A stretch of 63,159 bases of DNA, counting the filler, from Hausera hauseri (lineage: Eukaryota): NCBI GenBank assembly GCA_046269625.1. It is 11 parts of 11 records of this genome, joined end to end, with 100 filler letters (N's around TTAATTAATTAA, not from the genome) between each part and the next. Parts side by side here need not be neighbours in the genome. Positions count along the whole stretch, not along the records: positions 8,831 to 13,590 come from JBJURY010447135.1; 10 more parts are not named here. One strand, written 5' to 3'. Shown here one piece after another: positions 1-63,159 of this stretch; positions within the stretch are counted from its first letter, which is position 1; every line of letters starts with the position of its first letter. The notes beneath the pieces were generated by a model. The model saw nothing but the letters and a program-made list of their open reading frames with translations. It ran no database searches and was not told where the DNA came from. Both the position numbers and the translations under genes were made by a program.

Positions 1-497
1 GGTAAATTCATCAACACACATTCCAATCTATCCAAATAACTTAATTTTCGAAAAACTCAAAATCCTCCGTTCTAAATTAGGCATATAGTTTCCATACGAC
101 TTATCTTTTGCTAAAACAACAATTGAAGATTTCGATCTAAATAATTCATTAACAATGAGTTTTGTAAAAATATAATTTATTAGAATTTCACAATGAACAA
201 TCATTTCAATTGTGTTATTATAAATATTTACAATTTTCCTACCATAAGGAATAGTAGAAACATCTGGTGATGACATAATAAGCATGTTCATTTTATCTTT
301 TAAATACAAATATAATTTCCTCACGCAGGTAATCCTTTCAGCAAGGCACTGAATATTACGATCTAATGGGGGATTCTCTTGATTTAACATCCTCTTATCT
401 GATAAGACTAACTTATGTTTAAACGTTTTATCTATATATTTATTTATTGGACGATACCTTTCAACAGATAGTTGGTTACTTTTTTGTATTTAATTTT

Positions 498-1001
498 TCA
501 AAGTATCGTTTGCAATGTTATTATAGGTCTGACGCGATATAAATATATAAAAATTTTTGTAGAGAACTTTGAAAAAACTGGGATTATCTTTATAGAACCT
601 AATACATAATTTAAAAGGATAGCGAGATTATTTTGTAATTTTTCCCAATGAATTTTGCCGCAATGATTATCAACGGGAAGCTTAAAACGGGAAGCAGAGA
701 CGGGTGACAATAACATATACATCAATGCATAATAACTGACCTTATTTTTGGTTAATTTTGTCATCTCCTCAATCTTGTCTCTTCTGATTCGATTCCCGAA
801 TGCGATATCGTTGATTCCGTGCCTTCCATGTCCAGCGGTCCTTCGATTGTAGAGTAGAATTTTTACTATATCAGTAAGGTATAATTCAGTTGCGTTTCTA
901 TAATCTCGGATTGTTTCTGTCAATATAATGATTGTTACGGATTTTTTAAGGGGATCCGATACCCCATCGTAATCAGCATTTGTGGCTCTAAGGAGAGCCA
1001 T
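498..1001 (-). CDS. Hypothetical ORF (167 aa)
   Basis: ATG-initiated ORF downstream of the PPIP5K remnant; no motif recognised. Confidence 0.25.
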   Translation of the reverse strand: MALLRATNADYDGVSDPLKKSVTIIILTETIRDYRNATELYLTDIVKILLYNRRTAGHGRHGINDIAFGNRIRRDKIEEMTKLTKNKVSYYALMYMLLSPVSASRFKLPVDNHCGKIHWEKLQNNLAILLNYVLGSIKIIPVFSKFSTKIFIYLYRVRPIITLQTIL

Positions 1002-1099
1002 TTACTTTCCCAAAATTTTTATCAATCCAAATTCGGTTAATCTGTTTAAAACTGATCTTTTTCAGATCTTTTTTGAACTATGCAAGGCTTTCAACTAAC

Positions 1100-3010
1100 A
1101 TCCCTTTTTTGTTGTAAGATTCCCGATTTGTAACAATTGTTCCTCGAATAATTTCCTCTGTTCTGTCAAAATTGATATTTCATCATCAAGAATTTTTGTT
1201 TTTTTTTACATATTTTCGAACCAATTTTTACTTCTTCAGCAGTTACTCTATATTCCTGTGGCACAATTACGTCGGCTGAACATTTGGCGAGTTTTGAAGA
1301 AACTCCCAACGATTTCCGAATGAAGTAATAGCGGGTTGTGAAGCAAATCGTATTTAATATCAGCATAAATGTCGGGAGTTTTTGTCAAATCGTGAGATTT
1401 ATTTAACGTAAAATCTTTTATTAGTTTTGTCCATCGACGAAGTAAAAGCTGCCATGATTCTCTATGGTATAACGGAATATTGGTAAACTTTTTTGCGCGA
1501 AGTTCCTGAAGAAACGACAAATACTTGGTCATATAGAACTGTAGTCGTTCGCACGTTCTTACAGGCGTCCATAAATACAACGCAATGCTGCAATTAAAGC
1601 TTTGGATTTACACGGTACAATGCATTTAAAATCTTCCTCGGTAAAATCTTTGTCTTCTGATAAAATTTCGTAAATTTTAGTATTGACTCCTGTTCGGCTT
1701 TTTTCGGAATCTTTCGAATAATTGAGAAGACCACTCGTATTTGCACTTTTGACCATTTGCACTAAAATCGGAGGTAACTCTCCTTCTAATGCCAGGAATC
1801 CTTTCGTAAATGCGGTCGCTGTCATTTGAACGCGACATTCGACACTGGCATAGATTTTTCAAGTCGTGTCTGTAGGTGCTGTGCAATCGTAATAGACCTT
1901 GACCCGCTAATTCCTCCAACAATCCTGTTCTTCCCAGGAATAAGCAACGAAGTGCTCGACCAAGTTTTGCTGATTGGATTTTTCCGAACTGTGTAAGTTC
2001 ACTTCTCCATTTCAAAATTATTAAAGGACTGGTGCTATTCGTTTCTGTACAGCTTTTACTATTTACCAAGTATTTCATTTGGACTTTTCTGTTTATTCCA
2101 CTAAAACGGCCATATAGTTCCAAAACAATTCTCATCTGTTCAAATTTTTGTTTTTTCTCTTCAATTTCACGATCGTATGTCTTCCTTAATTTGCATTCCC
2201 GGAGAAAATAAATAATAATTCCTAGTAATTCTTGCAATTGCGATGGCTTTTTCAATTTCAATTGAATATCATTCGGTGTTGCTGCGTACTCATTAAACAA
2301 CTCATGAAACTTTTGATGATGTACTAAAAGTTTCAATTTCCGTTTTGGTATCCGATCCTCATGTCTTATCACAGCTGATATACACCGTAACTCCATGATT
2401 GTTCCATGCGTCATTTTAACCAGGTTGTACGAATTTTTAGGACGTTGTTGTGGAACAGTTTGATCCGTTGCACTCAAATCCCATGGGTAGATTCCTCTTG
2501 AAATTATCAGACTTATTAAGTAACCACAATTGTCGAAATATTTTTTTGCGTTTTAACAAAACTAAACCCATTCACATCACAAACGTAAGGTAACCTATTA
2601 GCTCTCAGAAGATCAAACCCACATTTTCTTTGTTTGAATATATTGACAACTTGTTTAGCTATAGTTTTTTCTGTGGGGGATAAGATGATAGTCGATAGCA
2701 GGTGATTTCCTTGTTTCTGAGTGGGCGTAATCTTCGCCAACAGTGTAAGCCTTAATATCCGCACCGTCTGTTGGAATAAATTCCTCGTAAATATATAGTC
2801 CCACTCTTCGTATGGTGTTTATTGGAACGTATCGACTACTTTTGTTTCCAATTTTTTGGAATAATTCTTGTCGACCACCATCAGCACTACTGGGAAAGTA
2901 AACGAATATGTCATGATTTTCAGCATCAATTTGTTTTCCAACAAATTCGTAAACATCATTACCTCAATAATGTTTATCTTCCTCACGTAATAACTGACAA
3001 TCGTTTTTGA
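1100..3010 (-). pseudogene. PPIP5K: PPIP5K/Vip1 inositol pyrophosphate kinase-phosphatase, frameshifted and truncated
   Basis: Collinear motifs across several frames: [48 protein letters not shown] (ATP-grasp kinase), ELRCISAVIRHEDRIPKRKLK (RHGDRTP acid-phosphatase motif), GLLRLHSTYRHDLK, TAFTKGFLALEGELPPILVQMVKS, RESWQLLLRRW, PDIYADIKYDLLHN, ADVIVPQEY. Confidence 0.9.
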
Positions 3011-4013
3011 AATATTCCTCCGCTTTATCACATAATTCCATCGTTGATTTGAACCATTTGTAAAAACACATTTGCGTTCTCCGAATTACTGATTCAATGA
3101 CTCCTTGGTCATATTCGGGAATCGTTTCTCTACATTTAATAAAATTCCAATCATCTATGAGGATTTTCAAACATCTCTGATCAATTTCCAAAAGATTTCT
3201 CGAATCATCAATTGCAATGACGAGTAGATTTGTTAGATTTTCCTTATTTTCAACAGATTCCAAAGTAATAATTGAAAACGAAAGAGATATGTTTCTGTTC
3301 TGTGATCTCGTTATTATTCGTATTAAAACTCGTATTACTTTCTTTATCTCTTTACTCACCTTTTGATCCTCAGTAATGCAGCTGAAATAGGATAGTAATT
3401 CACAAACGATATCACTTGTATTACTTTCAGTATATCGATCTTTAGAATGAATAAATGAATAGTATGAATAGAGAGTGAGTAAATCCACTGATTTGTGTAA
3501 ATATCCAACGAATTCAATTAATTTTGAATGATTAATAAATCCAATACAACAGTTGCTGGTCTCGACCAGATTGCAATATCTCAACGACTCAATGTTTTCT
3601 TTATTCCGACAAGAAATTAAATTCTGATCACACAATTGCTGGTAAATCTTTTTAAACTTCACCAATATATGATTATGAATTTTCAAAATCACAAAACAAT
3701 TAAAGTCACAGTTAAAACGATATTTCAATTGAAAAGATATAACTGGCACTAGACTTAATAAATTCACTGATTTATATAAATATCCATCTTGATTTCTCAA
3801 TTTTTGGCTGTTGTATAATTCTATCACATCATTCCTCTTAAAGATTACATTTGATTTCCTTTTATTCTCGAATTGTGTCCCACCTGAGATGCCAATAATT
3901 TTTCGTCTCAGAAGTTCACTCTTTCGTTTATTTATTATTTCTTTTTCTTTCTTATTCATTTTCTTCAATTTTCTTTCTTTTTTCATCATCACATAATTCT
4001 CTTTGAATTTCAA
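2964..4013 (-). CDS. Hypothetical 349-aa ORF whose last codons run into the PPIP5K remnant
   Basis: Long ORF in AT-rich DNA with a Lys-rich N-terminus. Only the C-terminal NDCQLLREEDKHY resembles PPIP5K. Confidence 0.45.
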   Translation of the reverse strand: MKFKENYVMMKKERKLKKMNKKEKEIINKRKSELLRRKIIGISGGTQFENKRKSNVIFKRNDVIELYNSQKLRNQDGYLYKSVNLLSLVPVISFQLKYRFNCDFNCFVILKIHNHILVKFKKIYQQLCDQNLISCRNKENIESLRYCNLVETSNCCIGFINHSKLIEFVGYLHKSVDLLTLYSYYSFIHSKDRYTESNTSDIVCELLSYFSCITEDQKVSKEIKKVIRVLIRIITRSQNRNISLSFSIITLESVENKENLTNLLVIAIDDSRNLLEIDQRCLKILIDDWNFIKCRETIPEYDQGVIESVIRRTQMCFYKWFKSTMELCDKAEEYFKNDCQLLREEDKHY

Positions 4014-4429
4014 ATTAACAAATCAATTTCAACGATATCTAATTGTATTTTATATATACATTTACAAAGTATCTCTTTTACAACAATAAAACAAAAACTC
4101 ACACAGATTACGAGGAGATTTATATCATCAGAGAATTTGTTATTACAATTTATTTTCATGATCCTGGAGCTTGATTATTACAATGACTTATATAGAAATA
4201 TATATATATTCACGTCATCTACACTGATATACACCACCGTCCGCCGTCTCAACTCCCCGTCTCTTTCTTCAGTTAACTATTTTGGTGTATACAATCACTC
4301 TTAATAGGAATGAACTTTTCTTTTGTCTTTTCTGTTGGGATTTTTCGACGTAAACATTCTTTACATTTTCCATTAATATCTTCTACTTCTTTTGATAAAC
4401 CGGGAACTATGAAGTGATGTTGAATATAT

Positions 4430-4529
4430 NNNNNNNNNNNNNNNNNNNNNNNNNNNNNNNNNNNNNNNNNNNNTTAATTAATTAANNNNNNNNNNNNNNN
4501 NNNNNNNNNNNNNNNNNNNNNNNNNNNNN
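4430..4529. other. Artificial contig linker (N-TTAATTAATTAA-N, stops in all frames)
   Basis: The same 100-nt linker recurs at 8731-8830, 13591-13690, 19436-19535, 24107-24206, 29286-29385, 36765-36864, 41481-41580, 45657-45756 and 51229-51328. Confidence 0.98.
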
Positions 4530-4683
4530 CGCCCATCCCACTGCCCTACCCGCCCATCCCACTGCCCTACCCGCCCATCCCACTGCCCTACCCGCCCATT
4601 TCACGGCCCTACCCGCCCATCCCACGGCCCTACTCACCGATCCCACTGCCCTACCCGCCCACCTCACGGTCATACCCGCCCAT
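4530..4683. repeat. 21-bp C-rich minisatellite (CCCGCCCATCCCACTGCCCTA)n, about 7 copies
   Basis: Directly visible tandem repeat at the contig start; explains the GWAGRAV-repeat ORF. Confidence 0.95.
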
Positions 4684-5769
4684 CATCCTAAATCGTTATC
4701 ATCATGGAATCGTTCATATTTGGAGATGAATCAAAACGGATCGAGTTTGATTGACTGCAGCTGGATCCGTTTGATTTTACACGTTGAAATTTTCATTTAT
4801 ATACTCAGTAAATATTTTAACGTAATGCCATTATATAGTTCCAAAAAGTAAAAATTAAAAATATATTTTTGGTGATTCAAATCAATATATAAATACGTAT
4901 ACTCATTCAACAATTAATTAAAAACGTTGGATTAATTAGTTCGTAAATGGACAACTGAAATCAATTTCATACAATAAAGATGCAAAGAAGAATATCGTTG
5001 TCCACTATCTATCGACAGTTGCAACTGAAAACAAAATATCGTTTATTTTAAATAAACGTCAGAGAATAAAACTTAAATGGTCCAAACAAGAATCACAAAT
5101 AATCAAATTCCAAGAGTTTAACAAATTTGCTATTCTCAAGATTTAATACAAGTCATAGATTTTATACAAGTCATTTTCCCACAACAGGATATCAATATCA
5201 TACCTACATATAAATCCTGGTCATTAAAAAATGAAATAAGGAAGTCAAATAAAGATCAATGAAAATGGAAGTCATGTCCCATGAAAGACAAAAATATTTG
5301 CCGGAAGACATATCTACTACAAAATCGAATGTACAAAAGTCCAAAGCATTCTATTCGAAAACTCCACACTCGAATTTTGATCATTTCAATAAGAGTGAGT
5401 CATATGTTTTCAAGCATTTTAGGACTGTCAAAATTAACATTTTAGGAAAAATGACCATGATCCAGTTGGCTTACGAATACTAAAAACTTTTTATATCAAA
5501 CAACAAAAGCCGAAAATAAATAACAAAGAAGATGCACACGAACTGACGAGAAAACCATCTAAATATAGAAACCAATAAAACGTTTACGTAATTACGCAAT
5601 ACCCAAATGATATATATAATTCAAAAAATTTGGTGTTTGCCGAAATGTCGATCAAAAACATATTTTGCAGTATCGGTCTTTATTCGGAACAAATTTTAGT
5701 TTTACAAGTTTTATTCAATTATGCTACTTAGAGAACATTTGTATATTTTAATTATCATATTATTCAATC

Positions 5770-6324
5770 TGATATTCACCGAAAGAAGATTTTGCTGTCA
5801 ATTTGGTGGGATTGGAAAGATGCGGTGTATTTTGAGCCACTTTCAAGTAACCAAACGATCAATACAAATGTGTACTGTTAACAACTGGAGAAATTAAATG
5901 CAGCGGTCAACGAAAAACGGCTAGAATTCGTCAGTCGTAAAAGTGTCGTTTTCCATAAGGATAATGCTAGACCACACGTATCCTTGGTCACTCACCAAAA
6001 ATTGATTGGGAATTGATGTTACATACACCATATAGTCCTGACCTAGCACTATCAGATTACTATTTATTTCGATCTTTGCAAAATTTCTTGAATTGTAAAA
6101 CTTTCAATGATGATGACGCCGTGAAATCGCATTTGGTTCATTATTTTGCCTATAAATACCAGAAGTTCTACGAGCGTGGAATCATGAAATTGCCAGAAAG
6201 ATGGCAAAAGGCCATCGATCAAAATGGAAAGTATATCATTGATTAAATTTCATTGTAAATATAAAAATAAAATGTTTTGTTTGTATGAAAAAATCGGCAA
6301 TTACTTAGTTGCCAACCCAATATA
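5770..6324 (+). mobile_element. Mariner (DD34D) transposon, 3' half with right TIR, inactivated
   Basis: KKILLSIWWDWK, HKDNARPH, HTPYSPDLALSDYYLF and LPERWQKAIDQNGKY, with a stop and a frameshift. TIR-like CGGCAATTACTTAGTTGCCAACCCAATA at ~6295-6322 followed by TA. Confidence 0.92.
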
Positions 6325-6519
6325 ATATAAATCAACAAGTTTTATTATCAGTGACGCAACAGTACAAACAATTGAGCGACAAAATACGACAGTATCGACT
6401 TTTCGATTATCGACCGTCAGGGTGTGGGTCTTGATCCATAATATTTGTTTTCCTACGATTGTTACAATTTGGGATTCTCTATTGTAATTCTCATAAATCG
6501 TATTCTCTGGAAACAACTT

Positions 6520-7337
6520 ATCAAGGTGGTCTAAACAAATTAATTAACGCATTTTGTTTGTCCACAAGGCTAATTTTGTTTTTTGTCACAAAAATTATAA
6601 GTATACAAAATTTTAATTCAAATAGACACAGCTTAGGGGTCGCCCAACTTTGCACAATGTTTAACTGCAGCAGATTAAACTTAATCATAGTCTTCTGAGC
6701 ACATGACAAATAGTCAGTGGTCTCTTACATAACAGCTGTCTTTGATGCAGAAGGAAATTTCTTTCGGTGACTTGCCACCAGTCGATGAACAAACTGTTTC
6801 TGTTCTTCATCAACTCCACTCATACTGCAAGAAAACACGTTCCGCTTTTCTTTTGTAGAAAATCTCGATCTTCTTCCTTTTTCAGTTCAGTCCAAACAGC
6901 TGCTTGAGTTCACTTTTGAAGATTTCTTTGTTCTGTCTATCGCTGACTCTCACGCCAAGTTGCAGCACTCAGATAAAAATCCATCCCATGTAGCAGACTT
7001 ACTGTTGACAACTGATAGGCAGATTTCCAAAGAAGCCAGTTCTTGGGTACCGGTCGCAAACTAGACGATGCCATAGAAACTAACTACTCAATCATTTGAA
7101 TTTAAATCTGACAAAATGTTTGTTTACAAACGCCATACCATTTAAACAAGGCAGCTGACTCACAGCGGCAGCTACAGGCAATGATTTAAACTGAAACGGG
7201 GCGATCTCAAAATATTATTCAATCAAGCTGAAATTTTACAGATAAGTAAGACATACGAAGTGGACAAAAAATACGCCTTGTGGAGAGAAAATTTGACAAT
7301 GTTAATTGTTTTGCATACTACTGTGGACCACCCTACT
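6520..7337. mobile_element. Possible degenerate Tc1/mariner-type non-autonomous element
   Basis: Imperfect inverted ends CAAGGTGGTC (6522) and GGACCACCCT (~7325); no ORF. Confidence 0.3.
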
Positions 7338-7789
7338 ATGTATTCATAATTGCATATTTTGTGCAATTTGTCTTTTGCACGATGTTGAATTACTCTTTAA
7401 GGGATTACACTATTATCGATCAATAAATTGTCGTATCCGTAATATTAACTTGACGATATTTACAATGTTATGCTATTGGTTGTTCGAAAAGTAATTTCGT
7501 TTTTCCCCAACAAGACTTAAATGTATTTTTTCACAACCAAAGTAGGGGGAAAATGGGAAGTCTGCGTCACTCTCGGGGCGGGTTGTGAGAAACGATAAAT
7601 CGATGAGCACAAGTGCCAATCGATAGTGCACATGGTACACTATCGATCGGTAGTGTGCTAGGCGACGGTGCCGTTAGGCACCGTTGCTAAGCACATTTTT
7701 GCACATTTGACAAATCGATCGCTTCACATTGCACAGTTGATCGAATCGATCGGAACAAAGTGATAATCGATTGTGCACATCAGTGCACA

Positions 7790-8730
7790 TCGATTGGTGC
7801 ACAGTGCAGGTTCACTGCACATGTACAAGTGTGCAAAAATCAATAATATCGTATTTCCGATATTTCCAATATTGATGATTAGGGCACGGCACCGGGTGAA
7901 ATCGGTAGCACATATGATGCACTATGTGAATGTGCAGTTAGAATTTAAATCGATTGAGTCGATTTCGAATAATTCCAAACTGAGGGAGAACCCGCATAGG
8001 CCTTTCCACTATAAAATAAAAATCAATAATATCGATCCGGGGCAAGTACTGGTAGGTAGTACACACGGTGCACTACCGATATGGAAATGCTCAACGTGGA
8101 GGTGTCCTTGGATACGGTTGCCAAGGCACTTTTGCACATTTCACATATTTGTCATTTTATAGCGTAGGATTGATGGAATCGATCGGGACCAAGTGCAGGT
8201 AGATAGAGCATGTCGAAGTGCATCTTTATATATACTGCGCAGGTGCGTAGCACATGTGCAAGTGTGCAAAAATCAATAATATCGGTTTTTCGATATTTCC
8301 AATATTGATGATTAGGACATGTGACTGGGTGCATTCGAACTCAAACATGGTGCAGTACATGAATGTGCAGATAGAATTTAAATTTATCGATTAATTATCG
8401 AATAACATAGAGGGAGAACCGCTACGAATGGTGAGTTTTTTAATTGTGCTCCTCAAAATAATTGGTTGATTTTTAGATGTGCAATCTATATAAACAGTTC
8501 TTGGTTCAAATCCACGAGCCTGGAAATTACCACAACGTTATGCAGAAATACTTCAGCCATCTATACAAGTGGGCTGAGTATTATATATACCTAACATGTG
8601 AGGTAGTGTACCAGACCAAATATGAAGACTTACAATGCTCATAAACAACACCTGATTCCTTTCACCAAGTCGAAAAAACAATTATTCAGTGCAAATATGC
8701 TAATAACGACTTTCGTACCAAAGGAAAATC
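7790..8730 (+). mobile_element. Polinton/Maverick-related segment (upstream repeats and 5' end of the pPolB region)
   Basis: Blocks at ~7855-7970 and ~8290-8405 match 36878-36995. 8428-8730 matches 37631-37920, the region leading into the pPolB pseudogene. Confidence 0.75.
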
Positions 8731-8891
8731 NNNNNNNNNNNNNNNNNNNNNNNNNNNNNNNNNNNNNNNNNNNNTTAATTAATTAANNNNNNNNNNNNNN
8801 NNNNNNNNNNNNNNNNNNNNNNNNNNNNNNTACCCCTGCGATAGCTGCCGCTCCAACAGCCAGGCCACACAACTCCCACCAATAGGAGTTT

Positions 8892-8965
8892 GCGGGCACT
8901 TGGCTTCTCCATTTTCGGGGTACTAAGCCCCGGGACCACGTCAAGGCGGCCGGCATCCCTGGGGG
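8892..8965 (-). ncRNA. ingi/L1Tc-type 5' signature (Pr77/79-bp hallmark), HDV-like ribozyme fold
   Basis: The minus strand reads CCCCCAGGGATGCCGGCCGCCTTGACGTGGTCCCGGGGCTTAGTACCCCGAAAATGGAGAAGCCAAGTGCCCGC. This closely resembles the T. brucei ingi 5' signature as I recall it (CCCTGGCGATGCCGGCCACCTCAACGTGGTGCCAGGGTCCAGTACCCCG...GAAGCCAAGAGCCAGC). P1, P2 and P3 pairings can be drawn. Confidence 0.8.
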
Positions 8966-11900
8966 CGTGAGGCTATTTGTATGGATCTCTGGGCAGGCGG
9001 GTGGTCGTTGAGGACAGTGTGTGTCTGTTCGGGCGAAGGGGCAGATGGGAACGTTCCGGTTTGTAAAACTGTCCCGCGCAAATAGTGAGATGTTTGTCGG
9101 ATAAATATTGTTAACCAGTCCGTTGCTTCCATTAAATTCTCGTTGGCTAATGATGTAAGTGTGTGCATTCCCAGTAACTGCGTGGTGATTTCGGACATCA
9201 CTTGGCTGTATTGCCTGCAATGAATTGTGTTTACTCCTTTAAAGGGGTCCTATGCGTGCCTGCGGCATGTTTATTATTTGCCGCCATTTCACTGGGAGAG
9301 ACAACCTCTTGTGCCAGTTGTTTGCCGTTTCATCGGTGTTTTGTCTGTGCTTTGTGTGGTGTCGTCGTTTGTCCGTGACTGTTTTCTGTTGCTTCATCTG
9401 CGAGCGGATGACATTCTTGTTTAGTATTGTTAGTAACCGGTCACATCGTGATCACATGTCGCAACTACACTGTGTCGCTATGCCCTCTTCTTTGCGTGTC
9501 AGGGCGAGATTTGTCGGAGTTGATTTGTGATGCCCAATGTGCGTCTGTCGTCTTATAGTTGGGGTCTCGCTTTTGTGTCTTAGTCGTTTCATTGCTGCTG
9601 ACGGTCGATCAGGCATCCATGCGGGCGCTGGGTATACCATTTCCCGCCCTGTAGCGGCTAATTTGTTTGTGTGTTCATTCGAGTTTACACCGCAACGTCA
9701 ATAAAGGTGTTCAAAGCGCATTAATATTTCATGTTGTTTAACGATGAGTAAGGACTGTTAGACATTACGGATCGTTCCGCAGTCTCTGTTTCAAGTACCA
9801 GAGCGTACCTGTTGCAACAGTGTTTGTTAGGCAGTATAGAGGCACAATTACGCATTTCCGCTTCCTATGAAATTTACTTCTCGCTTTGCTGCCATTTCAA
9901 GGCGACAAGGCGCCCCTAAATCAAGAATTGAACCCCGCGGAACCAGCCAGTTTGACACAGCTTTGGATAAAGTCTCGTTTGTGGGATGAGGTTTTGGCTG
10001 TGCAGGATCTTCCTCCTGATTTACAGAGCCATCAGTCCATAACGCGCCTGCAGAGCTGTCACAGGTTTTTCATTTGACGTCTTACGAGTTGTCTTTCACA
10101 CAAGCACCGCATGTGGTTGTGAAATGTCATGCTGTAGAATACATGTGCTTGAAAAATCGCGAACTACTCAGATGTTCTTTTATTATAAAGTTAAAGTCGA
10201 GGGCGCTGGGATTCAATAATGAGAAGGAAGACAGAACAGCAACGAACTTGCCTAGTGATGTGGATCAAATCGCTCCTGTGTCGTTATCCACCACTTGTCT
10301 CTGATTTGTTTGCTGTCTAAGTATTATTGCCTGCATATAAATATGTTTAGTTCTTTCAAATGATGAAAAGTAGTTTTTGCATTGAGATCTGGTAAAATGG
10401 GTTGTACACATAATCCTGTCGTTAGCCTTCAGCATCCTCCTGTGACCAAGTTTTGCAGTTGCTGTGTCGGACCTTTGCTTCTACCAGCATCGTATGCCAT
10501 AAGCAATTCGACTGCATGGCAATGTTGTAGCGAATGTGAGAGGCACCGCATTTGTTAATCTTAAAGTGCTGCCAGATATTATTGCCGAATTTTTGAATAT
10601 CTGGTTTATTCAACAGAGATCTTTTCGGAATATCTGCTGGCACCTCCGTGTACTTGTTTTGTTACTCAAAGGACCTTTTGATGTCGATTTTAATCCGCTT
10701 TATCTTCTGCACACCACAGCAAGAGTTTGTCTGTTCATTTGCACACAAGTATCGTCTAGCTTGTTTTTGCAGTGTTTATTACCATATGGTTCTCTTCTGA
10801 TCATTGTTATATAGTCTACAATCGCTGTTGTGGAGTTGCTTGCATAGTAGAGTTTGTTGTACCATAGCAGAGAATTGTCAAAGCGTCAGTAAAGGTTCCA
10901 TGAGCTAACAAAACTATTTCTTTAGATGCATACTGATGTGAGCCTATTGTGAAGAAAACGGAATACTGAAAATAACGTATACTGCGTCAGTTCTCTTGCA
11001 AAGGATTCGTTGAGAGATTACTTTTTCTGCTTGTACTTGTGCATCTAGCTCATAGTAGAATGCGACTATGTAGTTAGTGCGGTACTAAATTACTTAAATG
11101 TTCTGAAGCTTCCCAATCCCTATCATTTGATCCACGGTGTCAAACGCTTTGTTGCAAGCATCACACATCTTCTTTTGCGTGTCTTGGGCACATTTTCCCC
11201 TGTAGCTTGCGCTGCAGCTTCATGAACATATTGACCGTTGAGTAGTCGTTGTGGAATCCAGATATCTCATTATTGAGTTGTTGTTCTACGTGTTGCTTTA
11301 ACCCTGCCCATACAAGTTGTTCTAGAGTTTTACAGATATTGAGGGAGTGTGCGACTGGTTGATAAGATTTTAAGCCTATTGGCATCCGCTTGTATTTTCA
11401 CAAACGAATTGCACTGCCTCGTTATTATTGCGCTGGGATTTCACTGCGTCGGAGACTCTTACCACACATTTAGTTGAGAAGAAGATGAAATATTTATGTT
11501 ATTGTTTGGGGTTTTTTTCTGTCTTTGAGTTTGTGAGAGCGTTTGTTAATTCATCTTTTGACACAAGCACATCATTTCGATGTGTTTTGATTAATTTTTT
11601 GGCGCCAACAAATGTACATGTAAAGCGTTGGCAGAATGCTTCAGATTCGCTTGCAAGTGTTGAGTGGCATGTGCTTTTTGTGTTACCATCTTACCTTCGA
11701 CGACTAGAGCTTGCGTTTTAGTGTCACGTGGAGCATACATCGTGTTAATCATGTGTCCTCTAAACTTGTTAATTGTTACTAGTTCTTGAATGCGTGTTTG
11801 CCAACTTGCAGCATATATACTTTTCAGAGCAAGCGAGTGCTTTTGGGTATAATCCTATTATATTTCACTCCTGGCACTGGTTTCTCCAACTCGAGCTTCA

Positions 11901-13400
11901 GGGTTACCCGGTTCCTTTGGCCACCATAGCCTTACTTCTCGTATCTGTCTGTTGCACAGCTACTATTGGTTTGGCGTGCACTTCAGAACTAATTATCTGA
12001 TGCAATTGAGCACCTGCGTTGTATTTTTCCATTACCGTTTTCTTTCTCAACGGTTTACTTGAATCTTCTGTGTTTAGGAAATCCAGTTCTTGTTCCTTCA
12101 AGAAGGCAATTGTTTCCTTGGCTTCAGGTTAATATCGAGTAGGAAGGCTTCTCCTATTACTAGATGATAGAGTATGGAGTAGTTGGCACTGTCATTTGTG
12201 GAAAGTGTCGTGTAATGCTAGAGTTCATAAACCTTGTCGAAAGGGACGCCTGGGGCAAAGGGGTCTCTCAATGTTGGGTGCATCGAGGTGTATCCATTAT
12301 ATTATCAACTATTGTGAACATTTTACTACAACACCACTCCATTCTAATACCTTCATGCGTCTGATACAACAAATGGATCCTACCACCAATGGTTTACATT
12401 ACAATTTGTATCAATATGTTGCTAACCATAAGCTAGAACTTCAATAACTCTTTTGGAGTTAACTACGTTTCTTTTCGTGATCTGAATTGACGCAAACGTC
12501 GGTGGAAGATCTCCACCATAGACTGGAGCAGTGACAGTTTCGCCTTCGCCAATGACGCAAGTTCATTTCGTTTATCTAAATTCCATTGAAAGTGAAACTT
12601 GGTTTCCATTCTCTGGTTTTCAACATTTTGTAGTGTGTAACTCGTAGCACTAATGGTTGAGTCATTTTTAGAAATATTGTTCTTTTCACTGTGATTTAAT
12701 ACAGGAGACAAATGGGTACGTTTTGTAGGTACAGAATTCTCGTCCGCGTCAAACGTCTTGGGTTTCTCAGCTGCGCAAGTTTTCATTTCTTTTTCGAGAC
12801 ACTCCAGGAGTTGTGTCACTGCAGTCACAAAGATAAAGAGTAACTAGTAATCACGAATCGCTTTTGTACTGAAGTGCAACACACTCTTTCCGTTCTTGAC
12901 ATCATGTAATACGATTTCTGCTGTGACTTTGCTGTGATATCCAATAAAATCAATAATCCACACAACTCTGTCCAACGGAGGTGTGCTGATGCTTGGCTTC
13001 ACTCAGGCTTGAACACTGAGGCACGGAACTAGTAGAGGATGAGCAACTTTTGTGGGGCTGTATTTCGTGTTTTGCTGAACAACTGCGGCGGACATTGCTG
13101 GTTGCAATGAGTTCATATGGTGTTGCCATTATTCTGACTATTCACTTCTGAAGACTTGTGACTGTATCTGCTGCATTAGTGCGCACTTAGTACATTGTCT
13201 CGGGCCTATCTGTTTTTGGGTGCCGTGATAGTATTCACTGTGTGAGTATTTCCATCTGTTCTGTACATTTCTATTCGGCGTTGTTCCCTGATGCGGTGTC
13301 AGACGTCCATGTCTCCTTTTTTTTTTTTTTTCTTTATCACACTTGCTTGTGTATGAGTTATGCGTCAACTTGTTGGCTTTGTTTGGACGATTGTTCTACT
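8966..13400 (-). mobile_element. Degenerate non-LTR retrotransposon with APE, RT, RNase H and Cys-rich tail (ingi clade likely)
   Basis: APE: FQWN...KET*LT (~12450-12600). RT: KSYQPVAHSLNICKTLEQL...GF and DACNKAFDTVD (~11130-11380). RNase H: LWTDGS (~10030) and HLY*RCGVNSNE..NKLA (~9660-9720). CPF..H..CP tail at ~9000-9050. Many stops and frameshifts. Confidence 0.8.
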
Positions 13401-13690
13401 TGTGAGGTTTCGACAGTGTTCTTCTTTGAGCTACGTATTGCACGTTATATTCATTGTGTTGTGTTCCTTGATTTACACATCCTAATGTAATATGCCATGA
13501 TGCTTCGCGTGTGTTGTTATATTTCTGGTTGGTTGGATAACCCTGACTATTGTTGTTTTCTGAATGTTTGGATATTGTTTGTTTGTTGAANNNNNNNNNN
13601 NNNNNNNNNNNNNNNNNNNNNNNNNNNNNNNNNNTTAATTAATTAANNNNNNNNNNNNNNNNNNNNNNNNNNNNNNNNNNNNNNNNNNNN

Positions 13691-13923
13691 TTTAAATCGG
13701 AAACAATTTTTAACTTTTCCTTGCTCAACTCTATCAATTTCAGTGGATTAAATTGAACTTTAATGATAAATTGAAATTTCTGTCGACCATCGTGGTTCGC
13801 CACAAATGCACCTTCAACATCGTCAATTGCCATGTTACTAATGGGTTGGTTGTTAATGGAAATTATTTTGTCTCCTTCCATAAAACCAGCCAGAGCTGAA
13901 GTGCTGCTGGGTTCATTTGGCAT
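13691..13923 (-). CDS. PDZ-domain protein fragment
   Basis: STSALAGFMEGDKIISINNQPI matches the PDZ consensus S.A..aGL..GD.I..iNG; cut by the contig end. Confidence 0.65.
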
Positions 13924-14049
13924 ATGTAAATTATATGTACTGTATGATAAAAATGTATATAAGAATTGATTTTGTTAATGACAATTTTTTAATTGAATTT
14001 CAAATACAAAAATTTTATTATCGTTGTTACGTTCTGCAGAATTATAAAT

Positions 14050-14790
14050 TGGTGTCAGAAGTCCTTTGCAATGTCGCTGTTTCAGAAAGCAATCAACAAT
14101 GATTTCGAAATCTTTCATGAAATTTTAGAAATATTTCCATTAATATTTTTTGTCGTAGTAGATATCGAAAGCTTTATTTTTAATTTCGATTTAAATATTT
14201 ATCAAGCAAACAAACTTTTGGATTTATCAAGTACTATTCAAGGGTATGTTGATCAAGTTCCTTTTCATTCTATATTAGTTGATGCAGTGAAACACCAGCA
14301 AGCAAAGAAGGGTGCAGGTTATAATATGCTGGGTGATTTAAAGTCTACTTACGTCTGAAATGAATTTGACAATTCCAATAACTCCGGACGGAAATTTCAT
14401 ATTGTTCTTAATGAAATATCCGATCTTTATTTAGCTGATAATAAAATTACGTTTGGATTTTCTAAAAATGAATTGATAAACAATTTAACGTTTCATCCAG
14501 AAATAAAAACCATTATTTGCGTCTTAATTCACGAGAAACCCCTTATGTGGAATATATCAAATATGGTTCGAGGATTGTTGCATTGCAAAACCGGATTAAA
14601 TCTAATCAAGTATCTTTCGCTGAATTTCCCACACCAGTGGCATGCCGTCTGTTATTCATTAATTGATTCGGCGAATAAAGTAATCAATGCTTGAAAAAGT
14701 ATTTTAGGACTGAATCCATCTCAGATTCATTCAATTTTCGAATATTGCGTTAGCAAAGTACTACCGCAGCTCCTTTGGTTTTTATTCAAT
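14050..14790 (+). pseudogene. INTS2: Integrator complex subunit 2, N-terminal fragment with in-frame stops
   Basis: VPFHSILVDAVKHQQAK, EFDNSNNSGRKFHIVLNEI, IICVLIHEKP..MVRGLLHCKTG..LSLNFPHQWHAVCYSLI and LNPSQ parallel the animal INTS2 motifs as recalled (VDFHALEQDASKEQQ, EFEHSDSPRRLRLVLSEL, VAEALLHVRNG..VANVPDSFNEVCRGLI, MNPSQ). TGA at 14356 and 14692. Confidence 0.75.
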
Positions 14791-14811
14791 TTACTAATTC
14801 TTATTAACAAT

Positions 14812-15680
14812 ATGGAAGAACGTTATCAAGAAATTAACGTTTATTTTTCCAAAAGCACAAAGGAAGCACGTGATGAATTTTTTAAATACTATCTCGACAA
14901 TGTCAAAGAGGATAATATTGAAGGTTTAATAAGTTTAGATGACGATACTGAAGTATCGAATGAACCATTTGTTATTACGGATTGGAAATGTTATTCATAG
15001 GATCATGATGTTTCTCTGAATTTATTTAAACCTCCATTTAACTTTTCATATGTGGCTTATTCCATTACCGTGATGATTGATGTTACTCAATCGATGTTTG
15101 CGACAACTTTTGATGGTTAGGTCAAATTTGAAAAAGGACTAATGATTCTACGAGAAGTGTTATTTTTGTACATAAAACTAAATTACCAACTAGGGGACAT
15201 CGGAAAAGTTATCCGTAATGTAATTTGCTTTAAAGACCGTAAAATCATCACAATCTGGAAAGGATGGCAGTTGAACGTTAAAAACTTCCAAGAAATTTTT
15301 TCAACAATTACCCGAAAAATCTACAACTTCATATTGCCGGAAAACGATAATCGACTTTACATTGACATTTCTAAAGTTATTCGGGAAGGAATAATTTCGC
15401 TGAAATTGTTTGAACAAAATGATAAATCGTTTTCTAATATCATTATTGTGACCGATGCCGGGTTTCCGATGCTGGACCCGGTAATTATGGACAAATCAAT
15501 CTCGCTGTTGCGTTACCATTTCATTCCATCTTCGTTTATTAATGTCAAAACGGAGTCATGTAATGCGACTGACCGATATTCAACGTCATCGACAACGGAA
15601 ATGATGAACAGTTAATTTTCATTTCCAAGTCAACTGGTGGATTTTTCGTGTCGAATATTAAAGATGTTTCGACGAAGAAA
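14812..15680 (+). pseudogene. SZT2: SZT2 (KICSTOR subunit), N-terminal fragment with in-frame stops
   Basis: VIREGIISLKLF..SNIIIVTDA..SLLRYHFIPSSFINV..STGGF parallels SZT2 as recalled (MIRQGILALQLL..AGIIVITDG..QLRSGTVACSFVQV..ATFGSY). TAG at 14998 and 15118; frameshift near 15610. Confidence 0.7.
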
Positions 15681-16665
15681 AACATCTTCATAACGCTCAA
15701 CACGTTAATTTTCCGCAATTACTGTTCGTTTGCCGTCAAAGAAAACAGTACATACGTAAAATTTTTTTTCACGAAATCCGACAAAACGGAATTGGTCACA
15801 CCTAATCACTTTGCCGTTATGAAATTGATCGCCGACGAATTTAAGTGTCGTTATACGTCAACATGTTCATCGGGGCTTATTATAAAGGTCCGCAAAGTGA
15901 ATCACTCGATTATAAAACGATTGAGTCGCTGGATAGAAAATTAATCGGGATAATTAAGTCTCTGTTTAATTCTGTAGTCACAATCGGTAAATTTGGATTA
16001 TATCATGAAAACACAGGTGTTGAAGGTGTTAGCTGCATTGAAAACGTTTGCTGGTCGTCAAAACGAATTATCACACCTACTAAATCTAATTACAGGAGAT
16101 TTGTCAACAACTAAATAAGCAGTTGATTTAATTCAAGTGTCAGTAGCGTTAATTATATCAATCTGTGTACATTTCACATTTGAAACAAAACAAACGTTGG
16201 GTGTTATCGATGGCTTTTCGGAAAATTGTGATGAGGATCATGTACTCTGGTCATGGTTCTCTTCAGGGAATTCCGATATTTATTCACATTGCTATTTGCC
16301 GTCTAATAAAGGAACCATTTGCGTATGTAGAAATTTTAGTTTCGAGCAATTCCCTGAGTCTTAATTGCACCACAGCTCTGAGTTATCAGCTTTTCATTCA
16401 GTTTATTTACAATTGTCCAACCATCAAACCCAATAAAAACACATTGATTCAAGATATTGTAATTTGTTCAATTCAGTTGTGACATTTTCCCTTTGTAGTT
16501 GAACTATACAGAGAAATGCATCCACTCATACAAATATTGCAGGATCACAGGCCTGAAGTCAATATCAACATTAGGGCTGCTCTTGGAAATACTGCTATTC
16601 GTTCTCATTCTCTCTGTGACAAAATTGTCAAAAATAAAGCTCTGAACAGCCTTTTATCTCCACGT

Positions 16666-16850
16666 TGTGGTGATGCCTCATGCATGGAAAAGGCGGGGAA
16701 ATTCTTGCCAAAGAAAGGAAACCAAGAAAACGCACAAATTTCAATTCAAAGTAATTTTAATTGGATTACAATTGTACATTTTTCTCTATTTGCGCTACCA
16801 ATGAATTGTCGGACTGATGGATCGAGCGTGCCCGCCCCCGCTGCACCACG
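16666..16850 (-). repeat. Possible short solo LTR
   Basis: TGTGGTG...CACCAC inverted ends, the same terminal heptamer as the LTR starting at 28369. Confidence 0.35.
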
Positions 16851-17129
16851 TCCCTTATCCCTGTTTGTCTTTTCCAATAATATACACTTCTATACCTTTA
16901 GTGCAACACACAGAAATACTTTACATCGCCTTCACAAACATTTATTCTTCCTCCTCCACACTTCAGATTTTTATCTCGTATCATGGCTCTATACTTAACG
17001 GCCATGACCAACTTTTTTCCTTTTCCTCCCAAATCATTCATATCATTCGCCACTTTCGTCAACGGGGTTGATCGGACCCCGATTCTTCTTATGCTGTAAA
17101 CTCCACCAAGACCAGATCAGGACGTCGCC

Positions 17130-19435
17130 CTGCTAATCCTATATAATCTGCCTCTCCTAACCGTCCTTGCACAGATTTTTCCTTGACAAAACTAATTCGA
17201 ATCGCAACTGGCTACAATTCCATTTGCAATGGCTTAAAGCCATTCATATCACAGATTCTTTCTTGCGTGATTATAGCTTGTTGCTACTTCTTCCTGCAAA
17301 TATCAAACAGCAAATCAATAATCTCGCCGATATACTTACCTCTTCAAATCCATATGATGTTTTATTAATAAGTCCCACATATTACCGACCCTTCCATTTA
17401 CAGCATAATACACAAATACTTTAATGAACGTGCTATCGGAACTCAAAAGCCATCTGATTTGCTTAAAACCGGTATTTCCCAACTGAGTTCCTTAGGCGTC
17501 ACTCCTACAAACAATGCAGGTGTTCTTCGTCGGTATTTTCTTTCTTCCTTGCCCACCTCTATCAGAGTGTTGCTTACTGTCATAGACTATTCAACGGCAC
17601 TCGAAAAATTCGCCTTACTGGCAGATACAAGTTTCGACATCTTACAATCAAATAGCTTACAACCAGTTGCTGCAGCAACCTCTCACATAGCATCACACAC
17701 AGATAACATTTTATATTCACAAGAACTGCAAATGATATAGAAACAGTTCGATGCACTTCAACAAGCAATTTCTGCAATTACAGCCCAACTTAGTGATTTA
17801 TCTGTGCCTCGACAAAATGAAAACCGTGTTTCGCGTAATCGTAGCCTTTCCAGACATTCCTTTCGATCCAAATTTTGAGATGGAACAATAATTTGTTTTT
17901 ATCATAAAAATATCCACAGAGACGCATGAAAATGTATTGGGCTGTCGATTTTACGACGAACGTTATGCAGTAGACAACACAATCTGCATTTATCACACAA
18001 AGTATCAGTCCAAGGCTAGGTTGTGTGTTCCAGGATGCAAATGTTATAAGAAGAATTCTAGTTTTTCTCCATCTTTTCCTTCTCCTCTCTCTTTTCATTC
18101 CTCTTCTTTTTCCCGACAAACCTCAAAAAACTAACAACGCCACCAGATGCCACGGCACATTCTGGTATGGGCAATACCGCTGAATCTTCTGTCCGTCTTA
18201 ACACCGCATCTGCAGTTTTTCTGTTAAAAGCTGCATTGCTCCCAAACAATGCTTCACACATCGACTTCCTCATCGATTCAGGAGCTGCCTTTTTGCTCCT
18301 TCCCTTGTCTTTCTCACCTACATCCACTATAGTTTCTTCTCCACCGCTTTTCACTGCCAGTGGTCAACCGTTGCACATCGCAGGTACCACGGAACTGATT
18401 TTCACATTCGCCAACTAGCCAGATAAGTCTGTCTGGAAATTCCACGTGGCTAATATTAAATCCCCAATAATAGACTCAGATTTTCTGGCCGCACATGATC
18501 TGCTAGTTGACTGCAAGTATCGCTGTCTGCTGCGCAGAAACTCCGTCGTGGATGCCGACAAATATCTACCAAACAGCTCAGTATAAACTCCGTTGTTTTC
18601 GGCTGTTAAGTCGCATGTGAATTTGAAAACTTGTTCGTCGGCTAACAACGATACATTTAGTGATTTATCCATTTCCTCCATTACATCTAACGTATTTAAG
18701 TCGGCTTTAAAACAACCGAGTAAACGGAATATTGATGATGGCAGTTACGGTTGTTCTTCGCCAATACCATCCACTGTCGCTTCTGATGATATGGCTCAAT
18801 CATTATCATCGCTGGATTCCAATGTCAAATCCTATATCACAACTTCCTCCTTCCGCACACTGAAAAAGGACGTCAACTTCAAGCCACCTTCTACAACTTA
18901 TCACCAGATAATCACCGAACACCAAAGACCTATCAGACAAAAGGTCAAACCACTGTCACCTCGTAGGCGAAAAGCCGTTGAATCAGAGTTCAACGAATTC
19001 GAAAAGGCTGGCATCATTCGTAGATCAAAATCACCATGGGCTTCACCACTGCATGTAGTAACAAAGAAAGATGGCACTTACAGACCCTATGGTGACTATC
19101 GACAGTCACTGGATGCTTACCATTTGCCTCTCATAAAGTACATCCTGCACAGTCTTACCAATACTAACACGTACTCAACAAGTGACTTGCATAAAGCTTA
19201 TCATCAGATTCTGGTTGCACATGATGATATTCCCAAAACTTCTGTTATTACTCCATTTGGCCTCTATGAATATATCTTCATGCCGTTTGGTTTACGTAGC
19301 GCTTCCCAAACTTTTCAACGACACATTGATACCGTCCTCTCAGGCCTTGACTTAGCTCATCCATACACTGATGACATATTAGTTGCCTCCACATCTGTTA
19401 AACAACATCAAGAACTCCTACGTATCATCTTTCAC
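17130..19435 (+). mobile_element. Ty3/gypsy LTR retrotransposon (CsRn1-like): gag, protease, partial RT, degenerate
   Basis: Gag GTQKPSDLL..FLSSLP..LAD; CHCC knuckle CIYHTKY..ARLCVPGC; protease FLIDSGA; RT SPWASPLHVV, YIFMPFGL, PYTDD. Confidence 0.92.
18125..18166 (+). promoter_or_regulatory. -1 ribosomal frameshift signal (A AAA AAC plus pseudoknot), gag-pol
   Basis: The heptamer directly precedes the gag TAA, and the -1 frame is the protease ORF. ACCAGA/TCTGGT stem downstream. Confidence 0.7.
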
Positions 19436-19535
19436 NNNNNNNNNNNNNNNNNNNNNNNNNNNNNNNNNNNNNNNNNNNNTTAATTAATTAANNNNNNNNN
19501 NNNNNNNNNNNNNNNNNNNNNNNNNNNNNNNNNNN

Positions 19536-20795
19536 ATCCATATGCTCTGCTAACTGGGCAAAGTCCTCATAAATGTCCTCTGTATGGATCTGATAGATGA
19601 AACTATCAGTATCCATATATATCAACTGCATGGACTTGAACTTGGAGACCATAATGTCGTAGTGGAAATGATACATCAGGGTCTTTGACAGGATGAGGAT
19701 TGCCATACCCACATATATGGGCTTGTTGAATACAAAGGATGTTTTTAGCATATGGATGCTGACCAAGTTCTCAGCCTATATGATGCTGCTGTGGAAGTTG
19801 GGCTTGGCAATAAGCTTCTTTGCTCGCTTCCAGTCACATACCAGTTCGATATTGATCCTGTTGTGGATATTCTCCATGGTCTTGCCAAAAACACTCTTGT
19901 TATATAGCTTGAATTGATCCTTCTCAAAGTCGTTTTTGGCATTAGTCCGCAGCTTCGTATGGAGATCTATGTAGGGCTGTAGCCACAGGGACTGGCTGAA
20001 TTGCAGGGCTCCATGGATCTTAGTAATACGAAGTCCATATCTAACTGCCTACTGGAGATTGATGTAGTGGACTACATACCTCTCCCTATTACCCATATGA
20101 CAGAGCAGCTTTATTGCTTTCCATGGGGCGGAGACCTGCTCTCAGGGCGGAAAGGCATCTGTTGATGCCTTGCGTGGATGGCAGCCGAATATTCCATATC
20201 CACCTCCAATATGTAGCCCGTATCTCCAGTGGGATCCAGGTTCAATATATAAATGTTTTCAGGATTCGCGACCCATTTGAAGTTATCATACAGCAATGGG
20301 GCGCTCATTGCATATCCATACAAGTTGTTGGTATCCAGGTATGATATATATGAGGATACCTTGTATGGATCATACTGGGCCATACACTTGTTGTTAGCCT
20401 CGCTATACCGGTGAATGGCCTGGCATATTCCGCCTCTAATGCCTCTCTCGATCATAAGGATCATGTCGTAATCCTTAATGATCTGCAGCCTAATACCAGT
20501 ATAGCGCGGCATTGCTGTCCAACTCATCCCTGGAGCCGTAAAGAAATGAGCCGGATCCAATGCATGTCTCTTTATTGTAACATCCATGAAACTGTCAAAA
20601 TGTCTGTCAGCACGTCCATCTTGAGGTAAATATCACTGTATTCCCCTATTGTCCTGCACTGGAATGCATGCCAGAAGTTCTGGGCATGCTGGTAGTCAAC
20701 ATCACTGATATCTCAATCAGAGAGGATACTGTAAAAGTCATTCTTGTCCGGAAATGAGGTTCCATCCAGTGTTTCCCATGAGGTTATGTAGTCAT
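19536..20795 (-). pseudogene. Polinton/Maverick protein-primed DNA polymerase B fragment (copy 2)
   Basis: LDPAHFFTAPG, ERGIRGG, YLDTNNLYG, KLYNKSVFGK, KPIYVG, YMDTDS; paralogous to ~39900-41160. Confidence 0.93.
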
Positions 20796-23060
20796 TGTTA
20801 GTGTTTGGTCAAAAAGTGTAGTTTGAATTGTTTTCTTCATGTTATTCATATGAGGTGGAATTACTCGATAGTAGAGAGAATAGTGTAAGAGATTAATACA
20901 ACTAACATATAACAATCTGAAGGGTGATTAACGTTCGGTGGTGGTATGACAACTAAATTGTCTGCACCTCTCATTCATAAACGGTGTTTTGATGTTAAAA
21001 TCTATCGTATTATGTTTAATCCACTACAGAATAAGGCGCAAACTTATTTACTTTCTAAGTGATTATTTGTTTTATAAAGTTATAACTGCTATGTTATATT
21101 AATAACTTGCAAAGTGTTCAATATATACTCCAATGACATATAGCTAACAATTTTTCAATATCTATAAACACTATGAGGTTATTATCATTCCTGGTTTAAT
21201 AGAATATTATAATCTTATTAGCTAATATAAACACATTTTCAAGTATCATCATCAAGTTGACCAAACTATCATCAACCTTATATCATTTATATACCTCCAA
21301 TCTTTTAATCTTACTCTATAACACATGGTTAATTGATATAACAATGGTCGACTTTATTAGACAATTTCGCTTTTTATTTGCTTATTAAATTTCACCCTAA
21401 GTATTGGTTCATGACTTTTCTAAATAACCTATTGTCCTTGACCAGATGCTATTAAACTCAATTTGAATACCTGGAACTTTGTTGTATTAATAAAATCGTA
21501 TTTTAGTAAATAAGCATCATATATCCAATTTTATTCACCTCATTATTACCCTAATAACAATTTCATTTTATCAGTTAAAATATCATGTGCTTATGATGGT
21601 CAAAACTTCGAATCACAATTTGTATTATAAACAATTTTACATATCGCATATTCGTAGAAATCGATTGTTTCTAAATCAGTAACGTGATCAAATCTTTACC
21701 TTAGTTACCCATCTAGAACAAAGGAAACTGTTTACATCATTTCATTATTTTCTTCGTCTTCTATCAATATGACACTATCATTAATGATATTCTAATCTAC
21801 CTAATATTTTATAAACAAGTGATATTTAATGATTATTACTTTCGAATGTACTTTAAACTTCAGTCTAATATGCATTTTAAATCTAGCAGTGAAGCTTTTC
21901 CTAACCTTCATAAATATCTGTAATAAAATTATAAACGACCTTTCTACCCATTTTAAATCTATTTTCGTCAGCAATCCAATAGGCTAATACCCAATGCCGC
22001 CAACGAAGGTATCATTTAATGAAAACACGCTTTATTCATAACACAAATAACACATTTATATATATGCACTTTATTTACAAACGGTGTAGATTGGTATCGT
22101 CAAAATTATTATTTTCATTAATAACTAATTTACCCCGGGAATCATCTGTTGCTCGTTGAATCTCGTTATTCGTCTGAGAATCCATTTGTGTATTTCAGCA
22201 CAATGATAAGGAAGAATAAATATCTTCGTAAGAATAGCAATGACCACTGGTTGAATTACAAATCTTTCTTAACGAATTATTATTTCCAACTATCATTTGG
22301 AATACGTGCTCACTAGCATTCAATAAAATTTGTCAACAACTAGTTTGATTTGGTATGGTACAATTATGGTTGTTTTTCTTGTTTTCAATCAGCTTTTATA
22401 CTTTCTGTCATGTGTGCATTAATTTTAATATTCCAAGGCTGATTTCCAAAATTGTCGATTCCATTAGTCAACATGTGTTTTCAAAATTGCCGGTTCCATT
22501 AGTCAGCGTATGTTTTTATTAATTTCGGAAATTACCGATTCCATTATTTCATTAACGTTACCATTTACCATATGATTTTTAAATCGATTTCGTTAATGGT
22601 CAACATGTGTTTCTTAATAAGAGTTCTATTGATTGTCATATGTTTTTCAACATTTATTTTGTTATTCATTAATTTTCATCTTAATCAAAATTTTTAAAAT
22701 ATAATTTTTGCATTAATTAACTAAATGCTTTAGTTTTCGTCTGTATTAATATTATAATCTCCTTTCCTTATCCAAAATGTATTTTAATTGACCGCAAGGT
22801 CTTGTATATTCCATAATCAATTTTTCACATCAATAACACCAATCAACACTATCTGTTTAATTTTCTAATAGCTGGTTAACAACACATTATACACGAACAG
22901 TATGATTATGACACCCAATCAGGGGTTCACAACAGCAAAAGTGCAAAGACGTAAAAGTGCAAAAATGATTGCACAAATAAAGCTTTAATTTACACAATAT
23001 AGTCACAATCATTAAAGTCTGATCACGCTCTTGGGTTAATGCACATAATAAACCCTAACA
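20796..23060 (-). repeat. Probable ~2.27-kb 3' LTR
   Basis: The minus strand begins TGTTAG at 23060, directly after the purine tract AAAGGAGGAAGAAA, and ends CTAACA at 20796 exactly where the pPolB sequence resumes. Patchy similarity to 42345-44890. Confidence 0.65.
22440..22650. repeat. Degenerate ~35-45-bp tandem repeats (AAATTGTCGATTCCATTAGTCAACATGTGTTTT)
   Basis: About 4-5 diverged units within the putative LTR. Confidence 0.6.
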
Positions 23061-23696
23061 TTTCTTCCTCCTTTGAAAAAGCATTCGGTCCTCCGGATCA
23101 CTCTGGGTACTGACATCGATGAAACTGAGATTTCTGGGTCTAATTGTTAAAGTTGCATCATTTATCGGATTCATCCAATGGCACAATCGTTGGGTACGAT
23201 TATCATAGATATAAGAGAAGTGATAGTAGAATGACGGTTGACGGCAATATGGATATGAGATACCTTTTTGGAAGGTCATTCGGAGTGCATCGTTTGGGTC
23301 GATAGACTGAAGTAATTGGGAACGAAGTTTGTTGAAACACGTTGCACATAGATTATGGTTGCACTGAAATTGGACCACTGTTATTCGTTCGGTAAGGCAT
23401 AGGGTGCATTCGTAGTTTGGAAGTTGATCGTAGAAAAGGATTTGTAGTGATGCCCAAAGGTCAGGCGGTGCTAGGTCGGAAATGAGATCGATTGGACATC
23501 TGTTTAAAACTGGAAACCAATATTGTTGTAACGATGATGGTAGTGGAGGACTATGAGATATAGTCCGTATCGGTGTAATTGAAGGTGTAGGTATTGGTAA
23601 TGAAGGTAATGGTTCATTAATCTGTTCAGGATGATAACATGGATGTGGTATTAAAGATGGTTGTTGTAGGAGAGCCGTAACATTTATATGGGGCAA
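23055..23696 (-). CDS. Pro-rich protein with C3HC4 RING finger (copy 1)
   Basis: CTLC..CNH.LCATC..YPYC (seventh ligand C>Y). The decayed Pro-rich frame continues upstream toward the contig end. Confidence 0.75.
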   Translation of the reverse strand: MPHINVTALLQQPSLIPHPCYHPEQINEPLPSLPIPTPSITPIRTISHSPPLPSSLQQYWFPVLNRCPIDLISDLAPPDLWASLQILFYDQLPNYECTLCLTERITVVQFQCNHNLCATCFNKLRSQLLQSIDPNDALRMTFQKGISYPYCRQPSFYYHFSYIYDNRTQRLCHWMNPINDATLTIRPRNLSFIDVSTQSDPEDRMLFQRRKKC

Positions 23697-24206
23697 GGGT
23701 ACTTGGTACGTAATTGGTGATTGTTTAAGTATTGTAGATAGGCTAAAACGATGGATAGGAAATTCAATTCTAGCTGACGATTGTTGTTCTAATCGAAAAT
23801 ATCGTGTCGGCAGTAATTTTGGTATTGGCGTGTTAGTAATGGTGAGGAGGGCTCTTCTAGGATAGTGGAAGTAATAGTATATAAATTGAGGTCAAAAATA
23901 ACATATACTACAGATTAGATATCGGTGTTGGGATTCCAGTTGACAACAATGCTAGCAATATTCGGCATTACAGCAACTAAACTGACAGGATGCTTTAATA
24001 GGTTTGTTGCATAAACAGCAGGTATGAAGTTGAAAATATGGGATAGAAAAAGTGGTTGATACATTTCAGGTATAGTAATATGTAATGTGGTCAGTAGGTT
24101 CGATAANNNNNNNNNNNNNNNNNNNNNNNNNNNNNNNNNNNNNNNNNNNNTTAATTAATTAANNNNNNNNNNNNNNNNNNNNNNNNNNNNNNNNNNNNNN
24201 NNNNNN

Positions 24207-27200
24207 CACTACAAGCAACAATTAACAATATAAACAACAAATTAAACGAGCTTTCCCTGTCCCGGCGAAGGGATTTTGCTGCTAACCGCGGCCCTTATGC
24301 ATCTAGAAACCGATCGCCATCGCCTGTGCGGTCGTCGATCTGCTATTATCACAGCAGATTCAATAAGAATGCCACGAAGTGCTGCCTAGGGTGCAAATTT
24401 TACAAAAAAGTTTTTCTTCAGACACCGTTGTTTGCATTTACCACGCAAACTTTAAAAATCAAGCCCGTAAATGCACTCCAAGCTGCACTTTCAAACCAGA
24501 TACGAACGCCGGACGTACTACATTTTTTTCTAATAGTCGTCCTAGTTTACCTTTTCAAAAAAACTAAATTTGCCGCCAGAAGTCACGGCAAACTCTGGCA
24601 AAGGCACTGCTTCACTTTCTGCATGCCGACATGCCTCTTTTGCTGTCTTTACTCTAAAGGCTGCAATGACCGCTCCTACAACGCAATCCGTTGATTTCCT
24701 CATCGATACAGGTGCAGCGATTTCTTATTACCACAATCTTTTTCTGTATACAATTCACCATTCAGAATTAAACCCTTATACACCACTTCATGTCAACCGC
24801 TGCACATTTCTGGTAGGGCTAAATTTTCCTTCATCTTCCCATTTTCACTGGAAGTTTACAGTTGCTAAAGTCCAGACAGCAATTCTAGTGTCCGATTTTC
24901 CATCACATTATAATTTATTGGTTGACTTAAGTCAACGATGTCTGAGGAGCGGCATCAATGGCAGCATTTCTGAGAATGTCAATAGCATTTTGACTACCGT
25001 GCAGTAGATCGAGACACGGAGGTCAATTTTAGAAAAATCAATAAATAATTCGAATATCCATAACAGTAATTCAATTCGTAAATTTTTAAATAATAATATT
25101 GATACTCGATCGAGGATCGATGTCGATAATTGTGGTACTGTCATCAATGTTCATTCACTTGAAGAAATTACTTCATACAACACCACTTTCAATTCGACCA
25201 TCTCATATCAAATGCCACTTGACTGCACATCACAAAACAATTCACAAATCGCATCCGCTGCTATTCAAGCTGCTTCACCATCATCATCGAATCTATCACA
25301 GTTGCCTACAACTTTACAGCAATTCGCTACCACATTATGTCCACGCGTACTTCAAAAAGATCGTTCGTTTACTCCTACAAACAGCACTGTACATCACATA
25401 ATTACACAGCATCAACGAACAACACGCCAAAAGGTACGACCACTGTCATCTCGTCGTAGACAGGCTGTAGAAGCCGAATTTCTTGAACTAGAACGCTCCG
25501 GAATTGTACGTCGTTCGAAATCTACTTGGTCGTCAACTTTACACGTTGTACAAAAGGACGGTACTTTGGACCATGCGGTGACTACCTCCAGTTGAACAAC
25601 TTGACAAGCATGGATGCGTATCCCTTGCCACTCATCAAGCACATCCTGCATAGCCTTAATTCAACTACCATTTATTCGACCATCGATTTGGCCGAAACAT
25701 ACCATCAAATAACGGTGGCACCCGAGTTCCTCTTTATACCTTTCGGTTTGCGAAATGCCACACAGACCTTTCAGCGACATATTCATTCGATTCTCTCAGA
25801 TTTTCCGTTTGCGCACCCTTACATTGATGATATTCCGATAGTTTCGTCTTCGGTCAAGCAACACGAGGAACACCTTCCTGCAATATTACAACGCTTTAAC
25901 CACCATAATCTCCAAGTCAATTTCGACAAATGTCATTTTTCCAAAAAGCCAATCGACTTTTTAGGCCACGTTATTTCACCAGACGCCCACTCTCCTCAAC
26001 CAAACCAAGTTGAAACACTTAAAAATATCCAGTTATCACGTACGACCACCGAAATGCGCAGCTTCCTTGGTACACTACACTTTGTACATAAATATGTACC
26101 ATATTGCTCTTAATTGACAGCCCAATTTGCACACTTAAGCGGTGGCAAAAATATCAGCCAATCCAGTGGACACCTGAGTTGGTCGACAAATTTAATAAGT
26201 TACGCGAAGGAATTAAGACCGTCGACATTCTCGCTTTCTCCAATCCTGATGCAGAACTCATCCTTACCACAGACGCTTCGACCACTGCAGTAAGTGCTGT
26301 GCTTCGCCAAATCCACAAAGGAGAAAATCAACGGCTAGAATTTTTCTCTCGCAAGCTAACATCCCCTGAAACTAGATATTCAACGTTCGATCAAGAGTTA
26401 TTGGCCATCGTCCTTGCTCTAAAGCATTTCTCCCACCTACTTGTCGCTCTCCATTTTACTATACAAACCGATCACAAACCCTTACTTAACATCATGGCTA
26501 TGAAACATCCTTCCACACGCCAAAAACGACAGATATCATATTTGTCAACATTTAACTTTGACATAGAACATATAAACGGGGTTAATAATTTAGTTGCCGA
26601 CTTTTTATCCAGGTCGGTTATTTCGATTAATTTTTTACCGATTTTTACGCAAGCTCAGCTTCAACAGAACCAGCCACCTCAGGACATGATTAATTCTTTC
26701 AAGTCTCGCACAGTCGGCGTGGCTTTAGACACTTCCAAACCAAGTCATTTCGTAATAATTCTTGCACCATCATTGCAAAGGCAAGCATTCAACAGTGTAC
26801 ATTCGCTACACCATCCTGGTGCTAAAGCCACTTTTCGTTTACTCCATTGACAAGTAATTTGGCCATCAATGCGTTCTGATGTGCTGGCATGGGTTAAGGA
26901 GTGTGTGGCTTGCCAAAAATACAAAACAACTAAGCATTTAAAGCCACTACTGTTCCACTATCCCTGCACATGGCGTTTCGAGTCCGTGCATATCGACATC
27001 GTTGGCCCTCTTCCTCCAGATAACGGTCATCAATTCATTCTCACCATAAAGGACCGTTCCTTGAGATGGCCGAAAGCCATCTCTCCGCAGAACACGAACA
27101 CCGATACCACATCTGACGTTTTCATTTAAACATTGATTAGCAGGTTTGGATCACCTCGTTTCATTATCGCGGACCGGGGCTTACAGTTTGAATCCAACCT

Positions 27201-28483
27201 GTTCAAAGCCCTTGTTAACCAATTGGGGATCCATCACATACATACCACGCCTTACCATCCCCAATCGAATGGCCTCCTAGAAAGCTTCCACCGAACATTG
27301 AAAACGTCACTAAGAATCCTTGCAGAGTCCAACACTAGTTAGACGAATCTTTTTCCGTTTGTTCTGCTTGGCTAGCGGAACACTCCATCTACTTCTACGG
27401 GATGCTCACCTACTGAAGCCTTATTCGAAGCTTCTGTACGATCATTATTCAAACTAACTGCTCTAGATGACACTCCTACAGATAAAACAATACGGGCGGC
27501 GCAAAATCACTTCGTTACGGTCAGCAAAGATTTGTACTTTAGGATACTTTACAAAGACAAAACAAATTTACCCGAAGACTTGTATTCGACAAAATTCGTA
27601 TGGCTAAAAAATCAAACACCGTGCGGTTTTCAGCCGCGGTATCTGGAGCCCTATAAACTGATACAGCTGCATTTACATAATGCTATTATCTCTAAAGACG
27701 GCAAAGAACTTATAGTACATATTACCAACTTAAAGCCCGCCTTCTTTGTCGACGATACTTCATCAATCGACATGTCAACCTCTTTTTTCAATCCTGCACT
27801 CCCTGATGTTCCTTTATCTGTTCCTACACCAGTTTACCAACTCTTTCTGTTTCTAATTTTGTTTCATAATTCTCCACACCTTCGACTTTCATTTCTATCT
27901 CTCTTCCTTTCTCTACCACTTCTTCAGCCTCACTTTCTACTTCTACTCCTTCGCCTAACACAATTTCAATTTCTACTTCAATTTTCGTCTCCTCTCCTTC
28001 ATCCGCTACTTCACCTTTTGTCACTCCTTCGTTTTCTAACCCTCTCTCAAACACCTTCAACTGCCCATCTCCAACAATCGCCCTCCCTCCTTCACCTTCT
28101 TCTTCTCTTCGTTCTGACTCGTCTTTGCACGAAACAACACTAACAACAAAATCAGACAATTTTTCCCCAATTTCAACCTGAGCAAGCAAACACACCGCAT
28201 AAAGACAAAACGCGCAGAGTCACATTTAGCTAATATAGCAGGGAAAAATCAGTAAAAGGCACCCAACGTCTTGTTCACACTAAGACCAACAGACACACAC
28301 TTTTTCGTTTGACTACTTTTCTTTCCGTCTGTTTTGCTCTTTATAGTTTTTATTTGCCACGGGGGTGATGTGGTGCCCACGGCGGCCGATGCCCTTTGGC
28401 CTCTTTGGTCGGGCGCGGCCGGGCATCCGTTGCCGTTGCGTCGGGCCCATACTCGGGCCCGATCTTCCGCCTCGAAAATTTCT
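24207..28483 (+). mobile_element. Ty3/gypsy LTR retrotransposon (CsRn1-like): gag end, PR, RT, RNase H, IN, PPT and start of 3' LTR, degenerate
   Basis: CHCC knuckles; FLIDTGA; PFGLRNA, PYIDD; TTDAS, YSTFDQELLA, TDHKPL, VADFLSR; HHPG..CVAC, HIDIVGPLP, DRGLQFES, YHPQSNG; Pro/Ser-rich tail; G-tract then TGTGGTG at 28369. Confidence 0.95.
24558..24599 (+). promoter_or_regulatory. -1 ribosomal frameshift signal with H-type pseudoknot
   Basis: A AAA AAC TAA; stem 1 TTTGCCG/CGGCAAA; stem 2 CCAGA/TCTGG; the -1 frame is protease ORF 24570. Confidence 0.75.
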
Positions 28484-28635
28484 GATTTTTACTCAAAATA
28501 CCTCTTTTATTATCAACAATTACTAGAAATGTTTTCAAGACGATTTTACCAGTTACCAAAAACGGATGCGTCCTTAAGTAGTCGTTTTGGTACAATGCCA
28601 TCATTGATGGAAAAGAAAGACATAACAGTCTGAAA

Positions 28636-29285
28636 TTACCTTTCTACTATGCCATTGGTGTTGTGATGATACGGGCTCGAATAGCACATCTTGATACCCA
28701 TTGATGCCGTCATGTTTCTAATTACCTTAGATTCAAATGCTTTTCCGCAATCAGTGTGTATCTCTTTCGGTGCGCCGAATTTGAGAATCCAAGTTTTTAG
28801 CACGGTATCTTTTATTGTTACTTCGTCCTGTTTTGCTATAGCCGATAGTGATATATATCTGCTAAACTGGTCTATGATGGCCAATATATATTTTTTCTTC
28901 CTCCAGGTTTCTTTTAACGGTCCGCAAATGTCAATGTAGATCTTCTCGAATGGTTCGTTTGCAGTGAGTCTCAGGGTCTCTTCCTTCGTACCCGTTGTCA
29001 CGGTCTTGTTTCGTTGACATGCCTCACAGCGTCCAACAACTTCCTTGACGGTGTCTTTCATGTTTTTCATGTCGTAGTTATTGCTTATGTATTTTGTTAC
29101 TTTTTCTATTCCGGCGTGAGATAGCATGACGTGGCATTGCTTTATCATTTCTCCCCTCTTATCCGTTGGTATCCATATCTTGCCTTTTCTTGTCTTCACT
29201 ATACCATGTTCTACTATGAATTTCCAATGCTCTTTCTTTGAGATGTCTTCTTTTATTTCTTCAATTTCTTTGCTGTCTTTTTGAT
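28636..29285 (-). mobile_element. Ty3/gypsy integrase fragment (different family)
   Basis: H..SHAG..CEAC zinc finger, IYIDICGPL, IIDQFSRY, TDCGKAFES, PYHHNTNGIVER; truncated. Confidence 0.9.
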
Positions 29286-29385
29286 NNNNNNNNNNNNNNN
29301 NNNNNNNNNNNNNNNNNNNNNNNNNNNNNTTAATTAATTAANNNNNNNNNNNNNNNNNNNNNNNNNNNNNNNNNNNNNNNNNNNN

Positions 29386-32300
29386 CAACCTAGTGGATTC
29401 CTGGAGTCCATCCTGACCACAGGCGTTCCTGCAATATCTGGTACTTCTGCAAAGTCTGCTGCCATGACCTGTAACTCATTAAAGAAATCATTATGTGACA
29501 AATGTGCAAGGTTACCTGTCCATTCTGTAATCCGGGTGGAAAGTCCTGGAGACATCCGTCCTGTTTGGAGCTCACATGTAGAGAATCCTGTGGATTGGTT
29601 AATGGACATCCTAACAAATATCAAAACAATAAGTAATACATCTACTCAATTTAAATTTAGTCTGTGCACAGATTTTAGCCAATCATTCTAATTTTTTGAG
29701 TTTCAATCCTTTAATGTTTCCTTGTATCTGTGAAAGAACAAATACTGTACCCAATGAACGTGTCTGTCCCATTATTATCTCCAGTTTTCTTCAGATCTCG
29801 GTTTCTGAAATGAGTGCCATCATCTGATCTTAAAGATCTTCTGGAAAACCATATCTCATAATGTAATGATGGATCAAGCACTGTATTACAGTTGTCCTTC
29901 TTTTTTCCGCTGGCGATGTCTCCAGCCAACTTAAACATGCGTTCACACATATCAATACTTACCTGTGTTTTCTGTCGGGAGTCATCATACCTGTGAAATC
30001 AAAACCGATGTCTCTTTCTGGTTGTGTAATTAAAGAAAACGTCCCAAAGACCATGTCTCTCAGACTGGAATGTAACTAATATTCCAAGTGTCCATCCTCT
30101 GTGAAATACCTACCTGTCCAATTCCATATTCTTCCTGAAGTACCTGTATTCTCAAAGTAGGAGGAAAAAATTACGTAACCATTTGGTCCGATTCACACAA
30201 ATCGTTCTGCTGGTGAAACCTCCTTTAGATGTTGGATGATTTTTCTCCAGATGGTTCTGGTCCACCTGTTCAATTTCAATACGCATTAAGAGGGATGTCA
30301 ATCATTAGCAGTCCTCCTAGTGGCCTAAGTTCTTGAAAAACTGCTACAGTTTCTGCTTCAACTGTTGATTTTTTCTAATCGTATTTCATGCAGTCATTCA
30401 CAACAACAAATGTAAAACAAACAAAATATTTTCACCAATCATCATTTCACTCTCATATATTTTTATGTCATTTCGTGCTGTGGTTATTAATTCTGCATTT
30501 TTTATCCTATTCTATAAAGTAACAGTACTATAATTCTGAATCACTGCAAATATGACATTTTTTTTCGTTTCATATTTTAAAACAGGAATCTTTTATATAA
30601 ATTTTCTTAGATTCGAAGTAACTGTTGACCTGTGACCTCCTCCGTTTTTCTGTAACAGAATTGTGTGCACTTCAATTCCGTCACAGAAAATCCAAAGATA
30701 CTGGAAATTGTAAGGAGTCAGAGCCAATCATTTCATAAATATAATTAGGAACATAATTATTAACGTATATGTCAATACAAAGAAAATCTAATATTTAATC
30801 CATCACAATTGTGGGTTATAGTGATAGAAAATCATGGAAATGTGTCCTGAAAATCCCTAAATGTCTGCAAACAATCCCAAAAAATTTAAATCCTGGCACA
30901 CTTCTGCGTAAATCTGTCTACTGTAAATCAGCTGGTATCAAAATAGAAGAACAAGCTTGTGTGTGGCCTCAATAAAAAATACATTCCAATTGAATACAAG
31001 AAAAAGTTATCAATATACCAAAACAACGTCACACCTTGTAATAAATTACATTTCGAAAGTGTCTGGTATCCCCTCCCCCGAAGCAGGCCGAGAATGTGTG
31101 TGGAGAAGAGCAACAGCAGAGAGTCGTTAGAACACAGCAGGGAGCTTTTGACAACACCTCCCAATTCCACAGGCTGGTGACTAAGAAATGTGTGTCACTA
31201 TTTCTGGGTCCGACAAACTGCAACAGCAATACACACAGTGTAGTCCTACCCGCCAAAATAGCGTCATAACGCCCTTGGAACTATTTAATCTTAACTTAAC
31301 AGAAAAACAGATTGACATGGAGAAATTTCAGGGGGTTGACCCATCAAGGCTTGCGTCCAGATCCAGGGAGTCCGGAACAAGAAACAGGATATTAGCTGGA
31401 TGTGTTCAGCTGTGTCCAGGTGTCAGTCAGTTGCTCCATCGATTGCTTCGTGGAGTCATCGTTCATGCGCACAGAGTGTTCACACTTCATGCAAATGCGT
31501 GGTGACAGGCAAAGTGTGTTGCACCGCAGAGAAACCAACCACTGATACTGTCCGATCAGAAAGTTTATAGGAAGACTTGACAGCGTTCATAGTGGAATAT
31601 TTTGCACACGTATCCACCAAAAAAAATATCAACCATTGTCCAACATTTGTCCCAGTAATCAGCAGATCCATCAATGATCCCTGATGTCAATGTTGTCCAG
31701 CGTGAGCGTACTGTGGAACACACCGTGATAGCAATGCAGCAAATTGAGGCCGTGACGTCATTCCGGTGTGCGACGCACCGTCACCCGCAGGTGTGTGGGG
31801 ACATTTTATAATCCAATGTCCTCGTTCGCCACAATAAAAACATACGGTCCTCTGAATCCAGTCTCGTCCACCCATTTGCCGTGCACTTTGACCATCCGGG
31901 CTCTCCCTTTCAATCGCCATGCCAACCTGAAACTGTAGTTTGCTCAAATGTAGCTTAACTTAACGCGGGGGGCCAGATTGTATTGCTGCGACAGAATTCG
32001 GAGTCAGAGCAAGGTTTATTCGCTACCTATGTATGTAGCCTCATCAATCAGAAGTTTCAACAATTGTTTTTTCAACAGCCCCTGCTGATCCACTTCAACT
32101 CTCTGCACATCCCGAAATAACCGCAGATAGTGCAATAAATGTTACTTCCACTTCATTATCGCAACCCAGCAACTCAGCCACAGAAGAAAAGACACCAGAC
32201 CCCTCAAAATATGTGTAGAACGTGATAATATTAACTAATAGGTATAATTATTTTATTAGGAAAACATTTATTTGATTCAGTATTCAGTTAAAACAATTAA

Positions 32301-35300
32301 TTTGTTTCCTGGCCAAATAAGTACTAAACGCTTTACTGTTCTGTATTTCATAGATTACCGTTATGATAATACTCCTTTTACGAATGACACAATGTATGGT
32401 GTGTTTTAAAAAATGTATGACCCATAAATTAATATTTAAAGAAGAAAACTACATGATCCAACATTACTTTCAATATTTTTCTGGCCGCACATTAAGCATG
32501 TCTGCTCCCAGCTTTTTAAACAGTATGCAGATTAAAGCCGTAATTTGGTCCTGGAAAGATTTCTACGGTTCTGAACCATAAAAACTAACAATAATGTTCT
32601 CCTGCAAATCAATGTCCATAGTATCGGCAAAATCAAACTGCAGCACAAAGTAAAAAGTAAATTTATTTATGTATTAATTATTTACTATTCTTTTCTATTT
32701 ATTTATCAATATTATTATCATTGTATATTTTTCTTGAATTTAAGGGTCGTAAGTCAGAGGGACACCCACAGTCACATATACAACCTCCAAAGTACACACA
32801 CACAAACACACACGGAGAAATAGAGAGAGAGAACTCCTGTATTCTAGCAATCACATCCAAACTAAAGCTACAGTTAGCAAACAAAATCAGAAACAGAAAG
32901 TATAAGATCAAAACGTCTCTACGGTCACCGGTGACAAAGAAAGCCTGTTTTCATATCGAGTCAACTCAGCACTTCACAATGACGGAACAGCAGAATGACA
33001 ATACAAAACACAATTAAACTCCGTTCAAAGAGTAGTGATCTAACACAGCATCACAGTTTACCGGATGCTTCAAGCACAGCCAGTCACTCACACATACACA
33101 CGCAGGCTCACAGCAGGAGGCGGAACACAGATCACACAGACAGACACAGATCTCTTGACTGACAAACACTGGCCAAAAATAATTAAAAAAAAATGAGACA
33201 AACAGAGACAAACTTCCGGAAAAAATAAAAGAAAGGGAAAGAGAAAGAAATATTTCAAAATAAAGTCTCAGGCAAAATCAAATACGCGGCCGCGAAATTT
33301 AAATTCCACACATTAATATTTCCAGTTTCCCATCCAACTTCAGAGCAGGGTCAACCTCTGATACAATTTCGCCAGTGTCTATGAAACCATATCCTCAATT
33401 TTAGAGTATGAACTGGTTACCATACCGAAATCAAATTCTGAAATTTACCGGTCGCAACTAAATATGTTACGACTATCTGATCCAAATGACCCAATTAATT
33501 ATTAGTAAGCCAAACTCTCTACGTATTTTTAGGATATACAGGACAATATCCAGAGTCTACAATATGAATGCAGTGGAAAAATCCAACTTAATATAAGCCC
33601 GATAAAACTATATATGTTGCATCAGCCGCATCCATAAAACTCAGCTATGTTACACGTGAGCAGTACAAATTCTACACGTGTCAGGCCTGCCAGAGCCTCC
33701 TGTCCAAAATCTTCACTGTGTCCTTTTAATAAAGTCTCCTGGAAGATTTTGTTATTGCTCTGTGACATCAAACCAAAACGAAAGCGCTAACTCACCTGAA
33801 CGATCAAAATGTCCACTGCCAACCACCGGACGAGCCTCCAAATTGTTAAGAAATAAAATAAAATCTAGGTAGTTTAAACTCTGATAAACCGCAAACAGAT
33901 TCTCTTTTCTTTTCAAAGTCCCGGGGCCTCTTTTCACAGCTGGCAATTTTGTGGACAAACGCTCTCAGAGAGATGACAAAAAATCCAGCGCAACGTTATG
34001 ACATCACAAAACTATAACATCTTTAATATACTGTAACCCCTCGTTACAAACACATAACACCTCGTTACAAACAAATAACACCTCGTTATAAACAAATACA
34101 GATTGATTTTACCTGAGACCTCTTGAAATAAAAGACAAAGATGCATCTCTGGAGAAATATACTGATTGTAACCCAAGTCAGCTTTTTTCTAATACATTCT
34201 TGTCGTGCAGCTTCTCTTAAACATGTGGGCGTTTTTTTTCCTTGTTGCTACGTCCCTTTATTCTGACCAATGGGAGGCTTCTTCTGAACTCCCTCAAGAC
34301 CCCCCTCACAGTTTTACACAATAGATAAACCACTGATAAAGTAATACAATAAAATATCCGTTGTTAATATAATAAAATCAAAACAATGATGTTTGTAATA
34401 AACTTGAACAGTTTTCCTAAAGCTAAGACAAAAACATTCATGTTACATTTAAAATCTTATTACATTCACAGACCAACAATTGAGAAAACTAGAAAACACA
34501 TGTTTTCACAGACCAACCCCTCCTTCCTGAGAATGTGAGTTCAGAGCTGGTCCCAACAACAGCCCTAAGTGACCTCCTTCACATATGTATGCGACATCCC
34601 AGAGTCTCCACAGGTGGTCCCCACTGAGAGCCACAATTCAAACAAAGATTCTAACTTAAAATATGTTCAGACAAAGGTTATCTCAGCAGATGGCACATCA
34701 AAGTAAAACTTTGTGATCCTATCTGTGTGGAAACCTCTAAAACTCATCTTCTCGTGCTTCAAACTGTTTTGTCTTTTGTCCCACATTTGGTCAACTGTCT
34801 TCATCTGAGAAACCTCTATTTGCAAGTTAATTTATGCAGCGACCCCCTGCAACTTTTTGCAGGCTGCTGTTCTGTGTCAAGTAAATGCAAATGTAAGTCT
34901 CCTGTCTGTCCCTGGATTGATACACTGTTGATTTGTCAGGAATCTAAGTCAAGCCCTTAGATTCCAACACACACAAATTCTTTATTCCCCTTTAGCCAAT
35001 TTAATATGATTCATAGTTTAGAAATAATATTTTCCTGACAATCCCCATTTTGAGGTCTGATCTACAGACCTCACAAAATTTAAGTATAAAAATATTAGGA
35101 AAACTTAACTCCTATAAGTATGTATTTTGTTATACCAAACATTTTTACAATCCCCATTTTCAAACAGAGGTCCTGTTTGAAATTTTACTACTTGTCTGCA
35201 CCCTCAAACTGTTGTCTCTACAGATAGTATTGGCTGATGTTAATGAAGAAATAGAATTAATAGAGGTTGCGTCCCAAAAATTACCATAATGAGCAAAATA

Positions 35301-36764
35301 CACAACAACATCAACACGTGGCAATGACATCTAAAATGAAGTTCCCTGTATGGTAGTCAAAACACAAAAAATAAGGAACTAAAAACAGTATTAACAAGAA
35401 GAAAAACAAAATCAGACTCCAAATTCTTGTAAAAGTTCAAAATAAATGGTCAAAATTAGTTAGGCCCCAAGCCTTTCTCATCGGACAATTAATGATTAAA
35501 ATGCATGAAGAACTAATGCTCTGGAATGAAACTTTGCCCAAAATATAAAAAGTCCTAATGATTATATCACAAAATGTGTTGCTGTTTTGTTGCAAGATTA
35601 AATTTTACCAAATAATCCTGACGTTACACCACCTAATACTTACCAAAACGTGTCTCCCAGAATACACAACAAATGTATGCATAATATTGTATATCAAAAG
35701 GCTAGTGAAATGTGATTAAGAAGATGAAAAATCAGGTATCTATCTCAATCAAAGCCCTGACTATGTGTCACATTTCGTTCTGGTCTGGCCATATAATACT
35801 TCTGAATTATTTTGAAAATTCCACAGTGTTAATGCTAAAAACTACAATTATCCGTCATCTTCTATTTTTGTAAAAGTGTTAAAAAACCTGTTAGTCCAAA
35901 TCATATGAAAACCGGCAAAACTAACAACCCCAAAAACTATGAAAAATGTAAGACCAACAATATCAATTTGTACCATAAACAGACAATCCTGTGGAGAGAA
36001 AAAATTAAAAACACAATCAAACACAAAAGATTCACATACAAACAATAATGAGTAAGTTGTCTTGTAGAGTTCATAGCTTTGACATTTATATTGTCCTTCA
36101 ACCAAAATATGAGTTCTTTGCAGGATCTAGGCGAGAAAAACTATGCATAAAAAGAAACAAAAGTTCATTCTATCAGGGAGCAATCAAAAATATACGCGCA
36201 AAAACGAAAAGTCTATAGGAGTTCGCAAGAAAACCGAAAACATGCGCAGAAACTAAGACGATCTTCTTGTAACTTGATCCGTAGCGTGCCCGTCGAGTGT
36301 CAAACGTCAGGTTTCCACCTGAGCGTCCGTTGCTCACTGAAAATTGGATTATTATGCCAATATAACGGTGAGTGTAGGAAAGAATGAAACACCTCTCCCA
36401 CTCTCCAATGACAACGGATTAAGGATTATTATGCCAAAATCCGTGTCGTCAAACTTAAATTCTTCAAAACGGATGTGATCCTGGTCCAGAATATCTTGGA
36501 CAACCTTCTGGTCCCGAACTGCAGGAAGTAACGAGGTCCTGGCAGACCTCCTGCTTCACTCCTGCCTGGAAATGCAAATTTTCTTCCGCTCCCAGGAGCT
36601 TGTGTTGTGCTCCTGTGGTGTCGTACTGCGGCTCCACTGAAAGCTGGTGTCTCCACTCCTCCTTTTCTGTCGAAGATCCTCAGCTGTCAACCTAGTGGAT
36701 TCCTGGAGTCCATCCTGACCACAGGCGTTCCTGCAATATCTGGTACTTCTGCAAAGTCTGCTGC
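29386..36764 (-). mobile_element. Degenerate, internally deleted fish ERV-like element; circularly permuted contig
   Basis: Gag knuckle CFYCGERGHWIIKC (~31790-31840), protease FLVDTCAKYS (~31590-31625), integrase RSDDGTHF and STGFSTCELQTGR (29500-29950). The integrase tail continues at 36400-36764 through a 77-bp terminal overlap. Confidence 0.75.
32214..33310 (-). repeat. Putative LTR of the ERV-like element
   Basis: Minus strand TGTGTGG...GTTCTACA with AATAAA near the 3' end, upstream of the gag remnant; boundaries uncertain. Confidence 0.35.
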
Positions 36765-37669
36765 NNNNNNNNNNNNNNNNNNNNNNNNNNNNNNNNNNNN
36801 NNNNNNNNTTAATTAATTAANNNNNNNNNNNNNNNNNNNNNNNNNNNNNNNNNNNNNNNNNNNNTAATATGGGACTTCCGATATTTCCAGTATTGATGAT
36901 TAGGACATGTGACCAGGTGCAATCGATTGGAAATACGATGCACTGTATGAATGTGCAGTTAGAATTTAAATTTATCGATTAGTTATCGAATAATATCGAT
37001 TCAAAGTGCAACTTTGACAGACTCCCCATAGGTTTTTTAGGCCCTAAGGGAGCGAAATTCGATATTATAATTAGCGGAGACAGATAGGAAGTCGACTATG
37101 ACAATCTCAAATATCGAGTCGAATATTCGAAATTCAAAAATTTTTTGGTTTGAATATCAAATATCGAACTATTCGAAAAATCTAACAGCAGAAATCAATT
37201 CCTCATTTACGGTAACCCATATTAAAAATAAAGTATGCAATGAAGATGTACTATATAGGTATAAAATCAATATTTCAAATTAAGCAAAATCTGCATTTAA
37301 AGCCCAGTGAAGCAGAAATCGATAAATCTAATAGCGGAACTGGATAGGAAGTCATGCATATTAAATCGCAATGTGATGTTATATGTTCGAATTCGAGCTT
37401 ACAAGTCGAAAACTTAGCTATTCGAACTCGAATATTCGGTGAAGCATGCATTATTCGAAGAATCTAATGACGCCTTTCGATTTACCATGGTCGAGAACCT
37501 TAAATTTGGCTCCACCATGCATTTAGTTTAATTAATGCATTAAAATAAAAGTGCATTAAATCGATCAATAGTCGGGACAGTAAATGGTGATATGACAATA
37601 TTTTTCATTATTTTCACAATCACTTCAACCAATGGTGACTTTTTTAATTGTGCTCATCAAATAATAAGT

Positions 37670-40600
37670 TAATTTTTAGATGTGCAAACTTTACAAAGAT
37701 TGCTTGGCTCAAATCCATGAGCCTAAAAATTGCCACAGTATTATGATGCAATGTTCTAGCCATATTTACAACAGGGTTTAGCATTATATATTCCCTACAT
37801 GTGAGATAGTGTGTCAAACCAATCATGAAGACTTTTACAATGTCCATAAATAGCACTTGATTTCCTTCACCAAGTCGAAAAAACATATGCCAATAACGAC
37901 TTTCGTGCCGAAGGAAAATCAAAGATGCAGTTCATATGTGTATTGCACATGTGCAATACACAACACTCAGAATTGCCACAATGCCATGAGGAGCTATTAT
38001 GGGCACAAATTCAACAAGATCATTTATTATATCTTCCCAGGATGTGAGGCTGTAGGTGATGGAGAATACATACAGTTTTATGAAGATCACAAACATCATT
38101 TGACTGACTTCACATCAAAATCAAAGAAGATCATCTTTAATGAACATAAGCCAGTTACACAGCCTGCAGTACCACTGCCTGTAGCAGCAGTACAGCCAGA
38201 TGCAGGACTAAAACTCACATCAGGCGCATTAGGCCTAGCGGCTCCATCAAGGGATCAAAACAGCGGCCAGTTGATGCTGCAGTATTAAAGAGGAAATGTT
38301 GCAAATACGTCATTGATGCAAATGGTCAAACAACCATCAAGGATTACTTGGAGTACACAGGTGAAGAAACAATAGAGATTCTCTAGGACAACATAGCCGA
38401 ACTCAAGACCCTTAAGGGTAATATGAAACATGAGTCCACATATGTCAATGTTGGTGGCGAAGAGTCCAAAAGGGCCTTCAAAACCTGAAATAGACCCATT
38501 TTTGAAGCCACCAATATAACAGAATGGCTGAATGAAGAGCATACAAAGCTGATCCGTGAAGCCGATGAGAGCCAGAGTAAGAAGAGCGGATGGACTCTGG
38601 CAGCCATCAAAAGATTGCTTGTGTATGTGCACAGATTCTCCCCCATTCGGGATAGTTCATATATTCAACTCCCCGATTGGATCGCTAATAAAAAAGCATA
38701 TGTCAATGTCCATAATAATGACATGTGGTTCATGTATGAAATTCTATCAAAACTCGTGCCTGATCAACATAATGCTTTAAGAGTTTGGCAACATACAGAT
38801 GTGCGGCACAACTATGACTTTCAATGTATCACATTCCCTCCATCCTTAGATGAAATTAAAAAGTTCAGCCGAATCAACAACATATCAACCAACATCTTTG
38901 AATTAGATGAGGAGGACAAATTCTATCCCTTGCAGATATATGATAATGGATTGGAAGATCATAGGGATCTGCTCTTATTAGATGATGGAGAAAAGAAACA
39001 TTATGTTTTTATCAAGAACTTTGAACGTCTAGTCAGATCCCAAATTACGAAATAACAAGGATAAATAGAAATATGTAAGCGATGTCTGCCTAATTTCAGT
39101 GGTGTTTCGGCAGTGGACAAGCTTGCAGAGCACAAGATGTACTGCAGCGACAATTACTTTGTAAGACCAGAATTTCCAAAGGAAGACTATATTGAATTCA
39201 AGGAGTTCGAGAAGAAGAAGCTCTTCTCCAGCCAGTTCACAGCTGTACTCGCAGTCCTCAACATAGCAGCACAGCGGCATATTAATATCATGAACTTTCA
39301 TCGTATTGCATGTATGCCAAAGGACTGGACAGTGAACCATTTCTATTCAAAGGTCCAGGTATAGCAACACATTTCATGAAACGACTTAAAGATATGGCTT
39401 ATAAGCTTGGAAACATGCTTCAGCAGCATAAGAATACAGTGAGTATGTCGTGAAAACAAGCAGAAGAATGGCGCAAAGCAACAACATGTTACTTGTGCGA
39501 CAAGTCCTTCACCAAGGAAAATCATAAAGTCAAAAATCACTGCCATTTTACAGGTGTATATCGAGGGTCAACATGCCATAACTTCAGTCTTCGCTGCAAA
39601 ACATGCACACATGTGCCTGTAGTGTTCCATAATCTCAGTGGCTATGATTCCCATTTTATAGTCCGAGAATTATGGAACATTGATAGCAATATAGATGTGA
39701 TCCCAAACAGTGAGGAGAAGTATATCACTTTCACTAAACATGTTGAGAAAATCAGGCTTTGTTTTATTGACTGCTTTCGTTTCATGTCGTCTTCACCGGA
39801 CAGTTTAGTGAAGAACCTCCCTGCAGAAGAACTCAAGGAGACGAAGCGATTCTTTCCCACTGCATTTGACTTGGTCAAAAGGAAAGGCATGTTTCCTTAT
39901 GACTACATAACTTCATCAAAAACACTGCATGAGACCTCATTGCTGGCTAAGAATGATTTTTACAATATCGTTTCTGATTGCGATATCAGTGATCCTGATT
40001 ACCAGCATGCCCAGAACGTCTGGCATGCATTCCACTGTCGAACATTAGGGGAATACAGCGACATATACCTCACGACGGACGTGCTGATTCTGACAGATGT
40101 CTTTTAGAGCTTCAGAGATATTACAATAAAGAGCCATGCATTAGATCCGGCTCATTTCTTTACGGTCCAGGGATGAGTTGGGCAGCAATGCTGAGATATA
40201 CCGACATAAGGCCGCAGATCATTAAGGATTACGATATGATCCTTATGACCGAGAGAGGCATTAGATGCGGAATATGCCAAATCATTCATCGGTATGGTGA
40301 GGCCAATAACAAATATATGGCCCAGTATGATCCATTCAAGGAATCCTCATATATATCATATGTGGATGCCAACAACTTGCATAGATGGACAATGAGCGCA
40401 CCATTGCCATATGATAACTTCAGATGGGTCGAGAATCCTGAAAACATCCCTATATTGGACCAGGATCCCACTGGAGATACGGGATACATACTGGAGGTAG
40501 ATATGGAATATACGGCTTCCATCCACGCAAGGCATCAACAGCTGCCTTTCCTCCCTGAGAGCAGAGAAAAGAGAAAGCAGAGAAAGTTGCTTTGTCACGT

Positions 40601-41480
40601 GGGTAATATGGAAAGGTACGTAGTCTACTACATTAATCTCCAGCAGGCAGTTAGACATGGACTTCGTATTTTTAAGATCCACAGAGCCCTGCAGTTCAGC
40701 CAGGCAATGTGGCTGCAGTCATACATTGATCTTTATACGAAGTTGCGGACCAATGCCAAGAACGACTTTGAGAAGGACCAGTTCAAGCTTTACAACAACT
40801 CGATCTTTGGCAAGACGATGGAGAATATACGCAATAGAATCAACACTGAGCTAGTATGTGACTGGAAGCGGGCAAAGAAGCTTATTGCCAAGCCTAAATT
40901 CCACAGCAGCACCATATATACTGAGAACTTGGTAGGCATCCATATGCTGAAAACAGCATCGGTATTCAACAAGCCCATATATGTGGCTATGGCAATCTTC
41001 GACCTGTCAAAGACCCTGATGTATCATTTCCACTACGAAATCATGGTCCCTAAGTTTAAGTCCATGCAGCTGATGTATATGGATACTGATAGTTTCGTCT
41101 ATCAGATCCATACAGAGGATATTCATGAGCACTTTGTTCAGTTGGCCCAACATATGGATACCTCGGACTATCTGAAGGAGCATCACAACTATTCAAATGT
41201 CAACAAAAAGGTCGAGGTGAATGGAGCAGTCATCTCATGATTTGTAGCTCGCAGATCTAAAATGTATGCCCTAGACGTATGTGGTCAGATCAAAAAGAGA
41301 ACCAATGGCGTTCAAAGGTCTACGTTGGCCAAGAAGATCAGTTTTCAGGACTATGTGACAGTTCTGCAGTAGCAGACTCACATTATGTCGGAAATGAGAA
41401 GGATCCAATCTAGGTTTTCATAACATCTAAACAGTAACTCTGCATAAGAAAAGCCTAGATTGGATGGATGACAAAAGGCA
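37670..41480 (+). pseudogene. Polinton/Maverick protein-primed DNA polymerase B with EndoVII/HNH-like insert, disrupted
   Basis: SSYIQLPDWIANKKA, KHYVFIKNFERL, CDK..NHCHFTGVYRG (EndoVII-like), FHNLSGYDSHF (ExoII), KGMFPYDY, YVDANNL, KLYNNSIFGKT, YMDTDS, RSKMYA; several stops and frameshifts. Confidence 0.93.
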
Positions 41481-41580
41481 NNNNNNNNNNNNNNNNNNNN
41501 NNNNNNNNNNNNNNNNNNNNNNNNTTAATTAATTAANNNNNNNNNNNNNNNNNNNNNNNNNNNNNNNNNNNNNNNNNNNN

Positions 41581-42406
41581 CCCCAATTACTGCCAACCAA
41601 ATACTTTCGATTAGAACAGCAATCGTCAGTTAGAATTGAATTCCCAATCCATCGTTTTAGCCCAGCCACAATAGTTAGACCACCACCAATTACATTTCAA
41701 GTACCTTTACCCCATATAAATGTCCAATCTCTCCTACAACAACCATCTTCTATACCGCATGCACGCTATCATCCTGAGCGGATTATCAGACTATTATCTG
41801 AATTACCTGTACCTGAACCTTCAATAACTCCTACACCAACTATATATCATAATCCTTCATTGCCTATATCACTGCAACAAGATTGGTTTCCTGTACTTAA
41901 TGAATGTCGAATCGACCTTATTTCNNNNNNNNNNTGCACCGCCTGATCTATGGGCTACATTAAAAATTTTTTTCTACGACCAACTTCCAACTTATGAATG
42001 TACTATCTGTCTTACCGAACGAATAATAGTGGTCCAATTCCAATGTAATCACAGCATATGTGCAACATGTTTCAACAAACTCCGCTCCCAATTCCTTCAA
42101 TCAATTTATCCAAACTATGCACTCCAAATGACATTCCAGAACGGCATTTCATGCCCATATTGCCGTCAACCATCAGTTTATTACCATTTTTCCTATACAT
42201 ACGACAATCGTACCCAGCGACTATGCCATTGGATGAACCCAGTGAACGACGCAACGCTTACAATCAAACTCAGAAATCTCAGTTTCATAGATGCCAGTAC
42301 CCAGAGTGATTCGGAGTACCGAATCCTTCTCAAAGGGGGGGGGATTTTGAGATCCTTTAAAAAACCATCTGAGATCCCGTGTGACATACATGATGACAAT
42401 TTGTGA
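41581..42406 (+). CDS. Pro-rich protein with C3HC4 RING finger (copy 2, 5' partial)
   Basis: CTIC..CNH.ICATC..CPYC; clear paralogue of 23055-23830; purine tract AAAGGGGGGGGGA at 42332-42344. Confidence 0.78.
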
Positions 42407-44890
42407 TAACAATCTAACCCATGATGACAATTTGTGATAACAATCTATAAACAATGACAATTTGTGAGGACAAGTTTTGAACATTATTTGACAAAAACAT
42501 TTATATAACTGATATAAATTCAATTGAATCGTTAACAAAGTGTAATGGAAATACATTTTTTATGCTGTCTCCTTTTGAGTGTCTTGTTAAGCCCCTCTTG
42601 ATGGGCATTATTGACGAAACTTATCTTATGTATTGTGTCATTGTGAACCAGGAAGGCGGTTGGATAGAAATTACTAAAACATTAAAAGTTTGTTAAAAGT
42701 TTCAGAATAGTATAGTAAACATTAAAATTGACACAGTTGAGAAGCACAAAGGAATGCTGTGTGACTAATGATAAGAGTACAATAACAAAAAGTTACAATA
42801 ACAAAAATCGATTGTGAAATTTGAATCTGACAGTTCACAAGCAGTTCACAAGCATATTAATTCACAAATGTACTTTTTCTAAATTGGAACACTAAAAATA
42901 GAAAAGCACTAATAGACAGACCAGCAATATATAAGAAAGCAAAAATAAACTCCATAAAAATTTTGACACAAGACTTAGCTGATTGATAATCGCAACTTTA
43001 AAGAAGCCTAAAGGTAGGTTTCACCATATTATCACTTATAGAAGTGACGTTTAAATAGAATATAGAAAACCTACTGTGAATTCTTACCAAGATCAACGCC
43101 AACTCTATTCCTATTCCGAATACGAGAATTTGTTTCATCATTAGTAAATCACTTATTGATTTCCAGAATACCCAGCAGTGAAACATCAACAGTAGAATTT
43201 GTGGAGACACCGTAGAAAACATATAATTGATATATGCTATCAACAGTGCACGAATTTGAAGTTACCCTTGATAACAAGCATTCACCGCTAATCAAATGAA
43301 CGGTTCGTCAACACAGCTCGAACAAAATACAGGTATATGCATACTTCATATTATTGGAGTGTAATTTTAAATATTATATATTACCGCCGATATGTTTTAT
43401 GATTTGTAATGAAGTTTGTGACATAAATAAATTTTAAATATAATAAATGTAACCGAGCCGATTTTATAGAGATGCTCGAATTTTATTTTGTTTCGTTACA
43501 TAGAAGACAGAAAAGTGGATAGATTCAAAATCACGAAGCAAGAGAGTAATCATCGAGATACGGATCAATATCAGAAACCAGTACAAGATATTCGAAAATT
43601 ACTCTGCCGAAATCTAATGATTATTAAAGTCGAGGCTGAATTTCAATCGAGAAAAGGAAACTCCATTAAAGGTATCTTTGAATGAAATTGGAATTCAGGG
43701 TAACTATGTTTGCTGCACAACGAAGGAAACAGAGTTAGTATAGAGATTGAGATAAAACTTTGGCAAAAGTCGCGGAATAAGGATATCAAGAATTACTTCG
43801 AGCGAAATATTGGTTGCCACGGTGGATGATCGATTGGTCAGAATAGTGAATGGAGATATTAGTGGGAAGAAATCATGGATGATAGAGGAAAAGAATAGGT
43901 ACTGTTGTAGCATACATGATTCAGGAAAGGATATATATACATTTGTCAACAATGACTTATATTGGATCAAATTACGGAAATAATAAACAGTAGCCTTGAG
44001 GTAGAGCTTATGTACGAATAGTAGGAGAATAGTTCAGAGCCGTATTTGCGGAGAACTAGTAATGGTAGACTAACTATGGTGTAAACGTTTCATTAATGGC
44101 AACCGAAAAGAAACGAATGATTGGCATTAAATGATAAAGGTAAAAGAAAATACAAGGTTGCTGAGGATGAGCAGATAGTGAGTATTATAACCTACAACAT
44201 TTGGGTGACGAGAGAGAAATCAAACCTGCAAGATATGATTCTTGAATATATATCTCTGTTAATTGTATTAAAATGTTATTGAACGAGATGTATACGTGCA
44301 TTCACTGCGCTTCCGATAAGGGTACTGATTCCAGGATACAGAGAGTCGGTCTCGTTTATTTGATAATAGACAAATTCCATGTTTGCCTGTCAATTCAGGA
44401 ATGTGGTCAGGTAAATATTTACGTTGCAACCGGAAGTTTATCCTCTATTACGGAATTGAGGGGTGAATAATCTAAAACAAAATTTGAGAGAGAGGTAAAA
44501 GGATCGATAATAACATATTTTAGTATTGGTCAATTAAAATGTACTCAGGGGGCATAGCGGTATTTAGCGAATACTTATTTCCCGTTGATCCCATTCAGCG
44601 GATACTTATTTCCTATCTATTTAATTTCCCTTTTAGCGAATTTCCCTTTGAATATGATAAATTCGACGTTGGAAGATGCGCTGCATTGAGCTCTGTGAGG
44701 ATAAAGTAAGTTATGGATAAATATTAATGAACGAATGAAGTATGAATTATCGACACCGAACGAACAAGAATAAATTAAAATTCGTGGACTCAAACCCAGA
44801 TTGAGACTATGGCATAGAAAGGAGATTGTACAAATAAAACCAATTATGTATTTGAAAATTATTCTAGTGAAGTCCCAAATGATTTTATAT
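42345..44890 (+). repeat. Probable long LTR (second diverged copy)
   Basis: Follows the PPT-like tract; patchy similarity to 20796-23060; short tandem repeats at 42389-42470; AATAAA at ~44833. Ends are uncertain. Confidence 0.4.
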
Positions 44891-45656
44891 GTTGATACGC
44901 GTTAAAAGTCTAGTTATGACCCCTGTAGCAACATTATTATGTTTTGAGGTATCAAAGGCCACACCGCCGACGGTTTTGCACGATTTATAAGATTTAAGGA
45001 TGCCAGGAGGTGGCAGTATTTGTTGAAGTTTGAATTGGAGGAAAAATTGGTGTGAAATCAATCGAGCTGACCTATCGAGACAAAAAGTCAGCAACTAAAT
45101 TGTCGACTCCGTTTAGAAGCTTAATTTCAAAATGAAATGTGGACAAATAGGACATTTGCCTCTCCTGATGTGGAAAAGGCGATTTAATGGTGAGAATTTG
45201 AAGCAAGGCCTTGTGGTCCGTTTGTATTGTAAAGGTTTGTGCGGTTAGCAGATGATTAAAGTGTTTTACGACAAAGACCATTGAAAGCAGCTCCCTATCA
45301 GAGGTGGAATATCTTTGCTCTTGTGCTGTGAATTTTCGAGAAAAGAATACTAACGGCTCATGGGATCCACCTTTTACTTGATGGAGGACAGCACCTGCAA
45401 CTGTTGTGGTTGCATCCGTGGTTAAGAAGATTTCTGCATTGGAGACAGGATAGACCAGGATTTCCACGGTTTTTAGATTATCCTTGATGTGATCGAAAGC
45501 GTTGACTAGCTCGGCTGTCCATTGAATAGGCTGTTTTTTCTTACCAGAGCTTAGTGACGCAAATGGAGCGGCTAGACTAGAGCAGTATGGAAAATAAAGT
45601 GCAAGGATCCGAGGAAAGAACGCATCTGTTTTTATACTTGGTAGCTGTATGTTTTT
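44890..45656 (-). mobile_element. Ty3/gypsy RT-RNase H fragment (same family as 24207-28483)
   Basis: LTTDAT, FFSRKF..YSTSDRELL, QTDHKAL, NLVADFLSR, TVGGVAFDTSK. Confidence 0.9.
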
Positions 45657-45756
45657 NNNNNNNNNNNNNNNNNNNNNNNNNNNNNNNNNNNNNNNNNNNN
45701 TTAATTAATTAANNNNNNNNNNNNNNNNNNNNNNNNNNNNNNNNNNNNNNNNNNNN

Positions 45757-45896
45757 CGTGATTCGACGATTTTACGGGCTTCGGGATATGGAATATTTTG
45801 ATTAACTTTTACACTTTGCACTTCCTTTTCAAACGTCCATTTCGAGCATGTACGGGCGTACGACGGATGATCACCCTTGCAATTAACGCAACGGGG
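45757..45896 (-). mobile_element. Non-LTR retrotransposon ORF1 (gag-like) zinc-knuckle fragment
   Basis: PRCVNCKGDHPSYARTC..EKEVQSVKV..IPYPEARK, typical of I/Nimb/Jockey-group ORF1. Confidence 0.8.
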
Positions 45897-46573
45897 TGTG
45901 GCGGTTGTTATGTATACTATATCAAGTATGAGAAAATAACAAGTCCACAATAAAAACTCCATGTTAAAAATTTAACAATCTTAAGTAGCAGAAGGTTGCA
46001 GTAACTTTAGATAATCAAAAACACTGATGACCAGACTTCTGTTAACAATCAACATTCGTTTATTTAACAATAACAAATTTAAATAGTATAAAAGCTGTAA
46101 ATAAAAACAAAATAAGGCATCTGGCCTAAACATAAAGAAAGCTTATTCATAAGAAAAGATAAAGCTCATCTGGAGCTAAAAAAAAATAAAACCTGTGTAC
46201 ACCAGGTAAAAAGAAATAAGCTGCTGCTGCTAGTAGTAGTAGAAGAACTGGTTCTTCAAATTCAGTCCATTTATACAACAAGTTACACGTAATCACCATA
46301 AAGTTTCGACGTGGTACAACTCGAAGTTGACTGTCCCTCTAACGTCTAAAAGTTCACATCGTTTGTAGCACACAGGGTATTCAGCACATAGCGCAGTTGC
46401 TGTTGCAGATGATACGCACATGGCGCCCTCAGACTATAGGTGTTAATATGAAAGTCTGATGGCACACCAGCGCCATCTATTTCAGATGATGTTTTCATGT
46501 TTCGGATGAAGTGAAAACTGAAGTGAAAACTATGCATCAGCAGCGCCATCTGAATAAGCGCTGAGTCGCCACA
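45897..46573 (-). repeat. 677-bp 3' LTR of the adjacent gypsy element
   Basis: Perfect TGTGGCG...CGCCACA termini, preceded by PPT GAAGGGGGGTAA; interrupts the LINE ORF1. Confidence 0.9.
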
Positions 46574-46593
46574 TTACCCCCCTTCGAGTCGCT

Positions 46594-48447
46594 TCATGAG
46601 TGAGCGACGAAACGATCAGGAGGTCTGCTTTGACGTCCGCTGCGTGTGGTGATCGATGGATTATTCAGCTGATCCGGGAGTCTGGAGAGAGGTTCATCAG
46701 CTAAAAGAAAAGCTGGTTTCACTCTGTCTAAAGAAACTATTTTTTGTGTACCTTTTATTAGAATAACCATGGTTTTCTGATTACGTGAATGAACAACAAA
46801 AGGACCGTCGTATTGAGGTTGTAGAGGCTTTTTAACAGCATCCTGTCGTAGGAATACGTGCGTGCACGACTTCAACTCTTTGGGCACATAAATTTGAGAA
46901 GCGTCATGATGAGTACCTGGAATAGGTCTATTCGCTTTTATAATGTCATGCAGTTTCTGTATAAATGTAGGCATAACTGGCTGTAATTCAGTACCTTGGC
47001 AAAAATCTGCGGGTAAGGTTAAAGTTTCGCCAGAAACAAGTTCTGCAGATGACATACCCAAATCTTGTCGATGTGCACTACGCAAACCTAGGAGGACTGT
47101 TGGTAAGGCGTCTACCCAGCCTTTGTCCAAATGACATCGGAGAGCTTGTTTCAGTGGTCTATGGATTCTTTCAAGGATGCCATTACATTTCGGATTATAG
47201 GCAGAAGATCTATGAATCTTCACTCCAAATAATGACATTAAAGCACGAAAGAGGGATGACTCGAATTGTCTTCCCTGGTCGCATGTAACCCGGGAAGGTG
47301 TTCCGAATCGCGATATCCAATGTGTATAAAAAGCCTGTGCGACAGTATCAGCTAAAATATTTTTTAGTGGTATAACTTCTGGCCATCTAGTAAAACGATC
47401 TATGATGGTCAGGCAATACGAAAAATCCTGACAGACTGGCAAAGGGCCAATTAAATCAAGGTGAACATGTTTAAAACGACCTTCAGGCAGAGTAAATTCA
47501 CCGTATGGGGTACGAGTGTGTTTATGCACTTTAGTTTTTTGGCATTTTATACAAGATCGAACCCATTTCGTGATGTCTGCGTTCATTTTCGGCCATACGT
47601 AACGTTCTGAAATTAACCAGCAAGAGGGCTTTATACCAGGATGCGACAGACCATGGAGGGTTTCAAAAACAGATTTCCTAAAAGGCTCTGGTACAATTGG
47701 ACGTATACGTTCCGTAGAAATGTCACAAAACAATTTCTTTTTTGTACCGGGAACTAAAAATTCCTTTAACCTTAAAGAGGAGTTTGTTTCTTGATTCAAG
47801 TATGCTTGAATCTCTGTGTCTTTTGCTTGGAAATCAGCCATCTGTTCGAGGTCAACTGACGTATTTGAAATCTCCTCTAGTCGAGACAAAGCGTCTGCAA
47901 CAGTATTATTTTTACCAGGAATATACCTAATATCAGTGGTAAATTGAGATATAAAATCTAACTGCCGTAATCGACGTGGAGGGGTTTTAGCGTCACTCTT
48001 TTGATTAAATGCAAAAGTGAGAGGTTTATGGTCAGTTATTATACAGAATGTACGGGCTTCAAGCATATAGCGAAAGTGAATTATAGCAAGGTATATTGCC
48101 AATAATTCGCGATCGTATGTACTATAATTCTGCTGCGTAGGTGTCAATCTTCGCGAGAAAAAACCCAGAGGTTTTGCACCTTGATCGGTCCTCTCGTGCA
48201 AAGCGGCACCAGCAGCGAGATCGCTGCAGTCTGTATAAAGCTCAAGTTTCGCGGTGGGAGACGGAAAATGTAATAAAGTACATTCAGACAAAAGTGTTTT
48301 GCAATTGGAGAAGGCAAGTTTAGTTTCTTCTGTCCAATTGATCACCTGGTTGTCTTTAAGTCGACCACCTTTCAAGAGATTGTTCAAAGGAACTTGAACT
48401 TCAGCTGCTTTAGGTAAAAAGGTATGGTAGAAATTCAACATTCCCAA
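46594..48447 (-). mobile_element. pol: Ty3/gypsy pol 3' part (RT end, RNase H, integrase); uninterrupted 617-aa frame, 5'-truncated
   Basis: GMLNFY, YTDCSD, YSTYDRELLA, TDHKPL, VADALSR, HPG..CIKC, HLDLIGPLP, DQGRQFES, NGILER, YDGPF, SLDRVKPA. Confidence 0.95.
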
Positions 48448-49489
48448 AACGCAATTTCTACACTAAAATCTATTCAGTGGGAATGGGGAATAACCAAATT
48501 ACATTTCTCATATGTGTAGTAATAATATGGAATTCGGAAGGGGGAGGAGGAAGAATTGCCGGTCATATGACAAATACACATTCCCACAGTTATTGAGTCC
48601 CACATGGATTTTGAGGTATGATTTCCATAATGGTGTGGATTTTCAAAGACAGGAATTTGTCCCGTAGGATTATAATATCGAAATTGCTTGCAGAGAGTTT
48701 CATTTTTGAATTTCTCGTGCTCCAAACTGGATACAGATACACTGGTGCGTATTTACGAATTGATACGGTGTGCATTATGAAAGTGTCCCGTAACGGCACT
48801 TTTATAACCCCCCCCCACCTCCGTGACCAACAAATAAAGAATTACACGCCAATTGATTTTATGTTAATTTAAATAAATAAATTCTTTCGTCAATATTTCA
48901 TGCATAACATCAAAACGGTGTAATTTGCACTTGTTCAATTTCCCCACCCCATATGCAAAAATAAACTGGCAACAATCCGTTGATTTTCATATATATATTT
49001 TTTCATACGAAACCCATTCATATAACGTAATTCTTATTTGAAATCACAGAACTGATAAAAATTGGACATTACGGATTCCAGAATACGAATATCCACAGTA
49101 CGTAACAAATAATCAACAATAGACAACTGACGGAATGAAAGTCTGTGAACAATCACCGAAGTCGAATGCAATGCTCACCGGTGCAAAAAAACCGACAACG
49201 ATACAATGTCAACACAAACCGAGGCAAATAACAAAGGACTGAGAAGAATGGATTCTCATTGGCTCCACCCAGTAGATACACACGTGATGAAATAATGTTG
49301 CACGTATTGAACGGCAGTGCAGACGTGCTGCAGTCATTCAATTGCAATTAACATTTGGCTATTGTAAAACCCACATTAACCAATTTAATTTCGCTGTTCT
49401 TGTAATTTTGTCTTTCCTTTTTAAATTGGAATGATTATTTGACAATGTGATACTATTTAAATATTTACAGCATTTATTTAAATTTACGT

Positions 49490-50750
49490 CAATTTCCCGT
49501 TAAAATTCCGTACCAAATTTACCTTAGACTTTGATGATTTCGAAGCAGATGAATGTCTGGTAGGCGATAGAATTTCGGATTCGTAGATATGTATAGCGGA
49601 ATTTTCCGATGGTACCGGGATTTCGTCGTGGTAATTTGTTTCAACCGGACACGGAATGAGAGAACTTTTATCCATTGACCGTCGATCAATTTCGTTATCA
49701 TCTAGAATTGAAAAATGAATAGATGGATAAAATATATTGTACAGTTAATTGGTGAAAAGTAGTGGGAATTTGGCTCATGGTCAGAGGAACCGGAATAATA
49801 AGGCACGGCATCTGGATAGTGGGTTGAATCGTCGATGACTGATTCTGATTTATAAATTTGCTGCTGTTGAAGTTGGAGTTGCTGCTGAAGCAGCTGTTGT
49901 TGTTGAGCTTGCTTCTCTTGTTCCTGCTGATAAATTAATTGACCTTCTTGTTTTAAAGTTTGGTCGATTTTACGTCTCTTTTTCGACCTATAAATAGGAA
50001 TATTAAGTTAGTTAAAGTCTCCAATTTCACCGAATAAATGACAACTACGAGAGTAACACAAATAACATACCTGGATGTAGAATATGTTGATTTGTGCCGT
50101 TTGTTTTTTCGTTTAACTGACTGAACGGTCTGTGGTGGTAGCTCATTCGCCACAGGTTGATTATTCATTAACAATGGTTCCGGTTTAACAATCGGTTCAA
50201 CACGAGCCTGTAAAGCAGCATTCCATTGCTCATCACTGATTGTATTCCGTTCAACAAACGGTTTCTCTTCAATAAATGAAATCGGAGAAAGTTTGGCGGA
50301 AATCGATGAATTATCTTTCATTTCGTCATCCCTTATACTGTTCGTTTGAATTTTCGGACTACTGATGCTAAAAGCTTTTTGTACATCGTCTTGTACACGA
50401 AGAAACTCTTTCATTTTCACCTCATTTAGTAAATGATGGTGATTTGGAAACAATAATTTAAATGGCCGCAAATCGGCTGCAAATTGAGCCTTTTGTCGAA
50501 GAAAATGTTTTCCTCCGAATCGCTGATAAACGAATCGAGTAACTTACCGACTTTCCCATTCAATCCGACAACAGCTCCTTTTGTGTCAACGTCGATTGTC
50601 GTGGTTCATATTTGTTAGAAATTTCATTCCGGTGGAATTTTATAGGCGCAGTTTGGTCCATAATCGTCCGTAAAGTTTAGATTACCTTCTTCTGGTTTCA
50701 TGTTCTGCAATAATGAATGTACAATTTCTAAATGCATTCCTTTGACGGCT
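49490..50750 (-). pseudogene. Unidentified spliced host-gene fragment, probably disrupted
   Basis: Coding-like frames separated by short GT..AG introns (~50070-49989 and ~49742-49702) and a donor at ~49520; stops present. Confidence 0.45.
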
Positions 50751-50818
50751 TAGATCAAACATGTCATGCAAGGCAGGCCTTAAAGTAAAGACGAAAAATA
50801 CATAAGACTTTTGGATGG

Positions 50819-50933
50819 AGAAATTTTCGAAGCGGAAGATCGGGACCGACTAAGGGCCCGACGAGGCGGCAACGGACGCCCGGCCGTGCCTAACCAAATG
50901 GACCAAAGGGCACCGGCTGCTGTGTGCACCACA
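50819..50933 (-). repeat. LTR 5' fragment of the CsRn1-like family
   Basis: The reverse complement matches 28369-28483 (TGTGGTGC..GCCCTTTGG..GGCCGGGC.TCCGTTGCCG..CCCGATCTTCCGC.TCGAAAATTTCT). Confidence 0.85.
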
Positions 50934-51228
50934 GCTGGTGTATTCTTTTTAGCAGCACTAATTCCAAGAATAATTGCAGCACTAAAAGCAATTGGGTTAA
51001 GAGTAGCTAGTGGAGTAGGACTTGCTGGTGCAACAGCACTTGTAGATAAATTGGTTAATAAACAATGTTAGTGAAGTCAACAAACATAAAATGAATAGAG
51101 GTATTCCATATTTTAAAATAATTCTTAAGTCACGACCTAAAAATCGTTTAACAGTAATAAAATCATTTCCATCATTTGTGATGGATGATTTCATTGATAT
51201 TTTACAGAGTATGGTATATTCCCGATAT
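50934..51228 (+). mobile_element. Polinton/adintovirus-like small structural gene fragments
   Basis: GVFFLAALIPRIIAALKAIGLRVASGVGLAGATALV (GGFL-type amphipathic peptide), followed by MNRGIPYFKIILKSRPKNRLTVIK. Both resemble small Polinton virion ORFs as recalled. Confidence 0.55.
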
Positions 51229-51328
51229 NNNNNNNNNNNNNNNNNNNNNNNNNNNNNNNNNNNNNNNNNNNNTTAATTAATTAANNNNNNNNNNNNNNNN
51301 NNNNNNNNNNNNNNNNNNNNNNNNNNNN

Positions 51329-51440
51329 GAGAACATGCAAACTCCACACAGAAAGGACCCAGATCGCCCCACCCGGGGATCGAACCCGGGACCTTCTCGC
51401 TGTGAGGCGACAGTGCTACCCACCGAGCCACCGTGCCGCC
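51329..51440 (-). mobile_element. tRNA-derived SINE (V-SINE type), 5' part
   Basis: GGCGGCACGGTGGCTCGGTGGGTAGCACTGTCGCCTCACAGC (A box), GGTTCGATCCC (B box), TGTGTGGAGTTTGCATGTTCTC (V domain). Confidence 0.9.
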
Positions 51441-52489
51441 ATTTTATTTCTTATGTATGCCAAAAAGGCTGGATTCACGTTTTGTGTGAATATAGAAAAA
51501 TATAGCCCCAGCGCCTCCTGCTATTTAAAGTGAATATCGGTGCCCTAATTTAATCAATTGTTATCGATTTTTGGTAAATCCTTACCCGTTTCGCCAATTA
51601 AAAATCACGAGCTACGATTTTTGACGCTTGCTGTTCATTAATCAAAGGTAAGATGTGTTGTTTGCGACGGGTGCAACCTATTTTTATGTCCTGTACGAAA
51701 ACGTAAACAGCATGGCTTGCATTTTGAGGAGTAACGTTAGCAGCTTGTACTGAAATGACGCGTCGAATAACAAACGAACACGATCGCGTTTATATTTGCT
51801 TTCATATCTGTGTCATATTCATGTTGACCCACGTTTAATGTTTCAGTCAGCCAGATCAGGTTGTTGTATGTTGTCATTAATTCGACTTGTGGTTAAAAGA
51901 CGTGATGAATAATGAACCCACGTGGTCATTACTCGTATTACTGTGTACGATGTTATAACTTACATGCTACGTTTAATTAACCAGTCTGTTTTATAGAATG
52001 TTTTGTGTGCATGTTCTTAACGTGATACATTTGTAATTTTTTTGACTTGTGGTTAAAATACATTAAAAATAATGAATGGACGTGGCCATTTTTGGTTTGG
52101 CGACAAACAGTTTCATGTGGAATCTAGCAGGACACACACACACACACACACAGCTTCTGCTTTGGATCTGAAGTATATTGTTATTAATTATTATTATTTA
52201 TATAGGATCTTTATTACTTATAAATATAAAATATTTATAAGCAATATAAAAATAGCTTTGTAATCAACATGTTCATTATTTATGTATACTTATAATTGTT
52301 ATAAATGTGTTGGGGAATAGCCAAAGTGACCACTTTAACACCCTGTTATAGAAAGGTGTCACACATATGTTGAGTCTCCACAATCCTCCTTTATAGACCA
52401 AAGTTTGTTTATAGCATGCACCCTGCAATATCAGTATTTGCATCACAAATACAAGTATTTTATTTTTGGTAGGTCAATATGCAAAATAA

Positions 52490-53040
52490 AGTGGTGTTCT
52501 TTCCCAGGAAAATCTGTGTTGCGTTTCACAAGGGACCACTCGGATTTCTGCTCCAGGAGCCGTCTCAAGAAGTCCGACGGATCAAGGATGACCCCATTCT
52601 GCAGGACAAGTCTGCGTCCATGAGGGTGCGTGAGAGGGCTCTGACTGTGGTCCGTCAGAGAGGTGATGGCTCAGACCGGACAGAGGTGCTGGGGCAATAC
52701 ATCAGGTGGCTTTTGGAGAATGATGTGGGGTACACGATGTATCTCATCTAGAACTTCCAGAAGGAGGAGGCTTCAGGGGATTGTATGGGACAGCCTACAG
52801 ATATGTCTACCAAATTGTAGCAAGGACAGCCTACAGTCATTTGAGCATTATGCTCTCAGTTTTGGCCCACCAAGAGCACCTGGAAGGAGATTATGGGACA
52901 GCAGAGCAGACTTCATCATGCAGAAGAGCTGCATCCAAGGAAACGTATGTACAAGCTGCAGCAGTACCTGCAGAAGAGGCAGCAGTCTGCTCTCACGCTT
53001 ACTGCTGAGCATGCCCCGAAGGCCCTAGCTAAACCTGTGG
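52490..53040 (+). pseudogene. Remnant of a fish transposon-associated multicopy ORF
   Basis: EVLGQY..RWLLENDVGYTMYLI, WDSRAD and RMYKLQQYL, recalled from multicopy teleost uncharacterised (DUF6729-associated) proteins; frameshifted. Confidence 0.45.
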
Positions 53041-54540
53041 GTAAGTTATTTTATTTATATTCACATGTTTCTGTATGTTTACCATGAAATGGTATTTTAT
53101 ATTTTATCTGTATATGTTTAATGCTTGCAATTAATCTTAAATTGAACAAACTGATTCTTATTGTTTTCAACTGTTGTCAGTGCCATAGCGACGAGGATGA
53201 AGAACTGGGAAGAGTGATGTTGAGCATCTCGCCCTCTAAACTTCAAGAGCGGAGCTGTTAGTACACTGTTATCATACACTGTAATGTCAGAATTCATGGA
53301 TTCATTCAGTGTCTGTGTGTTAGCAGTTACTGTGCCAACATTTGCTGCCACACCAGTGTCACCAGGATCAAAAACATGTTTTTGAAATAAAAGGTTTCAG
53401 GACTGGAGTACCTTTGTTTTACATGATTAATTCTCTTTCAATACTGAACCTTGTCTTCAACGGTTCTTTTGTTTGTGTTCTGGCCATGTTTCTCTAACAA
53501 AATGGATGTGTTTTGGCATTATAATCATTCTCTTTAGGACTATGAATTGATTCCTGCCATGATGAGCTGATTCGAACATTAGTGGGGGTAAGCATTTTTG
53601 TTTTCCATTTGTGCTGTGTTGAAAGCAAATGAAGCAGCTTTGGGTACTAACACGGACATGCATGCTTCCTCCTCAGACTACCGAGTAGAGTGGGTGTAAT
53701 TCTTAACTAAGGAAAGGGGTACAGTGACACAAATGGAGTCAAATAACAATTTATTGTTTTAACAGAAGATTACTTGCTCATGTTCATACATTACCTGGTT
53801 GGTACACAAATTTAACGACCCCCGCTTACATACCCAATTTTAATAACCACCTGACTGTATCAAGTTTCTACGCATGATTATTGAAACATTTATAATGCGT
53901 TCTTTGGGTTACATGAACTGGTATGTTTATTACCTTTGTATCAAATCCATTAAAATCGGTAGTGATTAGGATTGTGAGGTTGTTTAATGGGCTTGTGGGG
54001 AATTAGAAATTTTACATTTGCAAAACTATAGGAAACTTGAGAAGGAAGAGAATGGCGGTTTGAGTTCCTACTAACGCTGTGAATTCTGATATGCCGATGA
54101 TTTTTCTCTGTTGTAGTTCCATCTGCTGTGCTGTCCAAACCTCCTCCTGATGCACAGACTCCATTGCATTCATCACCAGTTGATGGTATAAAATACACAC
54201 AGATAAGTGATGTTTTTGTAATCGAATGTTGTGTTCGATTCAAAGATTAACTGGTTAATTTACTGTCCTGGATGTGGTTCCAGCCACACAATGTGTGAAG
54301 AGGAGGACGCCTCTGCCCATTCCACCAGAGTTGGCATTCCTAGTAGAGGAGAAGGCAGGCACCGTAGAAGCAGAGAGGCCTAATGCAATTCCAGGTATGT
54401 TTCCATCTTGGTGTAGGGCCAAAGTTTAATTTGACATTAGCTTCGTCATCATGTCTGGACAAATGTGCAACAGAACGACTTCACTCCTTGGGACCCAGCT
54501 TTAGTTCTGCTAGGGATATTTGGTCTGGTGGTCTTAAACT

Positions 54541-54606
54541 CTGTAAAGCTGCTTTGTGACAATGTCGGTTGTAAAAAGCGCTATACGAATAAACTGACTT
54601 GACTTG
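54541..54606 (+). mobile_element. L2-type LINE/SINE 3' tail
   Basis: TGTAAAGCTGCTTTG..TGTAAAAAGCGCTATA..AATAAA followed by (GACTT)n. Confidence 0.8.
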
Positions 54607-56114
54607 CACCCCTGTATGCAAGGTGAAGATAATTTAATATGAATTATCTTAATATTAGTGTAAGATTTTTCCATAATTCTTATGTATTTCCACGTAAACT
54701 ATGCAAGCTATAATGATGAGGGTAGTAATGACCACATTTTTTTATAATCTAGCTCCCTCCGCTCCAACTCCGCTGCCTGGCCATGACCATGACGTGAGCA
54801 ATTGGAACTGTTCTCAACACCAGAAGCTGTGGACGAAGACTGCGCTTCAGGATCTCGGACTCTGGCCTGGGTCTTGCCCAGTGTGGAACATAAGAAACAC
54901 CATTTCATTGTGGCGTCTTCCTCCACAACCCAAGCTGATAAATGTGTTTTATTGTGTAATTGTTTAATAATTCGATCCTCCATTTTGCACAGTGTTTTTA
55001 TTTACTAATTTATAACTTGCTTGTTGCAACTGACAATATAGCAATAAATAAAATGAACCGTTAATCAAAATATTATTTGTCAGCCTTTTCCTTATCAAAC
55101 ACAAATGATACATGATCTTATGTTTACGGTCACATTTAAGACATGCACTAAATTGTTATATCATTTAAAATTTGGTTACACAAGTTCCATGAATAGACAC
55201 AAGTTTATAAGCATCAAATGCTCAGGTGGTACTTAAAATGTCAATGGGGTTAAAAAGCACAAAAAAAAAACTGAAAAACAGCTTTCCATTAAACTCAATA
55301 AAGTAATCAACAAACTGTCCTATCATGTATTCATTTAATCGATCAATTAAATGCATTTTGTAATGTGGTTGGTAATTAATTGAATCACATATGTATTTAC
55401 CTATCATGATTATTATCACTATCCCTACTGTGTGTTACCTCGGACAATGCCCTACCGTCGCTTCGCTACTAGGTTTGTCGTTAAATTGGATTGAAACTAT
55501 GGTTACCAGTAATGCAGAACGGAGGAAAGAAAGGAAAGAGAATTGGCAAATTTAGGTGGTTTACTACTCCGATTATATTTAACCTTAAAGTTATGTCCAT
55601 TAGTTCTTTTTAACAGACAGTATAAGTATACCATTGAATACTGAATTCGACTGCATGCACAATGTTTGCAGTTATACGATTTGAAATTTGAAAGATATAT
55701 AGGCAAGTTGACTGGAGTTAATGACGTCCACTTAGGTAGGTATTAACTGTGTGAATGTGTTTGTCCACTGATGGACACATGACCTGTCAGACCCATCTCG
55801 ACCCTAATAGCTGAAAGCAGTGGTAAAAAAAGTCAAAGAATGAATTTACTTTTAGTTAAGTGTATACAGTAGATCATTATATAAATTATTGCTAATATTA
55901 AAATATTCATATAAATGTTATTGTACACTTGTTAAGTCAAACAAACAACTATTTTGAAAGGTGTATTTGGAAAATTAAAGTCTCAAATAAATGATAAGTG
56001 AGAAATTAGTTAATTATTCATGCATTTAAAAATGCTATAACTATAAACAGACAAAATGCCAAATAGCATTCAGTACAGAAAAGACACAGATATTTTGGAC
56101 ATCTCTTAAGGGAA

Positions 56115-56600
56115 TCATGTCAACACTGTGCATGCTTTTAGGCCAACCTTTCCTGTCAACACAGCTGTGTGAATGACGGCTTCGTGGTATGCCACACACA
56201 TGTCTCGACCAAGGACAATATCATAGGTATGCCCAGGTCTCCAAAATGGGTACAAGATTGACAGCCTTTCCAGCATCTTCACTGTGAAGCAGTCTAAAGA
56301 TGGTGCCGTTCGAGTGGTCAAGTCACATGTGACAAGGATCAGGTGACGGACCTCAGAGTTGTTTAACAGTCGTGCCAAACTGAATGGAGAAGTATACCAC
56401 ACTATTAGGCACCTATAAGTCACTAGTGAGGAGAATGGTTGGTTCTCACAATCACATTCCCTTGAGTTGATAACACTGCAGGCAACCAGGTCTTGCATAC
56501 ATGTGCATATATACAGACTGCATTCACGTAAGCTGACCAGGGTGAACTGAGCTCGCAGAAGTACTGACATGACCATGCACATTAGAGACAATGGTCTCAA
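56115..56600 (-). CDS. C21orf62/EPCIP-like secreted Cys-rich protein (possibly truncated)
   Basis: Signal-like N-terminus. CTC..DL..C..CDC, LIVWYTSPFSLARLLN, FTVKMLERLSI and GLKACTV parallel C21orf62 as recalled (CSC..DC..CNC, LTIWFTDTSALGHLLN, GLKRLRI, ALKSYSI). The start codon is uncertain. Confidence 0.55.
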   Translation of the reverse strand: MRPLSLMCMVMSVLLRAQFTLVSLRECSLYICTCMQDLVACSVINSRECDCENQPFSSLVTYRCLIVWYTSPFSLARLLNNSEVRHLILVTCDLTTRTAPSLDCFTVKMLERLSILYPFWRPGHTYDIVLGRDMCVAYHEAVIHTAVLTGKVGLKACTVLT

Positions 56601-57339
56601 TGCAGCCCATATTGCCCAGAAATATATTCAACAGAGGCACAATGTTCGTGGGAATGTCATTCAAGAATACTACATATATTAGCAGAGCTCAGACAATTTG
56701 TTTGTTCATACTTCTAGGGTCATTAAGAGAAGCTTTATGAACATGATGTGAAAAGAAATATCTAAATCTTGGCCTATGTCTGTTGAAAGCCATATCAATC
56801 TCAGTGAAATATCACTTCCAGATACTTTTTGGTTTGAGGTTACTACGGCATGTCTAATTTCATCTGCAAAGATAACAAAGACATAAACAGAAAAATAATG
56901 CCCAATGTTAGATTGTTCTGCACACTGACTGCTTAACAATGTGAATGTTATTCACAACAAAACATTATTTTCTACACATCCCCAAGCTGTTTTAGATATC
57001 TTGAACATAATTGATTGTGAATGTAACTGAGCGTTTAAAGAGTTGGTGACCCACTTACCCACCGTTCCACTCATTTTTAATACTAAATATATTTGTATAC
57101 ATTTTCCGAACCAGGCCCCTACACTTCAGTACAGAACAATGCTGCCCTCGTGTGGACAATATGTATCAACTGTTTATTCATTTAGCATCTTGCTAACCTA
57201 ACCTAGAAATGTAAAAATGTAGGGACGTTTGATTGTAAGATCGTTGGACATTAGCGTTGATATTACAGTTTATTTCACCATTTTGTTATGCTTGTAATGT
57301 GTATATTACATACCAAATAATAAACTGTAACATTTAATA

Positions 57340-57650
57340 GACTGTAATGCACTGTACCATTTATTGCGGTCCGTAATGGACTGTGCCACTTATTGCGATT
57401 CATAATGGACTGGGACTGTGCCACTTATTGGAGTCATTAATGGACTGTACCACTTATTAGGGTCCGTAATGGACTGTACCACTTTTTGGGACCTGTAATG
57501 GATCGTACCACTTATAGGTGTCCGTAATGGACTTTACCACTTATAGGTGTCAGTGATGTACTGTACCACTTAATGGGGTCTGAATCGGACTGTACCACTT
57601 ATTAGTGTCTGTAATGGATTGTAGAACTTATTAAGCTCTGTACCACTCAT
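57340..57650. repeat. ~31-bp minisatellite (GTAATGGACTGTACCACTTATTGGGGTCC-like)
   Basis: About 10 diverged units. Confidence 0.9.
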
Positions 57651-57653
57651 CAG

Positions 57654-58372
57654 GGACAATTTCATAGGTATGCCCAGGTCTCCAAAATGGGTACAAGATT
57701 GACAGCCTTTCCAGCATCTTCACTGTGAAGCAGTCTAAAGATGGTGCCGTTCGAGTGGTCAAGTCACATGTGACAAGGATCAGGTGACGGACCTCAGAGT
57801 TGTTTAACAGTCGTGCCAAACTGAATGGAGAAGTATACCACACTATTAGGCACCTATAAGTCACTAGTGAGGAGAATGGTTGGTTCTCACAATCACATTC
57901 CCTTGAGTTGATAACACTGCAGGCAACCAGGTCTTGCATACATGTGCATATATACAGACTGCATTCACGTAAGCTGACCAGGGTGAACTGAGCTCGCAGA
58001 AGTACTGACATGACCATGCACATTAGAGACAATGGTCTCAATGCAGCCCATATTGCCCAGAAATATATTCAACAGAGGCACAATGTTCGTGGGAATGTCA
58101 TTCAAGAATACTACATATATTAGCAGAGCTCAGACAATTTGTTTGTTCATACTTCTAGGGTCATTAAGAGAAGCTTTATGAACATGATGTGAAAAGAAAT
58201 ATCTAAATCTTGGCCTATGTCTGTTGAAAGCCATATCAATCTCAGTGAAATATCACTTCCAGATACTTTTTGGTTTGAGGTCACTACGGCATGTCCAATT
58301 TCATCTGCAAAGATAACAAAGACATAAACAGAAAAATAATGCACACTGTTAGATAGTTCTGCACACTGACTG
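57654..58372 (-). pseudogene. Near-identical ~720-bp duplicate of 56213-56931 (3'-truncated C21orf62-like copy)
   Basis: Direct repeat at offset 1441 with few substitutions. Confidence 0.9.
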
Positions 58373-58399
58373 TGTGCAGAACTATCTATTATCTTATTG

Positions 58400-58790
58400 G
58401 ACCATTACAGAGCCCAATAGGTTGTACAGCCCATATATAAGTGGTAAAATCCATTACTGACACGTATAAGTGGAGTCCATTGCTGACAACTATAAGTGGT
58501 ACAGTCCATTATGGAGCCCACTTATAGGTGTCAGTAATGGACTTTAGCACTTTTGTGAGGTCAGTAATGGAGTGTACCTCTTATAGGAGTCCGTAATGGA
58601 TTGTTCCACTTATAGGTGTCAGTAATATACTGTACCACTTAATGGAGTCAGTAATGGACTGTTCCACTTTATGGAGTCAGTAATGGACTGTACCACTTAT
58701 TGGGGTCCGTAATATACTATAGCACTTTTGTGGGGTCAGTAATGGACTGTACCACTTATTGGAGTCCGTAATGGACTGTATCACTTGTAT
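58400..58790. repeat. ~31-bp minisatellite, first units inverted
   Basis: 58400-58515 is in reverse orientation and 58518-58790 is forward. Confidence 0.9.
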
Positions 58791-59779
58791 TATCACTTTC
58801 CGTACTGTCGCTGCTCGGGCTTCCATTATGAATTGCATTGAAACACTACCGAAAACTTCTGCGTCAGCGCTGAGCTCAAACCTAATACCTTTTAAATATT
58901 GTTCTCTCTCGGACTGCGTTCACCCGAGAAAATTGCCCCAGAATTATTAATATTCTTTTCCCTAACAAAAGGTAACCTCGGGCCTTAAGGTCACCCTGCT
59001 ATGTGGCTTTAGGTTATCAGCTTTTTCTAGCGGGACGTGCTTGCTCGTCTGATTAAAAGCAGGGCTCTCATGCACTTGTGGTGACGTCAGCTTTTTATTG
59101 CGCTAGACTCACTGGGATTTGGAGTTCCCGCATTAATAATTCACAATTAAATAGAATCCTTTCATTCAGATGAAAGAAAGACCTGGACTGTCTCTCCTGA
59201 GTATCTAACTCAGCACCCATTGAGCCAGAGTGCTACACTTAAAGCTAAGAATTCACTTTTGTTTGTTTAGGCAAAATGGATTATGCAGAAAGTCACAGAA
59301 CTGCATTATATTTCTGTCTAAATGTAATTATTCGGTGTGCTCCAAAATCAGGCTTGAATTGTACGTGTATCATGCTTCTAGTTACCAGAGAAAAAAAAAA
59401 CGTTTAACCTTAAAATGATTCGTATCAGTATACCATTAAATAGTTAATTTGACTGTGTGCACAATATTTGCAGAGTTAGAATTGAGTAAACGCTGATCCG
59501 CTTGAATGGAACCAAAAACTCTCACTATATAATGGCGAAATAAATATACTTGAATTTCAGATTTCGGTTTGTTAAACCCGCTTTATAAACCACCCCCAGT
59601 AAAGCGCCGTTAATGTAAATATGATGTTTTTGCATCATATTTACATTTAATTTAATTTGCTTTATTTTAATATTACAAACCACCACTGTGTGGCGACACT
59701 TTCCGTACAATGTCAGATGTTCGCTGTGTCACAAACGATTCTTTTCCGATTCATTTCATTCATTTGACTTTTAATTTGC

Positions 59780-59915
59780 ATACAGGAAGTGACGTCATTT
59801 CCTTTCCAGTTTTTTTTTGTAGCGTGGAACAATTTAAATCGTTAGTTCGCACGTGTTGGCGGTTTCTTTTCCTGCTACGTAAACGCTGGCCCGGCCGAAA
59901 TGTTAAGTAAGTCAC
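59780..59915 (+). promoter_or_regulatory. Possible housekeeping promoter and first exon
   Basis: GGAAGTGACGTCA (ETS-CRE composite), locally CpG-rich, followed by a GTAAGT donor at ~59906. Confidence 0.4.
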
Positions 59916-61009
59916 TATTGTTCTACGATAAACTTTTAAAATGTGTTTTGTTTGATGAGCTCTTTATGGATTTAAATGAAATTTAAGTCTTATCATATAA
60001 CTAGAATCAAATAGGAGAACTTGTTAGAACTTGTGTTTGTGCAAACGTGACCCTTGGCTTTTCTTCATCTATAATTACCCTTTCAAACAATTATCCAGGA
60101 AGTTAAAATTCCACAAAATATTTACTATTTTAAATTGTTACCCATGTCTGCTATGTACCTTGTTTGCTCACTACCTAAATAGCCTTGAAGTTGCAATCTC
60201 TTCCCCACAAGCTACAGTGGTATTAAAAATCATGTCCTAAATCCCACCACCAGAAGTAACAGAACGGGTTTAGATTTATTTGATATAAACACCACCATGG
60301 CTCCGTTTGTGGTGTTTTTTTTGTAGGCACAGCTGCTCCATGCTAAAATGTACTAACTTCAATGTTCTCACGCATGCACAGATGTTGTATGAGATCTAAA
60401 ACTACTGACACATCTCGGTGGTTTACTTTAATAAATATTATTCCAAAATTATGCCCTTATATTAATCTAATGATTAATTATTAACTCCTCACTAAGCTCA
60501 TAGCTTTGGTTGTGCTTTCATAACAAAATTTAACATTTAACAAACATGTTTGGATTCTCTAGACATATGAGCTGGTCACATTCAAGTGAAATTTATTTGA
60601 AAAAAAAAAAGAGAAGCTTCTATTAAAGAAATGCGTAAATGTAGAAACACATTTTGTTCTATTTTTTTTCAATTTTCTAGATTATTCTTCTGGCTAATTT
60701 ATTGTATGAATGTTAGCTTTCTGGTTACCTTTAACCCTAAATATATGACATTCTATTCAATTTAGTTTGACCCCAGCATATTAAACCTCTGAAATGATCA
60801 TTAATATTGTTAACAAAGTTTGTCACAGATTTTAGATGTTCATTACTTAAATGGCCAGAAAATACAAGTCTACCAACTCCCTTGTACATCCAGAATACCA
60901 GTTACTCAGCTAAAATATCCTGATCGCCATTAAATGATATTCAATGGATGGAGTTCTGAAACGCTCCAATGCTGATATGCTTTGTACCTAAAAGGTAGTC
61001 TCTGCCATC

Positions 61010-61340
61010 TAACCCTAACCCCAAACATAACATTAGCTACAACCCTAACCCCAGGTTCAGCCCTGATCCTTGCTTTGAACGTAACACTAGCTCAAAATCT
61101 ACCCCCGTAACCCTAACATTAGCTCTAAAATTATCCCCAGCCCTGGCCCTAGCCCAAAAACCGACCCTAGCTTTGGGCAACCTTAACCATTGCCCAACAG
61201 TATCCATAGCTCTCACACTACTTTTTGCTTAAACTGTTAACCAAGCTAAAACAAAAATGGATATTTCTTAACTTTAACCTTAGCTCTAGCAGTAGCCCTA
61301 TTGCCTTCAATTGTAACATTAGCTATAACCCTTACAGTAG
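61010..61340. repeat. Degenerate (CCCTAA)n-like low-complexity tract
   Basis: CTAACCCTAACCC and many diverged hexamers. Confidence 0.6.
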
Positions 61341-61924
61341 TTTACACTAATATTATCTCTTACCCTATCCACAGTGCTTATCAGGACGTTTAAGGGTAAC
61401 ATGCTCCAACTCCCACCTGATCCACCTCCTCCATGCTATGAAAGAGATTTGAGTTATAAACACTTGACTCTGAAGCATCACCATCCAAGCTAACCATCGT
61501 CTGGAGAAGCACTGTGAGCAGAACTAGCCAGTACATTTGGCTTCGACAGGATGACCCACAACCAGCTTTAACCAGGTTAGAATTAAGCTGACACAGATGG
61601 TGAACTGTTTTAATAGTATGTTGATGATTAGCAGTTTTAAAACTGCTGAGAAGAAAGTACATTCTTTAAATCTGTAAAACACACACACACACATTGTAGA
61701 TCATTTCTTCCTCCTACAGTAGCTTTTTTGTTTCTTGGACATGACTTTACAGCGCATCTGGTGGGCCCTGGAACCATTTGTTCAGACACATATATGCATG
61801 CACGCATGTATTTTACCTTGTATATGTTTGTTTTATCTCTCTATTGTGTGACCTATGAATGTTCTATTTGTATATTGTGTGACTTATCAATGTTTTCACA
61901 GGAACCGTTTATTCCTGCTTTATA

Positions 61925-62048
61925 GCTCGGTGGGTAGCACTGTCGCCTCACAGCGAGAAGGTCCTGGGTTCGATCCCCGGGTGGGGCGATCTGGGTCCTC
62001 TCTGTGTGGAGTTTGCATGTTCTCCCCGTGTCCGCGTGGGTTTCCTCC
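61925..62048 (+). mobile_element. tRNA-derived SINE (V-SINE type), truncated
   Basis: Near-identical to 51329-51435 in the opposite orientation. Confidence 0.9.
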
Positions 62049-62959
62049 ACAACACAGAGAAGAATCTGTGCTGCTTTGTTTCTTTATTTATTAATATTTA
62101 ATATTAAAGACCCACCGGGTCGGCTGAAGCGAGGCCAGCTCTCCTTTGGGCTGGTCATCCAAGTGCTGCGGTGAAAGTGTCTGTTTCTTTGCCGAGGTCT
62201 GTTGAGAAAAAAAAAAATTGTCAGTGACACAAAAGAACGAACATTAAAACGGAAAAATAGAGACAGCAAGAATAAAAATACAAAATAATTAAGATTGCGG
62301 AATAATCGATGCAAACGGACAAAAGCAGGCACGAACACACGGAGAGAGAAGATGAGAAATTCCTACAGCCCTCGTGGAATTTATTTACAAAACACCAAGA
62401 AGCCACCACGTCATCTGCTGGCGTTGAAATCATTTAGCGCCATGACGTTGTCTTGTTCTTCAGCCGTGGAAAATAAAAATCAGTGGTTGTTGCCATATAA
62501 TAGAAGATGTCGGCCAATTCAAAAAACAAGCCAATTTGTGGTGAAAATGTTTTGAGAAGGCTTTGCGCAGTCCATCATGTTCAAACTAAGTTATTTTGTT
62601 TCTGCCAGATTGTCAAATCTTGGTGAAAATTGATTGTTCGTAATTAAATCAGGTTTAATCTCTCTCCGTCTATCACTTTAATTTTAACGCCAAAATCGGA
62701 TTTAAATGATCTAAAAAGTCCAGGACTGGCTGAGCTGTTCAGCGTCCTAACTGGCAACGTGTGAAAGTTCGATTGTTAAACAACTCCGAAGCAATGTGAA
62801 TTTACATGAGTACTGAACCATTCTCTATGAAGAGTGGTACTAACCACATCATATGTTCATGTTTTCCGATGGCCAAAGAATATATGGTCCTTACTCTATC
62901 CTTGGGTGTATTGTAAGGTACTCAAGCGGTTCTACATATGAATTAATAACCAAGAGCCA

Positions 62960-63100
62960 ATGACCAAGACCCAAGAACTGATCTGTTTTGTAGCTGCTTC
63001 AGTTATTCTGGTGCCATGGCATGGAACAATTTACCAAAGCAGATTAAATCTTGCAGCTTTAGCACATTCAAAAACAAACTATACTCATATGTTAAACTAT
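62960..63100 (+). mobile_element. CR1/L2-group LINE ORF2 C-terminal remnant
   Basis: FSYSGAMAWNNLPKQIKS..FKNKL matches the WNxLP..FKxxL motif. Confidence 0.7.
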
Positions 63101-63159
63101 TATAATTATGTCTGCCAGATAAGTAGACTTGGGTTACAGACAGCCAACAGTGTATATGA

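What the first reader, a model, noticed from the sequence alone, without database searches (positions are those of the whole stretch)
8892..8965. Trypanosomatid-like ingi 5' signature / HDV-like ribozyme directly 3' of an ingi-type LINE
Seen: the minus-strand 74-mer allows P1 CCCC(A)GGGA/TCCCGGGG, P2 GCCGGC/GCCCGC, P3 CGC/GTG with loop CTTGAC, and a GCCAAG J4/2-like segment. Known: the Pr77/79-bp hallmark of L1Tc, ingi, RIME and SIDER is both an internal promoter and an HDV-like ribozyme. The P1 arms differ from ingi (CCCTGGC/GCCAGGG) yet still pair. Inference: this is the head of a second ingi-family element or short derivative, inserted into or tandem with the upstream LINE. It implies either a kinetoplastid in the sample or nucleotide-level conservation (or horizontal transfer) of the hallmark outside trypanosomatids.
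Basis: partly seen in the sequence, partly recalled or inferred. Interest (0 to 1): 0.85.

Follow-up and report, generated by a model that had tools for sequence, protein, structure and literature searches.

The report
Ingi-type retroposon head with ribozyme fold
The flagged 74 bases are a real copy of the "Pr77" signature, known as both promoter and self-cleaving RNA at the start of trypanosome-type jumping genes; it sits right behind a decayed element of the same kind, so it is a new example of a known thing.

Summary
Confirmed. On the minus strand, 8964->8886 is a homologue of the 77-79-nt Pr77 hallmark of the L1Tc/ingi retroposon clade. A profile built only from seven published hallmarks finds it at E 5e-11. 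[quoted passage not shown]

All parts of the published HDV-like fold can be placed: P1, P2, P3, P1.1, P4, the GCCAAG J4/2 with the presumed catalytic C at 8903, and the CGTG promoter element at +25..+28.

P1 differs from ingi by two compensatory pair changes, and P1.1 by one.

The one public run that holds the piece shows about ten times more depth over the head than over the flank. Several variants diverge upstream of about 8956-8959. The head is therefore multi-copy, with its 5' boundary there.

This copy has two private helix-breaking changes (A5, A57), so its own activity is doubtful.

The 4.1 kb upstream on the minus strand is a decayed ingi-type LINE. It has its own degenerate head at 13057 and endonuclease, RT and RNase H motif remnants in order.

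The organism is coded. It is most likely a kinetoplastid not among the published species. This is a new member of a known kind, of modest interest.

The parts
8886..8964 (-). Pr77-like hallmark (+1 = 8964): head of an L1Tc/ingi-clade retroposon and HDV-like ribozyme candidate. P1 8964-8958/8934-8928; P2 8955-8949/8897-8891; P3 8947-8945/8937-8935; P1.1 8942/8927; P4 8920-8917/8910-8907; J4/2 GCCAAG 8904-8899.
   Evidence: nhmmer with published rows only: E 5e-11. Identity to ingi heads 74-76%. Pair counts: 83.8% of cells paired against 35-49% in slid controls.
8903..8903 (-). Presumed catalytic cytosine (position 62), first C of GCCAAG, in a C-N-R-A J4/2 context.
   Evidence: The column is invariant in alignment A2 while the next base varies C/T. 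The assignment is by analogy with HDV C75 (established knowledge, inference).
8937..8940 (-). CGTG downstream promoter element at +25..+28, overlapping L3/P3.
   Evidence: Same motif and position as in the published Pr77 alignment. Its role in L1Tc transcription is reported in PMC4748587.
8831..8885 (-). First 55 nt of the element body after the hallmark, cut by the piece's edge. Whether the element is a LINE or a short derivative is unknown.
   Evidence: Still similar to head 2 up to about +100 (GAGTTGTGTGG). One other genomic copy diverges left of 8857.
12979..13057 (-). Degenerate second hallmark (head 2), start of the upstream decayed LINE.
   Evidence: 57/105 identical to head 1 in the same ungapped register; best of 100 shuffles 48. 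The repeat finder family D1. GAAGCCAAG box 13000-12992. nhmmer E 0.12 for the box region.
8966..12978 (-). Body of a degenerate ingi/L1Tc-related element (DIRE-like), full of stops and frameshifts. Motif remnants: endonuclease FQWN 12591 and IQITK 12487; RT SYQPVA 11367, NKAFDTVD 11153, FTDALTI 10893; RNase H WTDGS 10039; possible zinc-finger remnant 9445. The 3' end is undefined (no A-run before 8965).
   Evidence: Stop-to-stop pieces and motif coordinates. The RT piece 11397-11164 hits an RVT_1 protein at E 2.7e-10 and aligns to the YRPISL...GFR..ST region. Pfam on the pieces found nothing.

Best explanation
8964->8886 (minus strand) is the 5' hallmark (Pr77 / 77-79-bp signature) of a retroposon of the L1Tc/ingi clade. 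It lies head-to-tail behind a decayed element of the same clade. In the experimentally studied relatives (L1Tc, NARTc, L1Tco, NARTco), this stretch of DNA is an internal RNA polymerase II promoter with a CGTG downstream element. As RNA, the same stretch folds into an HDV-like double pseudoknot that cuts just 5' of +1. Any transcript, including read-through from the upstream element, then yields an RNA with an exact 5' end that still carries both promoter and ribozyme. Shown here: homology, the position of the boundary, multi-copy status, and preservation of the helices through compensatory changes. Inferred: promoter and cleavage activity for the family. This particular copy has two private changes, A5 opposite C33 in P1 and A57 opposite C46 in P4. 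It is therefore probably a weakened or dead member of a family whose other copies look intact.
For: Sequence homology. An HMM of seven published hallmarks hits only here at E 5e-11. Identity is 74-76% to Tb ingi, Tcoingi and Tvingi, 64% to L1Tc/L1Tco and 58% to LiSIDER2A. L1Tco blocks hit only here, with chance 0.00 and 0.01. CGTG sits at +25..+28 as in the published alignment.

Structure. On alignment A2, 83.8% of cells pair, against 35-49% when partners are slid. Nine pairs show changes on both sides, against 2.9 +/- 1.4 in shuffles. U4-A34 becomes C4-G34, C/U7-G31 becomes G7-C31, and the P1.1 pair A23-U38 becomes G23-C38. P2 is part of the plain MFE fold.

Mobile-element context. In run X1 the summed depth is 58-108 over 8831-8989, against 5.76 in the flank. 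There are 4-6 variant contigs. Other copies diverge to the right of 8956-8959, which marks the 5' boundary. They carry G at positions 5 and 57.

Upstream element. A degenerate head lies 4093 nt upstream on the same strand, followed by endonuclease, RT and RNase H remnants in order.

Literature. L1TcRz cleaves at +1 (PMC3185411). L1Tco(78)Rz and NARTco(78)Rz are highly active (PMC4035085).
Against: No activity data exist, and no RNA run holds the stretch. Rfam's HDV-type models give nothing at E up to 10. The MFE z-score is +0.56, and a competing nested fold of -23.9 kcal/mol beats the nested part of the ribozyme fold (-9.8 to -11.7). This copy has mismatches in P1, P2 and P4, and the literature links P1 mispairs to poor activity. 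Only 134 nt of the element are visible, so its body is unknown. The structure was derived from these same sequences and from papers, and A2 has only nine rows, so the pair counts lean towards it. The published rows come from PDF text extraction.
Confidence: 0.85

Rival explanations
1. Homologous but dead relic: the hallmark is a fossil in a retroelement graveyard, and this copy neither cleaves nor promotes transcription.
For: Private A5-C33 and C46-A57 mismatches relative to other copies in the same genome. A more stable competing fold exists. It sits next to a heavily decayed element. No RNA run holds it.
Against: The catalytic core (J4/2, L3, P3, P1.1, six of seven P1 pairs) is intact. P4 is dispensable in HDV-type ribozymes (established knowledge). 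Active L1Tco has a mismatch at the same P2 position.
Confidence: 0.45
2. The sequence is not from a trypanosomatid. The hallmark sits in another euglenozoan or, by horizontal transfer or contamination, in an unrelated host assembly.
For: It is more diverged from every published Trypanosoma head (64-76%) than those are from each other (76-97%). Only one public run holds it, and that run has 1.2 Gb of contigs. The organism is coded.
Against: The hallmark has been described only in the L1Tc/ingi clade of trypanosomatids. INGI elements occur in all 57 trypanosomatid lineages surveyed and in Bodo saltans (PMC12278014). The family is multi-copy in the run at depths in line with residence. A general hallmark pattern found nothing in the metagenome contigs.
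Confidence: 0.12
3. It is the head of a short non-autonomous, possibly domesticated element (SIDER/RIME/NARTc-like) acting on a host transcript, rather than of a LINE.
For: Only 134 nt are visible. One other copy diverges after about +108 (loose end at 8857), as in families where LINE and SINE-like elements share only the head.
Against: No host gene is visible in the 4.7 kb. The neighbour is another retroelement.
Confidence: 0.3
4. Chance resemblance of a GC-rich stretch to the hallmark.
For: The MFE z-score is unremarkable and there is no Rfam match.
Against: E 5e-11 with a profile that excludes the window. Zero of 200 shuffles for the 20-nt block. Same register, strand and position relative to a LINE body as head 2.
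Confidence: 0.01

Closest known systems
79-bp hallmark of Trypanosoma brucei ingi/RIME, and the Tcoingi and Tvingi heads
   Same: 74-76% identity over 74 aligned columns. Same length class, same GATGCCGGCC...ACGTGGT...AGTACCCCG...GAAGCCAAG blocks, and CGTG at +25.
   Different: P1 arms are CCCC(A/G)GG/CCCGGGG instead of CCCTGGC/GCCAGGG. L3 is TTGACGT instead of TCAACGT, with C38 instead of T38. The P4 loop differs. It is more diverged than any pair of published Trypanosoma heads.
Pr77 / L1TcRz of Trypanosoma cruzi L1Tc and NARTc, and L1Tco/NARTco of T. congolense
   Same: Same architecture: cleavage site at +1, P1, P2 with a central mismatch, 3-bp P3, single-pair P1.1, short P4, and an AGCYAAG J4/2.
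   Different: About 64% identity. The J4/2 second base is C rather than T. Activity is shown for those elements and not for this one.
DIREs (degenerate ingi/L1Tc-related elements)
   Same: The upstream 4.1 kb is non-coding through many stops. It keeps a recognisable degenerate head and endonuclease-RT-RNase H order, as DIREs are described.
   Different: About 4.1 kb rather than about 5 kb. No poly(A) or target-site duplication could be identified. Clade assignment rests on the head and on motifs, not on a protein phylogeny.
HDV-like ribozymes at the 5' end of other non-LTR elements (R2 and others)
   Same: Nested double pseudoknot at the element's first nucleotide, releasing the element RNA from a co-transcript.
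   Different: No Rfam HDV-type model matches. P1.1 is a single pair. The same DNA also serves as a promoter in the L1Tc/ingi clade.

Membership tests
Pr77 / 77-79-bp hallmark of the L1Tc/ingi clade | Significant sequence similarity to the published hallmark consensus | tested here: met
   nhmmer profile of seven published rows: 34.8 bits, E 5e-11 at 8959->8891. Identity 58-76%.
Pr77 / 77-79-bp hallmark of the L1Tc/ingi clade | Lies at the extreme 5' end of a repeated retroposon | tested here: inconclusive
   It is multi-copy, and other copies diverge upstream of 8956-8959. That fits a 5' boundary at 8964. The element body beyond +134 is cut off by the piece's edge.
Pr77 / 77-79-bp hallmark of the L1Tc/ingi clade | CGTG downstream promoter element about +25..+28 | tested here: met
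   CGTG at positions 25-28 (8940-8937), the same column as in the published alignment.
Pr77 / 77-79-bp hallmark of the L1Tc/ingi clade | Promoter activity | not testable with these tools
   No RNA run holds the stretch. A reporter assay is needed.
HDV-like self-cleaving ribozyme (L1TcRz type) | P1, P2, P3, P1.1 and P4 in nested double-pseudoknot order, with cleavage 5' of P1 | tested here: met
   All five can be placed. For this copy: P1 6/7, P2 6/7, P3 3/3 (one G-U), P1.1 1/1, P4 3/4. Across A2, 83.8% of cells pair against 35-49% in slid controls.
HDV-like self-cleaving ribozyme (L1TcRz type) | Covariation supporting the helices | tested here: met
   Nine pairs changed on both sides, against 2.9 +/- 1.4 in shuffles (0/500 reach it). 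Pairs 4-34, 7-31 and 23-38 involve this lineage. The sample is small and the structure was partly derived from these sequences.
HDV-like self-cleaving ribozyme (L1TcRz type) | Catalytic C in J4/2 (C-N-R-A) | tested here: met
   C62-C63-A64-A65 (8903-8900). The column is invariant in A2.
HDV-like self-cleaving ribozyme (L1TcRz type) | Self-cleavage | not testable with these tools
   Needs in vitro transcription.
HDV-like self-cleaving ribozyme (L1TcRz type) | Match to a curated HDV-type covariance model | tested here: not met
   No Rfam match at E up to 10. To my knowledge Rfam has no L1Tc-type model, so this weighs little.
ingi/L1Tc-clade LINE or DIRE (upstream 4.1 kb) | Hallmark at the 5' end | tested here: met
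   Head 2 at 13057: 57/105 identical to head 1 in register, against a maximum of 48 in shuffles. It is only weakly seen by the published-row profile (E 0.12).
ingi/L1Tc-clade LINE or DIRE (upstream 4.1 kb) | Endonuclease, RT and RNase H domains in that order | tested here: inconclusive
   The RT fingers region is significant (E 2.7e-10 to an RVT_1 protein). The endonuclease and RNase H rest on short motifs read by eye. Pfam found nothing on the fragments.
ingi/L1Tc-clade LINE or DIRE (upstream 4.1 kb) | Poly(A) tail and target-site duplication | tested here: not met
   There is no A-run on the minus strand before 8965 and no flanking direct repeat. The element is either truncated by the insertion of element 1 or decayed.

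The most novel reading that the evidence does not exclude
The contig is not from a trypanosomatid but from a more distant euglenozoan, or from an unrelated host after horizontal transfer. The Pr77 promoter/ribozyme head would then be older or more mobile than the family Trypanosomatidae. Its three compensatory pair changes would show that the ribozyme fold, not just the promoter sequence, has been under selection over that distance.
Probability: 0.12. Interest if true: 0.65.

Novelty: new member of a known kind. Interest (0 to 1): 0.3.

Why it matters
The dual promoter/ribozyme head of the L1Tc/ingi clade is well described, so this is mainly a confirmation. Its modest value is comparative. This lineage changed both P1 arms and the P1.1 pair in a compensatory way while keeping L3, J4/2 and the CGTG element. 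That is natural-variation evidence that the RNA fold is under selection alongside the promoter. The head-to-tail arrangement also illustrates the proposed job of the ribozyme, which is to cut an element's RNA free from read-through transcripts of an upstream copy. If the host proved to lie outside Trypanosomatidae, the age or mobility of the hallmark would need revising.

Tried and rejected
- **Rfam:** release 15 at E up to 10 gave no HDV-type hit, only three chance hits.
- **Plain MFE folding:** z-score +0.56, which is uninformative for a pseudoknot.
- **Pfam on DIRE fragments:** 20 DIRE fragment queries in two calls (19 distinct pieces, one repeated) gave nothing relevant.
- **PDB sequence search with the RT piece:** nothing.
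- **The search for homologous proteins with the RT piece:** no shared words.
- **Exhaustive HMMER search:** one hit only, an Artemia protein made of repeated RT N-terminal parts. It confirms RT but says nothing about taxon.
- **ESM Atlas:** arthropod 'hypothetical' clusters, one with RVT_1; a weak lead only.
- **tblastn of the Artemia RT unit on the piece:** only the fingers region is significant.
- **Metagenome scan with a general hallmark pattern:** zero loci.
- **Full-text search for six k-mers of the head:** zero papers. They are also absent from the supplements of PMC4035085 and PMC12278014.
- **Third GAAGCCAAG at 12117-12125:** 22/96 identity outside the box, so chance.
- **tRNA scan:** none.
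- A covariance model built from published rows only was therefore not made. An HMM of the seven published rows already in A2 was used instead.

Full report
**What is there**

These are CCCC(A)GGGA facing TCCCGGGG, GCCGGC facing GCCCGC, CGC/GTG around CTTGAC, and GCCAAG.

**Is it the hallmark?**

Published Pr77 consensus rows were available as text:
- The supplement of PMC4748587 gives L1Tc, L1Tco, ingi, Tcoingi, Tvingi, RIME, SIDERs and DIREs.
- The supplement of PMC4035085 gives individual copies.

Two blocks taken from the T. congolense L1Tco head (20 and 17 nt, up to 3 mismatches) match the window only at 8935-8954 and 8892-8908 on the minus strand. Chance expectation was 0.00 and 0.01.

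Alignment A2 holds head 1, head 2 and seven published rows. [quoted passage not shown] It is about 64% identical to L1Tc/L1Tco and 58% to a Leishmania SIDER2A signature.

An HMM built from the seven published rows alone, with the window excluded, finds 8959->8891 at 34.8 bits, E 5e-11. Homology is therefore established.

By homology, +1 is 8964 and the hallmark ends near 8886. The CGTG downstream promoter element sits at +25..+28 (8940-8937), exactly as in the published alignment.

**The fold**

Positions are numbered from 8964 = 1.

| Element | Positions | State in this copy |
|---|---|---|
| P1 | 1-7 / 31-37 | 6 of 7 paired; A5 opposite C33 |
| P2 | 10-16 / 68-74 | 6 of 7 paired; C13 opposite C71 |
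| P3 | 18-20 / 28-30 | G-U, C-G, C-G |
| L3 | 21-27 | UUGACGU |
| P1.1 | G23-C38 | paired |
| P4 | 45-48 / 55-58 | 3 of 4 paired; C46 opposite A57 |
| J4/2 | G61 C62 C63 A64 A65 G66 | intact |

The P2 mismatch is at the same position where active L1Tco has C opposite A. C62 (8903) is the invariant cytosine in a C-N-R-A context. It is the presumed catalytic base by analogy with HDV C75; this is an inference.

The 23-38 pairing is what HDV geometry predicts: the nucleotide after P1 pairs with the third loop base. It also fits the statement that L1TcRz has a single-pair P1.1 that a G at -1 can disrupt. Here -1 is C.

On A2, 83.8% of cells form standard pairs, against 35-49% when the 3' partners are slid by 1-3 columns. 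Nine pairs change on both sides, against 2.9 +/- 1.4 in shuffles, and 0 of 500 shuffles reach that number. Three of these changes involve this lineage:
- U4-A34 becomes C4-G34.
- C/U7-G31 becomes G7-C31.
- A23-U38 becomes G23-C38.

Caveats on the fold:
- A2 has only nine rows, one of them decayed.
- The structure was taken from these sequences and from the literature.
- P4 of L1Tc/L1Tco is not in register in the MAFFT alignment.
- Plain MFE folding is uninformative (z +0.56). It does contain P2 but prefers a competing nested helix.
- Rfam has no match.

**Copies elsewhere in the genome**

One public run (coded X1, organism coded) holds 65% of the piece's words. Its contigs were laid at 80% or more likeness.

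- They give a summed depth of 58-108 over 8831-8989, against 5.76 in the unique flank. Four to six variant contigs are involved.
- Several contigs stop matching to the right of 8956-8959 and continue with unrelated sequence. That is the behaviour expected at the 5' boundary of a repeated element.
- The loose ends show sister copies with G at position 5, which restores the P1 pair.
- All sister contigs have G at position 57 and read CCCC-GACCA-GGGG, a perfect P4.
- All have C at position 40.

The family therefore looks structurally intact. The window's copy carries two private helix-breaking transitions.

One contig also diverges left of 8857. Copies may therefore share only about the first 108 nt, as LINE and SINE-like partners do in this clade.

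The tool warns that summed depth is not a copy number, so 'about ten-fold' is only indicative.

**Upstream neighbour**

A second, degenerate head starts at 13057, on the same strand and 4093 nt upstream.
- It shares 57 of 105 ungapped positions with head 1. The best of 100 shuffled queries reached 48.
- It contains the GAAGCCAAG box and the GAGTTGTGTGG that follows the hallmark in head 1.

Downstream of head 2, the minus strand has no long ORF. It does carry, in order and with plausible spacing, these motif remnants:

| Domain | Motif | Window coordinate |
|---|---|---|
| Endonuclease | FQWN | 12591 |
| Endonuclease | IQITK | 12487 |
| RT | SYQPVA | 11367 |
| RT | NKAFDTVD | 11153 |
| RT | FTDALTI | 10893 |
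| RNase H | WTDGS | 10039 |
| Zinc finger (possible) | CDRLL | 9445 |

The RT fingers piece (11397-11164) is the only part with statistical support.
- An exhaustive HMMER search gives one hit at E 2.7e-10. The hit is an Artemia protein made of six RVT_1 units.
- The piece aligns to the YRPISL...GFR..ST region of that protein.
- The E-value is inflated by the repeated units; single units score about 30 bits.

Pfam sees nothing in the fragments.

This matches the description of DIREs: long, non-coding through stops, still headed by the hallmark. No A-run precedes 8965 and no target-site duplication was found. Whether element 1 inserted into the 3' part of the decayed element or lies in tandem with it is therefore open.

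**Mechanism**

For L1Tc, NARTc, L1Tco and NARTco, the same 77-78 nt act as an internal pol II promoter that depends on the CGTG element (PMC4748587). They also act as an HDV-like ribozyme that cleaves co-transcriptionally at +1 (PMC3185411; PMC4035085).

The authors propose that this keeps tandem copies individual and frees element RNA from polycistronic transcripts. The arrangement seen here, a head directly behind another element on the same strand, is the situation in which that function would matter.

For this locus these functions are inferred, not shown. I put about 0.35 on measurable cleavage by this exact copy, and higher for the sister copies.

**Whose genome?**

This is not resolved.
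- The head is further from each published Trypanosoma head (64-76%) than those are from one another (76-97%).
- It is not T. brucei, T. congolense, T. vivax or T. cruzi.
- INGI elements are reported in all 57 trypanosomatid lineages surveyed and in Bodo saltans (PMC12278014).
- A little-sequenced kinetoplastid is therefore the simplest reading.
- A general hallmark pattern found nothing in the metagenome contigs, and k-mers of the head occur in no searchable paper.

**Limits**

The seven published rows already in A2 were used instead, and they come from PDF text.

**Verdict**

This is a new member of a known kind, with informative compensatory changes. Interest is modest unless the host proves to lie outside Trypanosomatidae.

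Noticed in passing
window 13317-13335 (+), and 13336-13590: A run of 19 T with one interruption, which is poly(A) on the minus strand. It lies about 260 nt minus-strand upstream of head 2 and is preceded on that strand by A/C-rich sequence. It could be the tail of a third retroposon in the same orientation, or a polypyrimidine tract for the plus strand.
   Followed up: partly
window 12117-12125 (-): A third exact GAAGCCAAG on the same strand, inside the decayed element. The surrounding 96 positions are only 23% identical to head 1 in register, so it is taken as chance despite the low expectation (0.02 per window).
   Followed up: yes
window 8857 and leftwards: In run X1 one contig shares the head but diverges after about +108. 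This hints at two element types sharing only the first 100 nt or so, like L1Tc/NARTc.
   Followed up: no
window 12072-12126 (+): A hairpin (AGGAAA...TTCTTGTTCCTTCAAGAA...TTTCCT) gives a sub-threshold Rfam hit to a plastid psbA 3'UTR model (22.6 bits, gathering score 55.8). This is judged to be chance.
   Followed up: no
window 8831-9330 versus the rest: GC is 52% around the head and falls to 38-42% in the decayed element. The plus strand is T-rich throughout (AT skew -0.1 to -0.45), which fits an A-rich LINE sense strand on the minus strand.
   Followed up: no

Follow-up and report, generated by a model that had tools for sequence, protein, structure and literature searches.

A predicted multi-finger RING ubiquitin ligase gene at the 3′ ends of probable LTR retroelement copies in the Hausera hauseri assembly

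RING E3 ubiquitin ligases are encoded by viruses, as exemplified by ICP0 of HSV-1, IE2, PE38 and CG30 of baculoviruses and p28 of poxviruses, and RING proteins of large DNA viruses, ICP0 among them, remove host silencing or restriction factors. The known extra genes of LTR retrotransposons other than env include those for nucleases, esterases and an AlkB demethylase as well as plant ORFs without a known role. Among them are the non-env ORF3 of the bdelloid Vesta and Juno retrotransposons, with DEDDy and GDSL domains (PMC5408684), an AlkB ORF in an orchid gypsy element (PMC9289625) and the aORFs of plant LTR elements (PMC7264820). Domains linked to ubiquitination are described for the giant Burro/GYPSM1 gypsy elements of planarians, which carry MATH/TRAF, BIR and SUMO-like domains and an AIR1 'RING Zn-finger' motif (PMC6431247), and for the Osvaldo-lineage Isis-like element of Calliphora vicina, which has a RING finger in Gag; the lineage includes LTRs of ~2.57 kb, and those of related elements differ greatly (742 vs 2,574 bp; PMC3630058). 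The initial annotation of the locus analyzed here regarded a RING domain as a non-standard module at the 3′ end of gypsy or Bel elements, a view to be qualified in light of the Gag-borne RING just mentioned but retained with respect to a stand-alone 3′ RING ORF, which was absent from the literature searched (most subscription papers and Repbase reports lie outside that scope). As a whole word, 'RING' has 0 occurrences in PMC5408684 and 0 in PMC5890265, and passages of PMC10799480, PMC2238898 and bioRxiv 2021.04.23.441226 contributed nothing further. An LTR retrotransposon with its own stand-alone predicted ubiquitin ligase is apparently undescribed so far.

The window, that is, the whole stretch of 63,159 nucleotides from assembly GCA_046269625.1, consists of separate contigs joined by N44-TTAATTAATTAA-N44 linkers, and DNA of unlike character is mixed in it. 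Two of its stretches, copy A (contig 19536-24106) and copy B (contig 41581-45656), represent, with a probability of roughly 0.6, the 3′ ends of LTR retroelement copies, probably of the gypsy type, that carry in the position of env a stand-alone accessory gene, ~425 codons long, for a predicted multi-finger RING E3. Both contigs stop within the RING ORF at the ORF-side end.

LTR-like segments, purine tracts and insertion targets

In copy A, the succession of a Pro-rich region, a C3HC4 RING, a purine tract and an AT-rich segment on the minus strand is as initially annotated (Table 1), with the ORF stop codon falling in the first bases of the putative LTR. The segment is bounded by perfect 6-bp inverted repeats of the TG...CA type, the first adjoining the tract and the second the break in polB, and the claimed coincidence of segment end and polB break is exact to the base (20795|20796); given the base composition, the chance of the terminal hexamer at that fixed site is about 2.7e-4. 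Compared with the other polB copy of the window (39899-41159), the truncated one is 84.7% identical over 1,268 nt, the identity beginning at 20795. Translations of the window contain the polymerase motifs YLDTNNLYG, NNSIFGKT and YMDTDS, and the upstream part of the other copy scores 25.7 bits with PF03175 (cut-off 25.8). A single flank of the element lies on the contig, and its clean junction with polB fits an insertion. None of the 8 pieces listed, out of about 29,900 in run X1, bridges the polB/LTR junction, which proves nothing. An independent insertion of the segment, as a solo LTR or a TIR element, was rejected: its flanks, ...GTCAT and TTTCT..., differ and form no TSD.

Table 1. Features of the two copies and of the elements next to them
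Feature	Coordinates	Strand	Details
Decayed Polinton/Maverick-type protein-primed DNA polymerase B (C-terminal part), target of copy A	19536..20795	-	truncated precisely at 20795
Putative 3′ LTR of copy A	20796..23060	-	2,265 bp, TGTTAG...CTAACA, 28.6% GC, non-coding
Putative PPT of copy A, AAAGGAGGAAGAAA	23061..23074	-	14 purines next to the segment, within the final codons of the ORF
Copy A of the RING gene, open part (P0001)	23055..23891	-	stop-to-stop ORF, 278 aa
Upstream stop-broken part of the RING gene, copy A	23892..24106	-	8-Cys finger 24020-23901; in-frame stops 24068, 23954, 23894
Copy B of the RING gene	41581..42406	+	Pro-rich part 41581-41924, N10 assembly gap, RING 41999-42163, stop 42404-42406
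Purine tract of copy B, AAAGGGGGGGGGA	42332..42344	+	13 purines next to the segment
Putative 3′ LTR of copy B	42345..44933	+	2,589 bp, TTTTG...CAACA, 33% GC, 31-nt tandem repeats 42388-42477
Unrelated Ty3/gypsy pol (RNase H and start of integrase), target of copy B	44934..45656	-	PF17919 and PF17917 matches; cut off ~44934

Copy B shares this layout, its stop codon lying about 60 nt into the putative LTR. Its segment begins with TT rather than TG, the inverted ends being imperfect, and ends with ...GTAGCAACA at 44933, a position chosen because homology to the adjacent gypsy pol breaks there: over approximately 44926-44935, matches per 10 nt fall through 8, 7, 6 and 5 to 2, 4, 4 and 2. This break favours 44933 over the end at 44890 initially proposed, and the chance of CAACA within a 20-nt stretch there is about 0.02. 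The adjacent pol is homologous to another gypsy of the window (26092-26850); the candidate origin of the segment as a remainder of this neighbour was rejected, with no tblastx match below ~44980. Copies A and B each terminate inside the coding sequence of an unrelated element.

A polypurine tract directly precedes the segment in both copies (14 and 13 purines), and two gypsy 3′ ends of the window have a like form, a G-run followed by 2-4 nt and TGT. We infer that the tract would prime plus-strand synthesis and that the segment of 2.3-2.6 kb would be the LTR. The segment of A contains a 35-nt unit repeated three times (22443-22557). Hidden coding was rejected for both segments, their longest stop-free frames (68 aa in A, where shuffles average 76, and 109 aa in B) lying within the range of shuffles, and 3-periodicity gave z <3 in every window inside them except one at 3.8. 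The element had been described as seen twice, which holds for the ORF (78% nucleotide identity between A and B over 756 nt), the tract and the layout but not for the LTR sequence, the two segments not being alignable (local score 37; 30 shuffles with mean 31 and maximum 39). Copies A and B would represent subfamilies that, at dS of about 1, have diverged too far for their LTRs to be aligned.

The RING gene, its homologs and selection

As judged from public homologs, the whole protein is about 425 aa long; it starts with an N-terminal RING-like finger, continues with an 8-Cys finger and a Pro-rich linker, and closes with a C3HC4 RING followed by a TQT tail. In the ORF of copy A, the linker (~23760-23515) and the RING (23408 to ~23244) are followed by a conserved post-RING segment and a DxSTQ[TS] tail (~23120-23100). 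The 8-Cys finger was initially overlooked, and the N-terminal finger is visible only through the homologs, the contig ending about 70 codons short of their start. Residues 72-425 of the homolog P0002, which is encoded on a 19,467-bp contig, match 24101-23058 in a single frame at 65% (tblastn). Copy A, the RING of which retains 7 of 8 ligands (the seventh is missing at 23255-23253), is a pseudogene, and both copies in the window are broken.

The C-terminal finger has all 8 zinc ligands with C3HC4 spacing in copy B, P0002, P0003 and P0005, with a 27-residue insert separating ligands 6 and 7, and retains Ile/Leu before Cys2, Pro after ligand 7 and Arg after Cys8, residues that presumably serve E2 activation. 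PF13920 passes its cut-off on copy B (29.1 bits vs 27); most RING Pfam scores fall below the curated cut-offs, and RING matches in PDB were not significant (best E 0.06). For the middle, 8-Cys finger, neither family nor PDB matches reached significance (families: Siva E 0.92, FYVE_2 E 5.4), and its assignment as a RING failed. With these sequence features, the product is a predicted RING E3 ubiquitin ligase with several fingers. AlphaFold2 models were poor (mean pLDDT 31.6 and 34.5), and the fold search on them, with 0 matches at E <= 0.001, is uninformative. The highest 19-residue Kyte-Doolittle means of 0.89-1.34 indicate no transmembrane segment in 3/3 proteins, and the candidate role of the protein as env itself was rejected on this ground. 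No PHROGs family was matched, Rfam had 0 matches in the window, and a bacterial promoter scan was at background (21 vs 17.7).

Comparison of the A and B ORFs yielded dN/dS of 0.157 (bootstrap 0.10-0.24; 244 codons), and 0.08 over the RING and tail, at dS of ~0.8-1.1. Four of the other five frames gave dN/dS of 1.3-2.0, and the in-register antisense frame gave 0.24 with 14 stops. The RING ORF is under purifying selection, which is the outcome of the dN/dS check proposed with the initial annotation. Among the 20 codons that lead up to the tract, synonymous codons are identical at 13 of 14 sites, compared to 47 of 89 upstream (p = 0.007), as expected for a cis-element.

The homologs that reach the C-terminus (P0002, P0005, P0003 and P0007, of which the first two are 99% identical) all end in peptides fitting a tract-plus-TGTTAG junction (4/4). 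The C-termini FQRGEKC and FKGGRNVRVC are compatible with the tract/LTR junction of copy A, and the last residues of P0007, which retains no more of the gene than its final ~50 codons together with the junction, match a shifted frame of copy A at 9 of 9 positions. The junction is common to homologs on other contigs and is therefore a property of the family rather than of one locus. Scans for related loci with upstream DNA confirmed none among viral sequences (0/10 and 0/77), JGI metagenomes (0/69 and 0/147) or GTDB (0/55); searches with junction patterns gave 0 matches, and an 18-nt pattern gave 2, both seed-only.

Competing explanations and depth in run X1

The run search returned one run with a match and no RNA run. 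Run X1 is possibly the source sample and not independent support. One of its contigs covers 22833-23099, including the tract junction, with 2 other letters, and a 452-nt contig differs from 21759-22208 at 62 positions (86% identity), which suggests that a diverged second copy of part of the segment of A exists. Summed contig depth in this run, which does not equal copy number and involves an 85% cut-off that would lose diverged LTRs, is ~1-34 on the segment of A (bins 20913-23054) vs 2,000-5,800 along the ORF body; the stretch preceding the tract is much deeper again, with 75,623 at 23082 compared to 900-3,400 along the ORF body. Variant contigs number 31-66 per listed site on the ORF and 103 at 23082 and are far fewer on the LTR-like segment. 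The depth pattern is the reverse of that usual for an LTR family, although LTR divergence would give the same picture.

The initial proposal that these are 3′ ends of an LTR element draws support, short of proof, from the termini, the tract and junction common to homologs on other contigs and the nesting of both copies in unrelated elements. Neither contig shows gag, pol, a PBS, a 5′ LTR or a TSD, and far fewer variant contigs map to the segment than to the ORF; membership in an LTR element is accordingly likely.

The rival that survives best, although improbable, is a non-autonomous, LARD-like LTR element that contains the RING gene but no pol and is moved in trans by an autonomous gypsy partner. 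The lack of a longer or fused form of the protein among 2,661 candidates agrees with this scenario, and P0007 together with the deep pre-tract stretch implies that derivatives with only the 3′ end probably exist; however, the depth excess could reflect higher conservation near the tract, and purifying selection across subfamilies at dS of about 1 fits more readily with a gene that moves together with the element profiting from it.

That a gypsy or Bel pol/integrase polyprotein extends at its C-terminus into the RING domains is quite improbable. The frame does end in the tract, its stop codon lying in the LTR, and the variants in B and P0007 terminate in EDRILFKGGRNV or EYRILLKGGG, endings that many gypsy pol ends resemble. 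However, P0002, P0004 and P0005 each open with a Met immediately ahead of the first finger (these gene calls come from an unknown caller and the starts may reflect upstream decay), and the 425-aa homologs have no integrase family or chromodomain match. Furthermore, 0 of 2,661 candidates among proteins of 745-2125 aa scored as a longer or fused form, which is weak evidence. The integrase C-terminal fusion entertained initially is accordingly disfavoured.

Very improbable, too, is the scenario in which a Polinton/adintovirus or a different DNA virus-like element carries the RING gene as cargo, the AT-rich segment being a separate insertion or spacer. Copy A adjoins Polinton polB and the nearest Atlas clusters include small RING proteins of Preplasmiviricota and Nucleocytoviricota (scores 0.89-0.91, leads only), but polB is cut mid-gene at the segment end instead of lying intact alongside, copy B abuts gypsy pol, the segment lacks a TSD of its own (GTCAT vs TTTCT), and the ORF-side junction is common to homologs. 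The polB scan for related Polintons confirmed 0 of 2. Capture of a RING gene of DNA-virus origin by the retroelement is possible.

Least probable is a retrovirus-like element with env, either errantivirus-like or an endogenous retrovirus of fish from host DNA that was co-assembled, in which the RING ORF would be a nef-like accessory gene: an ORF that overlaps the PPT and ends in the LTR, as here, is typical of retroviral accessory genes, and the window mixes DNA of unlike character, but no env or other upstream gene is visible on the contigs, which end in the RING ORF, and the RING protein, having no transmembrane segment (highest 19-residue hydropathy 0.9-1.3), is not env itself.

Proposed role and comparison with known systems

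If the gene belongs to an LTR retroelement, a spliced or internal transcript would serve to produce the RING protein, and its C-terminal RING, perhaps along with the N-terminal one, would activate E2~ubiquitin, with the substrate recruited via the 8-Cys finger or the post-RING segment. The most likely role would be the removal of host silencing or restriction factors, like that of HSV-1 ICP0; both the E3 activity and any anti-silencing role, as suggested initially, are presumed. More tentatively, and with the odds against it, an animal gypsy-type lineage might have captured a three-finger RING ligase, possibly of Polinton-like or large DNA virus origin, as a 3′ counter-defence gene that degrades silencing factors in the manner of ICP0 and is possibly LC8-dimerised via the TQT tail. 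A conserved stand-alone E3 would imply that LTR elements, like large DNA viruses, target host proteins for destruction, and its substrates would point to host anti-transposon factors in a little-studied lineage. Even if the upstream DNA disagrees, the RING gene represents a multi-RING family that is new, under selection, carried by repeats and not named in databases.

Among described systems, the Osvaldo/Isis-like elements are alike in their long LTRs, an element-encoded RING and LTRs divergent between relatives (PMC3630058); there, however, the RING is in Gag, whereas here a separate 3′ gene encodes two RING-type fingers and an 8-Cys finger. Vesta/Juno, the orchid AlkB element and the plant aORF elements share with this family an extra ORF for a captured enzyme under selection, which in those elements mostly lies between pol and the 3′ LTR, but the cargo here is a predicted ubiquitin ligase, the ORF of which overlaps the PPT. 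Burro/GYPSM1 likewise combines a gypsy element with ubiquitination-linked domains, which, however, reside in a Gag-Pol polyprotein of ~5,000 aa or an upstream ORF and not in a stand-alone 3′ RING gene (PMC6431247).

Although our searches yielded no significant sequence match to viral RING E3 ligases, these proteins are the likely functional analogue: both are element-encoded and combine a C3HC4 RING with a Pro-rich linker, and the Atlas neighbours are viral RING clusters (leads only). The host of the gene is a large DNA virus there and, probably, a retroelement here.

The RING-gene loci and their boundaries

The window consists of 11 separate contigs joined by linkers of the form N44-TTAATTAATTAA-N44, and adjacency across these linkers is meaningless. 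Eukaryotic genes that are compact and divergent occur in it alongside several pieces of gypsy pol and two of polB. The contigs are unlike in character, some with such genes and others rich in repeats, which suggests that parasite and host DNA were assembled together. A divergent, fragmented gene at 1248-2963 on the minus strand, spread over several frames as if it had tiny introns, encodes a histidine-phosphatase domain (PF00328, E 1e-10) and is presumably PPIP5K/VIP1-like. Repeats include a tandem array at a contig start (4530-4684; 21-nt unit, 7.4 copies), two blocks of 29-nt tandem arrays (57342-58789) and a 722-nt direct duplication with 99% identity (56210-56931 and 57651-58372).

Two contigs carry broken copies, A and B, of a gene for a RING-finger protein, each followed by a purine tract and an AT-rich, LTR-like segment.

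Features of the two RING-gene loci (positions along the whole stretch)
Feature	Position	Strand	Description
Contig with copy A	19536-24106		
Open frame, copy A	23891-23055	-	278 codons: Pro-rich stretch, C3HC4 RING, tail
Purine tract, copy A	23074-23061	-	AAAGGAGGAAGAAA; inside last codons of frame
LTR-like segment, copy A	23060-20796	-	2,265 bp, 28.6% GC, non-coding; TGTTAG start, CTAACA end
Contig with copy B	41581-45656		
Purine tract, copy B	42332-42344	+	AAAGGGGGGGGGA; directly after ORF
LTR-like segment, copy B	42345-44933	+	2,589 bp, TTTTG...CAACA

In copy A, the stop codon of the frame falls within the TGTTAG directly after the purine tract, and the junction of ORF, tract and segment is bridged by one contig of sequencing run X1, which may represent the source sample (22833-23099, 2 other letters). 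At the opposite end, identity to the other polB copy of the window begins at 20795, the base adjoining the segment, which bears out the initial annotation that the TGTTAG...CTAACA unit meets the polB break exactly; the matching hexamer at this break has a chance probability of ~2.7e-4. Comparison of the flanks revealed no target-site duplication of the segment's own, which rules out its independent insertion behind the gene. The two polB copies (38489-41480, plus strand; 19536-20795, minus strand) are decayed, Polinton-type and 85% identical, and the longer one starts with a weak endonuclease VII-like finger (PF02945, E 0.008). Their summed contig depth in run X1 (~0.5-3e5) suggests that they belong to a very large family.

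The copy B ORF shares 78% DNA identity with copy A over 756 nt, and its segment, the terminus of which is imperfect, stops where a minus-strand gypsy RNase H/integrase gene breaks off. Compared with the gypsy element at 26 kb, the number of matching bases in each 10 nt is 8, 7, 6 and 5 as far as 44926 and 2, 4, 4, 2, 5 and 4 beyond it. The contig's final CAACA terminates at 44933, inside this fall-off zone (chance ~0.02), which makes 44933 a better segment end than the 44890 originally proposed.

A selected multi-finger gene

The RING protein has few relatives, and all are ENA proteins without a name. The homolog search gave 2 out of 429 candidates, a search of 1.84 billion representatives gave 3, and the profile search gave 3 out of 3,587. 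The complete design is seen in the public homologs P0002 and P0005 (425 aa each). From the N-terminus, these have a RING-like finger without its second ligand, an 8-Cys finger of the pattern C-x2-C-x11-CC-x4-C-x2-C-x11-C-x2-C, a linker rich in Pro, a C3HC4 RING that contains a 27-residue insert, and finally a tail; P0004, P0006 and P0008 are N-terminal fragments. Domain searches detected no integrase domain in the RING proteins and no significant family match for the 8-Cys finger; transmembrane segments were absent, and no longer or fused form was found among 2,661 longer candidates.

Residues 72-425 of P0002 match contig A in a single frame (65%). Copy A is a pseudogene because it contains three in-frame stops (24068, 23954 and 23894) and its RING lacks one ligand. 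Between the copies, dN/dS amounts to 0.157 (244 codons; bootstrap range 0.10-0.24), or 0.08 for the RING plus tail, with dS of 0.8-1.1 and 35/30/87 differences by codon position; therefore, the gene was being translated and was under selection during the divergence of the copies. The RING-finger ORF noted in the initial annotation is real, and it represents a selected, apparently undescribed multi-RING gene, likely an accessory gene of a retroelement.

The 3' junction and the nature of the element

P0002, P0005 and P0003 end in FQRGEKC, the counterpart of FQRRKKC in copy A. The C-terminus of P0007, FKGGRNVRVC, matches the shifted frame of copy A at 9 of 9 positions, so that its predicted coding end takes in the first LTR bases. 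All four homologs that reach the C-terminal end fit the copy A junction which, judging from these alignments, is a property of the family. Over the last 20 codons compared, A and B have the identical synonymous codon in 13 of 14 cases, as against 47 of 89 farther upstream (p = 0.007). The difference suggests a signal at the nucleotide level adjoining the purine tract. In run X1, the abundance of the region 23055-23210 (the last ~50 codons and the tract) far exceeds that of the ORF body. Only this portion of the gene is retained in P0007; possibly, RING-less derivatives with a common 3' cis-element exist.

The 3' ends of the window's own gypsy elements, GAAGGGGGGTAA and CGGGGGTGA, each followed by TGT, are of like form to the RING-gene junction. 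One gypsy pol (46594-48462, minus strand, ending at ~46572), which served as an internal comparison, has an open frame of 622 codons that covers RNase H and integrase; behind it lie the polypurine tract GAAGGGGGG and an LTR starting TGTGGCG. A decayed gypsy (24207-28370, plus strand) encodes gag, protease, RT, RNase H and integrase and, behind the integrase, a long Ser/Pro/Thr-rich tail, the tract and LTR start lying at ~28358-28370; 28369-28483 matches 50933-50819 (84%).

The claim that the whole arrangement occurs twice holds for the ORF, the tract and the presence of a following segment, but the two segments share no sequence on comparison. Unalignable LTRs would be expected with synonymous sites as far apart as those of the two copies. 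Tandem repeats with 31-35-nt units occupy the first third of both segments. In an LTR family, the LTRs usually equal or outnumber the internal parts, and the depth in run X1 runs against the LTR reading: at the 85% cut-off, summed contig depth, which gives no copy number, is 2,000-5,800 on the ORF versus ~1-34 over the segment. At the listed sites, 31-66 variant contigs cover the ORF, and 103 do so at 23082, whereas on the copy A segment a single second copy is visible, 86% identical over 21759-22208. The low segment depth could be explained if the LTRs diverge fast enough to drop below the 85% cut-off.

The feature is real: a multi-finger gene under selection runs into a conserved purine tract, and behind the tract lies a TG...CA unit that interrupts the genes of other elements. 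Very probably, all LTR-type readings taken together, both stretches are the 3' end of an LTR retroelement, with the RING gene apparently in the env/accessory position. We favor, at a probability of roughly 0.6, a pol-bearing element with a stand-alone E3 gene. Against this count the imperfect copy B terminus and the fact that neither contig shows a gag, pol, PBS, 5' LTR or target-site duplication of the element, which would lie beyond the contig ends.

Predicted function and comparison with known systems

The C-terminal RING has Ile/Leu before Cys2, Pro after ligand 7 and Arg after Cys8, the sites that activate E2~ubiquitin in RINGs of the BRCA1 and RNF4 types, and its start aligns, not significantly, with YECPICL of TRAF6. 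Given the RING, these residues make the protein a probable E3 ligase. Such a ligase would remove host silencing or restriction proteins, by analogy with ICP0; tentatively, this is the most likely role. An IDLI motif preceding the last RING resembles a SUMO-interaction motif and is a candidate for one. The tail motif D-x-S-T-Q-[TS]-[DE], present in 5 of the 8 stored proteins, namely all 5 that reach the tail (~0.001 expected per protein), fits the LC8 preferences described in PMC6607443 (TQT anchor, Asp at -4, acidic residue at +2) and is a candidate LC8 site; many TQT peptides do not bind LC8 (PMC6607443). The motif falls in the nucleotide-constrained stretch, and the window's copies have TQS.

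Extra enzyme ORFs are known in LTR elements (PMC5408684, PMC9289625, PMC7264820). The literature searched, exclusive of subscription papers, Repbase and supplements, contained no stand-alone RING gene at the polypurine tract of an LTR element. The planarian element Burro is described as carrying ubiquitin-linked domains (PMC6431247), and the RING fingers of Osvaldo/Isis-like elements, whose LTRs of 2.57 kb are a further similarity, are described as part of Gag (PMC3630058).
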